This document shows positions 1-64,000 of a stretch of 64,000 nt of DNA, one piece after another. A program made the position numbers and the translations under genes. Origin of the DNA: an uncultured Akkermansia sp. (GTDB lineage: Bacteria > Verrucomicrobiota > Verrucomicrobiia > Verrucomicrobiales > V1-33); the NCBI GenBank assembly GCA_964523105.1, contig CAZFZN010000003.1, positions 251,707 to 315,706 on the forward strand. Reading direction: 5' to 3'. Positions within the stretch are counted from its first letter, which is position 1. Every line of letters begins with the position of its first letter. A model generated the notes under the pieces. It searched no databases, had not been told where the DNA came from, and was given only the letters and a program-made list of their open reading frames with translations.

Positions 1-468
1 ATGCTCTGGATGTATGACACCTACGAAGGCATGACGGCGCCCACCGAGCATGACGTCTCCCTCAAAGGCGCCAAAGCGACTGACAAGTTTCAGAAACGGA
101 AGACCGGGGACGACACCTCCGACTGGTGTCTCGCGCCGCAGGACGAAGTGGCGAAGAACGTGGAGTCCACCGGCTACCCGGCGGAGCGGATGAAGTTCGT
201 GAAAGGCAAGGTGGAGGAAACGCTCCCGGACACGAAGCCTGACAAAATCGCCCTGCTGCGGCTCGACACCGACTGGTACGAGTCCACCCTGGCGGAAATG
301 AACCACCTTTTCCCGCGCCTCGTGCCCGGCGGGGTGCTGCTCATCGACGATTACGGCGAATGGCAGGGTGCCCGCAAGGCGGTGGACGAGTACATCGGGA
401 AGAACCGCGTTCCCCTGCTGCTCAACCGCGTGGACAGCACCGGCCGCATGGCGGTGAAACTGCGCTGA
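1..468 (+). CDS. TylF/MycF-family SAM-dependent O-methyltransferase, C-terminal part (5' end outside window)
   Basis: The frame is open from base 1 to TGA at 466-468. LRLDTDWYEST..PGGVLLIDDYGEWQGARKAVDEY resembles the conserved core of macrocin-O-methyltransferase-like enzymes (recalled family pattern, no search run). Confidence 0.75.
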   Translation: MLWMYDTYEGMTAPTEHDVSLKGAKATDKFQKRKTGDDTSDWCLAPQDEVAKNVESTGYPAERMKFVKGKVEETLPDTKPDKIALLRLDTDWYESTLAEMNHLFPRLVPGGVLLIDDYGEWQGARKAVDEYIGKNRVPLLLNRVDSTGRMAVKLR

Positions 469-481
469 ATTTCCCCCGGCC

Positions 482-1510
482 ATGAATGTGCTGATTCTCA
501 GCGACGGCCGGGCCGGGCACGTCAATCAGTCGCGCGCGGTGTGCCGGGCGCTGCAACGCAGCGTTCCGGTGCGCATCACGGAGGTCCGCTGCAAACTGAA
601 AGCAGGCGCCTTTCGCTACCTGCTGCGCACGATGCTCAATGCCGGCGGGATGCGGCCGCCGCTGAAGCTGTGGCGGGCCTTTCACAGCGGCGATGCGCTG
701 CCGGCGGAGAAGCCTGACATCATCGTCTCCGCCGGCGGGCACACCGCCTGCGCCAATGCATGGCTGGCCAGGGCGTGGCGCTGCCGGAACCTGTTTTCCG
801 GAGAGTTGCGCGGTCTGCGTCCGGGACTGTTCGCGGGCGTCATTACCGCCTTCGATCCGCCCGCGCCGCATCCCCGCTACATTCGCTGCACCACGCCGGT
901 ACCGGTGGAGCCCGCGGAACTGGAGGAAAAGGGCGCCGCATGGCGGGCACGGACGGATTGCCGCGACATCTGCTGGAGCCTGCTCACCGGCGGCCCGGGC
1001 GCCGGCTACGGGTATTCCGCCGCCGACTGGAAACTTCTCGCCGCAGCGTTGTCCGCCATTTCCGCCCGGCATGGCGTGCATTGGCTCGTGAGCACCTCCC
1101 GGCGCACCGGTGCGGAGGGCGAAGCGGCGCTTTTCGACGGTCTCGATCCAGCACTGCTCGCGGGCTCGATCCGCGCCGTGCAGGGCGGCGGCGATATTTC
1201 CTATCATGAAATTCTCGGCACCGCGGAACGGCATTTCGTGACCGAGGACAGCCACATGATGATCACTGAAGCCATCGCCAGCGGACGGCCGGTGCACACG
1301 CTGCAGCCGGAGGAATTTCGCACGGATGAAGGAAATCTGCACTTTTTGAAGCTCTATGAGGAGAATGGCTGGATCGTGCGCCAGTCGATCGCAGAACTGG
1401 CCGCGAGCGGGCTGGAAAGTCTCCCTCCACCGCCGGCTGCGCCGCCGGCCATTCTCGACGACCTGGCGAAAAAGCTGGCGGTGTGGCTGAAGGCCACGGC
1501 GGCTCAGTGA
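482..1510 (+). CDS. ELM1/DUF1022-family protein (putative glycosyltransferase-like)
   Basis: 342-aa ORF. The N-terminus MNVLILSDGRAGHVNQS and the overall size fit the bacterial ELM1-like family as recalled. It starts 13 nt after the upstream stop, which suggests co-transcription. Confidence 0.65.
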   Translation: MNVLILSDGRAGHVNQSRAVCRALQRSVPVRITEVRCKLKAGAFRYLLRTMLNAGGMRPPLKLWRAFHSGDALPAEKPDIIVSAGGHTACANAWLARAWRCRNLFSGELRGLRPGLFAGVITAFDPPAPHPRYIRCTTPVPVEPAELEEKGAAWRARTDCRDICWSLLTGGPGAGYGYSAADWKLLAAALSAISARHGVHWLVSTSRRTGAEGEAALFDGLDPALLAGSIRAVQGGGDISYHEILGTAERHFVTEDSHMMITEAIASGRPVHTLQPEEFRTDEGNLHFLKLYEENGWIVRQSIAELAASGLESLPPPPAAPPAILDDLAKKLAVWLKATAAQ

Positions 1511-2247
1511 GCCGCAGGCTTGCGCACAAAATGGACCACGCCGGTCATGGGATGATCCAGCCCGGCGTTCCTCGTCTCCGAGGGGTCGCGCAGGTCCTCC
1601 GGACGCAGCACGGAAACTTCGAATCCCGTCGATCGCAGCAGCGCCGCATAGTCCTCCCCGTAATGCCGCAACTGCTCCAGCGGGCGGTCGTGCCCGCGAT
1701 TCGTGCCCTCGATCGTCCGCGTGGCTCCGTCCGAAAACAGCGGGACATTCAATACCGCCCAGCCGCCCGGGCGCAGCACGCGGAGGATCTCGCGCAGCGC
1801 GCGCGCATCGTCCGGGACGTCCTGCAGCACGTGACTGCAGTACACGGCATCGAAGCTCGCTGCAGGTTTGTCGATCGCCATCACGTCCATGCGCTCCATG
1901 ACGTCCTGACGATAAATGTCCGCGCTGAGATAACCGGTGCCGCAGCGGGTGCGAAAGAATTTCTCCAGCTGCGGCTCCGGGGCGATGTGCAGCAGATCGA
2001 ATGGAAGGTGGCTGAACAGCTCCGGATGGCGGCGAAAGAAAAGCATCGCCAGCCGGTCGCGCTCTTTGGAACGGCAAAACGGACAGGCCGCCTGTTCCCG
2101 TCTCCGCGGACCGGATCCGGCCGGACGGAACCGGCGTGCCGTGCGGTCGCAGACCGGACACCACACGGCCTCGCCCCGGTAAAACACCGGAGCCAGCGCC
2201 GAGCGCAGCGCCCGCAGTTTGAGTTCGGCCTTCTGAAAAAATCGCAC
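1504..2247 (-). CDS. class I SAM-dependent methyltransferase with N-terminal 4-Cys zinc-ribbon
   Basis: A CPVC...CPFC pair lies near the N-terminus. FDAVYCSHVLQDVPDDARALREILRVLRPGGWAVL is a Methyltransf_11-type motif. The 3' end overlaps 482..1510 by 7 nt (convergent). Confidence 0.8.
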   Translation of the reverse strand: MRFFQKAELKLRALRSALAPVFYRGEAVWCPVCDRTARRFRPAGSGPRRREQAACPFCRSKERDRLAMLFFRRHPELFSHLPFDLLHIAPEPQLEKFFRTRCGTGYLSADIYRQDVMERMDVMAIDKPAASFDAVYCSHVLQDVPDDARALREILRVLRPGGWAVLNVPLFSDGATRTIEGTNRGHDRPLEQLRHYGEDYAALLRSTGFEVSVLRPEDLRDPSETRNAGLDHPMTGVVHFVRKPAAH

Positions 2248-2414
2248 GGTAATGAGTCACGTCATAACGCGACGGCGCGTGACGGCTGCAACGATTTTCT
2301 CAATCCGCGGAGTCGAAAGGCATCGCGCCCATCCTGCCGGAGAAACAGACGCAGAGCCAGGTGCTGCAGTCGGGACCGCCGGCGTGGCGAGGCGGCCGGT
2401 TTCCCTAACGCCCG

Positions 2415-3473
2415 TCATTTATTGTTTCTGCCGAACACGAAAGGTTTCGCGTCCTCGATCTGGCTGGTCACATCGCCGTTGAGCGAGAGGATATTCTTCT
2501 CGACCTGGAGTTCCCTCTCGGGTTTTCCACTGCTGAAGTCGAGCTTGCTCATGTCGATCCAGACCACGTTGGGGGCGTCGGTGCTCTCGAAATAGTAGCG
2601 ACCGCCGGTCAGGTCCTGGACGGTCCTGAAGATGGTGCTGGAGACGTTCGGCTTTTCCGGATCGGGTTTTCCGAAGGGGACCGACACGTTGCGGATGACG
2701 CTGAACATGTACGCCGCCCCTTCATCCTGGTTGGTTGGCCTGGGCAGGCCGTCGGCATAATAGGCGGCACGCACGAACCGGTCAGTTGGAGTGCGCTCGC
2801 CGGGCAGCGGTTTGTCGCCGCCGAAGGTGCGGTACTGCTTCAGGTTCTCGATCTGCTTGTCGTAGGTGGGCTCGTTGGTCATCACGGTGAAGCGCTTGTC
2901 GTGATACACCTGCGCTTTGCCGCCGACATACTCGATCACTGCGGAATCGCCGGATTTGTCCGACAGCGAGATGTGCACCAGGGTCGGAAAGCCATTGGGC
3001 AGGATCAGAGGATCGATCTGAAACGTGATGGTCTTTTGCGCCTCGACGGCTTCGGCAACGGACGCGTAGTTGTCGAGGTAGTATTGTGCCCACTGCATGA
3101 TGCCGATGCCTTCCCGATTGGTGTCGCGCTTCCCGAAATCTGAAGCGCCGGCAAGATAAAGAATATGGGCGCTCAGGCCCTTTTCGTTGACGCCCTCATG
3201 GGTGCCGATGTCGTAGCCTGTGACGACCAGGCTGCCGTACTTTGACGTCCACTTGTGGGGGTTCTCGGCCACCGCCCCGGTTCGCTCAATCCCGCGCGGA
3301 TACACATGGAACGCCGAGTTGATTTTCTCCGTCCAGTCCTGGGTCCGGCCGACGAAGATATGCCCGTTGCCGGAGTTCCAGAGGACGCGCGAGCAGGGCA
3401 CGGCAGTGGTGGCCAGGGAGAGGGTGGTGATGCCATAAAGGGCATGAGCAAGGCAGCGTACGGATTTATTCAT
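2415..3473 (-). CDS. secreted choloylglycine-hydrolase-family linear amide C-N hydrolase (Ntn hydrolase), copy 1
   Basis: ATG at 3473. A signal peptide is followed by Cys (..TTAVPC/SRVLWN), the expected N-terminal nucleophile. The motifs KWTSKYGS, GVNEKGL, GDSAVIEY and MTNEPTYD are shared with the paralog at 9759..10808. Confidence 0.85.
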   Translation of the reverse strand: MNKSVRCLAHALYGITTLSLATTAVPCSRVLWNSGNGHIFVGRTQDWTEKINSAFHVYPRGIERTGAVAENPHKWTSKYGSLVVTGYDIGTHEGVNEKGLSAHILYLAGASDFGKRDTNREGIGIMQWAQYYLDNYASVAEAVEAQKTITFQIDPLILPNGFPTLVHISLSDKSGDSAVIEYVGGKAQVYHDKRFTVMTNEPTYDKQIENLKQYRTFGGDKPLPGERTPTDRFVRAAYYADGLPRPTNQDEGAAYMFSVIRNVSVPFGKPDPEKPNVSSTIFRTVQDLTGGRYYFESTDAPNVVWIDMSKLDFSSGKPERELQVEKNILSLNGDVTSQIEDAKPFVFGRNNK

Positions 3474-3580
3474 GAGGTTGGTTTATTGGGAAGCTTTGGC
3501 GGGTGTGGTTTCCTGCAAAAGAGAAGGGAGGCGGGCTGCAGAATTCCGGATGACGCTGGCTGATGGCAGGATGTTGAGGG

Positions 3581-5485
3581 TTAGCGGGGAGTGGCCATGG
3601 CGCCCATCATGTCAGACAGGAAGACGCAGAGGCAGGTATTGCAGCCGGGACCGGGAACGGCCGGCGGGACAGGCAGACCGAGGTCCGTGAAAGGTTTGCT
3701 GCGGGCGGCGGCCGCGAGGGCGCGGGAAAGGGTTTGGTCGCCAAGGTGGCGGCGCTGCAGGCTGCCGGTTTCCTTTTTACGCTCCGCCCCGGTCATGGCG
3801 AAAACGGAGACGCCTTCCTTGATGGTCTCGAGTCCTTTGATGCGGTCGAGATTTTCAGGGTCCACAGCCGTCGGGTCTTTACTGAGAATGATGAGATCGG
3901 CGAGCTTGCCGGGCTCGATGGAGCCCTTGGTCTTTTCCTCAAAGTGCTGCCATGCGGCCCAGAGGGTCATGGCCTTGAGGGCGGTCATCACATCCACGCG
4001 CTGATCGGGGCCAATGATGTCACCGGAACGGCTGCGGCGGGTGACGGTGGCGTCCAGCACGCGCATGGAGTCGGGGAAGGCGACGGGAGCATCGTGGTGA
4101 GAGGTGAATTTCATGCCGCGCTTCACACACCAGCCGGTGGGCGAGATGTTATTGGAGAGTGCAGGCCCGACGGTGTGATCGCGGTGCCAGTCGCCCCAGT
4201 AGAAGGTGTGCATGGGGAAGAGCGAGGGCAGCACACCGAGGGCGTTGCAGGAATCCACCTGGTCCTCACGGAGGAATTGGCCATGGATGAGCACTGGGCG
4301 GCGGTCACCCGCACCATGCTTTTTCTGTGCGGCATCAAGGCAGGCGATCAACTGATCCGAGGCGGCCTCGCCGTTGCTGTGGGTGAGGATCTGGATGTTG
4401 TTCGCGTAGGCCCAGTCGATGGCGTCGCGCACCTGTTCGGCCTGCGCGGCAGGATAGCCGGCATAGCCGGGCGGGTAGTTGCCCACAGGCTTGTAATAAG
4501 GCCGGTCGCGCCATGCCGTGAACCACTGCGGCGAGCCATCGATGGTGAGCTTGGCGCCGCCGACGCGGAAGCGGTTGTTGTAAGTGGCGCTGAACTTCGC
4601 CTTTATCATCTCACGGTCCACGAGGACGTCAGGATAGGTGACGACATCAATCTTGAGGCCGCCGGCATCCGCGACGGCCTGCATGGCCTTCACCGAAGAG
4701 GGCATGGAGCGGCCTTCCTGAGCCGTGGTGTAGCCAAAGCGGGCCCACAATTGTCCTCCTGCCTTCATGAAGGTGTCAGCGCCGTCCGGCCCGATGCGGC
4801 CAAGAAGTTTCAGCAGCGCGGTGTAATGCGCCGTCTCCTCCAGTGTTCCACTTGGTTCCTTGCCGTCCGCCTTGCGTTGGATAACGCCGCCCGCGGGATT
4901 GGTGGATTCAGCAGTAATGCCGCATACCTCCAGAGCCTTCGAATTCGCGCTGCTGAGGTGGCCGGATTGATGCATAATGATCACCGGGAATTCCGTGGTG
5001 ACCGCGTCCAGTTCCTCGCGCGTCGGGTGGCGCAGCTCGGCGAGCTGGGAGTTGTCGTAGCCAAACCCCACGACCACCTGGATACTGACCACCGCCTCTC
5101 TGTTGGCGGCGATCCAGTCCCGCAGGGTCTTTTGGAGGTCGGCGATGTTGCGCACCTCTCCGTCCGGCGGGGCCAGCAGGTTGGCGGAGAGCGCCTGAAT
5201 GCCGCCGCCGAAGACATGGCCATGGGCATCCACGAAACCAGGGAGCATGGCATGGCCCGCAAGGTCCGCGAGCTTTGTGGCGTCGCCTTTCGTCTTCAGT
5301 ACATCGTCCTTTTTCCCCACGGCGAGGATCCTGCCGTCTTTGACCGCGACGGCCTCGGCGCGCGGCGCGGAATCGTTGATGGTGATGACCGGACCACCGT
5401 GGTAGATGACGTCGGCGGTTTGGGCGGAAGCGTGGTTTAATGAGAACGCGCAGACTGCGGCGATGGTTTGATGTTTGATTTTCAT
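3581..5485 (-). CDS. secreted metal-dependent amidohydrolase (Amidohydro_3 / YtcJ-like), paralog A1, with Cys-rich C-terminal tail
   Basis: ATG at 5485 with a signal peptide. LPGFVDAHGHV is the HxH metal motif. ILTHSNGEAA and FTSHHDAPV are also present. By eye it is about 75% identical to 10888..12771. The tail ends GCNTCLCVFLSDMMGAMATPR. Confidence 0.85.
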   Translation of the reverse strand: MKIKHQTIAAVCAFSLNHASAQTADVIYHGGPVITINDSAPRAEAVAVKDGRILAVGKKDDVLKTKGDATKLADLAGHAMLPGFVDAHGHVFGGGIQALSANLLAPPDGEVRNIADLQKTLRDWIAANREAVVSIQVVVGFGYDNSQLAELRHPTREELDAVTTEFPVIIMHQSGHLSSANSKALEVCGITAESTNPAGGVIQRKADGKEPSGTLEETAHYTALLKLLGRIGPDGADTFMKAGGQLWARFGYTTAQEGRSMPSSVKAMQAVADAGGLKIDVVTYPDVLVDREMIKAKFSATYNNRFRVGGAKLTIDGSPQWFTAWRDRPYYKPVGNYPPGYAGYPAAQAEQVRDAIDWAYANNIQILTHSNGEAASDQLIACLDAAQKKHGAGDRRPVLIHGQFLREDQVDSCNALGVLPSLFPMHTFYWGDWHRDHTVGPALSNNISPTGWCVKRGMKFTSHHDAPVAFPDSMRVLDATVTRRSRSGDIIGPDQRVDVMTALKAMTLWAAWQHFEEKTKGSIEPGKLADLIILSKDPTAVDPENLDRIKGLETIKEGVSVFAMTGAERKKETGSLQRRHLGDQTLSRALAAAARSKPFTDLGLPVPPAVPGPGCNTCLCVFLSDMMGAMATPR

Positions 5486-5522
5486 ATCCGTTGGCGGCTG
5501 CTGTTTGGGAAGTGGTAGTGGG

Positions 5523-7532
5523 TCAGCGCGCCGCCGGGAAAATCAGTTCAGCGAGGAGGGGTCCGGTGGAACAGGAGCAGCCGGCATTCGCGCAGGAAGC
5601 AGCTTGTGTTTGCGCCATCAAACTGTCGCGCAGGAATTTAGGCATGGCCGGATCCGAAGCAGCCGGTGAAGCAGGGACGGCATCCGCAGCAAGGCCAGGT
5701 GTGGAAACAAGCCGCAGGGAGACAGGCCGGAAGTTTTCAGGCAGGCGGACCCCGGCGGTCTTCCTGCCGCCGGCCGTCTTCACGGGATGCACACGGCCTT
5801 CATGCACGGTACCCCAGACGGCGATGTCCTTGATCTTCGCGGCATCGCAAGTCACCGGGTTCTCGGCGAGGATGGTGAAGTTGGCAAGTTTGCCGGGGAC
5901 GATGCTGCCGATCTCTTTCTCCAACTGGAGCGAGTAGGCGGCTTCGAGCGTGATCGCTTTCAACGCGCCTTCGCGGCTGACCCGTTGCCCGGGAGCGGCG
6001 ACGCGACCCGACTGTGTGGTGCGGTTGACGCCGCAGTGCATGAGGAAGAGCGGCTGGGCGGGAGCCATCGGCATGTCGGAGTGATAGGAGTAGGAAATGC
6101 CGGCGCGTTCGACATCGCCCATGCGGACCATGCTGTTGGCGCGTTCGGGGCCGAGACCGGCCTTGCTGTAATTGTCCGCCAGCGCAGTCGGGTAGTAGGC
6201 GTTGGCGCTGACGATGGCGCCGAGGCGCTGGATGCGATCGACCTGGTCCTTCTGTGAGACGGCGAAGTGGACAATCACGGTGCGGTGGTCGTGGCGCGGA
6301 TGGCGGCGCATGTTTTTCTCCAGAGTGTTCAGCACCATGTCGAGGCCGGCGTCGCCGTTGACGTGGATGTGAATCTGATAGCCGGCGTCCCAATAGACGC
6401 GGAAGCTCCGCTCGAAGAAATCGAGGTCCATCATCCACTCACCCTTGTGGCCGTCGGTGTAGGGTTCGCGGACCTGCATGGCCTGCGAGTAGATCGCGCC
6501 ATCGGCGAAAAGTTTCACCTGCTTCGCCACATACTGGGTCTTTCCCTGGCCCCATGTGAGCAGCTTCTCGGTTTCGGGAATGACCTGATCATCGGGATGA
6601 GCGGCGGTGATGCTCTTGCCATCGGCAATGTAGTAGTAGCGGAAGGGCGTGGAGGGATCGCTGAACACGGCATTCTGCGCGTCCTGCAGCGGCTTGGAAA
6701 GGAGGCCGCCGGGTTCGCATCCCACGGTGATGCCATTGGCATGGAGGTATTCCTCCACGAAATGCAGGCCTTCGTCCAAACGCTGCGGCGTGAAGACCGC
6801 CGGAGCAATCAGCGGCAACACCGCGAACATGCCTTGCTCCCAGAAATGTCCTTCGTCGAAGTTCGACTGCTCCCTGGCGCTGCCCTCGAGTTTGTCATAC
6901 CAATCCCTGGTGACGCCGAACTTTTCCATCGCGACGCTGTTCAGATAAAATTCATGGCATGAGCGGTGCCACACCAGGATGGGACGGGTGGCGCTGATCT
7001 TGTCGAGATCGGCCCGGGTCAGCTTGCCGTGGAAGTATTGGTGAAACCCCCAGGTGAGCAGCAGGGCCTCCGGGTCCTCCAGTTTCGCGTGCGCATCTGT
7101 GAGGCGTTTGATGTAATCGTCATGATCCTTCGCGGCGGGCACCGTGCCGGAAGGCAGCACCCAGTCTTCGATGGCGATGATCTCGGAAGTCATTGCCAGC
7201 GCGGCGAGGAAGGGATGGTCGTGCTGTGCGATGAATCCGGGAACGATGACCTTGTCCGCGAAACGGCTATCGACCACATAAGGCTGGGCACCCGCCGCCT
7301 TCTTCAGCTGATCCAGGGACCCGACACCGAGAACGCGGCTGCCGACCACGGCGACGGCCTCGGCCATCGGTTTGCCAGGATCGAGGGTGATGATTTCCTT
7401 CGCGGTGTAGATGGTGGCGGAAGGAAGGGATGCGGTGGCGGCCGCCATGTCCTGGAGGGACTTGGTTTCCTCACCGGTGGCGGTGATGAGGCTCGCGCCG
7501 AAGAGGGCGAGTTGTGGGAGTTTGGCTTTCAT
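5523..7532 (-). CDS. secreted metal-dependent amidohydrolase (Amidohydro_3-like), paralog A2, with extended C-terminal tail
   Basis: ATG at 7532 with a signal peptide. PGFIAQHDHP (HxH-like), IHIHVNGDAG and YHSDMPMAP are present. The C-terminal ~80 aa are Pro/Ala-rich and end SCANAGCSCSTGPLLAELIFPAAR. Confidence 0.8.
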   Translation of the reverse strand: MKAKLPQLALFGASLITATGEETKSLQDMAAATASLPSATIYTAKEIITLDPGKPMAEAVAVVGSRVLGVGSLDQLKKAAGAQPYVVDSRFADKVIVPGFIAQHDHPFLAALAMTSEIIAIEDWVLPSGTVPAAKDHDDYIKRLTDAHAKLEDPEALLLTWGFHQYFHGKLTRADLDKISATRPILVWHRSCHEFYLNSVAMEKFGVTRDWYDKLEGSAREQSNFDEGHFWEQGMFAVLPLIAPAVFTPQRLDEGLHFVEEYLHANGITVGCEPGGLLSKPLQDAQNAVFSDPSTPFRYYYIADGKSITAAHPDDQVIPETEKLLTWGQGKTQYVAKQVKLFADGAIYSQAMQVREPYTDGHKGEWMMDLDFFERSFRVYWDAGYQIHIHVNGDAGLDMVLNTLEKNMRRHPRHDHRTVIVHFAVSQKDQVDRIQRLGAIVSANAYYPTALADNYSKAGLGPERANSMVRMGDVERAGISYSYHSDMPMAPAQPLFLMHCGVNRTTQSGRVAAPGQRVSREGALKAITLEAAYSLQLEKEIGSIVPGKLANFTILAENPVTCDAAKIKDIAVWGTVHEGRVHPVKTAGGRKTAGVRLPENFRPVSLRLVSTPGLAADAVPASPAASDPAMPKFLRDSLMAQTQAASCANAGCSCSTGPLLAELIFPAAR

Positions 7533-7622
7533 GGCTTTGATTGGTTCATTGCGTGGGGCGATTCGGGGTGCTCAGGACCTTATTTTAGAGAGTGGATGAG
7601 CGTTCGAAGCCCGATGTCGCGT

Positions 7623-8636
7623 TCAGCGGACCACCTCGGGCTTCGGGAAAACCCAGCTTCCGTCGAGCACCTTGGCCTTGGGGCGATACATTCGGACCGT
7701 GTAGTTCCAGCCGGGCATGATGCGGAGATAATTGTCCGCCTTGGGATCTCCGCCAAAGTTCACCGTCACGCTGCCGTCGGCGCCGCGCTTGGCGGTAACG
7801 CTGTTGAGCGAGGCGGCGCTGGCCGGTGCCTCGTAAAAGCCGTCCTTGTTGTAGACGGTGATGGACCAGAAGGCGTCCACCGGCACGTCCTTGACCTTGA
7901 GGCGCATGGCGGTCTCGCCGTCGTTTTGTTTGGGGACTTCGATCAGATAGAGCGCGTCTTTTTCGGCGTTGCCGAAAATGCCGCCGGCGGTGCCGATGAA
8001 ATGGCGCACGTCGTCCGTCTCCTCCTTTTTGCCGAAGGTCCGGCGGCTGTCGGGCATCCAGGGAGTCATGGTCAAGATGGCCTTGCGCAGGTTCGTTAGG
8101 CTCTCCTGATCCCAGTTCAGCACCTCGAAACTGCCGGGGCTGGCCTGGATCACTTTGATCGCGTCCTGGGCCTTGCGCATCTCCTCGATATCGGCCGGGC
8201 TGTTCGGATCCACGAGGGTGCGGAAGGTGACCTGGACATAGCGGGTCCCCATTTCCTCACGGGTGAAGGTGTAGGTGCCGGGCTCATAGATGGCGCGCTG
8301 GATGTAATGATCCTGGTTGATCACCAGCATGGATTGGAAGCGGCCGCCGATCTCGGGTTTGACGATGGTGAGCGGTTGGGTCAGGTCGAACACGCCGGTG
8401 CTATAGGGTGTGTCGCGGTTCATGCGGATCACGATTTGCTTGTCCACATCGACCGGACCGCGCTCATGGTGGAACTTACCGAAGGCTCCTTGCTCGAAGC
8501 GCTGTTTGAAGTAGCGATCGGTCTCGGCACGCACAAAGGTATCGACAGTGACAGGAATCGTCTCGGTCGCTGCGAGCATGCTGGTGGCCAGCAGGCAGAT
8601 GGCGGGAACAAGGGCTTTGAAGATCTGTTTCTTCAT
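7623..8636 (-). CDS. secreted DUF1254/DUF1214 domain protein
   Basis: ATG at 8636 with a signal peptide. NRDTPYSTGVFDL..GGRFQSMLVINQDHY is DUF1254-like and AFWSITVYNKDGFY is DUF1214-like (recalled motifs). Confidence 0.8.
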   Translation of the reverse strand: MKKQIFKALVPAICLLATSMLAATETIPVTVDTFVRAETDRYFKQRFEQGAFGKFHHERGPVDVDKQIVIRMNRDTPYSTGVFDLTQPLTIVKPEIGGRFQSMLVINQDHYIQRAIYEPGTYTFTREEMGTRYVQVTFRTLVDPNSPADIEEMRKAQDAIKVIQASPGSFEVLNWDQESLTNLRKAILTMTPWMPDSRRTFGKKEETDDVRHFIGTAGGIFGNAEKDALYLIEVPKQNDGETAMRLKVKDVPVDAFWSITVYNKDGFYEAPASAASLNSVTAKRGADGSVTVNFGGDPKADNYLRIMPGWNYTVRMYRPKAKVLDGSWVFPKPEVVR

Positions 8637-8693
8637 GGTGAATTCCGTTGAGTTATGAAAAGTCGGCCCAGGAGGCTAAGGAACCGGGTCAAA

Positions 8694-9599
8694 TCATGGC
8701 GTTGCAGGTTTGACCGCATCGGAGGGCGTGTGCAGAATGAACTCCACGATCAGTCGTTTGATATCATCACCGCGTTCGTTCAGCATGTTGTGGCCGCAGT
8801 TGGGAAGTGCGACCAGCCAGGCCTTTGGTCTGGCCTTGGCGATCATCAAGGCGCTTTCCGGCACTGCCACGAGGTCCTGCAAGCCGGTGAGAATCAGCAT
8901 GGGCGCGGTCCCGCCCAACCGCCACTGATCCTTCGGCGTGGCATCACTGGCTTTCGCTTGCGCGGCCGCCAGCTCGGGGAACTCACCTTGTGCCTGGTCC
9001 AGCTTGGCCAGTTCTTCGTTGCCCGGAGCATACATGAGTTCTCCCTGCAATTTCAGCCACTCTTCCTTGCTGGTCGAAGGGTCGAGGTAACGTTTGTATT
9101 TCTCCATGGTTTCCTTCGCCGGCAGGACCTCTCCGCCGGCACCGATCAGGATGACCCCCAGAACGCGCTCGGGATGATCCTGCGAAGCGGTTCGGACCAC
9201 CCGGTTTCCATAGGTCTTGCCGGCGAGGAACACCTTCTGCAACCCGAGGCCATCCGCGACTCTCCACACGTCATCCGCCCAGTCGTGCAGCGTCAGGTTG
9301 TCGATCCTGCCGGTGCTGGCACCCAGGGTGCGGTAGTTGTAGGTCACCACCTTGATTCCGTTCGCTGAAATGGCCTTGGCCAGAGCATCGAGTTGCGCCG
9401 CCGGACGACCATTGCCGGCCGCCATGATCAAGCTCACGGGGCCATCACCGAAAACAAAAGCCTCCAGTTGGAAGCCATCCGCTTGGATGATCTTTGCAAC
9501 GCCGCCGTTCTTATCCGCCTGGGCATGGCTCGAAGCCGCCGCGAAAAAACAAACCACAGGTAATAACCACAGGGTTCTGAATTGAGTCGGTGTTTTCAT
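8694..9599 (-). CDS. secreted alpha/beta-fold hydrolase with Thr at the nucleophile-elbow position
   Basis: ATG at 9599 with a signal peptide. The elbow reads FLAGKTYGN (G-x-T-x-G rather than G-x-S-x-G; the Thr codon is at 9213-9215). The acid and His candidates are TGLQDLV and NCGHNML. Confidence 0.7.
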   Translation of the reverse strand: MKTPTQFRTLWLLPVVCFFAAASSHAQADKNGGVAKIIQADGFQLEAFVFGDGPVSLIMAAGNGRPAAQLDALAKAISANGIKVVTYNYRTLGASTGRIDNLTLHDWADDVWRVADGLGLQKVFLAGKTYGNRVVRTASQDHPERVLGVILIGAGGEVLPAKETMEKYKRYLDPSTSKEEWLKLQGELMYAPGNEELAKLDQAQGEFPELAAAQAKASDATPKDQWRLGGTAPMLILTGLQDLVAVPESALMIAKARPKAWLVALPNCGHNMLNERGDDIKRLIVEFILHTPSDAVKPATP

Positions 9600-9758
9600 T
9601 TCTGTTCTGGATTGGGTGTTGAATGGTTCTTTTCTCTATTAGCCCCGTGTGTCCACGGCTTGCGGGGAGACTGCGACTGTCAGACCGCAGAGCGAGGCGA
9701 GGAGATGGCTGGCTCTCATGGGATTGGTGGCGTTTCCTATTCTGTCGCTGATCAAAAA

Positions 9759-10808
9759 TCAGAACGGGGCGCGCTCCGCTTTTTGGAAGCGCTCGGTCAC
9801 GTCGCCGGAAAGGGCGATGTTGTCGGGATCGAGCGTCATCACCGGGGCGCCGGGTTTGAGATCGAACTTCGTGAGGTCGGCCCACAGGACGTTGGGGCTG
9901 GTGGTCAGCTCGAAGAAGTAGCGGCGGGTGTTGAGGTTGATGGCGGTGCGGTATTCGGTGTTGTAGATGCCGAAGTCCTTGTAGGGCGCGCCGAAGGGAA
10001 CGGAGATGTTGCGGGCGATGGCGAGGAGGCCGGCGATGGCCTCGCGCTCGGACTTGGGTTCGGGCAGCATCGAGGTGAAGTAGGCGGCGCGCTGGAAGCG
10101 GTCCTTGGCATTGACGTTGCCGGGCAGCTTCGTGTCGCTGCTGGGCTTGGAGAAGTCGTGCTCTTTCAGAAGCGCGAGCTGCTCGTCGTAGGTCGGGTCG
10201 TTGGTCATGAGTCGGTATTCCTTGCCGTGATGCACCACTGCCTTGCCGCCGATGTATTCGATGATGGCGGAGTCGCCCGAGGCATCCTCGATGGCGAGGT
10301 GGACAGTGGCTTTGTGGCCGTTGGCCGACATCATCACGATCTGGACCTTGTCGAGCAGGGCCAGTGCCTCCTTCACGTCGGCGGCCTGATCGAGCAGGTA
10401 CTGGAGCCAGAGTCCGGCTTGCACGCCGGGCTTGCTGGCGTCGCGCGGTCCGAAATCGGTGGCCCTCAGATAGAGCATGTGGCCCGCGAGGCCTTTTTCG
10501 TTCACGCCATCGGCGGTGCCGACGCCGTAAACGGAGGTAATGAGGCTGCCGTATTTGGAAGTCCACTTGGCGGGGTTTTCCTTGTCCACCTCCACGGGGC
10601 CGGCCATGCCGCCGTTCCTTTCCATGCCGGCGGGCAGGATGGTGAGGATGGGCATGGTGGACTCCGGCCAGTCCATGGTGCGGCCGGCGATGACGGCGAG
10701 CTGGTTGTTGTTCCACAGGATGCGGCTGCAAGCATCGGCGGCGGGGCTGATCGCGGCGACCAGGGTGGCTGCGGTGAAGATGGCGAGGTGTTGTTTTGTT
10801 GGTTTCAT
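9759..10808 (-). CDS. secreted choloylglycine-hydrolase-family linear amide C-N hydrolase, copy 2
   Basis: The ORF-track frame extends to 11063, but the Pro/Thr-rich extension overlaps the upstream gene. ATG at 10808 gives MKPTKQHLAIFTAATLVAAISPAADA/CSRILWN, a signal peptide followed by the nucleophile Cys. It shares KWTSKYGS, GVNEKGL, GDSAIIEY and MTNDPTYD with copy 1. Confidence 0.85.
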   Translation of the reverse strand: MKPTKQHLAIFTAATLVAAISPAADACSRILWNNNQLAVIAGRTMDWPESTMPILTILPAGMERNGGMAGPVEVDKENPAKWTSKYGSLITSVYGVGTADGVNEKGLAGHMLYLRATDFGPRDASKPGVQAGLWLQYLLDQAADVKEALALLDKVQIVMMSANGHKATVHLAIEDASGDSAIIEYIGGKAVVHHGKEYRLMTNDPTYDEQLALLKEHDFSKPSSDTKLPGNVNAKDRFQRAAYFTSMLPEPKSEREAIAGLLAIARNISVPFGAPYKDFGIYNTEYRTAINLNTRRYFFELTTSPNVLWADLTKFDLKPGAPVMTLDPDNIALSGDVTERFQKAERAPF

Positions 10809-10887
10809 GGTGTTGGTTGGAGACTTGGTGGGATGAGGCGGTCCGCCTTCGGACGGGCTAACGCTTCTCAGTTTTATTGGAGCTTGG

Positions 10888-12771
10888 TTACCGGTTTCCT
10901 GTGGCGATCGCTTCACCGAATTTCGCCATGAAGCCGCAGAGGCAGCCGCCGCCGTGGGCGTGGGCATGATCGTGGCCGTGTTCGTGGTCGTGGGCTTCGG
11001 CGACGGCGAGCATGGCGCGGGTGAAGGCGAGTTCGGAGGGGTCGCCGGGTTGCAGGCTGGCACCGGCCTTCTTCAGGCTGGCGATGTTGAAGATGGTGAC
11101 GCCTTCCTTGATCGTCTCCACGACCTTGATCTCGTCGATGTTTTCCGGGTCGATGGCAGTGGGATCCTTGTCGAGGATGACGAAGTCGGCGAGCTTGCCG
11201 GCCTCGATGGAACCTTTGCTTTTCTCCTCGAAGTGCTGCCAGGCGGGCCAGATGGTCATGGCTTTGAGGGCGGTCATCACATCGACGCGCTGGGCCGGGC
11301 CGATGATGTCGCCCGAGCGCGATCGGCGGGTGACGGTGGCATCGAGCACGCGCATCGAGTTTGGGAAAGCGACGGGCGCGTCGTGGTGGGAGGTGAATTT
11401 CATGCCGCGGTTCACGCACCAGCCGGTGGGGGAAATGTTGTCGGCCAGTGCGGGGCCGACCGTGTGGTCGCGGTGCCAGTCGCCCCAATAGAACGTGTGC
11501 ATCGGGAACAACGAGGGAATGACAGAGAGGCGATTGAAGGAATCGATTTGGTCCTCACGAAGAAATTGTCCGTGGATCAGCACCGCTCTGCGATCACCCC
11601 CGCCGTGCTTGCGGGAGGCGGCATCGATCGCGGCGATCAGAAGGTCGGAAGCGGCTTCTCCGTTCGAGTGGGTGAGGATTTGGATCTTGTTCTCGTAGGC
11701 CCAATCGATGGCTGAAATCACCTGTTCCCCGGTGGCCGCAGGATAACCGCGATAGCCAGGCGGATACTTCCCGACGGGAGCGTAGTAAGGCCGGTCGCGC
11801 CACGCCGTGAAACCCTGGGGCGATCCGTCGATGGTGAGTTTCGCCCCTCCCACGCGGAGCCTGTTCTTGTATTCCTGAGTGACGTTTTTCCTGATGAACT
11901 CCCGGTCCACCAGGACATCGGGATAAGTCACTACGTCGTTTTTGAATCCACCCTCATCCGCCACGGCTCGCAGGATATTGGCGACCGCAGGAACCGAGCG
12001 GCCTTCCTGGGCCGTGGTGTAGCCGAAGCGCGCCCACAACTCCGCGCCGGAGCGGGCGAACTGCCTGGCACCCTCGGCACCGGCCCGCGACAGCAGTTTC
12101 ATGACCACCGGAAACCCCGCGGTTTCCTCGAGCACCCCGTTGGGCTCCTTGCCATCGTCGCCGCGGCGGATCACTCCCCCGGCCGGGTTGGGGGTTTCCG
12201 AAGTCACGCCGCAGACTTCCAGCGCCTTCGAGTTCACGGCGAAGAGGTGGCCGGACTGGTGGACGATGCACACGGGAATGTCCCTCGAAACCTGATCGAG
12301 GTCCTCACGCGTCGGGTGCCGCAACTCCGCGAGCATCGCATTGTCGTAGCCGAAGCCGACAATGAGCTGGATCTTGTCCACGGTGGCCTGGTTCGCACTG
12401 GTCCATTCCTTCAAGGTCTGGACCAGCGACGTAATGTCCTTCACCTCGCCATCGGGTGGAGCCAGCATGTTCGCCGAGAGCGCCTGGATGCCGCCCATGA
12501 ACACGTGGCCGTGGGCATCGACGAAACCGGGGAGCAGGGTTTTTCCCGATAGATCGACGAGCTTGGTGGTGTCGCCTTTGGTTTTGAGAACATCGTCTTT
12601 ATTACCGACAGCGAGGATTTTCCCGTCCTTCACGCCGACGGCTTCGGCGCGCGGCGCGGAGTCGTCGATGGTGAGGATGGAGCCGTTGTGATAGATGGTG
12701 TCGGCCGTCTGCGAAAAAGCGGTGAAGGTTAAACTCAGAAGCGCGGCGATCAGTGTTGGTGTTGTTTTCAT
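10888..12771 (-). CDS. secreted metal-dependent amidohydrolase (Amidohydro_3 / YtcJ-like), paralog A3, with His-rich + CxC C-terminal tail
   Basis: ATG at 12771 with a signal peptide. LPGFVDAHGHV and ILTHSNGEAA are present. The tail reads HDHEHGHDHAHAHGGGCLCGFMAKFGEAIATGNR. Confidence 0.85.
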   Translation of the reverse strand: MKTTPTLIAALLSLTFTAFSQTADTIYHNGSILTIDDSAPRAEAVGVKDGKILAVGNKDDVLKTKGDTTKLVDLSGKTLLPGFVDAHGHVFMGGIQALSANMLAPPDGEVKDITSLVQTLKEWTSANQATVDKIQLIVGFGYDNAMLAELRHPTREDLDQVSRDIPVCIVHQSGHLFAVNSKALEVCGVTSETPNPAGGVIRRGDDGKEPNGVLEETAGFPVVMKLLSRAGAEGARQFARSGAELWARFGYTTAQEGRSVPAVANILRAVADEGGFKNDVVTYPDVLVDREFIRKNVTQEYKNRLRVGGAKLTIDGSPQGFTAWRDRPYYAPVGKYPPGYRGYPAATGEQVISAIDWAYENKIQILTHSNGEAASDLLIAAIDAASRKHGGGDRRAVLIHGQFLREDQIDSFNRLSVIPSLFPMHTFYWGDWHRDHTVGPALADNISPTGWCVNRGMKFTSHHDAPVAFPNSMRVLDATVTRRSRSGDIIGPAQRVDVMTALKAMTIWPAWQHFEEKSKGSIEAGKLADFVILDKDPTAIDPENIDEIKVVETIKEGVTIFNIASLKKAGASLQPGDPSELAFTRAMLAVAEAHDHEHGHDHAHAHGGGCLCGFMAKFGEAIATGNR

Positions 12772-12804
12772 GGAGCAGTAGTGAGGAGGTTTGCGCCCGT
12801 CCTG

Positions 12805-14958
12805 TCAGCTCTTCTTGAACTCCAGTCCCGGATCACCCTCGGGCGCGCCGATGAGGACAAACTTCATGTCCTTGTCGCCGGTTAGGGTGACTTCCGAAAT
12901 CATCTGGGAGTCTTTGCCGGTGAGGACGAGCAGGCCCTTGTCGTTGAGGCCGTAGGTTCCCTTCATTTCGGTCTTCTGGTCGCCGTTCATGTAGGACCAG
13001 GTGTAGTTGCCGTCGGCGGCCATGGAGAAAGTGACCTTGCCGTCCTGGCCGCGGTCGCTGACCCAGTTGCCGACGAGTTTGTCAGGGGCCACGGGGGCCG
13101 GGCGATCGACGGGCGCATCGTCCACCTCGCCGTCATCGGGCAGGGAACTTTTCGCGAGATCGCGCAACTGGTGGGCGGTGCCGTCGGCGGGCTGAAGTTT
13201 GGCGGTGATTTCAAACTCGGCATAGGCCTGGTCCATGTGGTCGGTGACGAGGTAGTGGTAGCCGAGCACGAAGTGTCCCTCGGCGGCGTCGGGCTTGCCT
13301 TTCACATAGTCCTCCAGCTTGCGGAGCTGATGGGTGTAGGTGGAGGAGGAATCGTAGAAACCGACCATGGTTTCCCAGCCCCAGCCGGGGCCGGAGGCGA
13401 GGACGGGATTGAGCACGCCGGCGGATTCGGCGTATTTGCCGAGCGCGAAGAGGACCAGCGCGCGGTATTCGTGGAGCGTCACATCCCCGGGCGTGTAGCT
13501 GATGGCTTCATCCACCGTGCTCATGGCGGTGACGTAGTCGCCTTTCTTGAACGCCGTCCGTGAACGATCGAGGGCTTCGGCGGATTTGGTTTCGGCGGTA
13601 GTCGCGGTAGCTTCGTCACCGGGCGGGGCCTTGGCGGCGCTAACAGACAGCGGCTGGGTATAGACCACCGTGGTGTTTTGCACCGGCGGCGCCGGATAGG
13701 GGTTCCGGTAGGTCTGGTAGCCCATGTCATAGATCATGTTGCCCATACTCCAGGCGGCGATGCCCCACATGAGACCTTTGGCGAAGTCGTCATCGTCATC
13801 GTCATACCACCAGCAGCGGTGATAGTGGTGATGATTGTAGCCATAGCCCCAGTGGCCGTGGTGCCATGAGTGGCAATGACCCGCGCCCCACCACGGACGC
13901 GCGCCCCAGTAGTTGGGACGGTAGGAGTAATTGAAGCTGTTCCGGAAGTTGTTGTTGATATTGATGTTCACATTGTTGCCAATGTTGACCCGGTTGCCCC
14001 AGATGCTGTTGTTGCCGCCCCATCTGCCGGTGTCCCAGTTGGGCACGCGCGCCGGAAGGGTGGACGGCCGGTTGAGCCCGATGTTCTCGCGCCCGATGTT
14101 GATGTTGTCGATATGGACGGGGTTCCGGTTTCCGATGTTGATGTTATCGCGCCCGGGGCCACCGATGCCAGGGCGAGTGTTGCCGGGCCGGTTCGGATAG
14201 GTGATCATTCCTGGCAGGGTGGAGGGCCGGCTGGTGCCGGGACGATTGGCCAGCGGGCCGTCGTTATTGCCGGGGCGGTCGAAACCCGGGCGGTTGTTGT
14301 CGCCGGGGCGGTTGAATCCGGGACGGTTGTTGTCGCCGGGACGCAGCCCGGGAAGATTGTTGCCGGGCCGGTTGTCTCCCGGGCGGAGGTTGCCGGGGAG
14401 TGTTTCCGGGCGGTTTTGGCCCGGGCGGAGATTCCCCGGGCGGTTGTCAGGAAGATTGTTGCCAGGGCGCTCGCCCGGTCTGGTTTCCGGCCGGTTGAGG
14501 CCGGGGCGGTCGCCGCCGCCCGGCCGGGTCGGGCCGGGGCGGGTTTCCGGACGGTTAGGGGCCGGCGCCGGCCGCGTCGTGGGCCGCTCTACGGAGGGAC
14601 GCCCGGACGGCCGGGTCTGCGGACGCTCCACGGGCCTTGCCTGCGGACGCTCCGCGGGCCGGGTTTGAGGACGGGCCGCGGGCCGGGTCTGAGGACGGGC
14701 TGCGGGCTGCGGCGCAGGACGGGAGACGGGGCGTTGAATCTTGGATCCTGTGGCGGGATTCCGGGGCGCGGAGACCCCGGGACGCGACACCCCGGGACGT
14801 GACATACTGGGACGCGACATGCTGGGACGCGACATGCCTCCGCCTCTGGAGGCGCCGGCGGAACCTTTTCCCCTGCCGACGCTGCCGCGGGCTTCGAGTT
14901 CCGGAACAGCAGCGCTCAAACTGAGGAGCGCGACGACATAGACACTGAATGGTTTCAT
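12805..14958 (-). CDS. secreted low-complexity (Pro/Arg/Gly/Asn-rich) protein with a His/Trp-rich acidic core and TPR-like C-terminal half
   Basis: ATG at 14958 with a signal peptide. About 320 aa of xRPxxRP and NRPG repeats follow, then GHCHSWHHGHWGYGYNHHHYHRCWWYDDDDDD. After that come TPR-like helices (GDYVTAMSTVDEAI..YRALVLFALGKYAESA..GHFVLGYHYLVTDHMDQAYAEFE) and a small beta-rich C-terminal domain. Confidence 0.7.
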   Translation of the reverse strand: MKPFSVYVVALLSLSAAVPELEARGSVGRGKGSAGASRGGGMSRPSMSRPSMSRPGVSRPGVSAPRNPATGSKIQRPVSRPAPQPAARPQTRPAARPQTRPAERPQARPVERPQTRPSGRPSVERPTTRPAPAPNRPETRPGPTRPGGGDRPGLNRPETRPGERPGNNLPDNRPGNLRPGQNRPETLPGNLRPGDNRPGNNLPGLRPGDNNRPGFNRPGDNNRPGFDRPGNNDGPLANRPGTSRPSTLPGMITYPNRPGNTRPGIGGPGRDNINIGNRNPVHIDNINIGRENIGLNRPSTLPARVPNWDTGRWGGNNSIWGNRVNIGNNVNININNNFRNSFNYSYRPNYWGARPWWGAGHCHSWHHGHWGYGYNHHHYHRCWWYDDDDDDFAKGLMWGIAAWSMGNMIYDMGYQTYRNPYPAPPVQNTTVVYTQPLSVSAAKAPPGDEATATTAETKSAEALDRSRTAFKKGDYVTAMSTVDEAISYTPGDVTLHEYRALVLFALGKYAESAGVLNPVLASGPGWGWETMVGFYDSSSTYTHQLRKLEDYVKGKPDAAEGHFVLGYHYLVTDHMDQAYAEFEITAKLQPADGTAHQLRDLAKSSLPDDGEVDDAPVDRPAPVAPDKLVGNWVSDRGQDGKVTFSMAADGNYTWSYMNGDQKTEMKGTYGLNDKGLLVLTGKDSQMISEVTLTGDKDMKFVLIGAPEGDPGLEFKKS
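14611..14706. repeat. 4 x 24-bp tandem repeat encoding (A/V)(A/E)RPQ(T/A)RP
   Basis: The units ccgggtctgcggacgctccacggg / ccttgcctgcggacgctccgcggg / ccgggtttgaggacgggccgcggg / ccgggtctgaggacgggctgcggg were read directly from the sequence. Confidence 0.85.
14771..14835. repeat. about 4.3 x 15-bp tandem repeat encoding (M/V)SRP(S/G)
   Basis: The units gagaccccgggacgc / gacaccccgggacgt / gacatactgggacgc / gacatgctgggacgc / gacat were read directly from the sequence. Confidence 0.85.
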
Positions 14959-14979
14959 GGTGCGGGAGTGGCTGAGATT

Positions 14980-15966
14980 TTATTTTTCCGGCGCGGCTTC
15001 GGTGTCGGCGGGGTCCGGCGCAGGCTCGGTGACAGCGGGCTCCGGTGCCTGCCGCACGACGCTCAATTCATTGTCAGGCAGGCTCTCGCCATCGATCAGG
15101 CGGTCGCGGCTGATCCATTTGAAGGCATCCTTGCCGTCCAGAACGATGCGCTGGGTGGCGCTGGTGGATTCTCCGTCGGCGGTGGTGCCCTCCATGCGCA
15201 TTTGCCAGCCGTCATCCGTGGGCGTCCAGTCCGTTTTGGAGAAGCCGCCGCCGTCATCAAACATCCAGGCGGTCACGGTCTTCCTCGCTGCATCCCAGCC
15301 CAACCGGAAAGTGGTGGTCATCGGCGGGGCATCCGCTTTGCTGACGAGAAGCTTGCCTGCCAGGAATTTGCCGGATTCATGCCAGCCGACGGCGAGGTCG
15401 AAGCGGGTATCATCCTTTTGACTGGTCCAGTCCCCCTTCAGGCTGTCCGCGAGATCCGCGAGGTGGCCTTCCGCGCTGGTGGCGTCACCGAGTGACCGGG
15501 TGCCGGCGATGAGCCATGCTCCTCCATCCACCTTCTTCAAAACCGCCGTGTAGTTCACCGAGCGGGCCGGCTCATCCTCGCCTGGCGGCGTGTAATGAGC
15601 GGTACCGTCCTCGATGGCGAGGTCGGCGGCAACGAGCCGCACCGAACTGACTTCGACCGCGAGGGACGGCACCGTTTCCCCGCGAAATTCCTCTTCATAG
15701 TGAGCCTTGATCGCGGCGCGCCCGGAGGTGATTTCTTCGCCCTTCAGGTCCGCCATTTCCCCGGATTCGGTGAACAGGGCCGCGAGCGCGGCCGCGTCCC
15801 TGTTATTATAGGCAACGACGAAATCCGCGGCCGCCTGGCGCAATCCTGCGATTTCCGGCGAAGGTTCCTCCTCTGCGCTGTCCACAGCGGGCGGCGGTTC
15901 CTTTTGATTCTGCGCGCACAAAGATGCGGCCAGACCGGCGAACAGGGTCAGTGTCAGGAGTTTCAT
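14980..15966 (-). CDS. secreted NTF2-like (DUF4440/SnoaL/SgcJ-type) domain protein
   Basis: A signal peptide is present. LRQAAADFVVAYNNRDAAALAALFTESGEM is typical of DUF4440/SgcJ-like NTF2 folds. A second related half and an acidic Pro-rich tail follow. Confidence 0.65.
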   Translation of the reverse strand: MKLLTLTLFAGLAASLCAQNQKEPPPAVDSAEEEPSPEIAGLRQAAADFVVAYNNRDAAALAALFTESGEMADLKGEEITSGRAAIKAHYEEEFRGETVPSLAVEVSSVRLVAADLAIEDGTAHYTPPGEDEPARSVNYTAVLKKVDGGAWLIAGTRSLGDATSAEGHLADLADSLKGDWTSQKDDTRFDLAVGWHESGKFLAGKLLVSKADAPPMTTTFRLGWDAARKTVTAWMFDDGGGFSKTDWTPTDDGWQMRMEGTTADGESTSATQRIVLDGKDAFKWISRDRLIDGESLPDNELSVVRQAPEPAVTEPAPDPADTEAAPEK

Positions 15967-16132
15967 GTGTTATTCAATGGTTTGGAGATTGGACTCACGG
16001 AGGAGAGGAAACGGGACGGGGTGCCGCACCGGCACACCCGGGAAGATCCGCCGCCGTCCCGTCCTCTATATCCGTGGGAGCAATTTTTGATATAGGACCA
16101 AGTGCCCACGCCGCCCCGGTGCGCAGTCTGAT

Positions 16133-16759
16133 TCAGCGCGGCGGCACCGCGGGGGAAACGCCAGCCTCTTTTGCCAGTTGGAGCATCCCGGCGACAGACG
16201 AAATGCCCAGTTTGGCAGTAATCTGACCGCGGTGGTTTTTGATCGTCTTTTCGGCCGCTCCGAGCACGTCGCCCACCTGCTTGTTCAGAAGGCCCGCAAT
16301 CAGCAGCCGGAAGACTTCAAGTTCGCGCCCGGTGAGTTTTGCCAGTCGTTCCCTTGCATTGCGTGCGGCACCTTCAGCTCTCGCAATTTCCGCGGCCCTG
16401 GCCAAAGCGCGGCGCACGGCTTCGAGCAGTGCCTCGCTGCTGAACGGCTTCGACAAAAAATCCACCGCCCCCGCTTTCATGGCCGCCGCACACATGGGCA
16501 CGTCGCCGTGAGCCGTGATGAAAACGATCTGATCGTTCCGCCCCGCCGCGAGCAGCCGTTCCTGAAGCTGCGTACCGCTCAAGCCAGGCATTTTGACATC
16601 CAGCACAAGGCAGCCGGGAACTCCGCGCACCGGCTGTGCCAGGAACGCCCCGGCGGAGGCAAACGTCTCCACTTCAAGGCCCGCGGCAGTGAGCACACGC
16701 GCCAGACTGCGGCGCACGGAATCGTGGTCGTCTATAACGGAAACGAGCGGACGGGTCAT
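16133..16759 (-). CDS. FixJ/LuxR-family response regulator (REC + GerE-type HTH)
   Basis: The receiver motifs are VIDDHDSVR, LVLDVKMPGLSG and DFLSKPF. The C-terminal LTGRELEVFRLLIAGLLNKQVGDVLGAAEKTIKNHRGQI is a LuxR-type HTH. Confidence 0.9.
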   Translation of the reverse strand: MTRPLVSVIDDHDSVRRSLARVLTAAGLEVETFASAGAFLAQPVRGVPGCLVLDVKMPGLSGTQLQERLLAAGRNDQIVFITAHGDVPMCAAAMKAGAVDFLSKPFSSEALLEAVRRALARAAEIARAEGAARNARERLAKLTGRELEVFRLLIAGLLNKQVGDVLGAAEKTIKNHRGQITAKLGISSVAGMLQLAKEAGVSPAVPPR

Positions 16760-18606
16760 GACAGGGGGGATTCGTTCACTGGCAGAGAAAAGGTGAAACA
16801 GGCGCCGCCGCCAGGGGCATTCTCCGCCCGGATGTCACCGCCGTGGGCTTCGACGATAGTGCGCGCGATGGCGAGGCCCATGCCCATGCCGCCAGGCTTG
16901 GTGGTCTGAAAAGGCTCGAACCACCTGGCACTGTCTCCGGGTGGCAGCCCGGGACCAAAGTCGCGGACACTCACCTCAATCCTGCCCGCCGCAGGCACCG
17001 CACTGACGACGATGCGGGATGCGCCGGCCCCCGGAACTGCGGAGGCATCCATCGCATTGAGCAGAAGATTCACCAGCACCTGTTGAATCTGCACCGGGCG
17101 CACTTCGACCGGCGGCAGTCCGGGCATCGTCTCCACACTCACTGTGCAGCCGCGGGAGGCACATTCCGGAGCGGTCAGGCTACGGGCCGCCGCGATCAAC
17201 TGCGTCATGTCCGCCTGCTGAAACTCTCCCGCCTCCGGCTGCAGCATCTGCCGGGTGCTGCGCATCAGTTGACCGGCATGCTCACCGTCGGTTTCAATGT
17301 CCATGAGAATCTCCCGGCACTCCCGGGTGTTAACCGGCTCCTCCTCCAGCAGACGGCGTGCGGCGCCGGCGTTGTTCACCATCGCCGTCAGCGGCTGATT
17401 CAGTTCGTGCGCGAGAGCGGTCGCCATCTGATTCACCGTTGCCACGCGCAGCGCATGAGAAAGCTGGTCGCGCTGCTGATGCAGCAGTTCCTCGGCCCGC
17501 CGCCGCCGCCGCCGCTGCACCAGCAGGCGGGCGATCAGCAACCCCTGCACGAGGATGGCCGCCGAAACGACGATCATGGTGTGGCGGTGTTCCTCCCACA
17601 GTCCGGGACGGCGAAACCGCACGTCCGCGCCCGCCGGGAGGAGCTTTTCGTCGAGACCCCAGCGCTGCAGTTGCCGCCAGTCCCACCAGGTAACAAAGGC
17701 GCGGCTCGCGGCCGGCGGCACCTCCGAGGCGCTCCCCGCGCGCAGCACCGCCGCCGCCTGGGCTGCCAACTCATTACCCAGCGAGGCATAATCCACGGTG
17801 ACCGCGGCGGTCACCCCCTCACCGGCCAGGGCGTCATCGAGAGCAAAGACCGGCACGGGTGCAATCCCGGCGAGTTCCGCACTCGGCGAGTGCGGCAGCG
17901 TTCCGCCCGCGATCACGTTTCTGAAGAGCAGGAGAGTATCCCTGTCCAGCGCGCGCACCGTTTCGAAGACCTCCGGCTTGGGCCGTGCGGTTAAATTCAG
18001 GAAGGCCATGCCGCTGGCGGAGGCGAAGTCGCGCGCCCCGGCGATCCACGCCTCCCGCTGTTCCGGCTGCGGAAAATAAGCTCCGGAAACAAACGCCAGC
18101 TTCTGCGCCCGCGGCATCAACCGGTGAATGGATTCCAGAAATCCGGTCAGATCGCGGTCCAGCGTGACCCCCGTTACATTTCCTTCTCCCGCGAACCGGC
18201 GATAACGCAAGGCATTGATCCCCGAGACAAGCAGCGGCGATTCCGGCCAGAGTTCCCTGCGAAACTGTACACCTAAGATTGATCCCGGAGTTTCATAAGC
18301 CACCAGCAAATCCACGCGCCGGCCCTGGTATTTCGCATGCATCCATGTATCCAGTTCCTTTTGATAGCCGGTCAGGCCGGGCGCCACATCCTCTGTCAAC
18401 ACGGTCACGGGACGATTACAAAGCCGCGGCAGTTCCGCGGTGAACTGCCGCAGGCAAATCGCCATCGCCTCGCGATGCACGCTCGCCGGCAGGAGGAAAA
18501 CGATGGTCTTCCGCTCCTCCTCCGCCGGCGCGCTGCACATCAACGCCATCCACGCCGTCACCCGCAGCAGCAGGGTTCTGCGTAAGATCAATGGCAGCCG
18601 GTTCAT
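16756..18606 (-). CDS. sensor histidine kinase with large periplasmic (ABC-substrate-binding-like) input domain
   Basis: ATG at 18606. About 300 aa of extracytoplasmic domain lie between hydrophobic segments. The H-box is ATALAHELNQPLTAM and the ATPase G-box is GMGMGLAIARTIVEAHGG. The stop overlaps the response-regulator start (ATGA at 16756-16759). Confidence 0.85.
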   Translation of the reverse strand: MNRLPLILRRTLLLRVTAWMALMCSAPAEEERKTIVFLLPASVHREAMAICLRQFTAELPRLCNRPVTVLTEDVAPGLTGYQKELDTWMHAKYQGRRVDLLVAYETPGSILGVQFRRELWPESPLLVSGINALRYRRFAGEGNVTGVTLDRDLTGFLESIHRLMPRAQKLAFVSGAYFPQPEQREAWIAGARDFASASGMAFLNLTARPKPEVFETVRALDRDTLLLFRNVIAGGTLPHSPSAELAGIAPVPVFALDDALAGEGVTAAVTVDYASLGNELAAQAAAVLRAGSASEVPPAASRAFVTWWDWRQLQRWGLDEKLLPAGADVRFRRPGLWEEHRHTMIVVSAAILVQGLLIARLLVQRRRRRRAEELLHQQRDQLSHALRVATVNQMATALAHELNQPLTAMVNNAGAARRLLEEEPVNTRECREILMDIETDGEHAGQLMRSTRQMLQPEAGEFQQADMTQLIAAARSLTAPECASRGCTVSVETMPGLPPVEVRPVQIQQVLVNLLLNAMDASAVPGAGASRIVVSAVPAAGRIEVSVRDFGPGLPPGDSARWFEPFQTTKPGGMGMGLAIARTIVEAHGGDIRAENAPGGGACFTFSLPVNESPLS

Positions 18607-18658
18607 ATCTCCGCATCAAGTAACCGTCCGCGTCGCCCTGTCCAACGCCGCGCCGCGG

Positions 18659-20497
18659 TTATTCAGCCATCGCGGCATCCAGTCCCGCCAAACACAGCAG
18701 GCGCGGCGTGATGCCGGAAACGAGAAACTTGTCCCAGCGTCGCGCGCGGCTGACGTATTTGGCGATGTCGAAGCGCCCGCGCAGATAGCCGGAGCCGGCG
18801 ATGATCTCCAAAATGGCCTCGCGGTTTTCGCGGAGGAATGCCTTGCCATTCCAGCGGAAGCCCTGCTTTTGCTGACGCCATTGCGTCGGCAGCGGTGTCA
18901 GGGCGTCGAAGAGCCGGCGCAGTTCGTGTTTGTTCCACTGCTGCACGAACTTCCGCGCATACCCGCTGCGCGCCCAGGGCAGCAGTCGGTAATCGAGCAG
19001 CGGGCTGCGGCCCTCGATGCCCCACATCATCGAGTTGCGGTCGTTGTGCCAGATCCATTCGCCAAGCTGACCGCCGGGGGAAATGTCGCGGCGCACGGTT
19101 TCATCGTAGCCGGCCTCCATCCCGGCGAGCGGATCGCCGGAATGCGTCGCGCTCCGGTGCAAGCCTAGCGTCATCGCCGCGGGCGACCATCGCTTGCGCC
19201 AGGCTTTGAATTTTCCGCCGCCCAGCAGGCCGCCGCTGAGGCGCTGGAGTTTGGCCTGACGGATGAGGCGCCGGTCGTAGGGATGCGCAAACGAATCCGC
19301 GAGCCATGCGCGGTTGCCCTCCTGCCGCGCACTGCGCAGCGCGGCGGGATAATAGCGCTCCCAGTAGCCGCCGAAAAGCTCGTCGCCGCCCGTACCATCA
19401 AGCACGACGCGCACGTCGCTCTGCTGCGTGATGTTCTCGAACATCTCCGCCATGGCGATGCTGCTGCCGAGAAACGGAAACGGCTTTTCGTGATGCCGGC
19501 ACATGGCCAGCACGCGCTGCAGGGTGTTCTTTCCGTAATCCAGATTCACTACCTGCGCCTTGATGCCGAGCTGCGCGATGCACTTCTGCCCATACGCCGC
19601 ATCCTCCGAACGCCCGGTCTCGCCGATGAAGCAGTGCACCTGCTCCTGCAGCCCCAGCGCGTGCAGCGCGGAGAGGATCAGCGTGCTGTCGATGCCGCCG
19701 GAGAGCAGCAGCCCGACCTCGCGGTCGCTCACCAGACGCAGCCGCACGGCGTCGGTGAATGTTTCGCGCAGCGCCTCGTCGCTGGTGTCTGCGGGAGCGG
19801 ACATGGCGGCCTGGAAATCGAACCACGCGCGCAGTTTCAGCGACCACGCACGCAGATCGAACTCCAGCGCATGACCCGGCGGCACCTGACAAATGCCCTC
19901 CATGTGCGTCCTTTCTCCCGCGCGGGGAAAGGCCGCGCCGTGCGCGAGGTAGTCGTCCACAAAGGCATCGTTGAGCACCGGTTTCCTGCCCAGAATTTTG
20001 TGAATCGCCAGAATGCCCGACGCGATGATGAGGTGGTTCTCATCATGATAGTAGAAGAGCGGTTTCTTTCCGTAGCGGTCGCGCGCCGCGAGCAGGCGGC
20101 CCGTTTCCTCATCCACCATGCTGAACGCCCACATGCCGTTGGCCTTGTGAAGAAAGTCCAGCCCCTGCGCGGCCAGTCCGCGCAGCAGCACTTCTGTGTC
20201 GCCGGTGGTCGTGAACGGTTCGCCGTTTTCCAGGGCCGGGCGCAGGTCGCGGTAGTTGTAAATCTCGCCGTTGAAGACCATGTGCCGGCGCCCGCGAGCG
20301 AATGGCTGATGCGAGCGCGGATCTAAATCGAGAATGGACAGCCGCTGATGCCCCGCCGCGCAGTGAACGCCGGCCACTTCCATGAACGCCGCGCCCGTGT
20401 GATCCGGTCCGCGGTGCTGCATGCAGGCGAGCGCGGCCGCGAAGCGTTCGCGGTCCACCGGCCCGGGCCGCGAAAACACATGGAGAATGGCGCACAT
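18659..20497 (-). CDS. asparagine synthase (glutamine-hydrolysing)-like amidotransferase
   Basis: I moved the start to ATG 20497 so that the protein begins MCAIL, giving the Cys2 nucleophile of class II amidotransferases. The PP-loop LLLSGGIDST is present. The length is about 612 aa. Confidence 0.85.
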   Translation of the reverse strand: MCAILHVFSRPGPVDRERFAAALACMQHRGPDHTGAAFMEVAGVHCAAGHQRLSILDLDPRSHQPFARGRRHMVFNGEIYNYRDLRPALENGEPFTTTGDTEVLLRGLAAQGLDFLHKANGMWAFSMVDEETGRLLAARDRYGKKPLFYYHDENHLIIASGILAIHKILGRKPVLNDAFVDDYLAHGAAFPRAGERTHMEGICQVPPGHALEFDLRAWSLKLRAWFDFQAAMSAPADTSDEALRETFTDAVRLRLVSDREVGLLLSGGIDSTLILSALHALGLQEQVHCFIGETGRSEDAAYGQKCIAQLGIKAQVVNLDYGKNTLQRVLAMCRHHEKPFPFLGSSIAMAEMFENITQQSDVRVVLDGTGGDELFGGYWERYYPAALRSARQEGNRAWLADSFAHPYDRRLIRQAKLQRLSGGLLGGGKFKAWRKRWSPAAMTLGLHRSATHSGDPLAGMEAGYDETVRRDISPGGQLGEWIWHNDRNSMMWGIEGRSPLLDYRLLPWARSGYARKFVQQWNKHELRRLFDALTPLPTQWRQQKQGFRWNGKAFLRENREAILEIIAGSGYLRGRFDIAKYVSRARRWDKFLVSGITPRLLCLAGLDAAMAE

Positions 20498-20554
20498 CCT
20501 CCGCGGGATAAGAATCCCCGTCCGCCTTGGCAAGAGCCTTCTCCGCCGCCGGTG

Positions 20555-20576
20555 CCGTCCGGCAGGTCCCGGACGG
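20555..20576 (-). terminator. candidate hairpin downstream of the LamG gene (no clear U-tract)
   Basis: ccgtccgg-caggtc-ccggacgg forms an 8-bp perfect stem with a 6-nt loop. It lies 44 nt after the stop at 20620 and before the asnB-like start. Confidence 0.3.
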
Positions 20577-20619
20577 ACCTTTCCTGTGTGGGCGCTGCGG
20601 GCTGAGGTCGCCGCGGCGT

Positions 20620-23600
20620 TCAGTTCCGTTCGACTGAAAAGAAGACGCGGCTCAGGCTGCTGAAGGAGGCGGCGGTCGTGTAGGTGGTGGTGTCGCCGCC
20701 GCTCGCGATGTCGTCATTCTCGTCAGCCCACGTGTCCACAGAGCCCGCAAGATCTGTGCTGTAGCGCAGCGTGTAGCTGGCGCCGGGTTTGGAATTCCAT
20801 GTCAGGGTGATGGTGCCGTCAGGATTCACATTCCATGCGGTGACGACGAAGTTGTCCGGCCCGATGATGGCGGCGGAGCCCTGGTCGCGGAGGTTCTTCA
20901 TCTGCTCATCGGTGAGGATGCCGGCATAGACGAAGACGTTGTCGATCGCTCCGTCCCAAGGTTCACTGATGATGTCAGGGCGAATATCGCCCACGGCAAA
21001 GGTCGGAAAGCCGTCACCGAAAGTGCTGGCTTCGTATTGTTTGAACAGCGGATCGGCCGTGGAGGCGGCATCGATGTCGGCGTAGAGTGTGGTCACGGCA
21101 GCCGTCTGATCGTAAGTGGCGGCGATGAACGCCCAGTCGGTGGTGTTTACCGGGCCTGGCGTGCCGCCCATCGGCCCGGCGCCGGTGAACGTGGTGTAGC
21201 GGAAGGCGCCGTTGCGGTTGTCGAGCCCGAGCGACCGGTCCCATGCCCCGTTGTCATGTCCCATGAATTTTGAAAGCGACGAGGCGACCGAGTTTGTGCG
21301 AACCCACGCACCCCATGACATCTGCGGCATCGTGCCGGGATTGACATCCAGCGGCACGATGAGCCGGTCCATGGAGAACTCGAAAGCGCCGGAATTGCCG
21401 AATCCACTGGATGGTCCCCAGAGCGGATCGGTGCCGCCGAGATCGGTAATGTGAAGTCCGTTACCGCTGTCGTCGCGCAGCGGCGCCCCGGAGTCGTCGA
21501 AAGAATAGAAGGCAGCGAGGGCGGCCGGGGGCACGACGACGACGCTGGCATCGAGTGGAATGTTGAAGCCCGGCGAATCGGCATCCGAGCTGGTGATTCC
21601 CAGCGAAGCCGTGAAGTCACCGGCCCCCCCTGGCGCGAGGGCGACGACGATGTCGCCCTCCGTTCCTGGCGGGAGAGTGGCCGGTGCAGAGACGATGCCG
21701 TAGTTTGCCGCGCTGGCGCCGGTGATCGTTGGCGTATTCACAGTGAGCGTGCCTGCGACCCCGGTGTTGCGCACGGTGACACTGCGCTGGATGAGCGCGG
21801 GCACAGCGTTGAAGGTCAGCCGCCCGAACAACGGCGACGCCGCGGTGACTTCGATATTGGGGTCAGTCATCACCGTGGCATTCAGACTGATGGTTGCCTG
21901 AGGCATGTCCTCGTCATTGCTGGAGACTCTCAATTCCGCCGTGAAGCTGCCTCCGGCCGCCGGCGGAGTGAACACAACCTCCACATCGGCGAAGTTACCG
22001 GGCGCAATGGGTCCGGGCAGCGGGGGGGTGACACTGTAGAGTGCCAGGCTGGCCCCGATGGGTTCGATGGCGGTGACGATCAGATTCTGCGTGGCGCCTG
22101 AATTTGAAATGCGGACGAGTCGGGCAACCGGCCCCGGGCCGGGCCCGAGTGCGGTGAGGTCGCCGAACGGGTTCGCCGGACTAACCGTGATGTTCGGGTC
22201 GCCGACGGGCACGTTGCGCAGTTCCAGCAGGCCCCGGTCGCGGATGGCGGTGATTTTGGCCGGTGTCAGGACATCCTTGTAGAGGAAGACCTGGTCGATG
22301 GCGCCGTCCCATGCTTCATTGGCATTGGCGGGACTGATGCCCCCGATGGCCATGGTGCCGTTGCCGCCTCCAAAGCCCGCGAGTTCGGTCACCGCCACCA
22401 GCGGATCCGCCGTCGTCGCGGCGTCGATGTCCACATACATGGTCGTGGTCAGCGTCGTCTGATCGTAAGTGGCGGCGATAAAGGCCCAGTCGGTGGTGTT
22501 GGCGGGTCCCGGCGTGCCTTCCAGCGGGCCGGAACCATTGGCGATGCCGGTGAAGGTGGTGTAGCGGAATGAAGCCGGATTGCGGCTGTCGAGACCGATG
22601 GTGCGGTCCCATGCGCCGTCATCGTGGCCGAGGACCTTGTACTGGCCGGCGACCAGAGTATCCGTGCGCACCCACGCGCCCCAGGTCATTTTCGGCATGA
22701 CGTCAGGATTGATGTTGATGCCCGCGGTCAGGCGGTCGCCGGAGTAGTCGTAAGCACCGGTGCCGTTGAATCCTGCGGATCCGTTCCAGACCGGATCCGT
22801 GCCGGCGGTGCCGGTGATGTGATTCAGATGGGTGCTCTCGTCCTGCTGGGGATTTCCCTCATTGTCGAACGTGTAGAGGCCGATGAGCCGGTTGAAGACA
22901 TAGGCGTTGAGCGGGATGGAAACCGGCGGGGAATCCGGATCATCGCCGGCAATCACCAGGGCGGCGGTGTGGCTTGCGTTGATGCCCCCGGTGTTCAGTG
23001 AAATAACAATATCGTCCTGCGTGCCCGGGGCGAGGGTGGACGGGGCGGAGACAATGGTGAAGTTGCCGGCGTTCACACCGGTGAGGGCCGGCGGATTCAG
23101 TGTGAGGGTGGCGGAACTGCCGGCGTTCCTGACGGTGACACTGCGGGTGACGCTGGCCGGCACGCTGTCGAAGGGAATATCCCCGAAGAGCAGCGGCAGG
23201 GGACGCACGACTTCCATGTGCGGCTCGTTGTAAGTGCCCAGCAGTTCCGGCAGACCGCGGGTGCGAATGCGGTGCATCTTTTCCGGAGGCAGCACTTCAT
23301 CGTAAATGAAAACCTGATCGATCACCCCGTCCCATGCTTCACCGGCTGCGGCGGGGGAAATGCCGCCGATGCCGAAGAATCCGGCAACACCCGCGCCAAA
23401 AGAGGCGGGCTCAGTCACCGCCACCAGCGCGTCGGCGGTGCTCGACGCATCCTGGTCCATGTAAAAGGTCATCGATCCGATGGTCTGGTCATAGCTCGCG
23501 GCGATGAAGGACCAGGTCGTGGTATTGAGCGGCGGCAGGGTGCCCTCCACGGGACCCGTGGCGGCGAGTCCGGTAAATCCGGTGTAGCGGAACGTTCCGG

Positions 23601-24003
23601 CAATGCTGCCGCCGCCGGAATTGGTGTTGCGGTTGTCGAGTCCGATGGTCCGGTCCCACGCGCCGTTGTCATGCCCGAGCACTTTGCGCAGGCCGCTGGC
23701 CACCGTGTCCGTGCGCACCCAGGCGCCCCACGTCATCTTCGGACGCACCGCGGGATTGACGTCGATGGGCACACGGAGCCGGTCCACGGAGTAGTCGTAG
23801 GCACCCGTGCCGTTGAAACCGATGGTGGAGCCATAGACGGGATCGGTTCCGGCACTGTCCACGATATGGTTCGCCGCTCCGCTGGAGTCATTGAACGGAT
23901 TGCCGGAATCGTCGAACGTATAAAGACCGATAAGGCCGGCGCGGGCGGACCCGCCGGTAATCAGGGTGAGGACGCAACAGAGCAGGGCAGTGCGGAGGTT
24001 CAT
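20620..24003 (-). CDS. giant secreted protein with three LamG (Laminin_G_3/concanavalin-like) modules separated by Ig-like (choice-of-anchor-D/HYDIN-like) domains
   Basis: I moved the start to ATG 24003 (MNLRTALLCCVLTLITGGSARA, a signal peptide). Three modules repeat the pattern LIGLYTFDD..GTDPV.G..GFNGTGAYDYS.DRL...INP...P.MTWGAWVRTDT...KVLGHD.GAWDRTIGLD.RN..FRYT.FTG..DWAFIAATYDQT. Their approximate spans are 23245-23937, 22220-22895 and 20880-21525. Confidence 0.8.
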   Translation of the reverse strand: MNLRTALLCCVLTLITGGSARAGLIGLYTFDDSGNPFNDSSGAANHIVDSAGTDPVYGSTIGFNGTGAYDYSVDRLRVPIDVNPAVRPKMTWGAWVRTDTVASGLRKVLGHDNGAWDRTIGLDNRNTNSGGGSIAGTFRYTGFTGLAATGPVEGTLPPLNTTTWSFIAASYDQTIGSMTFYMDQDASSTADALVAVTEPASFGAGVAGFFGIGGISPAAAGEAWDGVIDQVFIYDEVLPPEKMHRIRTRGLPELLGTYNEPHMEVVRPLPLLFGDIPFDSVPASVTRSVTVRNAGSSATLTLNPPALTGVNAGNFTIVSAPSTLAPGTQDDIVISLNTGGINASHTAALVIAGDDPDSPPVSIPLNAYVFNRLIGLYTFDNEGNPQQDESTHLNHITGTAGTDPVWNGSAGFNGTGAYDYSGDRLTAGININPDVMPKMTWGAWVRTDTLVAGQYKVLGHDDGAWDRTIGLDSRNPASFRYTTFTGIANGSGPLEGTPGPANTTDWAFIAATYDQTTLTTTMYVDIDAATTADPLVAVTELAGFGGGNGTMAIGGISPANANEAWDGAIDQVFLYKDVLTPAKITAIRDRGLLELRNVPVGDPNITVSPANPFGDLTALGPGPGPVARLVRISNSGATQNLIVTAIEPIGASLALYSVTPPLPGPIAPGNFADVEVVFTPPAAGGSFTAELRVSSNDEDMPQATISLNATVMTDPNIEVTAASPLFGRLTFNAVPALIQRSVTVRNTGVAGTLTVNTPTITGASAANYGIVSAPATLPPGTEGDIVVALAPGGAGDFTASLGITSSDADSPGFNIPLDASVVVVPPAALAAFYSFDDSGAPLRDDSGNGLHITDLGGTDPLWGPSSGFGNSGAFEFSMDRLIVPLDVNPGTMPQMSWGAWVRTNSVASSLSKFMGHDNGAWDRSLGLDNRNGAFRYTTFTGAGPMGGTPGPVNTTDWAFIAATYDQTAAVTTLYADIDAASTADPLFKQYEASTFGDGFPTFAVGDIRPDIISEPWDGAIDNVFVYAGILTDEQMKNLRDQGSAAIIGPDNFVVTAWNVNPDGTITLTWNSKPGASYTLRYSTDLAGSVDTWADENDDIASGGDTTTYTTAASFSSLSRVFFSVERN

Positions 24004-24062
24004 GAGTTCACGGTGGATTGGAGTGAATGGCAGGCAGAAAAGGACAGGGCGCCGGACGCGGC

Positions 24063-27000
24063 TCACGGAGTCTGCGTCACGTAAAGGCGTAAGAAGGTCC
24101 GGCCCGGCGCCGTGGATGTCAGGCTGCGCCAGCGCCGCGTCATCGTGCCGTCGCCGTGGTCGGTGACGGAAACGAGTTCCACGCCCGCGGGAGACCACGA
24201 CTGCATGTCGCCGGAACTCTCGATGCGCGCGGTGAGGCCGCTGGCGCCGATCAGTTCGCGGACCGCCATGACCGTATAAAGCTCCGCGGCTCCGCCGGTG
24301 GTGAAGGATTCCAGTGTCACCGACGGCAGAAAAGCCGCGGACGGCAAGGTGCGCGCCCCGGTGGCAAAGGCCAGCATCTGGCTGATGCCGTCTTTGTCAG
24401 GGTCGGCGAGAGGATCGGGGTTGGCCTGCGCCGCGAGCCATGAGGCGAGCGTGGTGCGGTCGTCCGCGCCGGGCTGACCGCCGCCGGCCGCGCTGGGCCG
24501 CCAGTTTTCGGGCAGACTCATGCCGGCGTTGTCCGGCGGAGCGCTGGGATTGATGAGCGCCAGGGCTGGCCCGAAGCCGTCCGGCGATTTCGGCCATGCG
24601 CCCGCGTCATTGTAGGTGAAGCGCCACAGGTCTGCGCCCGCGGCATTCACCAGCGCGATGGATTCGCCGTCGTTGTTCAGATTGCCGGCCGCAAACTGGC
24701 CGAAGACCTTCACGCCGGCCCCGTAACGCGCCGCAAACGCCGCGGCATTGTTCACAACGACGCCGCGCTGGCCCGGCGCGAGTTCCGCCACGTCATCGGG
24801 AGCGAACGTGAAACTGATGCCGTCCACGATCTCCAGGCCCGCGAGGCTGATGGAGCGCGTGCCGTAGTTCATCAGTTCGATAAACTCGAACATCCGCGGG
24901 TCGGCAAATCCCGCGCTCACTTCCACCGGCGACGGGCCGGCAGGATTGTAGTGAATCTTCGAGATCACCAGATTCGCCGCTGTGGCCGGCTCCGCGGCGA
25001 CAATGAAGAAGGCCTCCGTGAGGGCCGACCACTCGCCGCCCGCCGAGCGCGTCCGGGCTTTCACGGTCCCGCTTTGCGTCAGGGTGATGCCGCTGTTGGA
25101 AATCTGCGCCTGCAGCGCGACATCGATTCCAAGATCGCTGCTGCCCGCGGTCTCCTGGTGCAGTTCGACGGCCAGCACGTTCACACCGTTCCGCAGCACG
25201 CCGGCGGGAGGCACGTATTCGATCCGCGTCACCGCATCCTCCGGACTCGCGCCGCCGCTGGCGAAACTCGCATAAGTTTGGTTGCCGCCGGCCATGTTGG
25301 TCCGTCCGGCCTCACGCCCGTTGATGTAGAGGATCGCACCGTCGTCGCGGATGACATCGATGAGCAGCTTGCTCACGCGCGTCGCATCGGCCACGGTGAA
25401 AGTCTTGCGGAAGTAGGTCGTGGGATATCGGTTCAGTGGGTCGCCGCCGAATCCGACCGTGGTCCGCATAGTGCGGTTCGTGATGCTGCCATAACCCAGC
25501 ATTGCCTGCCCGGTGCCCCACGCCGTGTCGTCGAAGTCCTCATGCTTCCAGTTGGTCAGGCTGTAAGCGGGATGCCCGGAGACGATTTCACTGTCGCCCA
25601 GTCCGGACGGTGTCGTGAAATACCGCCATCCCGGCGCTTCGAGGGCAAAATAGGATTCCGTCACACTGCCGCCGGCCAGACCGGTGGCCGCAGGATTCAC
25701 CGCGCCGCCGGGCAGCCGCGGATCGGATCCGTCCGTGGTGTAATAAACCGTGCCTGCGGGTGAGTTGGTGAAATTGATCAGCGGCGGATCGATCACCCCG
25801 CCGTGCTGGGTGAATTCGGGCGCATCGGTTGCCGGGTAGAGATTCGCGGCGCGGAACTGTGCGAGCGCGATGGCAGGGCGGTTCGGCATGTAGGAATTCA
25901 GAATGGTGTCGCGTGCCGCGATCCAGTGACTCTTGCGGAAATCGCGCACGCCCTGGCGGGTGTTCGGGTTGTCGCCCCAGCGCGCCGCCTCCGCGTCGAT
26001 CGCGGGCTCGATGTGTGCCGCCATGGCCGAATAGCGGGCGATCATCGTCGCGGAGGTGAGCGGACCGCCGTTGAAGCAGTGTTTGTGCACGCGATCGGCG
26101 AAGAGCAGGCGGAACTCCGCGTTCAGTTTGGCGCGGTCGTAAAACCGCGTCGGCGTCACGGTGGCACTGACCCCGAGCCGGTTGGCGTTGAGGTCGAGCA
26201 GCGTGTACTCCGAGTCCCACGGCACGAATTTGAACCCGCCGTCCGCGCCGTCGCGCCGTCCGAAGGCGTACCAGTTTTTGCCTGGCCAGTCGAGATTCGA
26301 GAGGAACGAATTGGCGATGACATAATCCGCCAGACACGTCATGTCCACATACTGGCGGAGATTGCCGTAGGCGACCGGGTTGGTCATGTCCTGGGCGCTG
26401 ATTGCGAGTGCCTGCTGCCAGCGGTCGGAGGTGCCGCTGACCATTTCGTAGCTGTTGGTCGGGGCGGAGGCGGGGCCTGTCAGGCTCTGATGCTTGAGCG
26501 CATCGTAATCCTCGTCGCGTCCGCCGTAATGACTGGAGGCATAATCGTCGTCAGGGCGCTCCGTGGGATTGTAAATGCCCCAGTAGAGACCGTTGAGGTA
26601 AAGATGCACGAATGTCCCGCGCGAGGCCGGCTGGCCCATGGCGAGATAGGTTTCGCGCATAAACGGATCGCGCAGGTATTGCGCCGGGTGTGCGTTGTCC
26701 ACCCACGCATCGCTGAAGGTGGCCCGCAGATTGATGCGGTCGAATTCCGAAATCTCCCCCTCGCCGAAGAGCGGGAAGTTCAGTTTCCCGGGGCCGTACT
26801 GCTTATTGAAAGTCAGGCGCAGCGACTTCTTCGGAGTGGCTTCGTAATGCCGGCTCCACCCGCCGATCAGCCGCACCGCGCATTCGATCTGAACCTCGCG
26901 CGCCCCGTCCGGCTGGATCCACTCCATGCTGCACTTCCGGTCCGGATTGAACGGCGATTGCGTGAAGACACCGATGCCATTCACGTCGCCAAACGGATTG

Positions 27001-28919
27001 GGCAGGATGCCGTCGTTGCCGAACAAGTCCGCCGGGTCCGCGACGATGGACATCGTCGGCAGGGAGCGGAGTGCCGCGATCATCGCGGGGCGGTTCGCGT
27101 TCACGATGACCGGCTTCATTTCGTAGTCTGCCGGCACCGGCACGCCGGCCGTGCTGCCGTTGGTGCCGGTGAAGACACCCCACGTCGCCGGAAAGCCCGG
27201 CGGATTCGCGGGCTGGTCGATGGATGTCGCCGGAAAAAGATAGGTCTGCGTGTCCACTCCGGTGCTGACCCAGCCGGGGCGGAACGCGATGGCACGCAGC
27301 ACGGTGGTCTTGTTGATCGCCACCGCCGCCGACGGCGTCTGGCCCGCGGCCGGCGTGACCACGGTCCCGTTCGCAGGCGTGGGCTCGGTGCCATTGGTCG
27401 TGTAGGAAATCGAGGCGTCCGGCGTCAGGCTCGTGATGTTCACCGTGATCGGCGCATCGAAGAAACCGCGGTCGATGTCGAATTTCGTGTCCTCCACGAA
27501 TCCGGCCAGGGCCGCGCCGTTGGGCGCTCCTGGCGTGGCCGGCACGAAAAATCCTGGCAGGCCGGTGCCCTCGTCAGTGCCCCAGGAAGCATCCGTCTGC
27601 TGCGGAGGAACGTTAGTGAATTCCGAGACCACCGTGGTGCCGTCCGGCGCCAGCAGCTGCAGCGTTTCGCCGCCGGCGGACAGCTGAAACGTGGTGTGCA
27701 GAAACCCGCCGGCGTCCGTGTAGTTCGCCGCTGCCTGACCCGACGCAAATACGACGAGCCGTGCGTTGCCCGCCAGTGGCACCGCCGGAAAGATCCAGGT
27801 CGTGGTGCTGTCCCGCAGTCCATAGCCGTCGAGCGCGATGCCGAACGCATTCGGATTCCAAATCTCGATCCAGTCGGAGGCATTGCCGTCGCCGTCGTTC
27901 AGCGCCGCGCTGTTCGACGCCATGAATTCCGTGAGGCGCGGCGGGAGCACGGTTTCGTTCACCCCCACCGTTACCTGAGCCGTCACGGAACCGGCGCCGT
28001 TCGCCGCCGTCAATGTGTAGGTTGTCGTGACTCCGGGGCTAACGTTTACGCTGCCGGTCGCACCGCTGATGGCCGGTGCGCCGTGGTTGATTGCGAGGCT
28101 GTCCGCGCGCGAAGTGTTCCATGAGAGCGCCGTGCTTTGCCCGGAAGTGATGTTTCCGGGCAGTGCGGTGAAGGAATTGATCTTCGGCAACTGCACCACG
28201 CCGCCGGCGTCGCGCAGGGCCTTCACTTCCACGGCCGTCAGCACGGTGTCGTAGAGAAAGACATTGTCGATCGCCCCGTCCCACGGCTCGGAATTGATGT
28301 CAGGCCGGATGGCGCCAATGGCGAAGGTATTCCAGCCCGCGCCAAACGCGCCCGCCGCCGTCACCGACACCAGCGGGTCCGCCACTGTGGCGGCGTCGAG
28401 ATCCACATACATTGTCACCTGCTTTGCCGGCTGATCATAACTCGCGGCAATGAACGACCACTGCGAAGTGCTCACCGGCCCTGGCGTGCCGGTGATCAGA
28501 CCGTTGGCGTTCACAGCATCATTTCCGATGAAGGTGGCGTAGCGGAAGGTTCCGCCCGGGTTGCGGTTGTCCAGTCCCAGCGTGCGGTCCCAGCTGCCGT
28601 TGTCGTGGCCGAGCACCTTATAGAGATTGCTCGTCAGAGTGTCTGTCCGCACCCACGCGCCCCATGTCATGCGCGGCAGCGCAGTCGGATTGATGTCCAC
28701 CGGGACGATGAGCCGGTCCCCGGAGAAATCGTAGGCGCCGCTGCCGTTGAAGCCGGTCGTCGCTCCCCACACCGGATTGGTGCCGGCATTCCCGCTGATG
28801 TTGTTGCCATGGCCGCTGGCGTCCAGATAGGGATTGGCAGCATTGTCGAAGTCGAAGTAGGCGATCAGTTCAGCCCGGGCGGCGACGAGCAGGAGGTGGA
28901 GAAGCAGTATGATGCGCAT
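24063..28919 (-). CDS. giant secreted CotH-kinase-family protein with N-terminal LamG module, lamin-tail (LTD) domains and chitobiase/FN3-associated-like domains
   Basis: I moved the start to ATG 28919 (MRIILLLHLLLVAARA, a signal peptide). The LamG module at about 28200-28870 is paralogous to those in 20620..24003. The CotH-like core reads KKSLRLTFNKQYGPGKLNFPLF..INLRATFSD..YLRDPFMRE..VHLYLNGLYWGIYNPTERPDD. An LTD-like segment reads LVISKIHYNP..FEFIELMN. YTTNGTEPT and YYTTDGSDP segments are present. Confidence 0.8.
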   Translation of the reverse strand: MRIILLLHLLLVAARAELIAYFDFDNAANPYLDASGHGNNISGNAGTNPVWGATTGFNGSGAYDFSGDRLIVPVDINPTALPRMTWGAWVRTDTLTSNLYKVLGHDNGSWDRTLGLDNRNPGGTFRYATFIGNDAVNANGLITGTPGPVSTSQWSFIAASYDQPAKQVTMYVDLDAATVADPLVSVTAAGAFGAGWNTFAIGAIRPDINSEPWDGAIDNVFLYDTVLTAVEVKALRDAGGVVQLPKINSFTALPGNITSGQSTALSWNTSRADSLAINHGAPAISGATGSVNVSPGVTTTYTLTAANGAGSVTAQVTVGVNETVLPPRLTEFMASNSAALNDGDGNASDWIEIWNPNAFGIALDGYGLRDSTTTWIFPAVPLAGNARLVVFASGQAAANYTDAGGFLHTTFQLSAGGETLQLLAPDGTTVVSEFTNVPPQQTDASWGTDEGTGLPGFFVPATPGAPNGAALAGFVEDTKFDIDRGFFDAPITVNITSLTPDASISYTTNGTEPTPANGTVVTPAAGQTPSAAVAINKTTVLRAIAFRPGWVSTGVDTQTYLFPATSIDQPANPPGFPATWGVFTGTNGSTAGVPVPADYEMKPVIVNANRPAMIAALRSLPTMSIVADPADLFGNDGILPNPFGDVNGIGVFTQSPFNPDRKCSMEWIQPDGAREVQIECAVRLIGGWSRHYEATPKKSLRLTFNKQYGPGKLNFPLFGEGEISEFDRINLRATFSDAWVDNAHPAQYLRDPFMRETYLAMGQPASRGTFVHLYLNGLYWGIYNPTERPDDDYASSHYGGRDEDYDALKHQSLTGPASAPTNSYEMVSGTSDRWQQALAISAQDMTNPVAYGNLRQYVDMTCLADYVIANSFLSNLDWPGKNWYAFGRRDGADGGFKFVPWDSEYTLLDLNANRLGVSATVTPTRFYDRAKLNAEFRLLFADRVHKHCFNGGPLTSATMIARYSAMAAHIEPAIDAEAARWGDNPNTRQGVRDFRKSHWIAARDTILNSYMPNRPAIALAQFRAANLYPATDAPEFTQHGGVIDPPLINFTNSPAGTVYYTTDGSDPRLPGGAVNPAATGLAGGSVTESYFALEAPGWRYFTTPSGLGDSEIVSGHPAYSLTNWKHEDFDDTAWGTGQAMLGYGSITNRTMRTTVGFGGDPLNRYPTTYFRKTFTVADATRVSKLLIDVIRDDGAILYINGREAGRTNMAGGNQTYASFASGGASPEDAVTRIEYVPPAGVLRNGVNVLAVELHQETAGSSDLGIDVALQAQISNSGITLTQSGTVKARTRSAGGEWSALTEAFFIVAAEPATAANLVISKIHYNPAGPSPVEVSAGFADPRMFEFIELMNYGTRSISLAGLEIVDGISFTFAPDDVAELAPGQRGVVVNNAAAFAARYGAGVKVFGQFAAGNLNNDGESIALVNAAGADLWRFTYNDAGAWPKSPDGFGPALALINPSAPPDNAGMSLPENWRPSAAGGGQPGADDRTTLASWLAAQANPDPLADPDKDGISQMLAFATGARTLPSAAFLPSVTLESFTTGGAAELYTVMAVRELIGASGLTARIESSGDMQSWSPAGVELVSVTDHGDGTMTRRWRSLTSTAPGRTFLRLYVTQTP

Positions 28920-28925
28920 AGGGGA

Positions 28926-28957
28926 TTTTGGCAGAATAATGGGGGCAGAATGATGAT
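28926..28957 (-). repeat. start-proximal leader element, copy 1 (reads ATCATCATTCTGCCCCCATTATTCTGCCAAAA on the minus strand, then TCCCCT-ATG of 24063..28919)
   Basis: Read directly from the sequence. It forms an imperfect inverted repeat with copy 2 about a centre near 28967. Confidence 0.8.
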
Positions 28958-28977
28958 TTGAGAAGACTTCTTCGCTT

Positions 28978-29003
28978 ATCATTTTGCCCCCATTATTTTG
29001 CCC
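28978..29003 (+). repeat. start-proximal leader element, copy 2 (ATCATTTTGCCCCCATTATTTTGCCC, then ATCCCCTGCC-ATG of 29014..29802)
   Basis: Read directly from the sequence. Confidence 0.8.
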
Positions 29004-29013
29004 ATCCCCTGCC

Positions 29014-29802
29014 ATGCCAATCATCCTGCACACCCCCGTTCGCGTGCTCAATCAGCAGGAGTTCCACGAACTGAACCATCAGGTGCTCGGCGTCATCTTC
29101 CAGGTCCACAGCGAGTATGGCAGGCTCGCCGACGAAGCCGTCGTCAAGTCCGCCATCGCCGCTGAATGGAACCGCACGGGAATCGCCGCCCGCGATATTC
29201 CCATCCGCCTGACCCACGGCAGTTACTCCAAAACCCTCTACATGGACCTGCTCTTCGAGTCCTCGCTGATGATCGAAGCCAAAACCGCCGACCGGCTCAG
29301 CGGCTCGCACCGCGCGCAGGCACTCAACTATCTTTTCCTCACCGGAATGCACCACGGCACGCTGGTCAACCTGCGCACCCCGCGCGTGGAGCATGAGTTC
29401 GTCTCCACGCACATCAGCCCGGAGGCACGCCGCGTCATCCAGGTCCGCAAATTCCACCGGCCTGAGGACGCGGACTCCGCGCGCCTCCTCACCTGTGCGG
29501 AATCCCTGCTCCGCGACTGGGGCTCGTATCTGGAAGTCTCCCTCTACCGTGACGCCATCGCTCATCTGCTGCAACTCGGCGAATCCTCGCCCGTATCTGT
29601 TTTTCATGATGGCCAGCGCATCGGGCATCAGCCCATGCTGCTGCTCAACGAAACCACCGTCCTCGCCTGCACCGCGCTCACCAGCGGCCACGAAGACCTG
29701 TCGAGCCATCTCCAGCGACTCCTCTCCCACACCCAACTCACCTCGCTGCGCTGGCTGAACTTCAACCACACCACCCTGGAACTTCGCGCCCTCCCCGCCT
29801 AA
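29014..29802 (+). CDS. GxxExxY-like PD-(D/E)XK nuclease-fold protein with ~130-aa C-terminal extension
   Basis: ATG at 29014 (the ORF-track start at 28984 is a TTG inside the repeat). YMDLLFESSLMIEAKTADRLSGSHRAQALNYLFLTGMHHGTLVNL matches the D..(V)E.K...aQ.lnYLk.tg...GlLiNF core of GxxExxY proteins as recalled. The name-giving motif is degenerate (LADEAVV). Confidence 0.65.
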   Translation: MPIILHTPVRVLNQQEFHELNHQVLGVIFQVHSEYGRLADEAVVKSAIAAEWNRTGIAARDIPIRLTHGSYSKTLYMDLLFESSLMIEAKTADRLSGSHRAQALNYLFLTGMHHGTLVNLRTPRVEHEFVSTHISPEARRVIQVRKFHRPEDADSARLLTCAESLLRDWGSYLEVSLYRDAIAHLLQLGESSPVSVFHDGQRIGHQPMLLLNETTVLACTALTSGHEDLSSHLQRLLSHTQLTSLRWLNFNHTTLELRALPA

Positions 29803-29803
29803 G

Positions 29804-29833
29804 TATCATTCTGCCCCCATCATTTTGCCAAAG
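29804..29833 (+). repeat. start-proximal leader element, copy 3 (TATCATTCTGCCCCCATCATTTTGCCAAAG), overlapping the 5' end of the CRTAC1-like gene
   Basis: Read directly from the sequence. It begins 2 nt after the TAA of 29014..29802. The downstream ACCATCATCCTGCAC mirrors ATGCCAATCATCCTGCAC of copy 2. Confidence 0.8.
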
Positions 29834-31543
29834 ACCCCCACCATCATCCTGCACCTTTCCGCGCTGTCCCTCACCGCGCAGTCCTCCCTCCTGTCCCCCG
29901 ATCTAAAACCCATCCTCGACCGACTCGATCCCTCGACCGACGCCGGCTGGGAATCGGAGGAGTCCAGTGATGCCGCGCAGAATGTGTTGAAGAAACTCAT
30001 CGCAGCTGTCGCCGATTCGTCTGCGGGAAAGATCAAAGCACCGGAATTCCGCACCCATCGCTGGCGGCCGGCGGCACGGGAGAAGGTCTTCGCTGACAAG
30101 AGCGTGGAAGTCTGGCGCGCGAAGCCTGACAAAAACGAAGTTCCGCCCGCGGAGGCGATGACATCCCTGCGCGAACCTTACGATGCGAAGGCCAGGCTGG
30201 AGGTGAAGCTCAAAACTTTCCGCGTCACACCGCCGTCGGAGAAGGACGGTTCATTTGCCACCGAAGTGCTGGTGCTCGCGGGAGGCGCAGGCAGGCAAGG
30301 CACCGTGCAGCAGAACGCGCACTGGCGCTGCGAGTGGACCGGCGGCGCAGAGCCGGTCCTGCGTTCCATCGAGGTGTTGTCGTACGAGGAAATCCTGCCG
30401 GTGGCCGCAGGGCTGCATTATGAAGACGTGACGCCCTCCGCCTTCCGCGGTGTGGAGTCGTTCCGCACGCAGTTGTTGCGCGGCATCGATCACTGGCGTC
30501 CGCGTTTGCAGGGCGACTACGGCAATGACGTCAACGGCCTCGAAGGTCTCGCGCTCGGCGATGCCGACGGCGACGGACTCGACGACCTTTACGTCTGCCA
30601 GCAGGGCGGGCTGCCCAACAAACTCTATCTGCGCAATGCCGACGGCACACTGCTCGACTTCTCGTCAGAGTCCGGTGCCGACTGGATGGAGGTGACCCGG
30701 GCCGCGCTCTTCGTAGACCTCGACAACGACGGCGATCAGGACCTCGCGCTCGCGCAGGGCTGGTATTACATGCTCATGGAGAATGATGGCAAAGCGCATT
30801 TCACAAAGAGGGCGGAAGTCCGCGCGGAGGCGAATCTGCACTCGCTCGCCGCCGCTGATGCCGATCTCGACGGTGATCTCGATCTTTATCTCTGCGGACG
30901 CAATCCGGCGCGCGAGATGGCGCAGAGCGAGGGCATTCTCGGCCAGCCTGTCCCCTATCACGACGCCAACAACGGCGGGCCGAACATTTATCTGCGCAAC
31001 GACGGTAATTGGAAATTCACCGACAACACCGTGGCCAGCGGCCTCGATGCGAACAACCGCCGCTACAGCTACGCCTGCTCTTGGGAGGATTACGATCTCG
31101 ACGGCGATCCTGATCTCTACGTCGCCAACGACTTCGGCCGCAACAATCTCTACCGGAACGACGGTGGCAAATTCACGGACGTGGCCGCCGCGCTGGGCGT
31201 GGAGGACATCTCCGCCGGCATGGGCGTGACGTGGGGCGATCCCAACAACGACGGTCGCCCTGACATCTACGTGAGCAACATGTTCTCCAGCGCCGGCAAT
31301 CGCATTGCCTACCAGCGCCACTGGCGCGCCGGCGCGGCCAATGCCGAATTCCAGCGCCATGCCCGCGGCAACAGTTTGTTTCTGAACGCCGGCAACGTAT
31401 TCAACGACGCGAGCGTTTCCGCCGGCGTCACCATGGGCCGCTGGGCGTGGGGCGCGCACTTCGCCGACCTCAACAACGACGGCTGGGAGGATCTTTACGT
31501 GGCCAACGGCTTCATCACCACGGAGGACACCGGCGACTTGTGA
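29825..31543 (+). CDS. CRTAC1/ASPIC-type FG-GAP (VCBS) repeat protein, N-terminal part, ending at an in-frame TGA
   Basis: Repeated Ca-binding-like motifs are present: GDADGDGLDDLYV, VDLDNDGDQDL, DADLDGDLDLYL, DYDLDGDPDLYVAND, DPNNDGRPDIYVSN and DLNNDGWEDLYVANG. There is no ATG at the 5' end, and TTG 29825 is the first start-like codon. The TGA at 31541-31543 is in frame with 31565..33505. Confidence 0.75.
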   Translation: MPKTPTIILHLSALSLTAQSSLLSPDLKPILDRLDPSTDAGWESEESSDAAQNVLKKLIAAVADSSAGKIKAPEFRTHRWRPAAREKVFADKSVEVWRAKPDKNEVPPAEAMTSLREPYDAKARLEVKLKTFRVTPPSEKDGSFATEVLVLAGGAGRQGTVQQNAHWRCEWTGGAEPVLRSIEVLSYEEILPVAAGLHYEDVTPSAFRGVESFRTQLLRGIDHWRPRLQGDYGNDVNGLEGLALGDADGDGLDDLYVCQQGGLPNKLYLRNADGTLLDFSSESGADWMEVTRAALFVDLDNDGDQDLALAQGWYYMLMENDGKAHFTKRAEVRAEANLHSLAAADADLDGDLDLYLCGRNPAREMAQSEGILGQPVPYHDANNGGPNIYLRNDGNWKFTDNTVASGLDANNRRYSYACSWEDYDLDGDPDLYVANDFGRNNLYRNDGGKFTDVAAALGVEDISAGMGVTWGDPNNDGRPDIYVSNMFSSAGNRIAYQRHWRAGAANAEFQRHARGNSLFLNAGNVFNDASVSAGVTMGRWAWGAHFADLNNDGWEDLYVANGFITTEDTGDL

Positions 31544-31574
31544 AGTTTCTACTGGCGGCAGGTCGTGTCGCAGT
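31541..31574 (+). promoter_or_regulatory. candidate recoding site: in-frame TGA plus downstream bulged hairpin with GGU-containing loop (possible bacterial SECIS; unproven)
   Basis: TGA is at 31541-31543. The hairpin spans 31551-31574 with pairs A51-U74, C52-G73, U53-A72, G54-C71, (G55 bulged), C56-G70, G57-C69, G58.U68 and C59-G67. The loop is AGGUCGU. With U of UGA numbered +1, the GGU falls at +21 to +23. Confidence 0.3.
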
Positions 31575-33505
31575 CACCGCAAACCACCGAGACCACGCCG
31601 GACAAAGCCGAGCGCTACCGGCTCGGCTGGAAGGCTCTCAGCGAACTCATCGGTCAGGGCCGTGCCTTCAGCGGGCACGAAAAGGACACCTGCTTCCTCA
31701 ACACCCGGGACGGGCGCTTTGCCGACGTGTCGGTCGCCAGTGGACTCGATTTCGATGACGACGGGCGTGCCCTGGCCACCTGCGACTGGGACTTCGACGG
31801 ACGCACCGACTTCTGGGCCAGCTATCGCACGTCGCCGCGCGTGCGCCTGCTGCGCAACGCGACCGCGGCGCCAGGAAACTGGCTCGCGCTGCAACTCAGA
31901 GGTACGACCTGCAATCGCGACGCCATCGGCGCGCGTGTCGTCATCACACTTCCCGGCGGGCAAACCCGCACGCGCTGCCTGCGCGCCGGCGAGGGATTCC
32001 TCGCGCAGTCGAGCAAGTGGCTGCATTTCGGCCTCGGGATCGCAGAGAACGTGAAAAGCGTCACCGTCCACTGGCCGGGCGGCAAAGCTGAGAACATCAG
32101 CGGAGTCGTCGCCGGAAAACATCAGCGTATCGTCCAGGGCAGCGGCAAAGCGGAAATCATCACGCCGCCGGCGAAGGCCGCGCTGAAGGCTGCTGCCTAT
32201 CCAAAGCCTCCGGACGACAGCCTGATGCGCACCTGGATCATCGGCCGTCTGCCGTTGCCGGAAAGCTCGCTCATTCCCGCGACGGGCAAACCGCTGCTCG
32301 TCAATTTCTGGTCGCAGACCTGCGCGCCGTGTGTTGCCGAAATGGCAGAGTGGACCAAACGCGAAAAGGAAATCCGCGCGGCCGGACTCGATATTGTCGC
32401 ACTCAACATGGATGGCCTGACGCCCGGCGGACAACCCGCACCGCCGCCCAAGGGGTTTCCCTTCCGCACTGCCAATGCCGACACCGCGACAGTGGAGGCC
32501 ATGGAACTGCTCCATCGCGTCACGGTCGAACTGCAAGCCCCGCTCCCCGCGCCCACGAGTTTCCTTTTGGACAAGGAAGGCCGCGTCGCTGCCATTTATA
32601 AAGGCGCCGTGCCGCTGGAACTTCTTCTGACTGATCTCGCGCTGCTGGAAAAGCCGGTCGAATCCCAGCGCGATGCCGCCGTGCCCTTCAAAGGCCGCTG
32701 GGCCTCGCAGCCCTTTCCGCCACAGCCGCTGCGCTACGCCGAGGCCTTCGCCAACATCGGCCAGCCCGCGCGGCGGCTCGCGTACCTTGCACATTATAAT
32801 AGCAGAGCATCCGAAGCGGCGGTGCAGATGCGTCTCGGCGAACTGTATCTGGAAGCGGGCCGGGCGCAGGAAGCGGTCAGCACCTGGGCCGCGTTGCCGT
32901 CGGATCGCCCCGATCTGCACCGCACCGCCGGCATCGCCCTGCTGCAGCGCAACCTCGGCGAACCCGCACGCCGCCATTTGCGCACGGCATTGCCGGCTTT
33001 TGAGAAGGATCCCGCCTTCCGCTTCAACTGCGGCATCGCCGAAGCCTCCACCGGACACCTGCCGGCAGCCCTCGGGCATTTTCAGGCGGTGACACAGCTC
33101 GACCCCCGGGACGCCGCCGCCTTTTTCCAGACCGGCAACCTTCTCCAGGCCGCCAAACGCAGCAAGGAAGCCATCGCTGCCTACCAGGAAAGTCTGCGGC
33201 TCAAACCCGGCTGGGCTTTTCCCGCGAACAACCTCGCCTGGCTGCTCGCCACCGATCCCGATCCCGCCGTGCGCAACGGTCAGGAAGCCCTGCGTCTCGC
33301 ACAGGCCGTCGTTAAGGCGGACGGCGGCAAAAACCCGGCCACGCTCTCCACGCTCGCCGCCGCGTATGCTGAGACCGGCGACTTCGCCCAAGCCGTCAGT
33401 GCCATGGAAGCCGCCATCCGCCACACGCCCGACCCGGCACAGGCGCAGCGGCTGCAGCCTTCACTCCAGGCCCTGAAAGCCGGGCAGCCGGTACGGACTC
33501 GCTGA
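31565..33505 (+). CDS. CRTAC1/ASPIC-type protein, C-terminal part: UnbV/ASPIC-like segment + TlpA/thioredoxin-like domain + TPR repeats
   Basis: It is in the same frame as 29825..31543, and the sequence between them (SFYWRQV) is open. NWLALQLRGTTCNRDAIGARV..GEGFLAQSSKWLHFGLG..VTVHWPGG is ASPIC/UnbV-like. LLVNFWSQTCAPCVAEM carries a CxxC thioredoxin-fold motif. The C-terminal part has TPR-like repeats (AIAAYQESLRLKPGWAFPANNLAWLLAT). Confidence 0.75.
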   Translation: MSQSPQTTETTPDKAERYRLGWKALSELIGQGRAFSGHEKDTCFLNTRDGRFADVSVASGLDFDDDGRALATCDWDFDGRTDFWASYRTSPRVRLLRNATAAPGNWLALQLRGTTCNRDAIGARVVITLPGGQTRTRCLRAGEGFLAQSSKWLHFGLGIAENVKSVTVHWPGGKAENISGVVAGKHQRIVQGSGKAEIITPPAKAALKAAAYPKPPDDSLMRTWIIGRLPLPESSLIPATGKPLLVNFWSQTCAPCVAEMAEWTKREKEIRAAGLDIVALNMDGLTPGGQPAPPPKGFPFRTANADTATVEAMELLHRVTVELQAPLPAPTSFLLDKEGRVAAIYKGAVPLELLLTDLALLEKPVESQRDAAVPFKGRWASQPFPPQPLRYAEAFANIGQPARRLAYLAHYNSRASEAAVQMRLGELYLEAGRAQEAVSTWAALPSDRPDLHRTAGIALLQRNLGEPARRHLRTALPAFEKDPAFRFNCGIAEASTGHLPAALGHFQAVTQLDPRDAAAFFQTGNLLQAAKRSKEAIAAYQESLRLKPGWAFPANNLAWLLATDPDPAVRNGQEALRLAQAVVKADGGKNPATLSTLAAAYAETGDFAQAVSAMEAAIRHTPDPAQAQRLQPSLQALKAGQPVRTR

Positions 33506-33547
33506 CCGCTGCCGGTTGTGATCGAACCGCAAGGCCGCCCTCCACTG

Positions 33548-34069
33548 TCAGGTGAACAGGATGTGCGTGCCCGTTCCGGCGGATTCCTGGTAGAAATCAC
33601 CCACTGTCAGCACGCCGTCCACGCGTTCCCACAGGTCCTCTCTTTTCAGTTTGAACATATCCATCGCGAGTTTGCAGGCGTAGATTTTTCCGCCGGAGTC
33701 GGAAATGAGTTCGAGGAATTCCCGCACGGGCGGGATGTCGAGCTTTTCCATTTCGCGGTTCATGAGATGACTGGCGAAAGCCGACACTCCGGGAATGGCG
33801 CCGAGCCACGTGGGGAAGGGGAGGGTCATGGGCATGCCGAGCATGGGCATGGCCATGTTCAGCGCGGAATTGCCGACCGTGGCCACTTTGAGCCTGTCCA
33901 GCGTCTTGTTTGTCAGGGCATTGAGGCCGAAGAAGGTGAAGAACAGGGAGGCCTCGATGCCCTCCATGCGTGCTCCGTTCGCCATGATCAGCGCCGGATA
34001 CACGCCGTCGAGCGAGCCCCGGCTCACGATGATGGAGACCTTCTTCACGGGTTGTTTGTCGTCGTTCAT
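33548..34069 (-). CDS. DsrE/DsrF-like (COG2210-type) sulfur-relay family protein
   Basis: ATG at 34069. KKVSIIVSRGSLDGVYPALIMANGARMEG and the conserved Cys context GGKIYACKLAMDMF are present. Confidence 0.75.
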   Translation of the reverse strand: MNDDKQPVKKVSIIVSRGSLDGVYPALIMANGARMEGIEASLFFTFFGLNALTNKTLDRLKVATVGNSALNMAMPMLGMPMTLPFPTWLGAIPGVSAFASHLMNREMEKLDIPPVREFLELISDSGGKIYACKLAMDMFKLKREDLWERVDGVLTVGDFYQESAGTGTHILFT

Positions 34070-34093
34070 AATAATTGTCAGGACGGAGTGGAA

Positions 34094-34405
34094 TCAGATG
34101 CAGCCCACCGGCTTCGGGATGCCGGCGATTTTGGAGGACTTCTTGAGCGGGCCGCCGGGGAAGAGGTCGTAGAGTTCCTTCGTGGTCACGACCCCGCTTT
34201 TGCCCATGCTGCGAATGGTAAGGGCCGCGCCTTTGGACTGCTGCTCGCGCAGATAGCGGATGACTCTCATGTGGGCTTCGGTGAGCGGCGCGATGCCCTC
34301 CGCGGCGGCGATTCCCGCAGCGATGGATTCGTTCCACTGCGACATGTCGGTGAGGTAGCCCTCTTCGTTCACGTCCAGTTCTGTTCCGGCGATGGTCGTT
34401 TTCAT
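34094..34405 (-). CDS. TusE/DsrC/DsvC-family sulfur-transfer protein
   Basis: 103 aa. LDVNEEGYL...WNE and LT..H..VI.YLR are present, and the C-terminal IPKPVGCI has the penultimate-region Cys typical of the family. Confidence 0.8.
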   Translation of the reverse strand: MKTTIAGTELDVNEEGYLTDMSQWNESIAAGIAAAEGIAPLTEAHMRVIRYLREQQSKGAALTIRSMGKSGVVTTKELYDLFPGGPLKKSSKIAGIPKPVGCI

Positions 34406-34445
34406 ACGGGTGGTTGGTTGGGGGTTGGGATGCGACAGGGAGGCG

Positions 34446-35672
34446 TCAGGCCGCGGGTTTCTTTTTCCGCCGGCTGATGCCGGGAAGCGGCCGCGCTTTC
34501 AGCAGCACGTTCCAGTAAACATGGCGGAAGGCCAGTTTGCCCCAGTGATTGAGACGGCTTTCCTCCAGCAGTTTCATGGGGCCGAAGGCGAAGGGAAACC
34601 GGCCTTCGTGCGGTTCGTACTCGTAATTGAAATCAATGAGCAGTGCCTTGCCGTTGCCGGATTCGATGAAGCAGTTCGAGTGGCCGTCGAATTCCTCCTT
34701 GAGCGGTTCGCCCCGGATGTGCCGCATCACATTGTCCGCCAGCGTTTCGCTTTCAAAGTGGGCCACCGATCCGGCTTTCGACGCAGGCAGATTGGTGGCG
34801 TCGCCGATCACAAAGACATCGGGGAATTGAAGCGACTGCAGCGTATGCTTGTGCGTGGGAATGAAGTCGAGATCGTCGCCGAGGCCGCTGCGCCGCACGG
34901 CTTCATCGCCCATGTTGGTCGGCGTGGTCACGAGCAGATCGTAGGGCACTTCGCGGCCGTCGAAGCAGACGAGTTTGTCGTTCTCCTGATCCACCTTTTC
35001 CGCCACGAAGTCGGTCACCAGTTCGATGCCTTTATCGGTGAGCAGGTGGCTGAGCTTCCTGGAGGCCTTCGGTTTGGTGAAGGCGCCGGAAAGCGGCGTG
35101 ACATAAGTGAGGGTCACCTTGTCGCGGAGGCCGCGCTCGCGGAAGAAAGTGTCGGCGAGAAACGTGAACTCCAGCGGCGCCACCGGGCATTTGACCGGCA
35201 TTTCGTTGATGTGAACCACGACGCGGCCCCCTGGAAAGTTCGCCAGCCTGTCCCGCAGCGCCCTTGCGCCGTCGAGTGTGTAAAAGTCATGCACGTTCAC
35301 GCGCCACTTGGGCCCCGTCATTCCCTCCGTCTCCTCCGGCGCGGTGCGACAGCCCGTGGCGATGATCAGGACGTCGTATTGGAGTTCCCGGCCGTCCTTG
35401 AGAGTGACGGCGTGTTCCGCCGGAGCCATTCGTTCCACTTCCGCGTGCAGAAATTCCACGCCCCGCGGGAGAAAGTCCCGCGTCTCGCGCACGATCTGGC
35501 TTTCCTTGTAGATTCCGAACGGCAGGAACAGAAACCCCGGCTGATAGAGATGTTTCTCCGACCGGTCCACCACCGTCAGGCGCCATTCCCCGGCGGGAAG
35601 GCGGCGGCGCAGGTGGTTGGCCATCATGGTGCCGGCCGTGCCGGCGCCGAGGATCAGAAGATGTTTGCTCAT
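34446..35672 (-). CDS. sqr: sulfide:quinone oxidoreductase-like FAD-dependent oxidoreductase
   Basis: I moved the start to ATG 35672 (MSKHLLILGAGTAGT, a Rossmann GxGxxG). The longer ORF-track N-terminus is Arg/Pro-rich with no homology pattern. KCPVAPLEF and VFVIGDATNLPASKAGSVAHFE are SQR-like. Confidence 0.8.
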   Translation of the reverse strand: MSKHLLILGAGTAGTMMANHLRRRLPAGEWRLTVVDRSEKHLYQPGFLFLPFGIYKESQIVRETRDFLPRGVEFLHAEVERMAPAEHAVTLKDGRELQYDVLIIATGCRTAPEETEGMTGPKWRVNVHDFYTLDGARALRDRLANFPGGRVVVHINEMPVKCPVAPLEFTFLADTFFRERGLRDKVTLTYVTPLSGAFTKPKASRKLSHLLTDKGIELVTDFVAEKVDQENDKLVCFDGREVPYDLLVTTPTNMGDEAVRRSGLGDDLDFIPTHKHTLQSLQFPDVFVIGDATNLPASKAGSVAHFESETLADNVMRHIRGEPLKEEFDGHSNCFIESGNGKALLIDFNYEYEPHEGRFPFAFGPMKLLEESRLNHWGKLAFRHVYWNVLLKARPLPGISRRKKKPAA

Positions 35673-35702
35673 GGCGGTGGTTCCAGGGTTCCGGGGATTT
35701 CT

Positions 35703-35722
35703 ATATGAGCACATACGCATAT
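35703..35722. promoter_or_regulatory. AT-rich inverted repeat ATATG-N10-CATAT 31-50 nt upstream of the SQR start (possible operator/promoter)
   Basis: The sequence tatatgagcacatacgcatatgcaatgaggaattttt is an isolated AT-rich island in GC-rich DNA. Its function was not tested. Confidence 0.25.
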
Positions 35723-36340
35723 GCAATGAGGAATTTTTCACTGCGGAGGCAAATTCGAGCGGAGTCCGGCTGCGGAAGGCCATGGCCGGCCCGCGCCGCC
35801 GGAGGCTGACGCGGGTACAGAAGGAGGCGCGTCGCGTGATGCCGCTGCGCCACCGGCCACGGCATGGCTCCCGCAAGTGCTGCCGGGAGATGCCGCCGCA
35901 GACGCCGCCCCGGCCAGTGGCGCACTTCACGGCAACCCCTCCGGCATCGCGGCCGACTCGCCTGTCCTCCACTGCAGTTCCAAACCTGGCTGGCATAATC
36001 ATCCGACCGGCGATCGTTCCCCGGATTGCATGATCCAATGGATGTCAGTGCACGCAAGTTCCCCGGTAACGTAAAAACCCTGGTAACATGAAAACTGTTC
36101 CTCCACGGACGAAGAGGCGCGGAGCCGTCCCCGGCTCTCCAATGCCGCAGCCCGGCTCCGCTCCCCCGGCATTCGCCGCCGCCTCATGAGTGGGACGCGC
36201 ACAGCGCATCCCTACCGCTTAATTTTTGGCGCTGCGCGCTCTTGGATCGGGCATCGTGCTGGAAGATTGGAATTTCAGAATCGCGGTGATACGATCCGGC
36301 CCGGATTATCGCATAAAGAGCCAGCAGCAAACCGCCGCCC

Positions 36341-39300
36341 ATGAACCCCGAAGAGCAAATCTTCGAAGCCGCCACCGCCCTGCCGGCCGCGGACCGCCCG
36401 GCTTATCTCGACCAGGCCTGCGCCGGGCAGCCGGAACTGCGCGCCCGCATCGAGGCCCTGCTGCGGTCGCACGAGGTCACGGGCTTCATGGAACATCCCA
36501 CCGTCGTGCCGCCCGGCCCGCCCACCGAGCAGCCCGGCGATCTCATCGGACGCTACAAGCTGATGGAGAAGATCGGCGAGGGCGGGTTCGGCGTCGTCTG
36601 GGTGGCCGAACAGCAGGAGCCCGTGCGCCGGCGCGTCGCGCTCAAGATCATCAAGCCCGGCATGGACAGCCGCGAGGTCATCGCGCGCTTCGAACAGGAA
36701 CGTCAGGCGCTCGCCATGATGGACCATCCCAATATCGCCAAGGTCTTCGATGCCGGCGCCACCGACAAAGGCCGGCCGTTCTTCGTCATGGAACTCGTCC
36801 GCGGCGTCAGGATCACCGACTACTGCGATCAAGCCAGCCTCCCGACCGCGGAACGGCTCAGCCTCTTCATCAATGTCTGTCAGGCCGTGCAGCACGCGCA
36901 CCAGAAAGGCATCATCCACCGCGACCTTAAGCCGTCCAACATTCTCGTCACGCCCGGCGACGACGGTGAGCCCCATAGCAAGGCCGTCCCGGCCTTGAAT
37001 GAATGCAACAGGCCGGGACGGCCTGACTACGCTGCTCCGCCTGTCGTCAAAGTCATCGATTTCGGCGTCGCCAAAGCCATCCAGCAACAGCCGCTGACCG
37101 ATGGCACGGCCTATACGCAGTTCGAACAGATGATCGGCACCCCCGCCTACATGTCGCCGGAACAGGCTGGCCTTGGCCCGATGGACATTGATACCCGCAG
37201 CGACGTCTATTCCCTCGGCGTCCTGCTCTACGAACTGCTCACCGGCCGCCCGCCGTTCGATTCCAAAGAACTCCTCCGCGCCGGTATGGACGAAATGCGC
37301 CGCGTCATCCGCGAAGTCGAACCGCCCCGGCCCAGCACGCGCAGAACGCAAATGGCCGCGGCTTCAATCGCGGGACACCACCCTGCCAAATCTAAAATCC
37401 TAATTCCTAAATCTAAAATCCCCGCCGACCTCGACTGGATCGTGATGAAGGCCCTGGAGAAAGACCGCGCCCGCCGCTACGAAAGCGCCGCCGGCCTCGT
37501 CGCCGACCTCCGCCGGCACATGGAGAGCCTGCCCGTTCTCGCCCGCCCGCCCGGTCGCGCCTATTTGCTGTCGCGGTTCATCCGCAGGCACAAAATCGGA
37601 GTGGCGGCGGGCCTCGCAGTGTCGCTGTCTCTCTTCGCGGGCCTCGGCGCGGTTTTATGGGGAAAGAAGCAGGCGGAGGAGGAAGCCAAGAGGACAAGAC
37701 TTGCGAATGAGGCCAACGAACGAAACCTTCATCTCGCCAGCATGGCCGACTACGCCGCTGCGGTGAAGGCGCTGGACGAAGACCTCGAAGCCACGCGCAA
37801 AGGCCAGCGAGCCCTCGGATTCAAGGGCAAGTCCCGCTGGCACGAAGGCGTAGCGCTTCTCGTTCGCGCCCTGGAGCGTGAACCTGGAAATCGCCAAGCC
37901 GCGCTCGAACTTTACGATACGCTTCGCAGACGCCAAGGCGCCAAGCGGGACTGGGCACTTCATATTTTGAAACAAGAGGGGCCTGTGAGGACGGCGAGTT
38001 TCAGTCCGGATGGCACGAGGATATTCACGGTGAGTAACGAGGGAACCGCGCGCCTTTGGGACACTGACACCGGCCAGCCCATCGGCGAGCCGTTACCCAT
38101 CGGCAAACCGATGCCACAACATGGCAGAGTGAATGCCGACGGTTTCAGCCCGGATGGCACCAGAATAGTAACGGTAAGTGATGATGGCTCTGCGCGCCTT
38201 TGGGACGCGGCGACCGCTGAACCCGTAGGCGAACCGATGCGCCACAAGAACATAGTGGATCCTCCCAGATTCAGCTTTGACGGCTCCCGGCTAGTCACGA
38301 CAGAGCTTAATGATGAATTCGCGCGAGTGTGGAATTCGGCAGACGGCCGACTCGTTGGCGAGCCAATGAGGCATCCGGGCATCGTAGAAACCGCGAGTTT
38401 TAGCCCGGATGGAACTCTGATATTGACTACCTGCACGGATGGCACCGTGCGCCTTTGGGACGCGGAGAGCAGCAAACAAATCGGCCACCCGATGCGGCAC
38501 AGGGAGAGATTAAGTTCCGCAACATTCAGTCCGGATGGTTCCATAATCCTCAGTGTCGAGAGGTCGGGCAACGCTCGGATTTGGGAGGTAGCATCCGGAC
38601 GTGAGATCAGACAACTCACGCGACCGGATGGACTCTTACAGGAAACCAGAGCAACTTTTTCGCCAGATGGAACAAAGATTCTTGCCATCCACAAGCCGGA
38701 CTATGCGGGACCGACAAGGGGTGTGAGAACTACGGATGTAGCGCGGATTTGGGATGTGGCAACGGGCATTCAATTAGGCGCAGATATTCCTGAGATTTAT
38801 GGCAGGTGGGATGGGGGCGGGAGCTTCGAGTTCTGCCCTGATGGCACCATGGTCGTCACTGCGACGGGCGTTGACATGACGACCCGTGTATGGGACGCGG
38901 CAACTGGCGATCCCATAGGTCAGCCGATCCGCCATAACGACTCGCCTAACACAGCGCTATTCAGTGCAAACTTTAGTCCGGACGCTACGTTGATCGTGAC
39001 CGGCGGTGATTATGAGAATGCGCGGTTGTGGGAAGCGAGGAGCGGATGGCCTATTTCTTTGCCGCTGCGCCATGAAAATAGAGTGTGGGACATTATGTTT
39101 AGCCCGGATGGGACTAAGATTATCACCATCGGTGATGAAGTAAAGATATGGGAAGTGCCCTCGACCACGCGCGCGTGGGACGATGCATTCATAGAATATG
39201 GAGGATATGGTAGGATGGCTGACTGGGCGAGTGAGCGTGCATTCGCTCGTGCGATGACCCCAACCGAGTCAGCTGCCATTGTTCCCATTACACCGGCGAT

Positions 39301-39943
39301 CTTAGACTGGGCACGCAGTTTCTCAGGACTGAGTTTCGATGAGGAGGGACAACTTCATCTCATTTCCGATGTGGAGCGCCTTTCTTTTATGGCTGCGATC
39401 TCTTTGCCCGACGGCCCTTGGGCCGATCTCATCAAATGGATCAACATCCCATCCCGCCAACGCTCCATAGATCCTAAATTAAGTGTCACTTTCAGGCAAA
39501 TCGCCGAGCGCTATCGCGACAAGTATGGGACCGATGGTGCGGAGAATGGCAACCTATCGAACCTCGAACACTCGCTAGCATTGGATTCTACGGTGCCGCT
39601 CACTCGGCTCCTGCTCGCTGCGGCATTAGAGAAGCGAGATGGCGCTAAAAAAACTGGAAACCGGGATCCGCACATTCCCCAGCGCGCCGCCTTCCTGCGC
39701 CGTTATGATCTTGATGCGCTAGATCGGCAGAAGGGTAAATTGAAGGATGCGGAGTTGGCAGCGCTCTGGGCACGGGCAGCCGCGCATTTGTTCAAGCTGC
39801 CGCCGGAGACGAAGGTGGGAATCGGACCGAAGACCACCACGGCGCGCGAAGAAGCGGAGAAAGCGGCGCGGAAGGCCTTGGAGTTGGTGTCCGGTCTTCC
39901 GGAGGCGGAGGAAGTGCTCAAGAAAATAGAAGAGTCGAAATGA
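36341..39943 (+). CDS. Ser/Thr protein kinase - TM - WD40 repeat protein (1200 aa)
   Basis: ATG at 36341. The kinase motifs are GEGGFGVVW, VALKIIK, HRDLKPSN, DFGVAKA and GTPAYMSPE. A TM segment (IGVAAGLAVSLSLFAGLGAVLW) follows, then about nine SFSPDGT..(A/V)R(L/I)WD WD40-type repeats and a helical C-terminus. Confidence 0.9.
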   Translation: MNPEEQIFEAATALPAADRPAYLDQACAGQPELRARIEALLRSHEVTGFMEHPTVVPPGPPTEQPGDLIGRYKLMEKIGEGGFGVVWVAEQQEPVRRRVALKIIKPGMDSREVIARFEQERQALAMMDHPNIAKVFDAGATDKGRPFFVMELVRGVRITDYCDQASLPTAERLSLFINVCQAVQHAHQKGIIHRDLKPSNILVTPGDDGEPHSKAVPALNECNRPGRPDYAAPPVVKVIDFGVAKAIQQQPLTDGTAYTQFEQMIGTPAYMSPEQAGLGPMDIDTRSDVYSLGVLLYELLTGRPPFDSKELLRAGMDEMRRVIREVEPPRPSTRRTQMAAASIAGHHPAKSKILIPKSKIPADLDWIVMKALEKDRARRYESAAGLVADLRRHMESLPVLARPPGRAYLLSRFIRRHKIGVAAGLAVSLSLFAGLGAVLWGKKQAEEEAKRTRLANEANERNLHLASMADYAAAVKALDEDLEATRKGQRALGFKGKSRWHEGVALLVRALEREPGNRQAALELYDTLRRRQGAKRDWALHILKQEGPVRTASFSPDGTRIFTVSNEGTARLWDTDTGQPIGEPLPIGKPMPQHGRVNADGFSPDGTRIVTVSDDGSARLWDAATAEPVGEPMRHKNIVDPPRFSFDGSRLVTTELNDEFARVWNSADGRLVGEPMRHPGIVETASFSPDGTLILTTCTDGTVRLWDAESSKQIGHPMRHRERLSSATFSPDGSIILSVERSGNARIWEVASGREIRQLTRPDGLLQETRATFSPDGTKILAIHKPDYAGPTRGVRTTDVARIWDVATGIQLGADIPEIYGRWDGGGSFEFCPDGTMVVTATGVDMTTRVWDAATGDPIGQPIRHNDSPNTALFSANFSPDATLIVTGGDYENARLWEARSGWPISLPLRHENRVWDIMFSPDGTKIITIGDEVKIWEVPSTTRAWDDAFIEYGGYGRMADWASERAFARAMTPTESAAIVPITPAILDWARSFSGLSFDEEGQLHLISDVERLSFMAAISLPDGPWADLIKWINIPSRQRSIDPKLSVTFRQIAERYRDKYGTDGAENGNLSNLEHSLALDSTVPLTRLLLAAALEKRDGAKKTGNRDPHIPQRAAFLRRYDLDALDRQKGKLKDAELAALWARAAAHLFKLPPETKVGIGPKTTTAREEAEKAARKALELVSGLPEAEEVLKKIEESK
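36981..37024. repeat. perfect 15-bp inverted repeat (aggccgtcccggcct / aggccgggacggcct) with 14-nt spacer, inside the kinase CDS
   Basis: Read directly from the sequence. The arms are 36981-36995 and 37010-37024. A further tag/cta pairing at 36976-78 and 37027-29 extends the structure. Confidence 0.9.
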
Positions 39944-40349
39944 CGGCGGCCATCCATTCTGCGCATCGAAGTCATGTAGTCCGGATCCGTGAAGATGCCG
40001 GCTGATGAAACTGGGAGGGGAGCACAGGCGCCCCGCCTGTCGTGAGCGGCGCCCCCGCCGTTCACTTAAAGCCAACGGCGCAGCCGCACTTCTGAGACGG
40101 GACCTTTCCTGCGCACCTTTGAGTGTGCGGCTTTGCCGGGATGGTTTAAAGTTCCCCGCGGGGCGCGGGGAACGACAGGCGAGGGCACCTGTGCCCCCCG
40201 ATTTCCTCTCACCTGGCGACTTGAATGATTCGCACCGCCGGTCCCTAACGCCTCCGATACTTCCTGCGCTGCTGCCGGAGTTGCGCGAGGCGGCGGTAAT
40301 TCACCCGCTGCCCCGTTGCATTGCCCGGCGGCGCGGTAGCCTCGCGGGC

Positions 40350-40955
40350 ATGATTACCTTTCTCCGCGGACGCCTTGTGACCAGTTTGCCGGACCGCGCC
40401 TGTCTCGATGTGGGCGGGGTGGGCTATGAGGTTTGGGTGCCGCTGAGCACTTATGACCGGCTGGGGGAAACGGGGCGCGAGGTCACGGTGCTGACGCACT
40501 TTCATGTGCGCGAGGACCAGCAGGCGCTCTACGGATTCGCCACCGACGAGGAGCGCGATCTTTTCCGGCTGCTCATCAATCGTGTCACTGGCGTGGGGCC
40601 GAAGATGGGTCTCGCGATTCTCAGCGGTATGAGCGTGCGCGATTTCAAACGCCACGTGGTTCAGGGCGACATCGCGGCGCTCTCGAAGATCAGCGGTGTG
40701 GGGAAAAAGACGGCGGAGCGGATCATTCTCGAGTTGAAGGACAAGGTCGGCGTCACCGAAGCCTGGAAGGACAGCGGGCCGGCGGTCCTGACGCCGCAGC
40801 AGGCGGTGGCGAACGACGTGGTGCTGGCGCTGATCAATCTCGGCTATCGTCAGGCCGAAGCGCAGAAGGCGGTGAAGCGAGTGCTCGACGACGGCGCGGC
40901 GCCGGAGCAGGGTACGCTGGTCCGCGCGGCGCTGCGGCTGCTGAGTCAGGCGTGA
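40350..40955 (+). CDS. ruvA: Holliday junction branch migration protein RuvA
   Basis: I moved the start to ATG 40350 (MITFLRGRL...). The motifs are GVGYEV.VPLST, LYGF....ER.LF..LI.V.GVGPK.AL.ILS and ISGVGKKTAERIILELKDK. Confidence 0.9.
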   Translation: MITFLRGRLVTSLPDRACLDVGGVGYEVWVPLSTYDRLGETGREVTVLTHFHVREDQQALYGFATDEERDLFRLLINRVTGVGPKMGLAILSGMSVRDFKRHVVQGDIAALSKISGVGKKTAERIILELKDKVGVTEAWKDSGPAVLTPQQAVANDVVLALINLGYRQAEAQKAVKRVLDDGAAPEQGTLVRAALRLLSQA

Positions 40956-40984
40956 GTCGGGGACGCTTTGCGTTCTGTAGATTC

Positions 40985-41022
40985 GGTAGGGACGTGCTGT
41001 GCACGTCCGATTATTGTGGGGG
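40985..41022. repeat. REP-like palindromic element, copy 1 (ggtaGGGACGTGCtgtGCACGTCCgattattgtggggg)
   Basis: The 8-bp stem is 40990-40997 / 41001-41008 with a 3-nt loop. It lies in the convergent intergenic region between ruvA and the sulfatase. Confidence 0.7.
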
Positions 41023-41092
41023 TGGAGAACACCGGGGGCACAAAGTGTGGCGCTGGTTCGGGAACGGCTCCGCACCTCCTCCGCCCACGGAA

Positions 41093-41132
41093 GAGTGGGA
41101 CGTGCGCAGCACGTCCCTACCATTATTATGGG
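41093..41132. repeat. REP-like palindromic element, copy 2 (gagtGGGACGTGCgcaGCACGTCCCtaccattattatggg)
   Basis: The 9-bp stem is 41097-41105 / 41109-41117 with a 3-nt loop. It has the same ATTATT(G/A)TGGG tail as copy 1. Confidence 0.7.
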
Positions 41133-41141
41133 CCGGGCAAA

Positions 41142-42470
41142 TCACTTCTTCGCCGGTCCCATGCCGGTGGGGTCGCTGCGCGGGGCGATGGCGGCTTTGG
41201 GGAACTCCTCCAGCTTCGCGGTCAGTTCCTTGAGTTTCTCCGGTTCCTTGTCGGCGAGGTTGGTCTGCTCGCCGGGATCCGCGGCGAGGTTGAACAGTTC
41301 GGTATTCGCTTCACCACCGCCGTTTCTTCTCCCGCCGGCGTAGTGGCGCACCAGTTTCCAGTCGCCGAGCCGGAGCGCGCTGGAGACCGGGTCGTGATGA
41401 ATGAGAATGGCGGCGTGCGGAGATTTGGCGCCGCTGGTGAGGACGGGAAGAATGTCGCGTCCGTCGAGCGGGCGCTTCTGGTGTTCGGCGTCGAGAGGAA
41501 TGCCGGCGAGTCCGGCCACGGTGGGGAACCAGTCAACGGCGTGCAGCGGCTCGCTGATCTTCGAGCCGGGCTTGATGCGGTCCTGCCATGACACGCAGGC
41601 AGCGACGCGGTGACCGCCTTCGTAGGGCGTGCCCTTCTTTCCGCGCAGGGTGCCGTTCTTCGCAGGACCGACGCCGCCGTTGTCGCTGCTGAAAACGATG
41701 AGCGTATTCTTGCGCCGCCCGCTTTCGTCGAGCGCCGCCAGGATTTGGCCGATGGCGGTGTCCATTTCACTGAGCATGGTGGCATACTGTCGTCGGCCCT
41801 TGGGCATGTCCGCGAAATCATTCTCCCGCCCCGGCGCGACATGATAGGGCGAATGCACGGCATTGAACGGCACGTAGAGGAAGAGCGGTTTGTCCTCCGG
41901 CTGCTCCTTCAGAATGCGGCAGGCTTCTTTGGCGAGCAGATGTGTAGCGTAGCCTTCGTCCTTGCTGGGCTGGTCATTGCGGTACCAGTCGAGCTTGCCG
42001 TCGCGCAGGTGGGTGGTGTAATTGAGCGCGCCGAAGAAGTGGCCGTATTGCATGTCGAATCCGCGCCGCGTCGGCAGGTAAGCGGGATCGAACTCACCGA
42101 GGTGCCACTTGCCGGTGATGGCGGTGGTGTAGCCGGCTTCGCGCAGGGCCAGGGAAAGCGTGCGCTCCGCCAGGGGCAGCCCGTATTTCTCGCCGGGCCG
42201 GATCACGCCCTGCTGCAGGCCATAACGGATCGGATAGCGACCGGTGAGCAGCGCGGCGCGTGTCGGTGAGCAGACGTGCTGCACGTAGTAGCTGGTGAGC
42301 ACGGCGCCGCTGGCTGCGAGTTTGTCGAGATGGGGTGTGGGAATGTCCTTGCCGCCATTGAAGCCGGTGTCCGCGTAGCCGAGATCGTCGGCGAGGATGT
42401 AGAGGAAGTCGGGCTTTTCCGCGGCGGACGTTAAACCGCAAAGAAGCAGGAGAGCGCAGAGGATTTTCAT
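41142..42470 (-). CDS. arylsulfatase (formylglycine-dependent sulfatase family)
   Basis: I moved the start to ATG 42470 (MKILCALLLLCGLTSAAE, a signal peptide). The motifs are DDLGYAD, CSPTRAALLTGR (the FGly motif) and GKWHLG. Confidence 0.9.
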   Translation of the reverse strand: MKILCALLLLCGLTSAAEKPDFLYILADDLGYADTGFNGGKDIPTPHLDKLAASGAVLTSYYVQHVCSPTRAALLTGRYPIRYGLQQGVIRPGEKYGLPLAERTLSLALREAGYTTAITGKWHLGEFDPAYLPTRRGFDMQYGHFFGALNYTTHLRDGKLDWYRNDQPSKDEGYATHLLAKEACRILKEQPEDKPLFLYVPFNAVHSPYHVAPGRENDFADMPKGRRQYATMLSEMDTAIGQILAALDESGRRKNTLIVFSSDNGGVGPAKNGTLRGKKGTPYEGGHRVAACVSWQDRIKPGSKISEPLHAVDWFPTVAGLAGIPLDAEHQKRPLDGRDILPVLTSGAKSPHAAILIHHDPVSSALRLGDWKLVRHYAGGRRNGGGEANTELFNLAADPGEQTNLADKEPEKLKELTAKLEEFPKAAIAPRSDPTGMGPAKK

Positions 42471-42550
42471 GGATAGGGAATGCAGAAAAATCCAGTGTGT
42501 CGTCCACCCGACTGAGTGGGAACTGCGTAATCGCGGGTCAGCGGCTGCGC

Positions 42551-43609
42551 TCACGGCTCGAACAGCAGCACATCGTCCACGAGCAGTTCGGAGCCTTTGG
42601 GAATTGTGAAGCGCAGTTCGTCTGCAAAGGCGCCTTTCGTTCCGGCGGTGAAGTCCAGGCAAGACTCGACCCATTCGTTCGGTTTCGGCGTCAACGGTTC
42701 TGCATTCCAGACTGTGCCGGTGCTGCTGTTCGCCAGCGTGACGTTCACCGGTCCGTCACCGGTGAGCTTGCAGCGGAAGCGCAGGCGATTCGTCGCACTG
42801 AGCGGACGCAGGCCGCGCATTTGCACGCGAATCCACGGCGCGCCGTCCGCCGCATTGAGAACGGACTTTGCGCAGTCCCATGTCAGCGGTTTCACATGCG
42901 GCACGATGGTGAAATCACCCGGCCATTCCTTGCCCTGCTCTCCGGTATCGAACCAGCCTGTGAAGATGACGCGGCGCGGGAGTGGCTTCTTTTCGTCCGC
43001 CGGCGCGGCTTCGTAGAGCACAATGTCGTCAATGAGCAGATCCGCCTCCGGCGTGATGTAGAACTGGATGTCATCAATGCGCTCATCCGCCGCGAGCGGA
43101 CCGCCGGTGCCGTCGGGCCGGCGCAGTTGCCTCATGTCAAGGTCCGTGTGCTCCCACTTTCCCTGCGGCAAATTGGTGAGGTAATGCCGGCGGTGATAGC
43201 CGTTGGTCAGACTGTAGATCTGGACGCGCAGGGTGTCGGTGCCGGTGAGGCGGTAGCGGAAACTGAGTCGCGTGTGCGCCCCCATCGGCGGTCCGGGCAC
43301 TGGATTGAAGATGACTGCTTTCCATGTCTTTGACGGATCGCCCTGCTTGTCATCGAAGTCTTTCGTCTCCGCAGCCCGGCAGGCGCGGCTGTTGGCCACT
43401 GACATTGACAGCGCCGGAGCCAGTTCCTTCGCTACCGTCACCGGCGCCCCGCGCAGCCACCAGCGCTTCTCGATTTCCGTTTCGTAGTCCTCGAAGACGT
43501 GCACCCGCAGCGGAAGCAGCGGGGGTTCTGCGGCAGGCGCCGGCGGGGGCAGCGCCGGAAGAATTGTCAGGAATAACGCGGCTCTCACCCCGGGAGTAAA
43601 AGTCTGCAT
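42551..43609 (-). CDS. secreted hypothetical protein made of two tandem paralogous beta-sandwich-like (CBM/galactose-binding-like) halves
   Basis: A signal peptide is present. The two halves align: RLSFRYRLTGTDTLRVQIYS...IDDIQFYITPEADLLIDDIVLYE with RLRFRCKLTGDGPVNVTLAN...ADELRFTIPKGSELLVDDVLLFE. Confidence 0.6.
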   Translation of the reverse strand: MQTFTPGVRAALFLTILPALPPPAPAAEPPLLPLRVHVFEDYETEIEKRWWLRGAPVTVAKELAPALSMSVANSRACRAAETKDFDDKQGDPSKTWKAVIFNPVPGPPMGAHTRLSFRYRLTGTDTLRVQIYSLTNGYHRRHYLTNLPQGKWEHTDLDMRQLRRPDGTGGPLAADERIDDIQFYITPEADLLIDDIVLYEAAPADEKKPLPRRVIFTGWFDTGEQGKEWPGDFTIVPHVKPLTWDCAKSVLNAADGAPWIRVQMRGLRPLSATNRLRFRCKLTGDGPVNVTLANSSTGTVWNAEPLTPKPNEWVESCLDFTAGTKGAFADELRFTIPKGSELLVDDVLLFEP

Positions 43610-43755
43610 CCGGCGGCGTCAATTCCGCGGGAACGGCCGCCTACGCTGCGGTCCTCCCCCTGCCGTCCCGCCCCGTGAATACGGCAGCGGCGGCCTGCTG
43701 ACAAACTGCTGACAGCGGTGCTTCATGGCTGGCTACGCCTCCCGACCACACCGCC

Positions 43756-44016
43756 ATGAATGCTGCACCTCCGACGCCGGGGAAACTGCCCGCCCTTCTC
43801 TGCCTGTTCATCGCCCTGCTGGCCCGCCCGCTGGCGGCGGCGGAGGACAGCGTGGTGCGCGGCGCGGACGAGTTGTTCTGGGTCCCGACGCTGGAGCAGG
43901 CGCTGGAAGTGAGCCAAGCCACCGGCCGGCCGATCTTCCTCATGGGCTATTCGCTGGTGCCTGACGGAAGCACCTACACCGGGCTCCAGGAGGACTACTG
44001 CCGCGGAGTTTACTGA
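43756..44016 (+). CDS. secreted DUF255/thioredoxin-like protein, N-terminal part, ending at an in-frame TGA
   Basis: The signal peptide is LPALLCLFIALLARPLAAAE. WVPTLEQALEVSQATGRPIFLMGYS resembles the ..A...A..e.KPIFLSIGYS N-terminus of DUF255 thioredoxin-like domains. The TGA at 44014-44016 is in frame with 44044..44829. Confidence 0.7.
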   Translation: MNAAPPTPGKLPALLCLFIALLARPLAAAEDSVVRGADELFWVPTLEQALEVSQATGRPIFLMGYSLVPDGSTYTGLQEDYCRGVY

Positions 44017-44042
44017 CCCGGCTTCCGGTTCGAGGAGAGCCG
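44014..44042 (+). promoter_or_regulatory. candidate recoding site: in-frame TGA plus downstream bulged hairpin with GGU-containing loop (possible bacterial SECIS; unproven)
   Basis: TGA is at 44014-44016. The hairpin spans 44019-44042 with pairs C19-G42, G20-C41, G21-C40, C22-G39, U23-A38, U24.G37, (A36 bulged), C25-G35 and C26-G34. The loop is GGUUCGA. The GGU falls at +14 to +16, which is closer to the UGA than in E. coli fdhF. Confidence 0.3.
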
Positions 44043-44043
44043 T

Positions 44044-44829
44044 GTGCTTTCCAAACCAGAGGTTCACACGAGACTCGCGAAGCATTTTGTCGGCGTGCGG
44101 TTCGACTGGGAGCAGGGGAATCATTATAAGCCGAAGCTGGGATTCATCCCCGGCACGGGCGATCAGGTGCTGCTGACGCCCGGCGGTGAACTCATCCGCT
44201 CCCCCGGGCCTGACAAACCCGGAAAGAACTCCGCGATTCACGGGCGCCACGGCCGCGATACCACCGGTGCCGTGCTCGACGAGGTCATCAAGGTGCATCC
44301 GGTGAAGCGTCAGGAATTGAAGCTCGACTGGTTCCTGTGGCCGATGAAGCCGGCCCGGCGCCCTGGCGGACATTACCCCGTGCCCTATGCCGCCATCGCC
44401 GGATATGCCAGGCTGCCGTACGTCGTCGTGGATGGCCCCCTGCCGCCGGCGCTGGAGGACGCGAAGTTTCTCCACTGGCACGTGCGCCAGTTCATCTGGG
44501 TGCGGGGAAATCCGGATGCGCCCGCCCGGCTCACGGTGCGCCGGGTCAAGGATGGCCTGAAAGACGGTATGCCTGCCGAACTCGCCACGCTCGACCCCGC
44601 CGCCCTGACACAAAAGGAACTGGGGACGGCGCTCGACAAGGCGTGGCTCACCTACATGAAGGACCGGCCGCTCACCGCCCGCGGGTATCTGGAGAATGTT
44701 CACGGCAAATGGATGCGCGGTCAGGCATCTCAAATGATTCACGAGGACGACGAAACCCGCGCCCGCGCCGTCGCGGGCACCCTCATGGCACCCGGCAGAA
44801 AACCGGGCGAAGCGCCGCCTTACGAATAG
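44044..44829 (+). CDS. DUF255/thioredoxin-like protein, C-terminal part (same frame as 43756..44016)
   Basis: The ORF-track start is a GTG. The 27 nt between the TGA and this GTG are open in the same frame (PGFRFEESR). SKPEVHTRLAKHFVGVRFDWEQ aligns with the ..d.eVa..lN..FV.IKVDREE segment that follows the CxxC in DUF255 proteins. Confidence 0.7.
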   Translation: MLSKPEVHTRLAKHFVGVRFDWEQGNHYKPKLGFIPGTGDQVLLTPGGELIRSPGPDKPGKNSAIHGRHGRDTTGAVLDEVIKVHPVKRQELKLDWFLWPMKPARRPGGHYPVPYAAIAGYARLPYVVVDGPLPPALEDAKFLHWHVRQFIWVRGNPDAPARLTVRRVKDGLKDGMPAELATLDPAALTQKELGTALDKAWLTYMKDRPLTARGYLENVHGKWMRGQASQMIHEDDETRARAVAGTLMAPGRKPGEAPPYE

Positions 44830-44961
44830 GCCGGTCCGATCCGCGAGTGGTTCACGCCAGGAGAGCCTGGGCACGGTTTCAACGACCCGCACACGCGGCG
44901 GGGGATGATCCTGTGATCCTGCGCAGGATGCGGCTCCGGTCATGCCGTCCCTTTTCCTGCT

Positions 44962-46392
44962 ATGCGTTTCTGTATTCTGATTTTTCTGTTCTGTGGTCCC
45001 TTCCGGTTTGTCGATGTGAGCGTGGCTCAGGCGCCGCCGCGGCCTAACTTTGTGGTGGTGTTCATCGACGACATGGGCTGGGGGGGGTTTTCGTGTTTCG
45101 GAAACCGGGACGCGAAAACTCCTAACGTGGACCGGCTGGCGACGGAGGGCGGTAAATTCTTCCGCTTTTACGTGAACTCGCCGATCTGCTCGCCTTCGCG
45201 CTGCGCGCTCGTCACCGGTCAGTATCCGCAGCGCTGGCGGATCACATCTTATCTCAACAACCGCGCCGACAATGCCCGCCGCGGCGTGGCCGACTGGCTC
45301 GATCCCGGTGCGCAGACGCTGGCTCGCCTGCTCAAATTGAACGGTTATGCCACGGGGCATTTCGGCAAGTGGCACCTTGGAGGGCAGCGGGATGTGGATG
45401 ACGCGCCGCCCATCACCGCCTACGGCTTCGACGAATCCCTGACGAATTTTGAAGGCGTGGGGGCGAAGCTGCTTCCGCTCACTCTCAAGCCCGGCGATGC
45501 GAAACCAGGCCGAATCTGGGAGGATGCGGAGCGACTGGGAAAACCGGTCACGTGGATGCCGCGTGCGGAAATCACCGGCGGCTTTGTCGCCGCGGCGGCG
45601 AAATTCATGGATGCCGCCGCCGCGGCTGGAAAGCCCTTCTACGTCAATGTCTGGCCCGATGACGTGCACACGCCGCTGTGGCCGCCGGTGTCTGACTGGC
45701 GCGAAGGCAAACGCGCGAAGTATCTCGCTGTGCTGGAAAACATGGACCGGCAGCTCGGCGTGCTGTTCGATCACCTTCGTGACGATGCGAAACTGCGCGC
45801 CAACACATTTGTGCTGGTGTGCTCCGACAACGGACCGGAACCGGGAGCCGGCTCAGCAGGGCCATGGCGCGGCAGCAAGGGTACGCTTTTCGAGGGAGGC
45901 ATCCGGTCGCCGCTGGTCGTCTGGGGGCCGCGCTTCATTGCCGCGGACGAAGCGGGTTTTCACGACCGTGAAACGACGCTCGCCGCGTTCGACCTCGCGC
46001 CTTCGCTGCTGAAACTGGCGGGCATCGATGCCCCCGGCGACGTTCGCTTTGACGGCGAGGACATGTCCGCGGCCCTGACCGGAAACTCCACGCGGCAGCG
46101 CAAGGCCCCGCTTTTCTGGCGCCGGCCGCCGGACCGGAAAACCATGCCGGGTTCCACCGAAGGCCGGCTGCCGGACCTCGCCGCCTGCGAGGGCGAATGG
46201 AAACTGCTTTGCGACTACGACGGGTCGCAGCCGCGTCTCTATCAACTCAATGACGACCCGGGTGAGAAGTCCGATGTCGCCGCAAAGTATCCCGAAGTGG
46301 TCGCTCGCCTGCGGGCCGCCGTGCGCGATTGGCATGCTTCCTTGCCGCCGGACCATGGCCCGGAACTGGGAAAACAAAACGCGCCGAAGTGA
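44962..46392 (+). CDS. sulfatase (formylglycine-dependent family)
   Basis: ATG at 44962 with a signal peptide. The motifs are FIDDMGWG, CSPSRCALVTGQYP (the FGly motif) and GKWHLGG. Confidence 0.9.
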   Translation: MRFCILIFLFCGPFRFVDVSVAQAPPRPNFVVVFIDDMGWGGFSCFGNRDAKTPNVDRLATEGGKFFRFYVNSPICSPSRCALVTGQYPQRWRITSYLNNRADNARRGVADWLDPGAQTLARLLKLNGYATGHFGKWHLGGQRDVDDAPPITAYGFDESLTNFEGVGAKLLPLTLKPGDAKPGRIWEDAERLGKPVTWMPRAEITGGFVAAAAKFMDAAAAAGKPFYVNVWPDDVHTPLWPPVSDWREGKRAKYLAVLENMDRQLGVLFDHLRDDAKLRANTFVLVCSDNGPEPGAGSAGPWRGSKGTLFEGGIRSPLVVWGPRFIAADEAGFHDRETTLAAFDLAPSLLKLAGIDAPGDVRFDGEDMSAALTGNSTRQRKAPLFWRRPPDRKTMPGSTEGRLPDLAACEGEWKLLCDYDGSQPRLYQLNDDPGEKSDVAAKYPEVVARLRAAVRDWHASLPPDHGPELGKQNAPK

Positions 46393-46421
46393 TCCTGACT
46401 TCCCGCGCGACTCACAAGAGG

Positions 46422-47399
46422 TCACGCGTCAGGCTGCCGCGCCGTGTCTGTGGTGGCTTCGCCGGGAGCGGGTCCGGGGCTGGCCTCAAGTGTCGGCGCG
46501 TCAGTGGTGGCCGGGGCCGTTTCCTGCCCTGGAGCTTCGGGGGCGGTCTGATTTGAGACGGGCCGGTCTTCGCGCGGCTCGCGCGGCTCGCGTGGCGGGC
46601 GGTTTTGCTTGAGGCGGCTGATTTCACTGCGGGCGCTGTTCAGCTGGGCGCGAAGCTGTTCGGCCTCTTTGCGTGCTGCGGCGAGGTCGCCGGAGACGGA
46701 CGAACTGGTGGCAATGGCGGCGCGGGTGGCGGCGAGCGTGGTTTCGAGTCCTTTGATGCGCGACTGGGCGTCGGCGAGGTCGCGGCGCAGCCGGTTCGCG
46801 GTGCCTTCGGCGCTGCGGGCGGCCTGACGCGCTTTGTCGGCCTCGGCGCGGGCTTCGCGCAGTTCCGGAGGCGGGCCGGCATGGCGCGCCTGAATGGTAA
46901 GGGCGGCGGCTTCGAGCTGCGCGACGCGGGCCCGGGCCTGTTCCAGTTCCCGCGCGAGCACACTGCTTCTGACAGTGACAGCGGCGTGTTCGGCGCGGGC
47001 TTTGGCGGCTTCCTCGCGAAGGGAAGCCAGTGTGCTGTCGCCGGCTGCGGCAGTCAGGGAGCGGCGCGCTTCCTCGAGCTGTTCACGCAGCGATGCCGCT
47101 TCGGCGGAGGCGGCGGTCTCCATGCGCCGGGCCTCCCCCAGCTGTTTTTCCAGCGCGGACACCGACTCCGGATCGATCCCGGCGAGAGTCTGGCCGCGCG
47201 AAAGTGCTGCCTCCGCCGCCGCGGCGCGCGCCGTGGCCTGTGCCTCCGAGTTGCGCGCGGCTTTCAGATTCAACTCCGCTGCCGCGAGTGCGTCGTGCAG
47301 GCGCTGATGCTCGCGGTCGCGTTCATGCGCGCGTTTGTGGATTTCCTCGGCAGCGGCGATGCGGGCGCGGAGATTCTCGGGGAGGAGGGATTCGTCCAT
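46422..47399 (-). CDS. Ala/Arg/Glu-rich coiled-coil protein with Pro/Thr-rich C-terminal tail
   Basis: There is a long heptad-like helical sequence (..LEKQLGEARR..LREQLEEARRSL..ELEQARARVAQLEAAAL..). ATG 47399 (MDESLL) is preferred over the upstream non-ATG start at 47423. No family was recognised. Confidence 0.5.
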   Translation of the reverse strand: MDESLLPENLRARIAAAEEIHKRAHERDREHQRLHDALAAAELNLKAARNSEAQATARAAAAEAALSRGQTLAGIDPESVSALEKQLGEARRMETAASAEAASLREQLEEARRSLTAAAGDSTLASLREEAAKARAEHAAVTVRSSVLARELEQARARVAQLEAAALTIQARHAGPPPELREARAEADKARQAARSAEGTANRLRRDLADAQSRIKGLETTLAATRAAIATSSSVSGDLAAARKEAEQLRAQLNSARSEISRLKQNRPPREPREPREDRPVSNQTAPEAPGQETAPATTDAPTLEASPGPAPGEATTDTARQPDA

Positions 47400-47448
47400 G
47401 GGGCGGATGACACCGGGACGCAAAAGTCCGGCGGAGCAAGCCCCAACT

Positions 47449-48753
47449 TCAAATCGCCAGCGGGCCGCCCTCGCAGAGCCGCGGATTGCCGAAGGTCTTC
47501 AAATCATGGCCGAACGCATGCGCGATGGAGAGCCAGAGCCGGTTGTGCGCCGCGCCTCCGAAATCGTGTGCGTGACCGTATTTGAATCCAAGTCCGCCGC
47601 CCACGAGCACGAAGGGGATGTTGTCGTGACTGTGCGAATTGCCTTTCCCCAGTTCATTGGTCCAGAGCAGCGTGGTGTGATCGAGCATGGATCCGGTGCC
47701 GCCGGGCTCCGGTGTTTCCGCGAGAGATTTGGCCAGATGGGCGAACTGCTCGCAGAGCCAGACGTTGATCCTGGCCAGCTTCTCCTGCGACTCGGCATTG
47801 AGGTCGGGGTCGTGGGAAAGCTGGTGGTGCCCCTCATTGACATCGAGCCAGCGGAAGCGGGCCTGGCCGACGGAATTGGTGAACTGCAGCGTGGCCACGC
47901 GCGCCATGTCGTTGGCGAAGGCATTGACCAACAGGTCATTCGTCATGCGGAAAATCTTCGGGATGTTGTCATTCTCGTTCCCCACGCCGGGCTCCAGTTT
48001 TACCTGCGGGGCGGTGAGCTTTTGCTCCGCTGACTCCTGCAGTTCCTTTTCCATGTCCCGCACAAAAGTCAGGTGCTTGTCGAGCAGCGCCCGGTCTTCA
48101 GTCGTGACCACGGCAGCTACCTTTTTGATGTCCTCGGTGACTTCATCGAGCACGCTGGCGAGGTTTTCGCGGTCCTTGACGCTGCCGTAGAGCTTTTCGA
48201 ACAGCTCATACGGATCGCTCACCGGCGTCACCGGCTGATTGGGGCCGGCGTAGCTCCAGCGCGTCCATGGATCGGCGCGGTTCGGCACTCCGACGCCGAG
48301 ATCGAGTGAGCCGAAGCGCGTTTTGGTTTCAGGTTTCGACTGGAGAAAATTCTTCAACTCCTGGTCGATGGAAATGCCGCTGCACCAGCCGGCGGGCGTG
48401 TCCGAGCCGCCCTGGATGTTGCCGGGGAACAGTTCCTTGCCGGTGAGCAGACAACTCATGCCGCGCATGTGGCCGTCGCCGTCGCCGCGCACCTTGTTGG
48501 AAAGGCCGCGCAGGGTGAGCACCTGTTTCTTGAACGGCTCCAGCGGCGCGAGAATGCGCTTCAGTGTGAAGTTCTCACCGGTTTCGTCGGGCCAGAACAG
48601 CGGCGGCAGGGTGCCGTTGGGACTGAAGAACAGCACGAGCCGCTGCTTCGGCCTGGCAGCATCGGCGGCGCGGAGCGAGGGCATGCCGCCCAGCAGCGGC
48701 AAGGCGGCGGCGGAGAGTCCGAGATCGGTGAGGAAACGGCGGCGGGATTTCAT
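47449..48753 (-). CDS. DUF1552 domain protein with twin-arginine signal
   Basis: ATG 48753 gives MKSRRRFLTDLGLSAAALPLL, a Tat-type signal. The motifs are LVLFFSPNG, HMRGMSCLLTG, HHQLSHD and NIPFVLVGG, typical of DUF1552 as recalled. Confidence 0.8.
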   Translation of the reverse strand: MKSRRRFLTDLGLSAAALPLLGGMPSLRAADAARPKQRLVLFFSPNGTLPPLFWPDETGENFTLKRILAPLEPFKKQVLTLRGLSNKVRGDGDGHMRGMSCLLTGKELFPGNIQGGSDTPAGWCSGISIDQELKNFLQSKPETKTRFGSLDLGVGVPNRADPWTRWSYAGPNQPVTPVSDPYELFEKLYGSVKDRENLASVLDEVTEDIKKVAAVVTTEDRALLDKHLTFVRDMEKELQESAEQKLTAPQVKLEPGVGNENDNIPKIFRMTNDLLVNAFANDMARVATLQFTNSVGQARFRWLDVNEGHHQLSHDPDLNAESQEKLARINVWLCEQFAHLAKSLAETPEPGGTGSMLDHTTLLWTNELGKGNSHSHDNIPFVLVGGGLGFKYGHAHDFGGAAHNRLWLSIAHAFGHDLKTFGNPRLCEGGPLAI

Positions 48754-48888
48754 GGCGGTCTTTCGAGCCGATATTCTACGCATCGCGCGGCCGGTTCAAT
48801 CAGCAAACCTTTACACCGGTGCGGAGTGCCAAACCCACCGTTGCAATCCTCCCGCGCCCGGGAATTCTCACTGCGTTCCCCAACCGCC

Positions 48889-49572
48889 ATGAAAGCTCTG
48901 CTGCTCTTCGTGTTTCTGACCTGTTTTTCCCTGCCGCTGTTCGCCAAAGGCACTGGCGCCAAAGAGGCCCTGCGCACCCTCGCGCGGCTCCGCGGTGCGT
49001 CGTGGCTGGAACGCGTCATTCAAATGAACGGCGACCGCGGACAGGACCAGCCGGCGACGTGGCACATCATCGCCGCCGGCGCCAAAGGCGGGCTCCAGGA
49101 GTTTTTTGTCAATGCGAAGGGCATCGTTACGGAAGGCCCGATTCCGCCGGAGATTGCGGCGAAACTGAACGGCCCGGTCGTGACTCCGAAGAAGTTCGTC
49201 ACCGATTCGACGCACGCCTTTGTCGCCGCCGAGAAAGTGGCCAAACAGCAGCGGTTCGGGTTCGACTCCGCGAATTTCCGCCTCCGCTGCGCGCCGAACT
49301 CGACGCAGCCTAACTGGTATATGGAACTGCTGGACGCCAATGGCTTCAAGCTGTCGGAAGTGCGTGTGTCCGCCACCAGCGGCCGGGTGACGCATGCCGT
49401 GGTTTTCCCGCAGCCGGTGCCTCCGGGGCCGCCGCCCACGCAGACGCAGCGGGCCATGGAGCAGGCGCGCAAGGCCGTGAACAGCGGCGTCAAGAGCGTT
49501 GGCCGCGGCTTCCAGAAAGCCGGCTCGTGGATCTCCCGTCAGTTCACTCCGAAGTCCGCGCCGCAGCCCTGA
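48889..49572 (+). CDS. secreted hypothetical protein
   Basis: ATG 48889 gives MKALLLFVFLTCFSLPLFAKG, a signal peptide. The coding-like composition continues to the stop at 49572. The upstream part of the ORF-track frame (48469-48888) overlaps the DUF1552 gene and was rejected. Confidence 0.55.
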   Translation: MKALLLFVFLTCFSLPLFAKGTGAKEALRTLARLRGASWLERVIQMNGDRGQDQPATWHIIAAGAKGGLQEFFVNAKGIVTEGPIPPEIAAKLNGPVVTPKKFVTDSTHAFVAAEKVAKQQRFGFDSANFRLRCAPNSTQPNWYMELLDANGFKLSEVRVSATSGRVTHAVVFPQPVPPGPPPTQTQRAMEQARKAVNSGVKSVGRGFQKAGSWISRQFTPKSAPQP

Positions 49573-49610
49573 GCCGGCCTGTCTTCATCCTTCATCCTTC
49601 ATCCTTTTCC

Positions 49611-51059
49611 ATGCCTCTCCCGTCCCTCCCCATCCTCCGCCTTGGCAAAGCCTACACGTCGCTCGACGTCGCCGAGGTCACCAACGTCGCCACCGGCGCG
49701 CCCGTCGTCCGCGTCAGTCAGGCGAACACCGGACTCATCGCACGCGATCTTCCGGAAACGGCAAAGTCCCGCGCTGCTCTCCGCCGCATTCCGGCCCGGG
49801 AGCGCGTCGAGATGGTCCGCCGGGCCGGGGAGATTTTTCAAAACGACACTCTCCCGCTCGGTGACGACGGCACCATGCAGTCGCCTGACGACTATCTGCT
49901 CCAGCTCGCCGGCACCAGCGGCCTGCCGCATTCGCTCATCCGCATGAACATGAAGCGCCTCGGCGGCATCTTTGCGGACATCGGCATCATCCTGCGCGGC
50001 CTCACGCGCGGCATGGACCTCGACGTGCTCGATCGCGGCTACGGCGTGCAGGGCGGCGCGCCGGTTTCCTATCATTGCGTCACCGACAATCTTGCCGTTA
50101 TCCTGCCCAGCAATTCCCCCGCAGTGAATGCCCTGTGGATTCCCGCCATCGCGCTCGGCGTGCCGGTCATTCTCAAACCCGGACGCGAAGAACCATGGAC
50201 GCCGTGGCGCGTCATTCAGTCGCTCATCAAAGCCGGCATCCCGCGCGAGGCTTTTGGATTCTATCCCACCGGCCACGACGGCTCCGGCCTGCTGCTGCGC
50301 CGCGCGGGACGCGTGATGATGTTCGGCGACGACGCCACCGTCGCGCAGTATGCCAGCGACCCGCGCGTGGAAGTTCACGGCAGCGGGCGCAGCAAGATCC
50401 TCATCGGTGAGGATAAAATCGAGCAGTGGCGCGACTACCTGCCCGTGCTGGTGGAAAGCGTCAGCGCCAACAGCGGACGCAGTTGCATCAACACCTCCGC
50501 CATCGTCGTGCCGCGCTATGCGGAGGAAATCGCCCGCGCCGTCGCGCAGGAATTGCTGACGATGGTCCCCCGCGCCGCCGATGATCCGGAAGCAACGCTC
50601 AGCGGCTTCGCCAATCCGGCCATGCCCGAGTGGATCGACAGCACCATCACCGACGGCCTGACCACTCCCGGCGCCGAAGACGTCTCCATGATTCTCCGCA
50701 ACGGCACCCCGCGCCGCGCCAGCCGCGACGGCATGAACTACCTGCTGCCCACGATCATTCACTGCAGCAATTTCGACCACCCGCTGGCCAACCGCGAGTT
50801 CCTCTTCCCCTTCGCCAGCGTGACGAACGTCCCCCAGGCCGCCATGCTGGATACGATAGGCCCCAGCCTCGTCGTCACCGCCATCACCGGCGACAAAGCC
50901 TGGATGACGCAACTGCTCGAAAGCCCGCACATCGACCGCCTTAACCTCGGCCCCACGCCCACCAATCGCGTCCAGTGGGACCAGCCCCACGAAGGCAACC
51001 TCTTCGAGTTCCTCTACAAACGCCGCAGCATCGGCTTGCCGCAGGAGATGGCGGCGTAA
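49611..51059 (+). CDS. aldehyde dehydrogenase superfamily protein (divergent)
   Basis: ATG at 49611. The motifs are ILPSNSPAVNALW, VILKPGREEPWTP, MFGDDATV and ANSGRSCINTSAIVV (the catalytic-Cys context). Confidence 0.7.
   Translation: MPLPSLPILRLGKAYTSLDVAEVTNVATGAPVVRVSQANTGLIARDLPETAKSRAALRRIPARERVEMVRRAGEIFQNDTLPLGDDGTMQSPDDYLLQLAGTSGLPHSLIRMNMKRLGGIFADIGIILRGLTRGMDLDVLDRGYGVQGGAPVSYHCVTDNLAVILPSNSPAVNALWIPAIALGVPVILKPGREEPWTPWRVIQSLIKAGIPREAFGFYPTGHDGSGLLLRRAGRVMMFGDDATVAQYASDPRVEVHGSGRSKILIGEDKIEQWRDYLPVLVESVSANSGRSCINTSAIVVPRYAEEIARAVAQELLTMVPRAADDPEATLSGFANPAMPEWIDSTITDGLTTPGAEDVSMILRNGTPRRASRDGMNYLLPTIIHCSNFDHPLANREFLFPFASVTNVPQAAMLDTIGPSLVVTAITGDKAWMTQLLESPHIDRLNLGPTPTNRVQWDQPHEGNLFEFLYKRRSIGLPQEMAA
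50984..51059 (+). repeat. 76-bp direct repeat, copy A (the functional 3' end of the aldehyde dehydrogenase gene, encoding PHEGNLFEFLYKRRSIGLPQEMAA*)
   Basis: It aligns without gaps to 51808-51883 with 9 mismatches in 76 positions (my manual count). Confidence 0.85.
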
Positions 51060-51129
51060 AACTCGTTGGCATCCGGGCCATCTCAACTACCTTTGCCCCA
51101 TGCCCTCCGCACACACTCAATCCGCCATC

Positions 51130-51372
51130 ATGGAACGTGTCGTCCGCCCTGCGCGGGCGAAGATGACGAAGGCCGCTGCGAAGGGATTGCTCCAGCTTCA
51201 GTTCACGCCCGCAGACCACCGGCGCATGAGCCGTCTGCTGACGGCGGCACAGTCCGGTGCCTTGACGCCGGCTCAGGCCTTAGAACTTGAGAACTACCGC
51301 AACGTGGGGCGCATGGTGGACCTCCTGCACAGTCAGGCCCGACTCACACTCCGGCCCGCCGCCGCTCGTTGA
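51130..51372 (+). CDS. small conserved partner protein of HNH endonuclease (unknown function)
   Basis: ATG is at 51130 (alternative at 51100). LQLQFTPADHRRMSRLLTAAQSGALTPAQALELENYRNVGRMVDLLHSQARLTL resembles the small ORFs I recall preceding this HNH type in cyanobacteria and other phyla. Its stop lies 3 nt before the HNH start. Confidence 0.55.
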   Translation: MERVVRPARAKMTKAAAKGLLQLQFTPADHRRMSRLLTAAQSGALTPAQALELENYRNVGRMVDLLHSQARLTLRPAAAR

Positions 51373-51375
51373 TTT

Positions 51376-51780
51376 ATGGCTCGTGTGCCTCGTCGTTTGC
51401 TGGATGCGGTGCGCCGCAGAGCGGACGGGCGCTGTGAGTATTGCCGGCTGCCGGAGCAATGCACCTCGCTGGCTTTCCAGCCGGATCACATCATCGCCGT
51501 CAAACACAGCGGACGCACGCACGAGGCCAATCTCGCCTGGGCCTGCTTCTACTGTAACAGTTACAAAGGGGCCTGCATCGCCGGTCCGGATCCTGCCACC
51601 GGCAAGGTCACCCGCTTGTTTCATCCGCGATTCGACGGCTGGGCGGAGCACTTTCGCTGGGCCGGCGCCGCTCTGGCAGGCCGCACGGATATCGGTCGCG
51701 CCACCATCGCCGTGCTCAGCATCAATCACCCGGACGCCATCCGCCTCCGCCGCTCCCTCATGCGCGAAGGGCTGTTCTGA
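51376..51780 (+). CDS. HNH endonuclease
   Basis: CEYCRLPE...FQPDHIIAVKHSGRTHEANLAWACFYCNSYKG carries the HNH/Zn-finger motifs CxxC...DH...N...CxxCN. Confidence 0.85.
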   Translation: MARVPRRLLDAVRRRADGRCEYCRLPEQCTSLAFQPDHIIAVKHSGRTHEANLAWACFYCNSYKGACIAGPDPATGKVTRLFHPRFDGWAEHFRWAGAALAGRTDIGRATIAVLSINHPDAIRLRRSLMREGLF

Positions 51781-51807
51781 ATCTCTGCCGGCTTCATCCC
51801 AGAGAAG

Positions 51808-51883
51808 GCCCCACGAAGGCAACCTTTTCGAGTTCCTCTACAAACGCCGCAGCACCGGCGTGCCCCGGGAACTGGCGGCATAG
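51808..51883 (+). repeat. 76-bp direct repeat, copy B (orphan gene-end remnant encoding PHEGNLFEFLYKRRSTGVPRELAA*)
   Basis: It has the same length as copy A and retains the reading frame, with its stop codon at the equivalent position. Confidence 0.85.
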
Positions 51884-51981
51884 TGTCTGATGCGCCCGGC
51901 CCGAATTCTTTGAAAGTGCCGGCAGAACCGGAACTGATTTAGCTGGAAATCCGTGGCTCTGTCGCGCGTAGTGTTCAGTCT

Positions 51982-52770
51982 ATGAAAACTCTTCGCCTCG
52001 CAGCTCTCGCCGCCCTGCCCGTGCTCGCCGCCGCCATTGCCCTGGCGCAGCAGGACAGCAAATCTGCTTCGACTGCACCGGCCGCGGTAACTGAGCCCGG
52101 CTTCGTTTCGATTTTCGACGGGCAGTCGCTCAAGGGCTGGCATGTGAGTGCGAAGAGCGGGCACTCGCGCACGAGCAAGAACGAAAGCGGCGGGCGCTGG
52201 GTGGTGGAGAACGGCGCCATCACGGGCAGTCAGGATATTCCGGGCAATGGCGGGCTGGTGATGACGGATGAGGAGTTCGGCGATTTCGAAGTCGCGCTGG
52301 AGATGAACAACGACTTCGGCCCGGACAGCGGGTTGTTCCTGCGCAGCACGGAGGATGGCAAGGCGTGGCAGGCGATGATCGATTATCATGCCGGCGGAAA
52401 TCTCATGGGCATCTACGGCGAAGGGCTGGGCGGGAAGCCGCACGTGAGGAATTACAACTTCAAGACGCTGGTGACGGAGATCGAGGATAAGAAAACCGGC
52501 GAACCGCCCACCCCGCTGCCGGTGTTGCCGGCAGCGTGGCCTTACTTCTGGCGCGCCGGGCAGTGGAATGAACTGCGCGCGCGCATCGAGGGCAATCCGC
52601 CGCACATCACCACATGGATCAACGGCGTGAAGATCATGGAGTGGCAGGAGAAGGAGGTGCGGCATCCGGAGAAGGGCCGCATCGCGCTCCAGGTGCATGG
52701 CGGCGGCGATCACACCAAAGAGTTCGTGCGCTACCGCAACATCCGCGTGAAGCGGCTGGGCGGAGAATGA
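51982..52770 (+). CDS. secreted DUF1080 (3-keto-disaccharide hydrolase-like) domain protein
   Basis: A signal peptide is present. The motifs are GFVSIFDGQSLKGW, F.DFE...E...... NSG.F.R-like and GRIALQVHGGG...V.YRNIRVK. Confidence 0.8.
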   Translation: MKTLRLAALAALPVLAAAIALAQQDSKSASTAPAAVTEPGFVSIFDGQSLKGWHVSAKSGHSRTSKNESGGRWVVENGAITGSQDIPGNGGLVMTDEEFGDFEVALEMNNDFGPDSGLFLRSTEDGKAWQAMIDYHAGGNLMGIYGEGLGGKPHVRNYNFKTLVTEIEDKKTGEPPTPLPVLPAAWPYFWRAGQWNELRARIEGNPPHITTWINGVKIMEWQEKEVRHPEKGRIALQVHGGGDHTKEFVRYRNIRVKRLGGE

Positions 52771-52809
52771 TCGTGCGCACCGGCGGGATGCGCAGTATTA
52801 TCACCCGTC

Positions 52810-53094
52810 ATGACATCACTGCTGACAGAACCGGAAATCGCGGCGCGCCTTGCGCAGGTGCCGGCGTGGTCGCGTGAGGGGAAGGAGATCACGCGCACGG
52901 TGAAGCTGAAGAACTTCGCGGAGGCGATGAGGTTTGTGAACGCCGTGGCGGAGATCGCGGAGCGTCGAAATCATCACCCTGACATCACGATCCGCTGGAA
53001 CAAAGTCACGCTGACGCTGAGCACGCACAGCGCCGGCGGCCTGACGGAAAAGGATTTTGCCGCCGCGGCGGAGTTCGATCAGGCGGCGGACTGA
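52810..53094 (+). CDS. phhB: 4a-hydroxytetrahydrobiopterin dehydratase (pterin-4-alpha-carbinolamine dehydratase)
   Basis: 94 aa. The sequence F..A..FVNAVAEIAERRNHHPDI...WNKVTLTLSTHSAGGLTEKDF is the hallmark core. Confidence 0.85.
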   Translation: MTSLLTEPEIAARLAQVPAWSREGKEITRTVKLKNFAEAMRFVNAVAEIAERRNHHPDITIRWNKVTLTLSTHSAGGLTEKDFAAAAEFDQAAD

Positions 53095-53660
53095 GTTGGC
53101 TGCCGGGCCGGCTGCTGCGCGAAGTGCATGCGCACCGATTCCGCGATCCCATAGGCCGCCTCGTCGGGCGTCAGTTCGCCGGTGTCGGCCTCAAGGTCGC
53201 AGGCGGCTTCGTAAAGCGGGCGGCGCTTTTCGAGCAGGTCGTGCACGGTCTGCCGGGGATTGGGCGTGCGGAGCAGGGGACGGCCGCGGTTGCGCGAGAC
53301 GCGGTGCCAGAGGGCGGGCTCCGGCAGGTCGAGCCAGATGACGTAGCCCAGCGCGCGCAGTTTGGGAATGTTGTCAGGGACTGTGACCACGCCGCCACCC
53401 GTGGAGACGACCATGTGCTGCCGCGTGAGCAGTTCGTCGAGCACGGCGGACTCGATGCGGCGGAATCCGGCTTCGCCGTCCCGGGCGAAGATTTCCGGAA
53501 TGGAGCAGCCGGCCTTTCTGACGATCAGTTCGTCCATGTCCACGAACTTGAGTCCCAGCATCTGCGCGAGCCGCGCCCCGAGCGTGGTTTTCCCGCAGCC
53601 CATGAAGCCGATGAGGACGACATTGAGCGGCGTGCGGCGCGGGGCGGCGTCGGGTGTCAT
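53079..53660 (-). CDS. aroK: shikimate kinase
   Basis: I moved the start to ATG 53660. The motifs are the Walker A LIGFMGCGKTTLG, FVDMDELI, FRRIESAVL and VVSTGGGVV. The 3' end overlaps phhB by 16 nt (convergent). Confidence 0.85.
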   Translation of the reverse strand: MTPDAAPRRTPLNVVLIGFMGCGKTTLGARLAQMLGLKFVDMDELIVRKAGCSIPEIFARDGEAGFRRIESAVLDELLTRQHMVVSTGGGVVTVPDNIPKLRALGYVIWLDLPEPALWHRVSRNRGRPLLRTPNPRQTVHDLLEKRRPLYEAACDLEADTGELTPDEAAYGIAESVRMHFAQQPARQPTQSAA

Positions 53661-53781
53661 GCGGGACACTGTGGGAAGCCGGGGCGAAATCACAAGTCCC
53701 GGAGTGGGGTGTGCGCCCGCCGCGCGAAGGCCGCATCCCGGCTTGCGGCTCTCACAGAAATGACGCATCCGTTTCGCGCTC

Positions 53782-56700
53782 ATGGCGACAGCGGATGACA
53801 CGACTGCGATGCGCTTCGGAAATTACGAAGTGCTGACAAGGCCCGACGGCAAACCAGATGAACTGGGACGCGGCGGGTTTGGACGCACGTACCGGGCGCG
53901 GCACATCTTTCTCGGCACCGAGGTGGCGCTCAAGGTGATCATCGACCGGCTTGCGTTCGACGAGACGGCGAAGAAGCGGTTTCTCAAAGAGGCGCGCGAG
54001 GCGGCGCGGCTCAATCACCCGGGCATCGCCCGCATCACTGACTTCGGCGAGGAGGAGGGCACGTTTTTCTACGCGATGGATCTGTGCCGCGACGGCGATC
54101 TGAAGGAATACGTGCGCCGCCGCGGGCCGCTGCCGCCGGCGGAGGCGCTGGAACTGATTCGCCAGACGGCGGAGGCGCTGAGCTATGCGCACGGTCACGG
54201 CATTCTGCACCGCGACATCAAGCCGTCGAATCTGCTCATCGTGATGGACAGCGGCACGCCGCAGGTGAAATTGATAGACTTCGGACTGGTGCGCCGCATT
54301 GCCCACAACGCGGACGAGACGATGGAGGCGGCCTCGCCTTCGCAGTGGTCGCCGGTCTTTGCCAGCCCGGAGCAGATTCGCGAACTGCCGCTGGACGAGC
54401 GCACGGATATTTTCTCGCTGGGCATGACCGCGTGGTATTTGCTGCGGGGCAGCGGGCCGGTGGACGGCAGCACGCATGAAATCGTGGCCGAGCGGCTCGG
54501 TTCCGAAAGCTATGAATCCCGGCTGCCCGCCTCGCTCCAGGGCGTGACGCGCCGCGTCGTGGCCCGCATGGTGGAGAAGGCCGCGGACCGCCGCTATCGC
54601 CAGTGTTCCGAACTGCTCGACGACCTGCGGCACGCCCTGAGCGGCACCCCGGCGGAGCCGCCGCGCGGCGTGCAGAGCATGGCGGAGCGGTTCGTGCTGC
54701 AGCCGGCGGGGCGCGAGTACGCCGGCGAGGTTTTTCGCGGTCACGAAACGACCACAGGCCGGCCCGTGCGCGTCACCCGGGTGCACCGGGAGCATGAGCC
54801 GGAAACTCTCGCGGCGGCGGCCGAAAAAGTCAGGGCGCTCGCGGCGGCCGGAGCGCCGGGCCTCATTCCTCTGCTCGAAATGTCGGAGTTCTCCGACGGC
54901 ATGGCCATTATCGAGGAGGAAGTGTCAGGCCGGAGTGTGGAGGAAACCCTGCGCCGTGAAGGTGCGGTGCCGCTGGCGAAGCTGGCGACGATCCTGTGGG
55001 ATGCGGCGACTGGAGTGGACACGGCCGTGAAGTGCGGCGCCGTGCCGGGCACGCTGGATCAGGCCATGTTCACCGGGGTGGACCGCAGTCCGGTGGACTG
55101 GAATGCGGCGCAGATTTTTTTCCCCGTGAAAGTGATCGCGGATACTGCGGACTGGGTGCGGGAGGCGGACGTGACCGCTGCGCCCGTGCCGGCTTCGCCG
55201 CTGAAGTCGTTCGCCAGCCTCGTCTATCTCGGCGTGGGCGGCCGGCATGTCAGGCCCCAGGCGCTGCATTCCTCCTCCGCCTGTATTCCGATCCCTGGAC
55301 TCAGCGCGGGCGGGAATCGCCTCCTGGCCGGTGCTTTGTCAGGAGAATCACAGCCGGAGAACTGCCTCGCGCTGCTGCAGTCGCTGCTCGCTGCGGAGGC
55401 GGTGCCGGCCGAGAGTGTGGCGCGGCGATCGCGCGAGCGTCAGCACCGGATTGCGGTGGACCGCTCCGCCACCGCGGAGCGTGCCGCCCGCACCACCACC
55501 GGCACCCGCACTGCGACCGCCGCCGCGCGCACCGCCACCGCCGCGCGCACTGCCACGGCCCCTCCGCCTCTGCCGCCGGAGGCGCCGCCAGCCACTGGCA
55601 TTACCGAAACGGTGCGCATGGAGTTTCTCGGCCGCATCGAGGCCAGCGCGCGCCAGGCGAAGGAGCATGCCAACGAAACACTCCGCGTGAAGCTGCCGCC
55701 CGGACGCGATGATGCAGAACTCTGCCAGTTTCAAATCGAGGCGCGCAAATGGGCCCGGGAAGCCGCTTCCGTGCACCAGCACGCGCAGGAAATGACGGCG
55801 GCGGGAACTCTCCATGCCGCCGCGGTGAAAGACCTGACCGATTCCGCCGCCGCCGCGGCCGCGGAAGTGGCGCGCCTGCTCGCCATGGCGCGCGGTCTCG
55901 CCGCGGATGTCCATGTGCCGGTCGAGGAAACCCAGTACGAGCCGCTGTCGGCCACGGTGCCGGTGCCGCCATCGGTTCCGCTGATGGATGCGCCCGCGCC
56001 GCTGCCGCAACCCGCGCCGCCGGGCGGAGTGCCTTTCCCGCGGCACGAAATGCCGCCCCAGCCTCCTCCTCCGGAGATTCACGCCGCCTCTGCGCCGCCT
56101 GAACTGCGGCCGGTCCGCCATGAGCCGGCGCCACCGGCTCCGGTTCCCCTGACACCGCTCCCCACCGTTCCGAAAAAGGGGAATCCCATGGTGGCGGCTT
56201 CCATCGTCCTCCTGCTCTGCGCCCTCGGCGCCGGCGGATGGTATTATTACGAGTTCCACTGGAAAAAGAAATCCGGCGCCACCGTCGTGGCGGACAACAC
56301 CCCGCCCCGGGAAAACGGCAAAGGCAACGGCCCCGACAAAGAACCGGTGAAGGACCCTGTCAAAGATCCGGTCAAGGATCCCGTGAAGGATCCCGTCAGC
56401 ATTTCCACTCCGCCTCCGCCGCCTCCGCCGTCGAAGCGCGAAGTGGTCGTCATGTTCACCGGTGACCTGCCGGAGAGTGACGACGTCTCCTTTCGCGGGG
56501 TGAAGAACAAGCCGCCGATGACGAAGTCCGGCGGCGGTGCGGTCTTCGCATTCGAACTCGAGCCCGGTGCGCCGGACCCCGAGCCCATTGTCAACGGCGA
56601 GCGGTTTTCCAGCACGCTGGTGAGCCGTGAGTCCGACCGCATCACCTACAAACTCAAGCGCCAGCTGCCGCCCAACAAGCTGCGCCTCCTTGGCATCGAG

Positions 56701-57180
56701 GCGCGCGATCCCGCTAGTGTCACCATCGGCGGCAGAAGCGGAAAAATGGAGGACGACGAACTCGTTTTCGAGCGCGCCGCCGACGACAAAGGGAATTTCA
56801 CCCTCGATACCCCGGCATGGATCGTCGTGGACAAACCCGAGTGGGCCGGCCCGGGCGAGTGGGAGGCGGAAATGGAACTGGCGCTTCAGGAGGTGACACT
56901 CAAAGCCGGTGCCAAAGTCCCGTGGCGCGCCGTCATTTTCACCGCCGTGAACCCCTCCGTGCTGCCGGACCTCGGCGACTATTCCGGCGACCTCGGCGCC
57001 TCCAGCGCCGGTGCCTCGGATGTGAAATTCGATTTCATCTCCGGGGTGCTCGATTCCGTGGTGCTGCCCGCCGGAGACTGGAAAGTGACCTGGCAAAGCG
57101 GTGACACCTCCACACCCGACAAGGATGGCGGGACGTTCACCGTCAAATACGGGGAACAGTCGAATCTGACAGTTCCCTGA
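53782..57180 (+). CDS. Ser/Thr protein kinase followed by a degenerate kinase-like region, low-complexity linkers, a TM segment and a beta-rich extracytoplasmic C-terminal region
   Basis: The kinase motifs are GRGGFGRTY, VALKVI, HRDIKPSN, DFGLVR and ASPEQ. A second region (YAGEVFRGHETTTGRPVRV...LIPLLE..AIIEEEVSGRSVEE) lacks the HRD and DFG motifs. ARTATA and KDPV repeats are present. The TM segment is MVAASIVLLLCALGAGGWYYY. Confidence 0.85.
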   Translation: MATADDTTAMRFGNYEVLTRPDGKPDELGRGGFGRTYRARHIFLGTEVALKVIIDRLAFDETAKKRFLKEAREAARLNHPGIARITDFGEEEGTFFYAMDLCRDGDLKEYVRRRGPLPPAEALELIRQTAEALSYAHGHGILHRDIKPSNLLIVMDSGTPQVKLIDFGLVRRIAHNADETMEAASPSQWSPVFASPEQIRELPLDERTDIFSLGMTAWYLLRGSGPVDGSTHEIVAERLGSESYESRLPASLQGVTRRVVARMVEKAADRRYRQCSELLDDLRHALSGTPAEPPRGVQSMAERFVLQPAGREYAGEVFRGHETTTGRPVRVTRVHREHEPETLAAAAEKVRALAAAGAPGLIPLLEMSEFSDGMAIIEEEVSGRSVEETLRREGAVPLAKLATILWDAATGVDTAVKCGAVPGTLDQAMFTGVDRSPVDWNAAQIFFPVKVIADTADWVREADVTAAPVPASPLKSFASLVYLGVGGRHVRPQALHSSSACIPIPGLSAGGNRLLAGALSGESQPENCLALLQSLLAAEAVPAESVARRSRERQHRIAVDRSATAERAARTTTGTRTATAAARTATAARTATAPPPLPPEAPPATGITETVRMEFLGRIEASARQAKEHANETLRVKLPPGRDDAELCQFQIEARKWAREAASVHQHAQEMTAAGTLHAAAVKDLTDSAAAAAAEVARLLAMARGLAADVHVPVEETQYEPLSATVPVPPSVPLMDAPAPLPQPAPPGGVPFPRHEMPPQPPPPEIHAASAPPELRPVRHEPAPPAPVPLTPLPTVPKKGNPMVAASIVLLLCALGAGGWYYYEFHWKKKSGATVVADNTPPRENGKGNGPDKEPVKDPVKDPVKDPVKDPVSISTPPPPPPPSKREVVVMFTGDLPESDDVSFRGVKNKPPMTKSGGGAVFAFELEPGAPDPEPIVNGERFSSTLVSRESDRITYKLKRQLPPNKLRLLGIEARDPASVTIGGRSGKMEDDELVFERAADDKGNFTLDTPAWIVVDKPEWAGPGEWEAEMELALQEVTLKAGAKVPWRAVIFTAVNPSVLPDLGDYSGDLGASSAGASDVKFDFISGVLDSVVLPAGDWKVTWQSGDTSTPDKDGGTFTVKYGEQSNLTVP
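56338..56397. repeat. 5 x 12-bp tandem repeat encoding K(E/D)PV
   Basis: The units aaagaaccggtg aaggaccctgtc aaagatccggtc aaggatcccgtg aaggatcccgtc were read directly from the sequence. Confidence 0.85.
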
Positions 57181-57263
57181 CCTCCTCCCCGGACTTCGGC
57201 GGCACATATTCCGCAAACCAAACCCCTTGCCTCGCCCGGGCAGGTGTGACACTACCCCGTAAC

Positions 57264-57647
57264 ATGGTCACCAAGCTGCTCCACACCCGCTACCGCGTGC
57301 AGGACCTCGACCGGACGATCGCTTTTTACAAAGACGTGCTCGGTCTGGAGGAGGTGCGCCGTCATGAGTCGCCGCGCGGGTCGGTGCTCGTGTTTCTCAA
57401 GGCTCCGCACAGCGAGGAACAGATCGAAATCTGCAAATACGACGCCAGCGGGCCGGTGGTGGTCGGCCCGGACCTGACACATCTCGCCTTCGAAGTGCCG
57501 GACCTCGCCGCCTTCGCCGCACATGCCGCCGCGAAGGGGTACCCGCTTTCAGACGGCCCCACCACCACTTCCACCGGCACCACGTTCGCCTTTATCGATG
57601 CGCCGGAGGGTTACGAAATCGAACTCATCCAGCGCCGCACTGACTGA
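57264..57647 (+). CDS. VOC-family protein (glyoxalase I / lactoylglutathione lyase-like)
   Basis: ATG at 57264. The motifs are LLHTRYRVQDLDRTIAFYKDVLGL, THLAFEV and DAPEGYEIELIQ. Confidence 0.75.
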   Translation: MVTKLLHTRYRVQDLDRTIAFYKDVLGLEEVRRHESPRGSVLVFLKAPHSEEQIEICKYDASGPVVVGPDLTHLAFEVPDLAAFAAHAAAKGYPLSDGPTTTSTGTTFAFIDAPEGYEIELIQRRTD

Positions 57648-57648
57648 T

Positions 57649-57927
57649 ATGGATTTTGACTGGATAGACCCGCCGTTCGACCTGAAGAAAATCTCGCCGC
57701 GCGAGATTGAGGAGAGTTTCGAGGATCCGTTTTCGCTCCGTCTGCTGCCGGAAAATGAATCCGCCGGCGGCGAATCACGCTTCTTCTGCCTCGGCAAGTC
57801 GGTCGGCAACCTGCCGGTGTTCAGTGTTTTCTGGACGGACGGGAAAAAATACCGCGTCCTGTGTGCGCGGGAGATGACGCCGGAGGAACTGAGTTTTTAC
57901 GAGCGCCGCAATTCTGAGCTGTCCTGA
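57649..57927 (+). CDS. brnT: BrnT-family (DUF497) type II toxin
   Basis: ATG at 57649, 1 nt after the upstream stop. The sequence MDFDWIDPPFDLKKISPREIEESFEDPF...GKKYRVLCAREMTPEE is DUF497-like. Confidence 0.75.
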   Translation: MDFDWIDPPFDLKKISPREIEESFEDPFSLRLLPENESAGGESRFFCLGKSVGNLPVFSVFWTDGKKYRVLCAREMTPEELSFYERRNSELS

Positions 57928-57929
57928 CC

Positions 57930-58214
57930 ATGAATAAGATCACCGATTGGCGCACCATTCCGCAGTTTGAAAGCGAGGAGGAGGAAGCCGCCTTCTGGAT
58001 GCAGCACCAGATCGAGGCCCGACTCATGAGCGCGGCACTGCACCGGCCGGATGTGCGCGAGAGCACCACGATCACGCTGCGATTCGATCCGCGCATGCTC
58101 GCCCGCATCAAGCGACTCGCCCGCAGCCGCTATTTGAACTATCAAAGCATGATCAAGCAGTGGCTCAGCGAGCGGCTGGAGAATGAAATGCAGGGCGGGG
58201 GAGGATCGAGGTAA
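57930..58214 (+). CDS. brnA: BrnA-family antitoxin (RHH-like C-terminus)
   Basis: It starts 2 nt after the brnT stop. The motifs are FESEEEEAAFW, ITLRFDPRMLARIKRLARSRYLNYQSMIKQWLSERL. Confidence 0.75.
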   Translation: MNKITDWRTIPQFESEEEEAAFWMQHQIEARLMSAALHRPDVRESTTITLRFDPRMLARIKRLARSRYLNYQSMIKQWLSERLENEMQGGGGSR

Positions 58215-58215
58215 T

Positions 58216-59337
58216 TCACCCCGCCAGAATCGCGGCGTCCCAGTCCTTCCACACCGGATCGAAGCCCCGGCCGCGCAGCATCCGTGCAATTTCCTCCGGC
58301 GAACGGTGATCCGCGATGTCGAACTGACCGGTGGCGCTGTCGCAGGCGGAGCGCTGCTCCAGTTCCACGCGGCGGCCGCGCACCGTGAGATGCAGATCGT
58401 CGCGCGCCTGGCCGGTGTAGCCGCCCGGTTCGGTGTGGCTGCCGGCGCTCATGCTGGTGATGCCCAGAGGGATCAGGGCATCGCGCAGTTTGGCAGGCTC
58501 CCGCGTGCTGAGCACGATGCCCGTCTGCGGAAAACAAATGCGAAACGCACAGACGAGCTGCACGAAACTGCGGTCGTCGAGCCACGTCCGCGGCTGGAAT
58601 CCGCCCGCTGCCGGTCGCAGGCGCGGGAAGGCCACCGTGTAACTCGCCTTCCACCAGCGCGACTGCATGTATTCGAGATGCGCCGCGAGCGCGAGAGCTT
58701 CGGTCCGCCAGTCCGCGAGGCCAAAGAGTGCGCCCAGCCCGATGCGGCGAAAACCTCCGGCGCAGCCGCGCTCCGGACACTCCAGCCTCCAGTCGAAATC
58801 GCGCTTCGGTCCCGCCGTGTGATACTCCGCATAGGCCGCCCGGTCGTAGGTTTCCTGATAAACGACAAGCCCCTCGGCACCGGCCTCCACCATGCGGCGG
58901 TATTCACCGGTTTCCATCGGCCCGACCTCGATGGCCAGGGTTGGAACGCGGTCGCGCAGTGCCGCGAGGCACTGCTCGAGGTAACCGTTGCTGACAAATT
59001 TCGGATGTTCTCCCGCCACCAGCAGAATGTGCCGGAATCCCTGCGCCAGAAGGTGCTCGGCTTCGCGCACCACCTGATCCACGCCCAGCGTCACCCGCAG
59101 AATGGGATTGTCGCGTGAGAAACCGCAGTAGGCGCAGTTGTTCACGCACTCATTCGAGAGATAGAGCGGCGCGAACAGCCGCATCGTCTTCCCGAAATGC
59201 TGCCGCGTCAGCCGCGCCGCCTCCGCCGCCATCGCCTCCAGTTCCGCCGGCGATTTCGGTCCGAGCCACTGCTCCATGCGGCGGAGCAGCGCGGACTTCT
59301 CCTGCGGCAGGCGGTTGAAAGTTTCGACGAAGGTCAT
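58216..59337 (-). CDS. thiH: 2-iminoacetate synthase ThiH (radical SAM)
   Basis: ATG at 59337. The motifs are YLSNECVNNCAYCGF (the CxxxCxxC cluster), QETYD...Y...H..GPK.DF.WR and MSAGS.T.PGGY. Confidence 0.85.
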   Translation of the reverse strand: MTFVETFNRLPQEKSALLRRMEQWLGPKSPAELEAMAAEAARLTRQHFGKTMRLFAPLYLSNECVNNCAYCGFSRDNPILRVTLGVDQVVREAEHLLAQGFRHILLVAGEHPKFVSNGYLEQCLAALRDRVPTLAIEVGPMETGEYRRMVEAGAEGLVVYQETYDRAAYAEYHTAGPKRDFDWRLECPERGCAGGFRRIGLGALFGLADWRTEALALAAHLEYMQSRWWKASYTVAFPRLRPAAGGFQPRTWLDDRSFVQLVCAFRICFPQTGIVLSTREPAKLRDALIPLGITSMSAGSHTEPGGYTGQARDDLHLTVRGRRVELEQRSACDSATGQFDIADHRSPEEIARMLRGRGFDPVWKDWDAAILAG

Positions 59338-59395
59338 TTCTCGAAACGAGTCCGCCGCGTCGGTTGTGCAATGAGGAAATCATTTCACCGCACCG

Positions 59396-59581
59396 TTATG
59401 GAGGCGGGATTTCGAGGTCTTTGCAGATTTTCAGTGCGGTGAACTCCTTCACTTCGCTGTGGCGCGGCACCGCTGAGATTCTTCCTCCGCTGCGCTACAC
59501 GTAGAGCGTATGACCGCCTCCCTCGCGCAGCAGTTCGCATCCGTGCCTTTCGAGGTGCCGGATCAACTCACGCCGCTTCAT
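59396..59581 (-). pseudogene. hicA: hicA-family toxin gene disrupted by an in-frame TAG (codon 29)
   Basis: The minus-strand translation from ATG 59581 is MKRRELIRHLERHGCELLREGGGHTLYV*RSGGRISAVPRHSEVKEFTALKICKDLEIPPP*. The TAG is at 59495-59497. The ATG overlaps the hicB stop (ATGA). It is not in the ORF track because both pieces are under 60 aa. Confidence 0.75.
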
Positions 59582-59817
59582 GCAGGAGCGAGGATCAGTT
59601 CTTCACGCTGTGCGTTGCAGCCGGCGGTGTTTTCCTCTGCGAGGAGACGATAACCCTCGATCACCAGTTCCACCGCTTCGCGCAGATTGGCGCGGGCTTC
59701 CTCCAGGGTTTCGCCTTGAGTGTTGGCCCCCGGCAATTCTTCAACGAATGCGGCGTATCCACCCTCGGCGCACGGGACATAGACTGCAGTCAGTTTCATG
59801 GCAGGAGTGTTTGGCAT
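59578..59817 (-). CDS. hicB: HicB-family antitoxin
   Basis: The sequence MKLTAVYVPCAEGGYAAFVEELPGANTQGETLEEARANLREAVELVIE is the typical HicB N-terminal fold pattern. The start is either ATG 59817 or ATG 59799. Confidence 0.75.
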   Translation of the reverse strand: MPNTPAMKLTAVYVPCAEGGYAAFVEELPGANTQGETLEEARANLREAVELVIEGYRLLAEENTAGCNAQREELILAPA

Positions 59818-59850
59818 TGCTGCGGAGTTGCCAAGAGCGAGTCCCCGATG

Positions 59851-60936
59851 TCACTCCCGCCATTCGCTCTCCCCGGGGTAGCACCTCCGCCGGAAGGCAT
59901 CCCTCTGCTGCGGATGCCGGTGCAGCAGCGGGGTATTCGGATACGAACCGAGCAGAATGCATGGGCGTTCGTGAACGGGCCGCGCGGCGTGGCGGTCGTT
60001 GATTTCTTTTTCGGCTTCGGCCACCAGCGGGTCGTCGCAGTGACCTTCGATTTCGGCGAAGAAGAGGTACTCGAACGTCCGCTCCAGTCTTGGATAGGGA
60101 TAAAGCACGGCCACGCTGATGCCGCGTTTGGCGAAGGCTCCCAGAGCGCGGTGCATGGCGCCAGCGGTATCGGGCAAGTTCAGCAGGTAGCAGGTTTTCT
60201 GTACATGGTGATCCACCGTGCCGGTGATCTGCGCCAGCTGGTCGCGTTGCGTGACGGTGATCCGGTTGTGAGGCGGTGCGATGGCCGGCATAGGCCGCGG
60301 TCCCAACACCCAGAACCGGGTGAAGCCCTGGCGAAAATCGGTGAGGCAGGCGGCATCCGGCCATTCCACCCCGGTGCCGTCGAGGCTGACTTCGCGGAGT
60401 TCATTGCCGTGATGCTCCATGGCCTCCGGCGATGCCATCGCGGCGACCGCGGGATCGGCGAGGGCTTCCTTGACTCCCTGACCGGTGCTGAGTGCCTGCG
60501 TAATTTCGATTTCCGGCATCGCCTTCTGCACGGCGGCAAGGAAACGCGAGCACTGGCGCAGGGCGCTGGCGTGACTGGCGATGCGGCGCACGTCGGTCAT
60601 GCGGCCGCTGCGGTTGATGAGCAGGTGGCGGATGGGCAGCAGTTCCTCCCAGCAGATGTAGGGCCGCTGCGGGCGTGCGGTTTCAAAAAGCCGCTCCAGT
60701 TCCCGGATGGACTCGATGATGATGCCGTCGAGCGTGTTCTCCACGGCGATGACTCCGTAATCGATCTCTCCGGCGGCCGCGGCCTGGATGATGTCGGCGT
60801 GTGACTTCATCCCGCACGCGGCGAGTTGCTCCATTCCCCTGACATCCCCGGTCAGATGCGCGGCAAAGCGCGCCGCGGCGGTGTAGCCGTTGGTGAGCGG
60901 AGCCGGAGCGAGGAAGCCGATGCGGGGTGCGGACAT
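59851..60936 (-). CDS. pheA: prephenate dehydratase (PDT + ACT domains)
   Basis: I moved the start to ATG 60936 (MSAPRIGFL). The motifs are YGVIAVENTLDG, IASHASALRQC and TRFWVLG, and the ACT region is LPDTAGAMHRALGAFAKRGIS...FFAEIEGH. Ends LGSYP plus a tail. Confidence 0.75.
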   Translation of the reverse strand: MSAPRIGFLAPAPLTNGYTAAARFAAHLTGDVRGMEQLAACGMKSHADIIQAAAAGEIDYGVIAVENTLDGIIIESIRELERLFETARPQRPYICWEELLPIRHLLINRSGRMTDVRRIASHASALRQCSRFLAAVQKAMPEIEITQALSTGQGVKEALADPAVAAMASPEAMEHHGNELREVSLDGTGVEWPDAACLTDFRQGFTRFWVLGPRPMPAIAPPHNRITVTQRDQLAQITGTVDHHVQKTCYLLNLPDTAGAMHRALGAFAKRGISVAVLYPYPRLERTFEYLFFAEIEGHCDDPLVAEAEKEINDRHAARPVHERPCILLGSYPNTPLLHRHPQQRDAFRRRCYPGESEWRE

Positions 60937-61006
60937 GTTGCCTCGATTCTTGAACAGGAGTGAACAGAGGAAACAGAGAATTGGCGGCAGGCCGGTCTCC
61001 CAGCGG

Positions 61007-62449
61007 CTAATTCTTAGCCGGCAGAGCGGAAGTGATGACTTCGACGACTTTCTCCGCCAGATGGAGAGAACCGGCAGCGGTGAAATGCACGTCCGCGCGC
61101 CTTTGCAGTTCCGGTTTCTCCATGGCGCGGGTGTAGAGGGCATCGGTCGGAATGCCGGCCGCGGTCATCACCCGGGCGGCAGCCTCGTTGTATTTCAGTT
61201 CGTCGCCTTTGCTCCGGCCTTTGGCGCCGTCCGGCACCGGCGTCGTTTCCGCCCAAATGAGCTTCGACCCGGTGGCTTTGAGGCGTGCGGTTAGGTCCGT
61301 GAGATTCTTCGCGTAATCCGGCAGGGGGACCTGCGGGTGCGCGCCTGCGGATCTCACGTCCACTATCCCATCACCTTTGGCTCCGACGTATTTGAGGTCG
61401 TGCAGCCCCCAGTTGAAGTGAATGACGCTCCACTGCCTGCCGGCGAGCCAGTCGTCGAGGAATTCCACGCCGCGCGTCGTGGGACCGCCATTCACCGGCA
61501 CGCGCCAGACGTTGGCGCGGCCTGACAGGAGCCGGCGCACATCCGCGGTGTAACCGATGGAGATGGAATCGCCGATCAGCAGCACGTTGGGCAGCCCGGG
61601 CTCCACTTTTTCCGGAACGGACAAACGCGCGTTCACTTCACTGCCGCCAGCTTTGAAGTTTCCGAGAAGGAAATCCACGATCGGTGCCGGGTCTTTCAGG
61701 CTGTGCGGATGATGTTTCACACCGGGCTTGTGGATGACTTTGATTTCTCCGCCGAGTTCCGTGTATTTCTTTTCGAGCAGGCCGGTGTTTTCCTCGTAAG
61801 GCACCACGTCGTCAGCGTCTCCCACGACGTGCAGAAGCGGGATGTGCGCTTTGGCGAGCGGTTCCAGATGGTTGATGGGACTTTGTGCGCCGGTCTGCGC
61901 CTCTTCGTCAGTCAGTCCATAGACCTTCAATAATCGCGCCCGGTCTTCGGGAGAGTTTTTTCCCTTTCCGGCACCCAGCGGCCAGCTGCGGAAGTCGCAG
62001 ACCGGCGCATCGTTGTAGATGCTGGAAACGCTGCCCGGATTCCTGGCCGCCCAGTTCAGTGAGAACAGCCCGCCGCGACTGAATCCCTCAAGAACAACCT
62101 TGCCTGCGAGACCGCGGCCGGAGGTCATCCGGCGGTAAAACTTATCCATGGCATCGAGCGCCGGCGGACCTCCGTAGAGATTCTGCACGTCGAGATAAGC
62201 CACGTGCCAGCCCTTCGCCAGCAGGGCGGCATCGGCCTGCGGTTCGTGGTCGAAAAACTCCATGCGCCAGATCCACGGACGTCCCGCGGCCGGTTGCGCC
62301 GGGCAGACCAGAATGGCGGCGCGTCCTTCGCAGGTGAAGTCGTGACGTTCTCCGCCGTGCCATTCGCTGAGGCGCTCCGCCGCCTGGCTGGTGGCGACGG
62401 CAGCGAAAGCGGCAAACAGGACAGGGCGGAGCAGTGCGGGAGCAGTCAT
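61007..62449 (-). CDS. secreted bifunctional-looking hydrolase: alpha/beta-fold (dienelactone-hydrolase/esterase-like) N-domain fused to SGNH/GDSL C-domain
   Basis: I moved the start to ATG 62449 (MTAPALLRPVLFAAFAAVATSQA, a signal peptide). The N-domain has the LEGFSRGG elbow, GDADDVVP and HHPHS. The C-domain has block I VLLIGDSISIGY, HFNWGLHD and HF(T). Confidence 0.7.
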   Translation of the reverse strand: MTAPALLRPVLFAAFAAVATSQAAERLSEWHGGERHDFTCEGRAAILVCPAQPAAGRPWIWRMEFFDHEPQADAALLAKGWHVAYLDVQNLYGGPPALDAMDKFYRRMTSGRGLAGKVVLEGFSRGGLFSLNWAARNPGSVSSIYNDAPVCDFRSWPLGAGKGKNSPEDRARLLKVYGLTDEEAQTGAQSPINHLEPLAKAHIPLLHVVGDADDVVPYEENTGLLEKKYTELGGEIKVIHKPGVKHHPHSLKDPAPIVDFLLGNFKAGGSEVNARLSVPEKVEPGLPNVLLIGDSISIGYTADVRRLLSGRANVWRVPVNGGPTTRGVEFLDDWLAGRQWSVIHFNWGLHDLKYVGAKGDGIVDVRSAGAHPQVPLPDYAKNLTDLTARLKATGSKLIWAETTPVPDGAKGRSKGDELKYNEAAARVMTAAGIPTDALYTRAMEKPELQRRADVHFTAAGSLHLAEKVVEVITSALPAKN

Positions 62450-62490
62450 GGCACCGCATAAGCCGCGATGCCCCAGCCTGGCAAGCCGGC

Positions 62491-64000
62491 TCACTCTCCC
62501 TGAATGCGCAGCACCCCTTTCATCACCATCCAGTGCCCCGGAAACGTGCAAATGTAAGGATATTCGCCTGCTTTCGCGGGGGCGTCGAAGTGGATGGTGA
62601 ATTCACCGTTGGGGTTCACCATATCCGTCCAGGCAAGCACTTCCGGGACATCCGGCACGTAATGCCGCGAGAATCCCCGGGGATCCGAAATCAGCCTGTT
62701 GGCCAGTTCGCCGACTTTTTCAAAGGACCCGGGCGAGAGCAGCACCCAGTTGTGCGGGAGAACATCCGGATTGGCAAATGTCAGGCTCACGCGTTCCCCG
62801 GCGCGGGCGGTGAGGTCTTTGGTCGCGAACTGCAGGCCGGCGGCGGATTCCACGCGCAGCGTCCGGCCGGGCTGACCTTTGGTGAAGGGATTGGCCATCA
62901 GCGGCGCGTCGTCGGCCTGCCCGTTCTGACCTGTCCACAAGGTCTTCGCGATCACTTTGTATTCCGGGTACTCCGTGAACGGCAACCCGAGCACATGAGC
63001 GGTGATAAAGAGTTCCCGCCACGCACCGTTTTGCGGCTGCACCGCGAGATGGATCGTATGCGCGGGCTGCAGTTGCGGGATTTCCAGAAACAGCGAGCGA
63101 CCATCACGCAGGATATGGGCGGAAGTGATTTCCAGCACATCGTGACCGGGTGTGTTGGGATAACGCAGCGAAAGTTCCGGCGAACCGTAGGCGGCGGAGT
63201 AACGGTAATTCCAGCACTGCGCGAAATGTTGCTTCGCCTCCCCGGCACCGGCATCGAGCCTTTCCGAAAACGTCAGGAGAATCCCGTTGTCCCGGGCCTC
63301 GAAAGCCACCGGCAACTGCACGGGCCCGCCGGTATAGCGCACGCGCTGCAGGCAGCCGTCGTGCGGCGTGTAGGTGCCCCAGCCGCACATGCCGCTGAGA
63401 TACAGCTGCCCGTCGTGCGGGCTGAAGCGCGCGCGGTGCACGCCGGCATTGAAGTCTCCCGGCAGCGGCACGGCAGCCCCCTGCCAAACATCCCCGATCC
63501 TCTGCCGCAGGATCAGCATGTGCGTGCCCGCGCCATAGCTCGTGTGAATCAACTGACCTTTCAGCGGTCCCCAGCGGTCGTCCGGCACCCATGTCTGTCC
63601 GCCGGAGGAATTATCGATGCCGCGCGGCAGCCACACCAGCGGCGGCAGCGTCTTCTTGCCCGGCTGCGGGCCGCGATAGCCGTAGAAGCCGCCCGGCGTG
63701 ATTTGCGCGATGGCGCTCGTCGGCGTCCATTCGCCCTCGGAATACGGCACCGTCAGGGTTCCGTCCGGCGCGAGGCCGAGCCCGTCAGGATTGCGGAATC
63801 CGGTCGCGATCACCTCCGCCCTTCTTCCCGGCGTGAGCTTGAGCAGACCGTCATTGGCGGATGCCGTGTAGAAGTTCCCCGCTGCATCGCGCTCCAGCCC
63901 GCACATGAAATCGTGCCCGCCCGTCGGGGTCTCGAAATCATTGGTCAGGCACTCGTAAAAGTCCGCTTCGCCGTCGTCGTTCAGGTCATGGAGCCGCGTG
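62491..64000 (-). CDS. C-terminal part of a large PVC-type putative dehydrogenase/beta-propeller protein ending in an azurin-like cupredoxin domain (5' end outside window)
   Basis: The frame stays open to the window edge (..HDLNDDGEADFYECLTNDFETPTGGHDFMCGLERD). The C-terminal sequence PHNWVL...YICTFPGHWMVMKG supplies His, Cys, His and Met type-1 copper ligand spacing. Confidence 0.7.
   Translation of the reverse strand, partial: TRLHDLNDDGEADFYECLTNDFETPTGGHDFMCGLERDAAGNFYTASANDGLLKLTPGRRAEVIATGFRNPDGLGLAPDGTLTVPYSEGEWTPTSAIAQITPGGFYGYRGPQPGKKTLPPLVWLPRGIDNSSGGQTWVPDDRWGPLKGQLIHTSYGAGTHMLILRQRIGDVWQGAAVPLPGDFNAGVHRARFSPHDGQLYLSGMCGWGTYTPHDGCLQRVRYTGGPVQLPVAFEARDNGILLTFSERLDAGAGEAKQHFAQCWNYRYSAAYGSPELSLRYPNTPGHDVLEITSAHILRDGRSLFLEIPQLQPAHTIHLAVQPQNGAWRELFITAHVLGLPFTEYPEYKVIAKTLWTGQNGQADDAPLMANPFTKGQPGRTLRVESAAGLQFATKDLTARAGERVSLTFANPDVLPHNWVLLSPGSFEKVGELANRLISDPRGFSRHYVPDVPEVLAWTDMVNPNGEFTIHFDAPAKAGEYPYICTFPGHWMVMKGVLRIQGE

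Follow-up and report, generated by a model that had tools for sequence, protein, structure and literature searches.

Exported amidohydrolases resembling metal-dependent bile salt hydrolases lie beside choloylglycine hydrolases in a mosaic gene island

The window analysed here, a DNA stretch of 64,000 nucleotides, carries seven consecutive minus-strand ORFs between positions 2415 and 12771, each of them where an earlier note on this DNA had placed it. The features of this island and of the genes upstream are as follows.

2415..3473, minus strand: CGH1, exported Cys-Ntn hydrolase of the choloylglycine hydrolase family (CBAH/PF02275, 187 bits; Pfam cut-off 20.4 bits)
3581..5485, minus strand: A1, exported dinuclear-metal YtcJ-like amidohydrolase, mBSH-like (Amidohydro_3/PF07969, 338 bits)
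3584..3688, minus strand: C-terminal tail of A1, TDLGLPVPPAVPGPGCNTCLCVFLSDMMGAMATPR
5523..7532, minus strand: A2, exported amidohydrolase of a distant subfamily (Amidohydro_3/PF07969, 160 bits)
5526..5615, minus strand: C-terminal tail of A2, ...SCANAGCSCSTGPLLAELIFPAAR
7623..8636, minus strand: DUF1254/DUF1214 protein, exported, short 337-aa form (Pfam)
8694..9599, minus strand: alpha/beta-fold protein (ABH), exported, Thr129 at the nucleophile elbow (Abhydrolase_1)
9759..10808, minus strand: CGH2, exported Cys-Ntn hydrolase of the choloylglycine hydrolase family (CBAH/PF02275, 213 bits)
10888..12771, minus strand: A3, exported dinuclear-metal amidohydrolase, mBSH-like, paralog of A1 (PF07969, 358 bits)
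10891..10992, minus strand: C-terminal tail of A3, HDHEHGHDHAHAHGGGCLCGFMAKFGEAIATGNR
12805..14958, minus strand: TPR protein, exported, low-complexity, R/P/G/N-rich (weak TPR matches)
14980..15966, minus strand: NTF2-like protein, exported (DUF4440/SnoaL; SgcJ/EcaC)
16133..16759, minus strand: FixJ/NarL-type response regulator (NF006900, 174 bits, below the 255-bit equivalog cut-off)
16756..18606, minus strand: histidine kinase (HisKA and HATPase_c) with a periplasmic solute-binding-like domain

All seven island proteins begin with a basic segment and then a hydrophobic one, CGH1 least clearly, so that the signal peptides claimed before are borne out at the level of a simple hydropathy heuristic. 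The claim that all seven have a hydrolase fold held for the six that belong to hydrolase families, but not for the DUF1254/DUF1214 protein, which has only uncharacterised structural matches. CGH1 is the last gene of the island, and the genes beyond it are convergent (TylF-like and ELM1-like, on the plus strand). We found no promoter, terminator or RNA element shared within the island. The presence of two CBAH and three PF07969 genes within 10.4 kb is not a matter of chance; among roughly 170 loci retrieved via homologs, only those of the nearest relatives show anything comparable.

A1 and A3 are 67.9–69.2% identical, somewhat less than the 75% or so previously judged by eye, and A2 shares 26% identity with them. 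All six metal-site residues (H87, H89, K311, H368, H400 and D464 in A3) are invariant in 85 aligned sequences including A1, A2 and A3, and the catalytic residues of all three are intact as judged from this alignment. A1 and A3 are proteins of about 68 kDa with a His/Cys tail of roughly 60 residues, in which C610 and C612 of A3 are near-invariant. The AF2 model of A3 has a confident core and matches 3icj best in the PDB; the identity of A1 and A3 to the best PDB entry is 23%.

Metal-dependent bile salt hydrolases (mBSHs) were first reported in 2026 (10.64898/2026.04.05.716488, 10.64898/2026.04.05.716592). They share with A1 and A3 the PF07969 fold, the HxH, carboxylated Lys, His, His and Asp ligands, a Ser-x-His motif, the sulfonate-binding Gln, Asn and His, and 3ICJ as nearest solved structure. 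Seven Turicibacter mBSH homologs from Table S3 of 10.64898/2026.04.05.716488 were compared over their first ~399 residues, in place of the B. massiliensis, T. faecis and BwBSH1 enzymes themselves; A1 and A3 are 34–37.5% identical to them over ~405–415 residues (pairwise E 1e-67 to 1e-87; 35–37.5% for A3 alone). In a MAFFT alignment, S173/H175/Q319/N370/H425 of A3 and S174/H176/Q320/N371/H426 of A1 fall on S144/H146/Q291/N338/H394 of MGYG000000115_01897, whose Ser, Gln, Asn and His correspond to S144, Q290, N337 and H393 of the B. massiliensis enzyme. These residues confer taurine selectivity in mBSHs, and Ala mutants of S144, Q290 and N337 in B. massiliensis mBSH lower taurodeoxycholate hydrolysis (10.64898/2026.04.05.716488). 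A second preprint independently assigns the same set to Bilophila BwBSH1 (S194, Q381, N443, H544), where H196A is inactive (10.64898/2026.04.05.716592).

Members of the A1/A3 family from Chlorobi, Desulfobacterota, and Gamma- and Alphaproteobacteria likewise keep Ser, Gln, Asn and His. A2 keeps Ser191, His193 and Asn392, with Tyr348 and Tyr447 replacing Gln and His, and so lacks two of the four mBSH residues; 3icj and the epsilon-lysine acylase SgELA align without Ser, Gln and Asn. Judged by these alignments, the set is not generic to PF07969, since none of the other proteins compared (A2, 3icj and SgELA) keeps all of it, and its occurrence in A1 and A3 is the main new point. Bile-salt-like conjugates, already named as a candidate substrate in the earlier note, gain specific support.

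A1 and A3 also differ from the known enzymes. The Tf-type sequences in Table S3 begin at the catalytic domain without a leader, whereas A1 and A3 have one, in this respect resembling BwBSH1, which is reported as secreted (10.64898/2026.04.05.716592). BwBSH1, however, is a 101 kDa protein with an extra C-terminal domain that A1 and A3 lack. Their identity to the mBSH homologs falls short of the 40% reached by the experimentally tested enzymes, a point against a taurine-type substrate. mBSH hosts are gut organisms, whereas the Verrucomicrobium-type genome with the island apparently belongs to a PVC-type bacterium of the environment, for which bile salts are no obvious major substrate.

CGH1 and CGH2 are 41.4–42.1% identical, not about 45% as first estimated, and represent two separate subclades of the Gram-negative choloylglycine hydrolase clade. 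Both match 5j9r, 6ufy and 4wl2 at E 1e-57 to 1e-82 (CGH1: 5j9r 3e-82, 6ufy 8e-82; CGH2: 5j9r 2.6e-72). We take 5j9r and 4wl2 to be the penicillin V acylases (PVAs) of A. tumefaciens and P. atrosepticum, and 6ufy, labelled only 'choloylglycine hydrolase' by the search, to be the bile salt hydrolase of B. thetaiotaomicron. PVAs of the 5j9r and 4wl2 type have been reported to degrade long-chain AHLs. Like these proteins, both CGHs belong to PF02275 and align at the catalytic Arg, Asp, Asn and Arg positions, and removal of the signal peptide would expose the nucleophilic Cys: Cys27 (codon 3393-3395 in CGH1, 10728-10730 in CGH2) directly follows the leader and aligns with Cys1 of the mature 5j9r protein. 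A start of CGH2 at the ATG at 10808 gives 349 aa, the length of most close homologs. At 108 and 72 bits, both scored far under the 350 bits that NCBIfam requires for its bile salt hydrolase equivalog, which speaks against a taurine-type substrate, and likewise far under the cut-off for penicillin V amidase (79 and 38 bits against 600). Since the nearest solved relatives include PVAs, any substrate assigned to the CGHs is putative.

With 5j9r and 4wl2 as their best solved relatives, the CGHs could be AHL acylases or PVAs, the cluster then serving quorum quenching or the cleavage of beta-lactam or phenoxyacetyl amides, and the amidohydrolases acting on released products or related lactams. AHL acylase activity of PVAs is described in 10.1101/788646, where two Shewanella CGHs were analysed in that context. 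We consider this improbable: 6ufy, of the same clade, matched equally well, the amidase equivalog scores are low, no luxI/luxR-type genes were seen, and the three PF07969 enzymes and the mBSH-type residues would be left unexplained.

The earlier note had described an amidohydrolase-then-CGH pair that occurs twice. The order does occur twice, but the two pairs are not copies of a two-gene unit. Each gene has a closer ortholog elsewhere, namely 87% identical for A3, 77% for A1 (loci L011, L014 and P0091), 95% for CGH2 and 89% for CGH1 (L088; also 87% in L174 and 85% in L137). A recent tandem duplication of the cassette with asymmetric divergence afterwards would fit the repeated order and the 68–69% identity of A1 and A3, yet it is scarcely credible. 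Third-codon-position identity is 50–52% in both pairs, the two intergenic spacers are unrelated with only a 15-nt match in common, and CGH1 is just 40–46% identical to all 120 CGH2-family representatives, a family that is 65–75% identical across phyla. Relatives instead have CGH2-A2-CGH1, CGH2-CGH1, A3-DUF-A2 or A3 alone. On these comparisons, A1/A3 and CGH1/CGH2 are old paralogs, and both pairs are juxtapositions and not a duplicated cassette.

The same families adjoin in other genomes in different orders, which makes the proposal of exported amide-bond hydrolases acting together on an N-acyl or conjugated amide plausible; comparison of loci thus supports a functional linkage. A core set of A1/A3-type, DUF1254/1214, A2-type and Thr-type alpha/beta hydrolase genes recurs in Verrucomicrobiota and in Alpha- and Betaproteobacteria. 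CGHs join it only in the nearest relatives of the window, and sporadically in three other lineages. Examples are L088 (NTF2-TPR-OprB-CGH2(92%)-A2(86%)-CGH1(89%)-NTF2-TPR-sulfatase), L090 (AH-CGH2(88%)), L174 (DUF-CGH2-CGH1-DUFx2, where a CGH adjoins DUF), L086 (A3(83%)-DUF-A2(85%)), the Alphaproteobacteria MAGs L034 and L017 (A3(71%), DUF, ABH(59-72%), A2), L175 from Paucibacter (AH-ABH(67%)-DUF(81%)) and L176 from Uliginosibacterium (AH-DUF(80%)-transporter-OM264-A2(48%)). The A2 orthologs in L086 and L088 are 85–86% identical; OM264 denotes a putative outer-membrane protein of ~264 aa without Pfam match. In Prosthecochloris, Thioalkalivibrio and a Hyphomicrobiales MAG, other CBAH subfamilies lie beside an A1/A3-type gene and have been recruited there independently.

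The pairing of a CGH with an amidohydrolase, whose absence elsewhere the earlier note had named beforehand as speaking against its reading, was not conserved: just 2 of 80 A1/A3-family genome loci have a CGH within 10 kb, and none of 80 CGH2-family metagenome loci, many on short contigs, had an amidohydrolase. This rarity of CGHs near A1/A3 is another observation against a taurine-type substrate, as is the mostly solitary position of the A1/A3-type gene (e.g. in L085, L087, Desulfopila and Rhodobacterales), with no taurine catabolism or transport genes among its neighbours in the sampled Rhodobacterales and other loci.

The island might also lack a common pathway, individually useful secreted hydrolase genes having accumulated, as they do in gene-rich PVC genomes, to act on separate substrates. 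The variable order, the solitary position of most A1/A3-type and CGH2-type genes and the missing shared promoter, terminator or RNA element would agree with this. However, these low-copy families occur together far above chance, by an estimate that assumes 1–2 copies per genome rather than a computed null. Of the 80 A1/A3 loci, 7–9 also contain DUF1254/1214, 8 have further PF07969 paralogs and 7 have OM264. The Thr-type ABH accompanies AH/DUF genes in four loci besides the window's own contigs, directly beside them in three (the fourth, L034, has them in the same locus). Re-association in shuffled order across phyla is a classic signature of functional coupling, and we regard separate substrates as quite unlikely. 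The exported enzymes of the island form a mosaic that is specific to this lineage.

The DUF1254/1214 protein is 80–81% identical to Betaproteobacteria proteins adjoining PF07969 and ABH genes. Its confident AF2 model (pLDDT 92.5) matches only the uncharacterised structural-genomics entries 3u07, 3vb9, 2p3y and 6ans; it shares the two-domain fold of VPA0735/VPA0106 (3vb9, 2p3y, 3u07; Foldseek E 1e-16 to 1e-20), but is a shorter form. To our knowledge, no member of this DUF1254/DUF1214 type has a known function. The alpha/beta-fold protein carries Thr129 (GKTYG; codon 9213-9215) where related enzymes have the nucleophilic Ser.

The CBAH family also includes acid ceramidase and N-acylethanolamine acid amidase. 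These members would fit a cluster that scavenges N-acyl lipids in general, with head groups other than sulfonates (N-acyl amino acids, ceramides, N-acylethanolamines, and aminolipids such as ornithine or glycine lipids). The amidohydrolases and CGHs would then cut the amide, and an ester-linked acyl chain would fall to the alpha/beta-fold protein. The Gln and His missing from A2 would fit such scavenging too, as would the setting in Paucibacter, one of lipid head-group salvage: immediately before AH-ABH-DUF lie the genes of an ABC transporter of the sugar/glycerophosphodiester type (SBP_bac_1, MalK-like ATPase and two permeases) and one for a GDPD glycerophosphodiesterase. The epsilon-lysine acylases SgELA and SmELA are, like A1 and A3, YtcJ-like metal amidohydrolases, and cleave a fatty N-acyl amide, N-lauroyl-lysine (PMC10699109). 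Yet SgELA and SmELA are only 23–26% identical to A1 and A3, and in the BLASTP alignment SgELA has Asp, Gly and Ile where these and mBSHs carry Ser, Gln and Asn. The Thr at the nucleophile position and the lack of lipid-transport genes within the island also argue against such scavenging, which we deem unlikely.

A1 and A3 keep the taurine-recognising mBSH residues beside CGHs, so the cluster would probably strip taurine-type head groups off fatty or steroid amides. The fuller proposition, which we hold tentatively and as somewhat short of evenly balanced, is that the exported enzymes together deconjugate amphiphilic N-acyl amides with a taurine-like head group (sulfonate or otherwise anionic) in the periplasm or at the cell surface. 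Taurine-conjugated bile salts would be candidate substrates, and so would N-acyl taurines or sulfonate lipids related to them. The Sec-exported A1 and A3 would bind the sulfonate through Ser/Gln/Asn/His and polarise the carbonyl through a further His; A2, with Tyr at the Gln and His positions, would presumably take a different head group. CGH1 and CGH2 may let the cluster handle more kinds of head group or acyl part, as proposed for canonical and metal BSHs, which coexist in gut genomes with complementary scope according to the Chang-lab preprint. The DUF1254/1214 and Thr-elbow alpha/beta-fold proteins and the NTF2-like and TPR pair are conserved companions. We infer the substrate class, the co-operation of the enzymes, their co-transcription and their two-component control.

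The upstream neighbours are all present as previously described, with a marginal match of the kinase sensor (ABC_sub_bind, 26.7 bits against a cut-off of 25.9). Homologs 50–60% identical to the TPR protein adjoin related hydrolase genes in L010, L014 and L088 (twice), and the protein is a conserved companion in Verrucomicrobiota; the NTF2-like protein is always paired with it. The two-component system is a putative part of the island, tied to it by adjacency only. Response-regulator homologs lie near an AH gene only in L006 and L014, and none of the related loci encodes a homolog of the kinase sensor domain. Homologs of the cytoplasmic core of the kinase do occur near related loci, and the kinase and regulator genes overlap by 4 bp.

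All seven open reading frames of the island between 2415 and 12771 were recovered with exactly the boundaries reported for them in the earlier note. They close a run of minus-strand genes that, counted back from 2415, continues without a break to at least 24198.

Genes of the island, with Pfam matches
2415-3473, minus strand: CGH1, CBAH PF02275 (187.4 bits against a gathering score of 20.4)
3581-5485, minus strand: A1, amidohydrolase, Amidohydro_3 PF07969 (338 bits against 29.7)
5523-7532, minus strand: A2, amidohydrolase, Amidohydro_3 PF07969 (160 bits against 29.7)
7623-8636, minus strand: DUF1254 plus DUF1214 protein (53.4 and 36.7 bits)
8694-9599, minus strand: alpha/beta-fold protein, Abhydrolase_1
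9759-10808, minus strand: CGH2, CBAH PF02275 (212.7 bits against a gathering score of 20.4)
10888-12771, minus strand: A3, amidohydrolase, Amidohydro_3 PF07969 (358 bits against 29.7)

The signal peptides proposed for all seven proteins could be recognized in a crude hydropathy check: each N-terminus has a few basic residues followed by a hydrophobic core, with the weakest pattern in CGH1. The hydrolase folds likewise ascribed to all seven need qualification: the DUF1254/1214 protein is not a recognizable hydrolase and the alpha/beta-fold protein has Thr129 in place of a nucleophilic Ser, while the assignment holds for the others. None of the seven reached the cut-off of an NCBIfam equivalog or subfamily model. 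The island ends with CGH1, beyond which lie convergent plus-strand TylF-like and ELM1-like genes. On the upstream side we found the low-complexity/TPR protein, the NTF2-like protein, the FixJ-like regulator and the kinase described before, and further upstream of the kinase an asparagine synthase and then a LamG protein. Recent horizontal acquisition of the island was considered and rejected, as its GC3 of 0.71–0.87 resembles that of the genes on either side. An Rfam search of positions 1-25000 gave no match to an RNA family.

The assignment of CGH1 and CGH2 to the choloylglycine hydrolase family is firm. In both, Cys27 directly follows the predicted leader and occupies the alignment position of the first residue of mature 5j9r, and the motifs GRT(M/Q)DW, MTN(D/E)PT and DRF(Q/V)RA align with their 5j9r counterparts at the Arg, Asp, Asn and Arg catalytic positions. 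The two proteins match 5j9r, 4wl2, 3hbc and 6ufy with E values of 1e-57 to 1e-82, which places them in the Gram-negative clade. This clade contains penicillin V acylases, which can act on long-chain AHLs as well, and a Bacteroides bile salt hydrolase. The CGHs reach only 108 and 72 bits with the bile salt hydrolase equivalog NF038245 (cut-off 350) and 79 and 38 bits with the penicillin V amidase equivalog NF058572 (cut-off 600). Since the clade spans both activities and the equivalog scores lie far below their cut-offs, the assignment is to the family and not to a single substrate. AHL acylase activity of penicillin V acylases is described in one preprint (bioRxiv 10.1101/788646). The CGH2 family extends at 65–75% identity across Halomonas, Microbulbifer, cyanobacteria, Acidobacteriota and Planctomycetota.

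The strongest functional clue comes from the amidohydrolases. Until April 2026, deconjugation of bile salts was ascribed solely to Cys-Ntn hydrolases; two preprints of that month describe metal-dependent enzymes in gut bacteria, in one of them largely Desulfovibrionaceae (10.64898/2026.04.05.716592, 10.64898/2026.04.05.716488). BwBSH1 of Bilophila wadsworthia, a secreted PF07969 protein of 101 kDa, cleaves taurine-conjugated bile acids at a dinuclear zinc site; Ser194, Gln381, Asn443 and His544 are named as its sulfonate binders and His196 as essential (10.64898/2026.04.05.716592). The Turicibacter faecis PF07969 enzyme and its homologs are described as taurine-selective metal-dependent bile salt hydrolases (mBSHs). 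In the homolog from Beduini massiliensis, Ser144, Gln290, Asn337 and His393 were assigned to sulfonate recognition and the exchanges S144A, Q290A and N337A lower activity; canonical enzymes and mBSHs coexist in genomes with complementary scope (10.64898/2026.04.05.716488).

A1, A2 and A3 all qualify as YtcJ-like amidohydrolases by their PF07969 scores and a full dinuclear site (HxH, Lys, His, His, Asp), whose six residues (H87, H89, K311, H368, H400 and D464 in A3 numbering) are invariant in an alignment of 85 sequences that includes the three. Sequence and Foldseek searches of the PDB returned the uncharacterized Pyrococcus YtcJ-like proteins 3icj and 3igh as the closest solved structures to A3, at 22–23% identity. 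Much closer are the mBSHs. Compared with seven of the homologs listed in Table S3 of 10.64898/2026.04.05.716488 (first ~399 residues of each), A3 and A1 showed 34–37.5% identity over 405–415 residues, with pairwise E values of 1e-67 to 1e-87; A2 showed just 21–26%. In a MAFFT alignment with the same homolog segments, S173, H175, Q319, N370 and H425 of A3 and S174, H176, Q320, N371 and H426 of A1 fall exactly on the Ser of the mBSHs, on the catalytic, carbonyl-polarizing His two positions after it, and on their Gln, Asn and His. This residue set is also kept in members of the A1/A3 family from Prosthecochloris, Desulfopila, Thioalkalivibrio and Ruegeria. A2 retains the Ser, His and Asn and has Tyr348 and Tyr447 instead of the Gln and His, so that it lacks the complete set; in 3icj and the epsilon-lysine acylase SgELA (PMC10699109), the Ser, Gln and Asn are each substituted. 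A1 and A3 thus look like exported relatives of the mBSHs that carry the sulfonate-recognition set.

Their identity is nevertheless lower than that of the enzymes tested so far. The mBSH family was delimited by a DIAMOND e-value below 1e-150 to the T. faecis enzyme, and its tested members share at least 40% identity, more than the 34–37.5% of A1 and A3 to the listed homologs; the thresholds of the BwBSH SSN were at least 31% identity and an alignment score of 122. The extra C-terminal domain of BwBSH1 (~101 kDa) has no counterpart in A1 (634 aa), A3 (627 aa) or A2 (669 aa), which after the catalytic domain carry just a tail of ~60 residues of low predicted order. The branch to which A1 and A3 belong is large: clustered at 90% identity it has at least about 8000 clusters, and its members are 60–87% identical across at least ten lineages.

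The tails end in a common pattern, a His- or Pro-rich linker followed by G-C-x-C and an amphipathic segment of 12–15 residues.

C-terminal tails of the amidohydrolases
10891-10992, minus strand: tail of A3
3584-3688, minus strand: tail of A1
5526-5615, minus strand: tail of A2

C610 and C612 of A3 are near-invariant among the 85 homologs. The form of the tail tracks host lineage and not enzyme subfamily: Verrucomicrobiota, Planctomycetota, Desulfobacterota, Chlorobi and Sulfurovum have the CxC tail, Beta- and Gammaproteobacteria have one Cys that follows a His, and Rhodobacterales have a Cys-free AHxxLH motif; some members have no tail. The CxC tail was also considered as a sorting signal; other credible ORFs of the window did not contain it, and the NCBIfam C-terminal sorting models gave no match, which speaks neither for nor against this idea. 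The tail may be a built-in device that loads metal into a Sec-exported metalloenzyme, or it may act as a cysteine switch or anchor the enzyme in the envelope. The AF2 model of A3 is confident in the core; residues 568-627 have a pLDDT below 50, so the model gives no information on how the tail docks.

The order of the genes had been read as a duplicated amidohydrolase-CGH cassette, with about 75% identity between A1 and A3 and about 45% between the two CGHs. Both values were overestimates (67.9–69.2% and 41.4–42.1%), and A2 is only ~26% identical to A1 or A3. The repeated order and the unequal divergence could in principle reflect a duplication followed by faster change in the CGHs, but third-codon-position identity is similar in the two pairs (50% for A1/A3, 52% for CGH1/CGH2), the two amidohydrolase-CGH spacers have just a 15-nt match in common, and the paralogs are not each other's closest relatives. 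Homologs on other contigs reach 81–87% identity with A3, 77% with A1, 88–95% with CGH2 and 85–89% with CGH1, and CGH1 is 40–46% identical to all 120 CGH2-family representatives. The duplication reading is therefore wrong.

The nearest relatives of the island also order these genes differently. Locus L088/L089 reads NTF2-TPR-OprB-CGH2(92%)-A2(86%)-CGH1(89%)-NTF2-TPR-sulfatase, with identities to the island proteins in brackets. In L090, an amidohydrolase 52% identical to A1 is followed by CGH2(88%); L174 has AraC-DUF-CGH2(93%)-CGH1(87%)-double DUF and no amidohydrolase; L137 has CGH2(73%)-CGH1(85%) and L086 has A3(83%)-DUF-A2(85%). The A3 orthologs in L085 and L087 are solitary. An amidohydrolase followed by a CGH is thus not the conserved unit.

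We then sampled 80 genome loci of the A1/A3 family (60–77% identical) from Verrucomicrobiota, Planctomycetota, Desulfobacterota, Sulfurovum, Acidobacteriota, a MAG labelled Kuenenia, and Alpha-, Beta- and Gammaproteobacteria. Co-occurrence of CGH and Amidohydro_3 genes across genomes, held out earlier as a check on the pairing, did not materialize: just 2 of the 80 loci (Thioalkalivibrio and a Hyphomicrobiales MAG) have a CGH within 10 kb, and a third case, Prosthecochloris, was found outside the sample. These CGHs are just 26–39% identical to CGH1 and hence belong to different CBAH subfamilies that were recruited independently. At the locus of the closest A1 ortholog (L011), short CGH1- and CGH2-like fragments (7710-8137, 42–48% identity over 50–80 residues) lie upstream of DUF-A1(77%) and are probably a decayed CGH gene.

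Other neighbours recur more often: sulfatases in 10 of the 80 loci, DUF1254/1214 genes in 7–9, further PF07969 paralogs in 8, and in 7 a secreted family of ~264–270 aa without a Pfam match (OM264), which looks like a small outer-membrane protein and has no copy in the window.

OM264 genes beside A1/A3-type genes in several phyla
L003, 7121-7951
L038, 11863-12669
L068, 11891-12685
L074, 7800-8606
L176, 12833-13642

Betaproteobacterial proteins are 80–81% identical to the DUF1254/1214 protein of the island, and its homologs sit in the arrangements amidohydrolase-alpha/beta-fold protein-DUF (Paucibacter) and amidohydrolase-DUF-transporter-OM264-A2 (Uliginosibacterium). Given these recurrent neighbours, the cross-phylum core consists of the A1/A3-type amidohydrolase, the DUF1254/1214 protein, the A2-type amidohydrolase, the alpha/beta-fold protein with Thr and OM264; the CGH genes are accessory. 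Assuming one or two copies of each family per genome, we estimate that any one of them would be a neighbour within 10 kb by chance at well under one of 80 loci. The re-association of the families in shuffled order argues for functional coupling despite the fluid gene order.

A further pair, the NTF2-like and TPR genes, is a Verrucomicrobiota-specific companion. The two genes lie adjacent to each other next to hydrolase genes, and the members of the pair are 43–64% identical between loci.

NTF2-like plus TPR pairs
window, 12805-15966
L088, 5590-8581 and 14549-17255 (two copies)
L010, 12221-15064
L014, 17027-19863

The NTF2-like protein is exported and of the DUF4440/SnoaL type. Also exported is the TPR protein, which is of R/P/G/N-rich low complexity and in addition has six consecutive Asp, a hydrophobic segment and a region rich in His and Trp.

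The AF2 model of the DUF1254/1214 protein is confident (pLDDT 92.5), and in Foldseek searches of the PDB it matched only uncharacterized structural-genomics proteins, with which it shares the VPA0735-type fold (E values of 1.8e-20 to 3u07 and 1.8e-16 to 3vb9). Our literature search found no functional study of DUF1254/DUF1214. In the alpha/beta-fold protein, Thr129 (codon 9213-9215) stands in GKTYG where CumD has the Ser of GNSFG and an esterase that of GNSIG; the His (CGHN) and Asp (LQDLV) positions of the triad are present. Without a Gly-x-Ser-x-Gly elbow, the product of 8694-9599 was rejected as a classical serine hydrolase. Homologs with 59–72% identity and an unchanged GKTYGNRV motif occur in the alphaproteobacterial MAGs L017 and L034 and in Paucibacter (L175), and all three loci also carry amidohydrolase/DUF genes. 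In L175 (Paucibacter sp. KBW04, 1459-11047), genes for an A2-type amidohydrolase, a putative lipoprotein of 74 aa, the Thr-type protein and the DUF protein share a strand with a GDPD phosphodiesterase gene and a sugar/glycerophosphodiester-type ABC transporter that precede them, which may connect them to the salvage of lipid head groups or phosphate.

Co-transcription of the island is plausible because its genes share one strand and are separated by spacers of 21–166 bp. Promoter-like sites between 1500 and 19500 did not stand out from background (5, with 3.2 expected); terminator-like sites in the same interval, mostly within coding sequence, numbered 26 and were thus somewhat more frequent than in shuffles (15.0, sd 3.5). 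At 9760-9778 a weak terminator-like hairpin with a T-run overlaps the stop of CGH2, just ahead of the 159-bp spacer that leads to the alpha/beta-fold gene; A3-CGH2 and the five genes from the alpha/beta-fold gene to CGH1 may therefore lie on separate transcripts. With background promoters, mostly intragenic terminators and one weak hairpin, the scan yielded no usable operon evidence. FixL/FixJ-type control did not emerge as a conserved feature: the regulator scores 174 bits against an equivalog cut-off of 255, and in two or three loci the kinase is matched in its core alone (residues ~380-612), with the homologs near an amidohydrolase gene in L006 and L014; its sensor domain had no homolog in related loci. 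Adjacency alone suggests that this two-component system may control the island.

At the level of sequence, the analysis shows that the island encodes exported amide hydrolases from two classes that differ in mechanism and are not related in it, that their catalytic residues are intact and that their neighbourhoods recur. The amide pathway proposed in the earlier note is a reasonable interpretation, and the likeness of A1 and A3 to the mBSHs sharpens it. The island would carry out periplasmic deconjugation of amphiphilic N-acyl amides, with A1 and A3 acting on taurine or other sulfonate head groups, A2 on another head group, and the CGHs broadening the substrate range. Taurine-conjugated bile salts, N-acyl taurines and sulfonolipids are possible substrates. 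Many lineages of the A1/A3 branch (Desulfobacterota, Chlorobi, Sulfurovum, Thioalkalivibrio, Rhodobacterales) are presumably sulfur- or taurine-metabolizing. Six loci were listed for a check of taurine genes (three Rhodobacterales, Desulfopila, a deltaproteobacterial MAG and Sulfurovum). Among the neighbours at the four scanned, no taurine or sulfonate genes were found beside the A1/A3-type genes, which adjoin MurJ, TrkH, DEAD helicase, M90 peptidase, acyl-CoA dehydrogenase and APH genes; gene context at the sampled loci thus adds no further support for the taurine reading.

If A1 and A3 act as their residues suggest, an exported form of mBSH chemistry would be widespread in environmental bacteria and, here, physically linked to the canonical enzyme family. 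This would be relevant to how taurine and other sulfonates are set free from lipid and steroid conjugates in waters, sediments and soils, and would offer a first way into the function of DUF1254/DUF1214 proteins and of the alpha/beta-fold subfamily whose nucleophile position is occupied by Thr. If they do not, the island is an ordinary mosaic of secreted hydrolases. The fullest version of the proposal, which we put forward only tentatively and think rather unlikely as a whole, is that A1 and A3 stand for a very large branch of metal-dependent taurine-amide hydrolases of the bile-salt type that is environmental and Sec-exported, in which a lineage-dependent His/Cys tail may load or gate the metal site in the periplasm and which, with the CGHs, the DUF protein and the Thr-type alpha/beta-fold protein, forms an undescribed periplasmic route by which taurine or other sulfonates are released from conjugated lipids or steroids outside animal guts.

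Members of the A3, CGH2 and DUF families from many phyla are still 60–80% identical. Secreted enzymes are seldom conserved to this degree, which implies either strong constraint by an invariant substrate or frequent old transfers. The remaining genes of the window are of the kind usual in PVC bacteria (sulfatases, DUF1552, Ser/Thr kinases with WD40, CotH). Two very large minus-strand ORFs upstream, 20620-24198 and 24063-29051, overlap by ~135 bp as listed; the 1192-aa product has three LamG-type repeats and Ig-like domains, the 1662-aa product CotH, LamG and lamin-tail domains. Two sulfatase genes of the window, at 41142-42674 (minus strand) and 44962-46392 (plus strand), lie ~30 kb from the island; in L014, L028, L034, L088, L090 and L174, sulfatases directly adjoin related hydrolase genes.

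Follow-up and report, generated by a model that had tools for sequence, protein, structure and literature searches.

The window (the whole 64-kb stretch of DNA that was analysed) carries at 29825-33505, on the forward (+) strand, a reading frame of 572 codons, an in-frame UGA at 31541-31543 and a further 653 codons followed by a terminal TGA at 33503-33505. As in the original prediction, the internal TGA is the sole stop between 29825 and the terminal one; the junction reads ...ANGFITTEDTGDL-TGA-SFYWRQVVSQSP. All gene callers, as well as NCBI, place two genes here, with a database protein (P0001) being identical to the N half; the TTG at 29825 is the NCBI-annotated start of that half and is uncertain as a start. 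Our results support, with a probability of about 0.9, a single intact gene encoding an exported selenoprotein of ~1,226 residues, in which the internal UGA specifies selenocysteine (Sec, residue 573). The predicted N-terminus looks like a signal peptide.

Pfam analysis bears out the proposed order of FG-GAP, UnbV/ASPIC, TlpA/ResA-like CxxC and TPR segments, all on the + strand. The N half contains four FG-GAP_3 repeats (PF13517, E 8e-35), with the FG-GAP/VCBS β-propeller repeats extending approximately over 30542-31813, and is followed by a UnbV/ASPIC domain at 31922-32119 (PF07593, E 5.4e-17), i.e. the arrangement of the CRTAC1/ASPIC-UnbV family. The domain at 32282-32614 is TlpA/ResA-like both by sequence and by fold (Redoxin and AhpC-TSA in Pfam; ResA and TlpA in NCBIfam and Foldseek), having a thioredoxin fold with an active-site CAPC at 32321-32332 (motif FWSQTCAPC), and C-terminal TPR repeats occupy 32822-33457 (Pfam TPR_2, TPR_19, TPR_16 and others). 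A Cys located 50 residues past the Sec (31691-31693, ..GHEKDTCFLN..) is a candidate resolving cysteine.

The structural reading is based on an AlphaFold2 model of a homologue, P0088, with pLDDT values below 50 at residues 358-385, i.e. around the Sec site. The model matches murine CRTAC1 (9etn) in Foldseek (E 1.6e-26, TM 0.70 normalised to the target) and, on this model, the UGA falls between propeller blades, ahead of the last one, where a helical insert begins.

Conservation of the in-frame UGA

A first database search yielded 7,952 related proteins (E <= 1e-10), and the majority of the best 120 of these matches end at the Sec codon. Homologous genes from 79 GTDB species-level genomes were analysed together with that of the window, giving a set of 84 genes from Verrucomicrobiales, Akkermansiaceae, Limisphaerales, Pirellulaceae, Planctomycetaceae, Phycisphaerae, Acidobacteriota and others. 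TGA is present at exactly this codon in 84/84, and TAA, TAG or a sense codon never, with full-length identities to the window protein being as low as 37% (median 41%). At their terminal stops these genes use all three codons (TGA 27, TAG 22, TAA 21), and the frame remains open for 541-816 codons past the TGA at every locus lacking a contig end or masked stretch. Thus, the UGA is conserved in orthologues and the ORF continues downstream of it, as for a selenoprotein gene. Reassignment of the genetic code was rejected because 30 of 40 ORFs in the window end in TGA, which makes it the most frequent genuine stop there.

In more than 120 homologues a sense codon occupies the junction, and the protein is a single polypeptide. 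The original prediction had asked whether homologues have Cys at the Sec position; this is so for only three (P0124, P0154 and P0180) of 127 sense-codon homologues, whereas Glu (39), Asp (23), Ser (22) and Ala (16) predominate. Glu, Asp, Ser or Ala in most non-TGA homologues is atypical for a Sec site. Cys homologues, as expected of a selenoprotein family, are therefore present, although few. One of them, P0124, has TGC at the Sec position with an intact fossil hairpin and is nested inside the Sec clade; P0088 has Trp and is sister to a TGA form. Of the counter-evidence proposed at the outset, non-Cys residues in most non-TGA homologues were indeed found, but the Cys forms, the sel genes in relatives and the universal TGA stand against it.

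A Cys at +45 to +53 relative to the Sec is present in 73/84 Sec-clade genes and in all three Cys forms, compared with 25 of 124 other non-Sec homologues, and the thioredoxin CxxC is present in 76/77 Sec-clade genes versus 12/127 non-Sec homologues. The almost invariable retention of the CxxC in the Sec clade suggests a fused redox relay.

The hairpin downstream of the UGA

A 17-nt SECIS mini-helix of six base pairs lies at 31555-31571 (+ strand), 11 nt after the UGA. With the U of UGA numbered +1, the pairs are G15-C31, C16-G30, G17-C29, G18.U28, C19-G27 and A20-U26, and they present a pentaloop, GGUCG (31561-31565), in which G22 and U23 are invariant. The predicted location of GGU at +21 to +23 was confirmed. 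The 8-bp stem and 7-nt loop AGGUCGU initially drawn were not: the conserved part comprises six pairs and the 5-nt loop, the supposed larger loop being closed by the A20-U26 pair, which covaries with G-C, and the proposed lower stem pairs 11-34 and 12-33 were rejected, as roughly half of 80 homologues do not form them.

Covariation is evident at pair 20-26 (AU 69, GC 11, unpaired 0) and at pair 18-28 (GU 37, AU 34, CG 6, GC 2, unpaired 1). The covariation score was not attained by any of 500 shuffles, and slid controls gave much lower values. The complete set of six pairs is preserved in 78/84 Sec genes versus 3/11 non-TGA relatives (Fisher p = 3e-6). Taken by itself, the hairpin is no more stable than expected by chance (66-nt fold z = +1.35, with 190/200 shuffles folding at least as well); because this thermodynamic test was not significant, we relied on the comparative evidence. 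A search of the window with Rfam, at gathering and at lenient thresholds, gave no SECIS or tRNA-Sec match.

A zone of synonymous-site constraint spans 31538-31572 on the same strand (UUG UGA AGY ... UGG CGR CAG GUC GUG UCG CAA). Relative to background in the same genes (in brackets), the constrained sites are TTG in 76/84 (0.19), AGY in 80/84 (0.33), GTC in 77/84 (0.39), GTG in 73/73 (0.34), TCG in 72/75 (0.36) and CAA in 54/63 (0.44); the two codons just past the zone have mixed usage. The presence of the hairpin alone is not diagnostic, because the peptide WRQVVS fixes most stem bases and because some close non-Sec relatives, i.e. P0087 (Asp) and P0138 (Glu), retain the hairpin. The locus thus has a stem-loop at the proper distance, with a conserved loop G/U and covariation, in a stem that is partly imposed by the peptide. 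As judged by comparison of the aligned genes, selection acts on the RNA element, and conservation of the UGA is absolute.

Sec machinery and a second in-frame TGA

In two verrucomicrobial genomes (loci L017 and L020) the family gene is immediately upstream of tRNA-Sec, selD, selA and selB, which follow in that order on the same strand; the tRNA-Sec of both was detected with RF01852 (61.7 bits, anticodon UCA). None of selA, selB, selC or selD lies within the 64-kb window. ARAGORN found no tRNA-Sec in any locus, but since it also missed the RF01852-detected tRNA-Sec of L017 and L020, its negative results are uninformative.

A second TGA, at 44014, for which Sec recoding had likewise been raised, behaves in the same manner, being TGA in 44/44 homologues and having a covarying 7-bp hairpin. 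The in-frame ORF pairs split at 12805, 34094 and 52768 were considered as further sites of Sec TGAs and were rejected as ordinary neighbours with their own starts; an example of an ordinary ORF end among same-frame neighbour pairs is that of a DsrC/TusE-like protein (...GCI*). With respect to the surroundings of the family genes, a search for a conserved neighbour gene gave only local synteny with a CotH/LamG protein at 8-9 loci, and a plasmid similarity search gave no match.

Discussion

The combined observations of TGA in 84/84 genes, a covarying hairpin with fdhF geometry, sel-linked relatives and the pattern at 44014 support the proposal that the UGA at 31541-31543 is recoded as Sec. Recoding of this kind is well established; the novelty lies in the protein family, which is absent from NCBIfam and from a 2026 inventory of 119 prokaryotic selenoprotein families. 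This appears to be a large family, distributed over several phyla and often represented by several paralogues in one genome; its members are consistently mis-annotated as a "VCBS/FG-GAP repeat protein" plus a second protein. Its recognition would correct thousands of gene models and would imply a dependence on selenium in many Verrucomicrobia and Planctomycetes. It also provides a clean case of a Sec site at which non-Sec homologues mostly have residues other than Cys.

Decoding would proceed by the standard bacterial route, with Sec-tRNA(Sec) being delivered by SelB, and with SelB recruited by the intragenic 17-nt stem-loop that presents G22/U23 in its loop. We infer SelB binding, actual selenium incorporation and the chemistry; the literature that we searched contained no selenium incorporation data for any family member. 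Programmed read-through of the UGA without Sec, with termination delayed by the hairpin and an ordinary residue supplied by a near-cognate tRNA (Trp, Cys or Arg), is very improbable. The sense-codon homologues do accept many residues at this position, including the Trp of P0088, but an ordinary residue could be encoded directly, leaving no reason for the occurrence of TGA in all 84 genes. The spacer, size and GU loop are exactly those of a SelB-binding mini-SECIS, selC-selD-selA-selB adjoin the gene in two genomes, and genes with the TGA also have an intact CxxC redox domain, all of which argue for Sec.

Slightly less probable still is genuine termination at the UGA, giving separate propeller and ASPIC-Trx-TPR polypeptides and leaving the hairpin a role in translational coupling or regulation. 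The unanimous annotation of two genes is in accord with this, as is a GTG at +25 to +27 in most members; however, ACG, TCG or GCG replaces that GTG in 11 of the 84 genes, the junction is always in frame and gapless, and the stop is always TGA despite the mixed terminal stops. Termination would, moreover, cut the β-propeller before its last blade and leave a C half without a signal peptide yet with a periplasmic-type TlpA/ResA domain, and the sense-codon homologues are single polypeptides. Pseudogenization by a nonsense mutation, or an error of sequencing or assembly in this contig, was originally thought equally possible and would require only a single-base event to create the TGA. It can be dismissed given the same TGA in 84 genes that are independent of one another, come from different assemblies, studies and phyla and include several paralogues per genome, and given the open downstream frame with no decay past the TGA, the covarying hairpin and the sel linkage.

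With Sec as the preferred reading of the UGA, the Sec would lie in a conserved loop, TxDTGDL-U-S[FV][YF]WRQVVSQSP, of the CRTAC1-like β-propeller and may act as a redox-active selenol. A selenenylsulfide could form between it and the frequent Cys ~49 residues downstream, and recycling of the Sec might fall to the TlpA/ResA-like CxxC domain fused within the same protein; that domain would in turn be fed in the periplasm by a CcdA/DsbD-type reductant. This redox relay is a proposal that derives from co-occurrence in sequences only. If correct, the coupling of a redox-active Sec to a fused thioredoxin domain would provide a first functional handle on the bacterial relatives of vertebrate CRTAC1.

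A broader evolutionary scenario can be put forward only tentatively, and we consider it rather doubtful as a whole. It is that the family is Sec-obligate, with a single origin at an ancestral Asp/Glu/Ser position, that this origin was enabled because the WRQVVS coding sequence was already able to form a SECIS-like hairpin at just the distance required, that the rare Cys forms are secondary, that the family maintains the Sec-decoding trait in these phyla, and that a new selenol-based catalytic function has arisen in the otherwise enigmatic CRTAC1/ASPIC propellers. FdhA maintains the Sec-decoding trait in Proteobacteria. The present family may do so in Planctomycetes-Verrucomicrobia-Chlamydiae (PVC) bacteria because it is multi-copy, is widespread in soil and marine members and is linked to selC-selD-selA-selB.

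Members of this family have been noted previously. Four ASPIC/FG-GAP genes, each divided by a UGA into two annotated genes, were listed as selenoprotein candidates from planctomycetes with full selA, selB and selD (Kim et al. 2016, PLoS One 11:e0151883, PMC4807772, Table S9); three of the four were positive in bSECISearch, and the nearest sense-codon homologue has Gly rather than Cys. The Sec position of those candidates is probably that of the window gene. Unlike that table, the present analysis covers conservation, covariation, distribution, linkage to the machinery and the CxxC correlation.

With respect to the RNA element, the established reference is E. coli fdhF, in which UGA140 is recoded as Sec by means of a mini-SECIS bound by SelB. 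Direct comparison with the K-12 gene reveals the same in-ORF 11-nt spacer, a 17-nt span from +15 to +31, a GCAGGUC core and a G-U of the essential type in the apical loop. In contrast to fdhF, the window helix consists of six uninterrupted pairs with a 5-nt loop and lacks the bulged U17, with the consequence that the G-U lies at +22/+23 rather than at +23/+24. The proteins themselves are unrelated, that of the window having no molybdopterin and being predicted to be exported and β-propeller-based. Thioredoxin-fold selenoprotein families share with the window protein the fold, a W-C-x-P-C type motif and a presumed periplasmic redox role, but have Sec inside the active site, whereas the motif of the window protein is all-Cys, with the Sec lying in the propeller, ~270 residues before it. 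With the CRTAC1/ASPIC-UnbV family the window protein shares its FG-GAP_3 repeats and UnbV_ASPIC domain. To our knowledge, known members of that family are not selenoproteins; where the Sec clade has Sec, ordinary members carry Glu, Asp, Ser or Ala, and it is the Sec clade that adds Sec together with a fused TlpA/ResA-like CxxC domain and TPR repeats.

The in-frame UGA and its conservation

The gene at 29825-33505 (+) has a single in-frame stop, the TGA at 31541-31543, which joins two ORFs of one frame (29825..31543 and 31565..33505) as ...ANGFITTEDTGDL-TGA-SFYWRQVVSQSP..., in accord with the original prediction. The predicted architecture is borne out by Pfam, with four FG-GAP_3 repeats in the N half and, in the C half, one more FG-GAP_3 repeat, UnbV_ASPIC, Redoxin/AhpC-TSA with FWSQTCAPC, and TPR repeats; NCBIfam matches are limited to ResA/TlpA-like and TPR similarity. 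Recoding of this UGA as selenocysteine (Sec, residue 573), initially raised as a possibility, is supported by invariance of the TGA in homologues, by a covarying hairpin after it and by a sel cluster adjoining the gene in two relatives, and on this comparative evidence the UGA is probably read as Sec (probability about 0.9).

At E <= 1e-10, a protein search with the fused sequence found 7,952 related proteins; of the 120 best hits (62-100% identity), nearly every one spans just 62% of the query, and the truncated proteins inspected among these 120 all end ...NGFITTEDTGDL. In NCBI and JGI annotation the two halves are separate genes. The comparison set comprised 79 loci from GTDB contigs, one genome per species, from Verrucomicrobiales, Akkermansiaceae, Roseibacillus, Limisphaerales, Pirellulaceae, Planctomycetaceae, Phycisphaerae, Acidobacteriota, Krumholzibacteriia and a few others. 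TGA occupies exactly this codon at 84/84 sites (all loci plus extra paralogues within them), with no TAA, TAG or sense codon at any, and the frame beyond it stays open for 541-816 codons wherever the contig allows, two seeming exceptions being masked N stretches. At their true ends the family genes stop with TGA (27), TAG (22) or TAA (21). Since identity to the window protein across the Sec clade falls to 37% (median 41%), the TGA has survived deep divergence. Several genomes hold 2-4 copies, some in tandem, and every paralogue in the multi-copy loci and MAGs retains the TGA. Two copies lie together in each of the loci L022, L032, L036, L051 and L064, and up to four occur per MAG, as in JBLHHN01 (L003, L011, L046, L061) and DATKCT01 (L006, L045, L048).

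Reassignment of the genetic code is rejected, since 30 of the window's 40 ORFs end in TGA, its commonest genuine stop. A pseudogene or an assembly error, originally considered equally possible, is excluded by the 84/84 conservation, the open downstream frame and the depth of divergence.

In the window (63.6% G+C), three more same-frame pairs of high-GC3 ORFs abut at a single TGA, at 12805-12807 (-), 34094-34096 (-) and 52768-52770 (+); these were rejected as recoding sites, since translation shows ordinary adjacent genes that have a start and a signal peptide of their own.

The RNA element after the UGA

Folded as one isolated element, the hairpin first proposed is unremarkable (z = +1.35, with 190 of 200 shuffles folding at least as well), and it matches no Rfam family. 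Across the 84 family genes the DNA from -3 to +32 (U of UGA being +1) is conserved far beyond the requirement of the protein. Relative to the rest of the same 84 ORFs, codon choice is skewed at Leu-1 (TTG 76/84, background 0.19), Ser+1 (AGY 80/84, 0.33), Arg+5 (CGR 78/84, 0.37), Val+7 (GTC 77/84, 0.39), Val+8 (GTG 73/73, 0.34), Ser+9 (TCG 72/75, 0.36) and Gln+10 (CAA 54/63, 0.44), and is mixed again at the next two codons.

What is conserved is a helix of 6 bp (15-31, 16-30, 17-29, 18-28, 19-27, 20-26) capped by a pentaloop N-G-U-N-N, in which G22 and U23 are invariant. Across 80 distinct sequences, positions 20 and 26 always pair, as A-U in 69 and as G-C in 11, and the swap from A-U to G-C replaces two residues of the protein (Q to R, V to T). 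Positions 18 and 28 form G.U in 37, A-U in 34, C-G in six and G-C in two, and are unpaired in one. None of 500 shuffles reaches the observed covariation score, and slid controls score far lower. The hairpin and its loop GGU at +21 to +23 are present as predicted; the lowest pairs then drawn, 11-34 and 12-33, fall outside the element, about half of the sequences being unpaired there.

The stem bases are mostly fixed by the peptide W-R-Q-V-V-S, positions 18, 27 and 30 and loop positions 21 and 24 being free, and among 11 sense-codon relatives whose DNA was examined the six pairs are intact in three (homologues P0124, Cys; P0087, Asp; P0138, Glu), with five pairs in three and four or fewer in five; the presence of a hairpin alone is therefore not diagnostic. 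All six pairs occur in 78/84 TGA genes versus 3/11 of these relatives (Fisher p = 3.4e-6), and so the element is clearly reinforced where the TGA is present. At the SECIS position, the loci of P0087 (L130, GAT) and P0138 (L136, GAG) form all six pairs without a mismatch, around a GGU loop. Such hairpins may be a fossil after Sec loss or a pre-Sec element, in which case the WRQVVS coding sequence may already have been SECIS-like before the TGA arose.

Sec machinery and a second UGA family

The 64-kb window contains no sel genes and no tRNA. A tblastn search with E. coli SelA, SelB and SelD over 1.04 Mb, comprising the window and every locus, gave matches in two loci only, both from marine verrucomicrobial MAGs: L017 (Verrucomicrobiales bacterium CPC23) and L020 (Verrucomicrobiota ETNP1_MAG_3). 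Both loci carry, in this order and on one strand, family gene, tRNA-Sec, selD, selA and selB, and thus the family gene adjoins a complete Sec cluster in two species, the compact selC-selD-selA-selB cluster (tRNA anticodon UCA; selD of the Cys form, GAGCGCK) lying directly downstream (L017 4977-8834; L020 4895-8771). In L017 the family gene (903-2837, TGA, 2838-4811) is followed by tRNA-Sec at 4977-5066 (RF01852, 61.7 bits against a gathering threshold of 47, E 1.4e-10, anticodon UCA), selD at 5083-6111 (53% identical to that of E. coli), selA at 6093-7445 and selB from 7442 onward. The tRNA-Sec of both loci was missed by ARAGORN and found by Rfam RF01852.

A second recoding candidate is the TGA at 44014-44016 (+), joining 43756..44016 and 44017..44829; it recurs in 44/44 metagenomic homologues (...DYC(S/T)GVF-TGA-PGFKFEESRVLS...) and is followed by a covarying 7-bp helix at +21 to +39 (44034-44052; loop CG(G/U)GU), with compensatory changes at 26-34 (GC 34, AU 4) and 27-33 (CG 36, UA 2). 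The 43756-44829 protein has no significant Pfam or NCBIfam match and only weak Thioredoxin_7 similarity, just after the TGA site; a Cys lies five residues upstream of the candidate Sec. This candidate second selenoprotein is absent from a 2026 selenoprotein inventory (PMC13188914) and from NCBIfam. A conserved UGA followed by a hairpin in two independent families within 64 kb is a strong argument that the organism decodes Sec.

Residues at the probable Sec position and its origin

Among 1.84 billion representative proteins, a profile search found 127 relatives spanning the site with a sense codon. The Cys sought at this position is found in three; the site is otherwise mostly acidic, Ser or Ala (Glu 39, Asp 23, Ser 22, Ala 16, Asn 7, Gln 4, Met 4, Gly 2, others single). 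P0124 has TGC, one base from TGA, with an intact hairpin (GGCGCCAGGUCGUGGCGC), a Cys at +48 and the thioredoxin motif WCEPC. P0154 and P0180, encoded on one contig, both have TGC and a broken hairpin; this contig (L127, JGI contig Ga0366744_1002595) carries three CRTAC1-like genes in a row at 2541-13837, these two included.

In a rough neighbour-joining tree (600 residues around the site, the site excluded, midpoint-rooted, without bootstrap), all 79 usable Sec forms fall in one 87-tip clade. Nested within it are eight non-Sec forms (P0124, Cys; P0088, Trp; P0156, P0123 and P0126, Ser; P0178, Ala; P0138 and P0165, Glu), the other 105 non-Sec sequences lying outside. This topology suggests a single Sec origin at a former Asp/Glu/Ser position followed by a few secondary losses, and the placement of P0180 and P0154 outside the clade suggests independent use of Cys at the site.

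Functional implications

The flank of the site is strongly conserved in the Sec clade (TxDTGDL-U-S[FV][YF]WRQVVSQSP), whereas non-Sec relatives vary in the equivalent stretch ahead of it. The CxxC of the fused thioredoxin-fold domain is intact in 76/77 Sec-clade genes versus 12/127 non-Sec relatives, and a Cys lies 45-53 residues after the site in 73/84 Sec genes, 3/3 Cys forms and 25/124 other relatives. An AlphaFold2 model of P0088 (pLDDT 80, pTM 0.83) matches murine CRTAC1 (crystal structure 9etn, E 1.6e-26), and its C-terminal domain matches ResA and TlpA; the Sec-equivalent site falls where a helical insert begins between propeller blades, in a segment with pLDDT below 50. ResA/TlpA domains are extracytoplasmic, and the N terminus of the window protein is, by eye, signal-peptide-like. 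The family protein may be an exported redox enzyme, in which the Sec selenol would possibly cycle via a selenenylsulfide with Cys+50 and be regenerated by the protein's own CxxC domain.

Among the loci compared, no functionally informative neighbour of the gene is conserved across phyla. Upstream in the window, 24063-29051 (-) encodes a protein of 1,662 residues that combines CotH kinase, lamin-tail, LamG and chitobiase-C domains; a CotH/LamG protein gene adjoins the family gene in 8-9 related loci, as local synteny only. Just downstream, 33548-36044 (-) encodes DsrE2-like, DsrC/TusE-like (ending ...PVGCI) and pyridine-nucleotide-disulfide oxidoreductase proteins, which look like a sulfur-relay set; this cluster is not conserved beside the family gene in other loci.

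Relation to known selenoproteins and SECIS elements

A full-text literature search found no CRTAC1/ASPIC/FG-GAP selenoprotein in the main text of a paper. Kim et al. (2016, PLoS One 11:e0151883) is one piece of prior art: their planctomycetes P1 and P2 carry selA, selB and selD, and their four ASPIC/FG-GAP selenoprotein candidates are each annotated as two genes, have Gly at the aligned position in the nearest sense-codon homologue and are bSECISearch positive in 3/4 cases. The family is absent from the most comprehensive inventory found (Appl Environ Microbiol 2026, PMC13188914, Table 1, 119 families and subfamilies), and NCBIfam release 20 has no family-specific model. What is new is a large, mis-annotated and essentially undescribed putative selenoprotein family, with unusual non-Cys homologues and a fused thioredoxin partner.

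The proposed recoding follows the standard bacterial mechanism. The minimal E. coli SECIS, in work by Liu et al. in Nucleic Acids Research in 1998, is reportedly a 17-nt upper stem-loop 11 nt from the UGA. In a direct comparison with fdhF of E. coli K-12, both elements have a helix at +15 to +31 after an 11-nt spacer and share the core GCAGGUC. Only fdhF has the bulged U17, the loop A-GGUC-U and G23/U24, whereas the family element lacks a bulge, and its G-U consequently falls at +22/+23.

Follow-up and report, generated by a model that had tools for sequence, protein, structure and literature searches.

REPINs are non-autonomous mobile elements, and they are thought to be moved via single-stranded DNA hairpins by chromosomal RAYTs (REP-associated tyrosine transposases, HUH/Y1 enzymes of the IS200/IS605 type). 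The REP units of the GTAG type are defined by a stem of 5–13 bp and a loop of 2–20 nt (Table 1 in PMC3733652). In the verrucomicrobium Opitutus terrae, dimers of such units from the families GTAG-17, GTAG-18 and GTAG-19 are found inside genes and in frame, where dimers coding for 20–30 residues have been catalogued (Di Nocera, De Gregorio and Rocco 2013, BMC Genomics 14:522, PMC3733652), and members lying inside genes form a recognised minority within the GTAG families (PMC3733652). The Opitutus terrae table includes the Ser/Thr kinase Oter_3506, where the REP occupies residues 625–640 of 848 (PMC3733652); given the usual N-terminal placement of the catalytic domain, this REP would lie outside it. 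In-frame palindromes have also been described as Rickettsia palindromic elements (RPEs; Ogata et al. 2000), among which RPE-1 is a palindromic insertion of greater length, while RPE-4 and RPE-6 fall into a superfamily with CGTC tags (Di Nocera et al., PMC3733652).

We analysed a verrucomicrobial DNA stretch of 64 kb, hereafter the window, which contains an insert in the catalytic core of a Hanks-type Ser/Thr kinase gene. Two GTAG-tagged REP units arranged head to head make up this insert, which is thus a REPIN (Table 1). The units are inverted, carry their tags on the outside and can be folded into one long hairpin. The left unit has an 8-bp stem (CAAGGCCG/CGGCCTTG) and the right unit a 7-bp stem (CAGGCCG/CGGCCTG), both closed by a TCC loop, which places both within the stem-loop size range of GTAG REP units. 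The terminal tag is intact in the right unit, where it reads CTAC on the plus strand (37027–37030), whereas that of the left unit reads ATAG in the window and GTAG in the orthologous copy from the genome L244. Neither end carries the terminal CGTC tag of RPEs and CGTC REPs.

The original prediction for this locus was a perfect 15-bp inverted repeat with a 14-nt gap, and this repeat was confirmed at exactly 36981–36995 and 37010–37024. The further flanking pairing that had been proposed around it is also present, as an imperfect extension to 28-nt arms (36968–36995 and 37010–37037) with 82% complementarity. The RNA fold of the repeat region has an energy of −49.3 kcal/mol (z = −6.75), which was equalled by none of 200 shuffled sequences, and when the window was simulated 300 times with a first-order Markov model, a perfect inverted repeat of 15 bp enclosing a 3–50 nt loop arose only once. 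The fold z-score and the simulations together rule out a chance palindrome. The suggested strong RNA hairpin inside the coding sequence stands as a stable fold, but a role at the RNA level is unsupported, as a stem pair is broken without compensation in L244. An Rfam search (E-value mode) of positions 36000–42000 gave no match.

Table 1. Coordinates of the features of the kinase locus and of a neighbouring REPIN in the 64-kb window.
Feature	Position	Strand	Details and evidence
Host gene, Hanks-type Ser/Thr kinase, 1200 aa	36341..39943	+	ORF list, Pfam, synteny
In-frame insert, 69 nt / 23 codons, roughly HSKAVPALNECNRPGRPDYAAPP	~36974..37042	+	Codon alignment against L245 and L244
Left REP unit	36975..36997	+	ATAG-CAAGGCCG-TCC-CGGCCTTG; match to family consensus
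Left unit, degenerate tag ATAG	36975..36978		
Left unit, stem CAAGGCCG	36979..36986		
Left unit, loop TCC	36987..36989		
Left unit, stem CGGCCTTG	36990..36997		
Spacer AATGAATGCAA, 11 nt	36998..37008	.	Loop of the large hairpin
Right REP unit, inverted	37009..37030	-	GTAG-T-CAGGCCG-TCC-CGGCCTG; GTAG-hairpin scan
Perfect 15-bp inverted repeat	36981..37024	.	Cores of both REP units
Second REPIN, different family, GTAG-GGACGTGC-NNN-GCACGTCC x2 inverted	40985..41121	.	DNA fold z = −8.7

The insert had been estimated at about 75 nt and 25 residues. It is indeed in frame and contributes extra residues, but the comparison with L245, a syntenic ortholog without the insert, reduces it to the size given in Table 1, with boundaries uncertain by a few nucleotides in the codon alignment of the empty site against the two filled ones. 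The uncertainty arises because the junctions agree with no target-site model cleanly: the empty site is GDDGEPVPKVIDFG (GAG CCG GTG CCC AAA), whereas CCG CCT GTC GTC AAA terminates the filled one. A simple target-site duplication, which together with terminal inverted repeats would mark an IS-derived MITE, is not clearly seen: CCN lies to either side of the insert, and the other bases at the junctions do not fit a simple duplication. An element starting at 36968 and including an outer GAGC/GCTC pairing, which the homolog L119 had suggested, was dropped as well, since L245 shows that GAG CC (Glu-Pro, 36968–36972) is host sequence. Among the three plus-strand frames of the insert, the actual reading frame is the only one without any stop codon. 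There are 39 residues between HRDLKPSN and DFG in the window kinase versus 15–18 in its closest scorable homologs (n = 119), and all 119 lack the insert.

From its N-terminus onwards, the host protein comprises a kinase domain, a transmembrane segment and WD40 repeats, and it ends with a C-terminal domain; Pfam matched the kinase domain (PF00069) at residues 72–379 with E = 5.4e-43 and the WD40 repeats as well. All columns that are invariant in a 42-sequence alignment are kept, including the G-loop, Lys48, Glu66, HRD, Asn146, DFG and the P+1/SPE segment, and the kinase domain has a GC3 of 0.80, typical for a coding frame. The solved structures of PknB, PknA and StkP match the protein with E = 1e-34 to 1e-43, and the PDB kinase alignments split precisely at the insert (query residues 157 and 180), whereas the residues of the structure chains are contiguous there. 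In the AlphaFold model (pTM 0.78) the strands 147–150 and 181–184 are kept and most residues of the insert have pLDDT < 50. The insert is thus modelled as a disordered loop at the β7–β8 turn, with the catalytic motifs intact. On the proposed check for a surface-exposed loop the model is favourable, with a low-confidence loop between two retained β strands, and the Pro/Arg-rich loop anticipated near the activation segment corresponds to 23 residues rich in Pro, Ala and Arg that are disordered in the prediction. The kinase gene family to which the host gene belongs has very many paralogs.

Two genomes, L244 and L245, carry the kinase gene followed by ruvA, in synteny with the window. L244 has the same dimer in the same codon, with an intact GTAG tag, and L245 has the empty site; the site is therefore filled in two of these lineages and empty in the third, the pattern by which a mobile element is recognised. 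In L244 a second dimer is found at 9186–9259, 1.4 kb upstream of the kinase gene and mostly intergenic, so that two dimers are present in 13.9 kb. The ruvA sequences of the window and L244 share 94.9% DNA identity, and those of both share 90.6% and 89.9% with L245, which makes the window and L244 organisms sisters. The insertion is not recent, because it is common to two lineages whose ruvA genes are about 5% apart. It should be noted that the kinase gene is a mosaic, the 5′ part of which pairs L244 with L245 (90.7% identity), against the ruvA grouping; instead of a single gain, the element could have been lost from L245 by exact excision or passed on through recombination. At the three other loci from the ruvA synteny search (P0242, P0260 and P0247), the kinase gene does not precede ruvA and no REPs are present. 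The best word-index match (L119, 21 kb) is non-syntenic and contains no GTAG hairpins. The exact 1200-aa kinase was absent from the records looked up, and the exact RuvA was found only on one 3.9-kb Logan contig, which ends short of the insert.

The left unit belongs to a repeat family that is widespread outside the window. It matches the family consensus GTAGCAAGGCCGTCCCGGCCTTG at 22 of 23 nucleotides, a level reached by none of 100 shuffled sequences, and its counterpart in L244 matches the repeat at 26 of 26. With A or G permitted as the first tag base, the 21-nt unit RTAGNNAGGCCGTCCCGGCCT gave at least 166 matches at no fewer than 120 loci in public metagenome contigs and none in viral contigs. 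Their flanks differ from the window kinase gene, of which they are not pieces. Among the matches listed, the first tag base is G in 148 of 151 unique copies, the bases 3′ of the unit are T in 72% and G in 79%, lengthening the stem, the spacers of dimers vary from 5 to 123 nt, and single metagenome contigs contain up to seven units. The heterodimeric arrangement of a GTAGTC unit with an inverted GTAGCA unit recurs at the metagenome locus L130, which shares blocks of 25/25 and 22/23 nt with the window insert. Together with the second copy in the sister genome L244, these matches supply the further copies of the palindrome that had been called for. Neither of the two circumstances named in advance as arguing against a mobile repeat was encountered, namely a similar palindrome-free insert in all orthologs and a lack of other copies: the extra residues are absent from all scorable homologs and from the syntenic ortholog L245.

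Relatives of the element are associated with a transposase. At L080, REPINs with the GGCCGTCCCGGCC core lie on both sides of a Y1_Tnp/RAYT gene (Pfam score of 31.2 bits against a cut-off of 23), and at L071 a REPIN with the same core is located 1.3 kb from a RAYT that is 44% identical to E. coli RayT. The 13-nt core hairpin of the unit also occurs in RAYT-associated REPIN families of Planctomycetes. In genome contigs, the double-core pattern belongs mostly to families from Planctomycetes and Actinobacteria with different flanks, among the matches listed, and the genuine genes for UvrA, RarA and a carboxyltransferase contain in-frame units of the same core or family. Multiple copies and a cognate transposase are seen in the relatives, whereas the window itself holds a single copy of the family and no RAYT by tblastn with nine RAYT sequences. 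The second REPIN of the window (Table 1), which occupies the intergenic region separating ruvA from a convergent gene and is also found on the Logan contig L240, shows that the window genome hosts GTAG REP dimers.

With high probability, a REPIN inserted in frame into the kinase gene and has been tolerated there as a disordered loop. The suggestion of a REP- or MITE-like element that landed in frame is upheld by the GTAG REP dimer, its other copies, the empty ortholog site and the intact ORF. In the proposed scenario, one REP dimer, presumably mobilised by a RAYT in the window genome, would have entered the gene in the common ancestor of the window and L244 organisms, after the split of this ancestor from the L245 lineage. 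Its survival may have been favoured by a length that is a multiple of three, by landing in the sole stop-free plus-strand frame and by the position in the solvent-exposed β7–β8 turn between the catalytic loop and DFG, where the fold and the catalytic residues would remain untouched. The insert would now be evolving as ordinary coding sequence, most likely with a neutral effect on the kinase or one that is mildly tolerated.

Other explanations fit these data less well. That the extra residues are an old lineage-specific kinase loop, whose palindrome is coincidental or derives from a template-switch inverted duplication without any mobile element, might be read from the single family copy in the window and from the slight length variation of homologs at this turn. 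This reading is effectively refuted by the occurrence of the left unit as a repeat at no fewer than 166 sites whose contexts are unrelated, by the GTAG tags, which local duplication would not create, by the empty site in L245 and by the rarity of such an inverted repeat in the simulations. It is also very unlikely that the insertion inactivated the kinase, leaving a pseudokinase or a decaying pseudogene with a still open frame. The insert does lie near the ATP site, and redundancy among the paralogs could hide a loss, but the entire 1200-codon ORF is intact, the invariant columns and the coding-type GC3 are preserved, the filled allele is still open in two lineages and the predicted fold is undisturbed.

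An origin as a REPIN followed by exaptation, in which the loop is regulatory or serves for docking, or the mRNA hairpin modulates translation or mRNA decay, is improbable, if somewhat less so than inactivation. The open frame kept in both lineages and the high stability of the hairpin are consistent with it, as is the greater conservation of the insert between the window and L244 (91% identity, 68/75 nt) than of the kinase flanks (83% and 77%). However, a synonymous CCG to CCA change accounts for the uncompensated stem pair in L244, two of the 23 codons have changed residue there (H to S and C to T), the modelled loop has no ordered structure, Rfam returned no match, and neither L245 nor any other scorable homolog needs the insert to function. 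The presence of REP inserts across many unrelated proteins likewise argues against functional constraint (Di Nocera et al., PMC3733652). That the in-frame copy was retained through speciation because the kinase benefits from its loop is a doubtful reading, secondary to that of a REP unit not confined to one lineage (below).

The insertion shows that 23 extra residues delivered by a mobile palindrome can be accommodated at the β7–β8 turn of a kinase catalytic core, with the frame staying open through speciation. Filled and empty alleles occur here as a natural pair, and their comparison speaks fairly directly for the movement of REP dimers as whole units. For annotation, REP inserts mimic lineage-specific "loops" and can break profile alignments, as in the window kinase. 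In addition, among the matches listed, the identical 21–26 nt sequence GTAGCAAGGCCGTCCCGGCCT(TGAAT) is found in contigs of 36–47% GC as well as 60–67% GC, and the one low-GC contig tested (L139) is Chlamydiae-like, whereas the window is verrucomicrobial. This raises the tentative and rather doubtful possibility that the kinase REP unit is not lineage-specific, its recognition sequence having been frozen since the radiation of the Planctomycetes-Verrucomicrobia-Chlamydiae (PVC) superphylum or REPIN-RAYT systems having moved between phyla. If true, either version would conflict with the current picture, in which REPINs and RAYTs co-evolve within lineages by vertical descent alone.

The window element can be compared with three described systems. 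Similar to RPEs, it is an in-frame palindrome that adds a surface peptide and preserves the protein; RPEs, however, lack the GTAG tag, show no sequence similarity to it and belong to another phylum. With the REPIN-RAYT systems of Pseudomonas and Enterobacteria (Nunvar 2010; Bertels and Rainey 2011, PMC3116915), it shares two inverted REPs, one long hairpin and non-autonomy. The likeness extends to the same-core REPINs flanking a single Y1/HUH RAYT in L080 and lying near one in L071, and to the polymorphism of filled and empty sites, which indicates mobility. Classical REPINs, in contrast, are extragenic by definition and are described as lineage-specific and vertically inherited, whereas the window copy is coding, inside a Pfam-supported ORF, and its unit sequence is common to organisms of very different GC. 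The Opitutus terrae dimers are likewise verrucomicrobial, GTAG-tagged and head-to-head with tags outside, have 6–9 bp stems and short loops, and lie in frame in genuine enzymes, where they encode Pro-, Ala-, Gly- and Arg-rich segments of 15–30 residues. Their stems differ from CAAGGCCG-TCC-CGGCCTTG, and SKAVPAL and RPGRP have no look-alike among their peptides. Verrucomicrobial GTAG REP dimers that lie in frame have been known since 2013, and the window kinase adds an example to them and no new phenomenon. Its unusual feature is the location within the catalytic core of a kinase, between the catalytic loop and DFG, as compared with residues 625–640 in Oter_3506.

The palindrome in the kinase gene is exact, as originally noted: AGGCCGTCCCGGCCT (36981-36995) faces its perfect reverse complement (37010-37024) across a gap of 14 nt, and the complementarity extends imperfectly into 28-nt arms (36968-36995 and 37010-37037, 82%). 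Of 300 Markov simulations of the window, one produced an equally long perfect inverted repeat (15 bp, loop of 3-50 nt). The anticipated strong RNA hairpin was also recovered: the 86-nt region has a folding energy of -49.3 kcal/mol (z = -6.75), a stability that 200 shuffled sequences never reached; no match for the insert region was found in Rfam. Each arm is a small hairpin of its own, bearing a tetranucleotide tag. Head-to-head REP dimers are also named REPINs. Since the two tagged hairpin units are inverted with their tags outside, the element is a GTAG REP head-to-head dimer as defined in PMC3733652, inserted in frame. The suspected REP/MITE-like element is thus identified by its anatomy, as well as by family copies and by filled and empty sites. 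The host flanks of the insert are also complementary to each other (GACGAC at 36959-36964, GTCGTC at 37043-37048), so before the insertion this site may have folded into a small hairpin whose loop contained the insertion point, although this could be a coincidence; the homolog locus L119 lacks this GTCGTC.

Features of the kinase-ruvA region and other elements in the window
Feature	Coordinates	Strand	Description
Host ORF	36341-39943	+	1200 aa; Pkinase domain (E = 5e-43), then WD40 repeats
Left REP unit	36975-36997	+	ATAG-CAAGGCCG-TCC-CGGCCTTG; tag and small hairpin
Spacer between REP units			11 nt
Right REP unit	37030-37009	-	GTAG-T-CAGGCCG-TCC-CGGCCTG; tag and small hairpin
Third palindromic element	~40016-40200		inverted units with ACAGGCG-CCC-CGCCTGT; fold z = -6.6
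Second REPIN, different family	40985-41121		two inverted GTAGGGACGTGC-NNN-GCACGTCC units (GTAG-GGACGTGC-NNN-GCACGTCC); 43-nt arms
AT-rich near-perfect palindrome	28930-29002		36-nt arms, 81%, 1 nt apart
Second Hanks-type kinase domain	53815-54696		distantly related, 28% identity

An exhaustive search of protein representatives yielded two relatives, on contigs L244 and L245, whose genes are directly followed by ruvA as in the window. The L245 gene (P0361, 1130 aa, kinase and WD40) lacks the insert and reads GGC GAG CCG GTG CCC AAA GTC (GDDGEPVPKVIDFG), whereas the L244 gene (P0449, 1040 aa) carries the same dimer at the same codon: GAG CCA AGT AGC AAG GCC GTC CCG GCC TTG AAT GAA ACC AAC AGG CCA GGA CGG CCT GAC TAC GCT GCT CCA CCC GTC GTC AAA. 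The left tag of L244 is an intact GTAG, with 26/26 identity to the consensus, TGAAT included. Comparison of the three sites assigns GAG CC (36968-36972) to the host, so that the in-frame insertion stands but its length is 69 nt (about 36974-37042) rather than ~75 nt. The HRDLKPSN-DFG distance is 39 residues in the window protein versus 15-18 in the 119 scorable homologs among the best 120 of 8000 with E <= 1e-20, and alignments to solved kinases show breaks at query residues 157 and 180, across which the residues of the solved chains run on without a gap.

The insert is shared by the window and L244, two sister lineages; L245, the next syntenic ortholog, lacks it. The kinase gene itself is mosaic (window 36341-39943, L244:10001-13123, L245:10001-13393). 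Up to HRD, L244 and L245 share 90.7% DNA identity versus 83% to the window, whereas in the 200 codons after DFG it is the window and L245 that pair (89.5% versus 77%); L244 has an unrelated C-terminal region. This shift lies around the insertion site and suggests recombination among lineages or paralogs nearby. Excision in L245, or recombination, may instead have produced the observed distribution of the insert. For ruvA, DNA identity is 94.9% between the window and L244, 90.6% between the window and L245, and 89.9% between L244 and L245. The simplest history is a single insertion, later than the split from L245, in the ancestor shared by the window and L244 lineages.

The window protein retains all family-invariant residues (G-loop, Lys48, Glu66, HRD, Asn146, DFG and the P+1/SPE motif). 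AlphaFold2, given an alignment of 42 sequences, models a kinase fold (pTM 0.78) that keeps strands 147-150 and 181-184 and assigns pLDDT < 50 to most of the insert between them; the insert is thus predicted to form a disordered loop at the beta7-beta8 turn. Two of the three plus-strand frames through the insert contain stops and the one in use does not, as expected from survivorship of a tolerated insertion. The window and L244 inserts differ at 7/75 nt, including three synonymous changes and two non-synonymous codons (H to S, C to T). Of the synonymous changes, one disrupts a stem pair in L244 without compensation, which argues against selection on the hairpin. The loop is probably neutral or nearly so, and the element is most likely tolerated rather than functional.

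Further copies of the left REP unit are numerous. Scanning a metagenome collection with RTAGNNAGGCCGTCCCGGCCT, its first tag base left free (A or G), gave at least 166 matches at at least 120 loci. Among the matches listed, this base is G in 148 of 151 unique copies, the linker after the tag is CA, CC or CG, and the unit is followed by T (72%) and then G (79%), bases that lengthen the stem; the preference for G and the stem-extending flanks indicate homologous copies and not chance matches. The left unit of the window agrees with the consensus GTAGCAAGGCCGTCCCGGCCTTG at 22/23 nt, a score reached by 0/100 shuffles, and locus L130 contains the same heterodimer (a GTAGTC unit and an inverted GTAGCA unit), sharing blocks of 25/25 and 22/23 nt with the window element. 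L244 has a second same-family dimer 1.4 kb upstream (9186-9259), mostly intergenic, with a degenerate right unit that reaches into the first codons of the gene called downstream of it. In L228, a compact same-family dimer (GTAGAAAGGCCGTCCCGGCCT, 10 nt, AGGCCGAGACGGCCTGACTAC) precedes by ~770 nt a kinase gene with 64% identity to the window kinase; this locus recurs across several samples (also L122, L143, L207). Tandem arrays were also seen: seven unit copies with a 92-nt period in L194:6-578, and AGGCCGTCCCGGCCT units alternating with inverted AGGGCGGGACGCCCT units at a period of ~57-60 nt in L155, L197, L206, L211 and L224, the latter reminiscent of the BIMEs (mosaic REP clusters) known from E. 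coli.

In a genome collection, a double-core scan found at least 118 loci; among the matches listed, multi-copy families occur in Isosphaeraceae, Gemmataceae and others, and GTAG...CTAC tags are present on 29 of 120 elements. Double-core units flank both sides of a Y1_Tnp/RAYT transposase gene in L080 (31.2 bits, cut-off 23), and in L071 one such unit is 1.3 kb away from a RAYT with 44% identity to E. coli RayT. The identical unit GTAGCAAGGCCGTCCCGGCCT occurs in metagenomic contigs (L120-L239, e.g., L139, L150, L172) of two GC classes, 36-47% and 60-67%. L139, the one low-GC locus assessed taxonomically, has four units in 13 kb and is Chlamydiae-like: its KdsA is 73-74% identical to named Waddliaceae and Parachlamydiaceae proteins. 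Together with the Planctomycetes families of the same core, this locus suggests, as a lead, a REP sequence common across the PVC superphylum, which if true would fit poorly with lineage-bound REPIN-RAYT co-evolution and vertical inheritance.

The second REPIN of the window follows ruvA, in the intergenic stretch from the stop codon (40955) to a convergent gene; its DNA fold has z = -8.7, and it is also present on Logan contig L240 (run ERR15459717); the window genome therefore hosts such elements. The third palindromic element lies in the spacer from the kinase stop (39943) to the ruvA start (40350), which measures 406 nt in the window, 76 nt in L244 and 211 nt in L245, where it holds a different palindromic element. 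Given these differences, the spacer seems to be an insertion hot spot for palindromic elements. The AT-rich palindrome contains the internal direct repeats GGCAGAATAATGG and GGCAGAATGATGA and has no relation to the REP families; by eye, it appears to lie between divergent start codons (CAT 28917-28919 and ATG near 29014) and could be an operator.

Named RuvA relatives (74-82% identity) are labelled Verrucomicrobiales, Verrucomicrobiota or Verrucomicrobiaceae, and kinase homologs Verrucomicrobiae or Opitutaceae; by these labels the window belongs to Verrucomicrobiota. In-frame intragenic GTAG REPs are already known in Verrucomicrobia, and what is new here is this REP family and its position inside a kinase catalytic core. 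Comparable in-frame copies were found in genes for RarA/MgsA (L055) and a carboxyltransferase (L095), and in a UvrA-like ORF of ~1900 aa (L144), which has two same-family elements, a single unit and a head-to-head dimer (8170-8190 and 10272-10341). The single unit encodes SKAVPAL, a peptide identical to that in the window kinase, and the ORF as a whole mirrors the reported uvrA genes of Opitutus terrae that are likewise interrupted twice. The GTAG and CGTC REP superfamilies were defined by Di Nocera et al. 2013 (PMC3733652), who found the most intragenic GTAG REPs in this verrucomicrobium. The O. terrae elements are intragenic and in frame like the window insert; none of the O. terrae REP entries matches the peptides of the window family.
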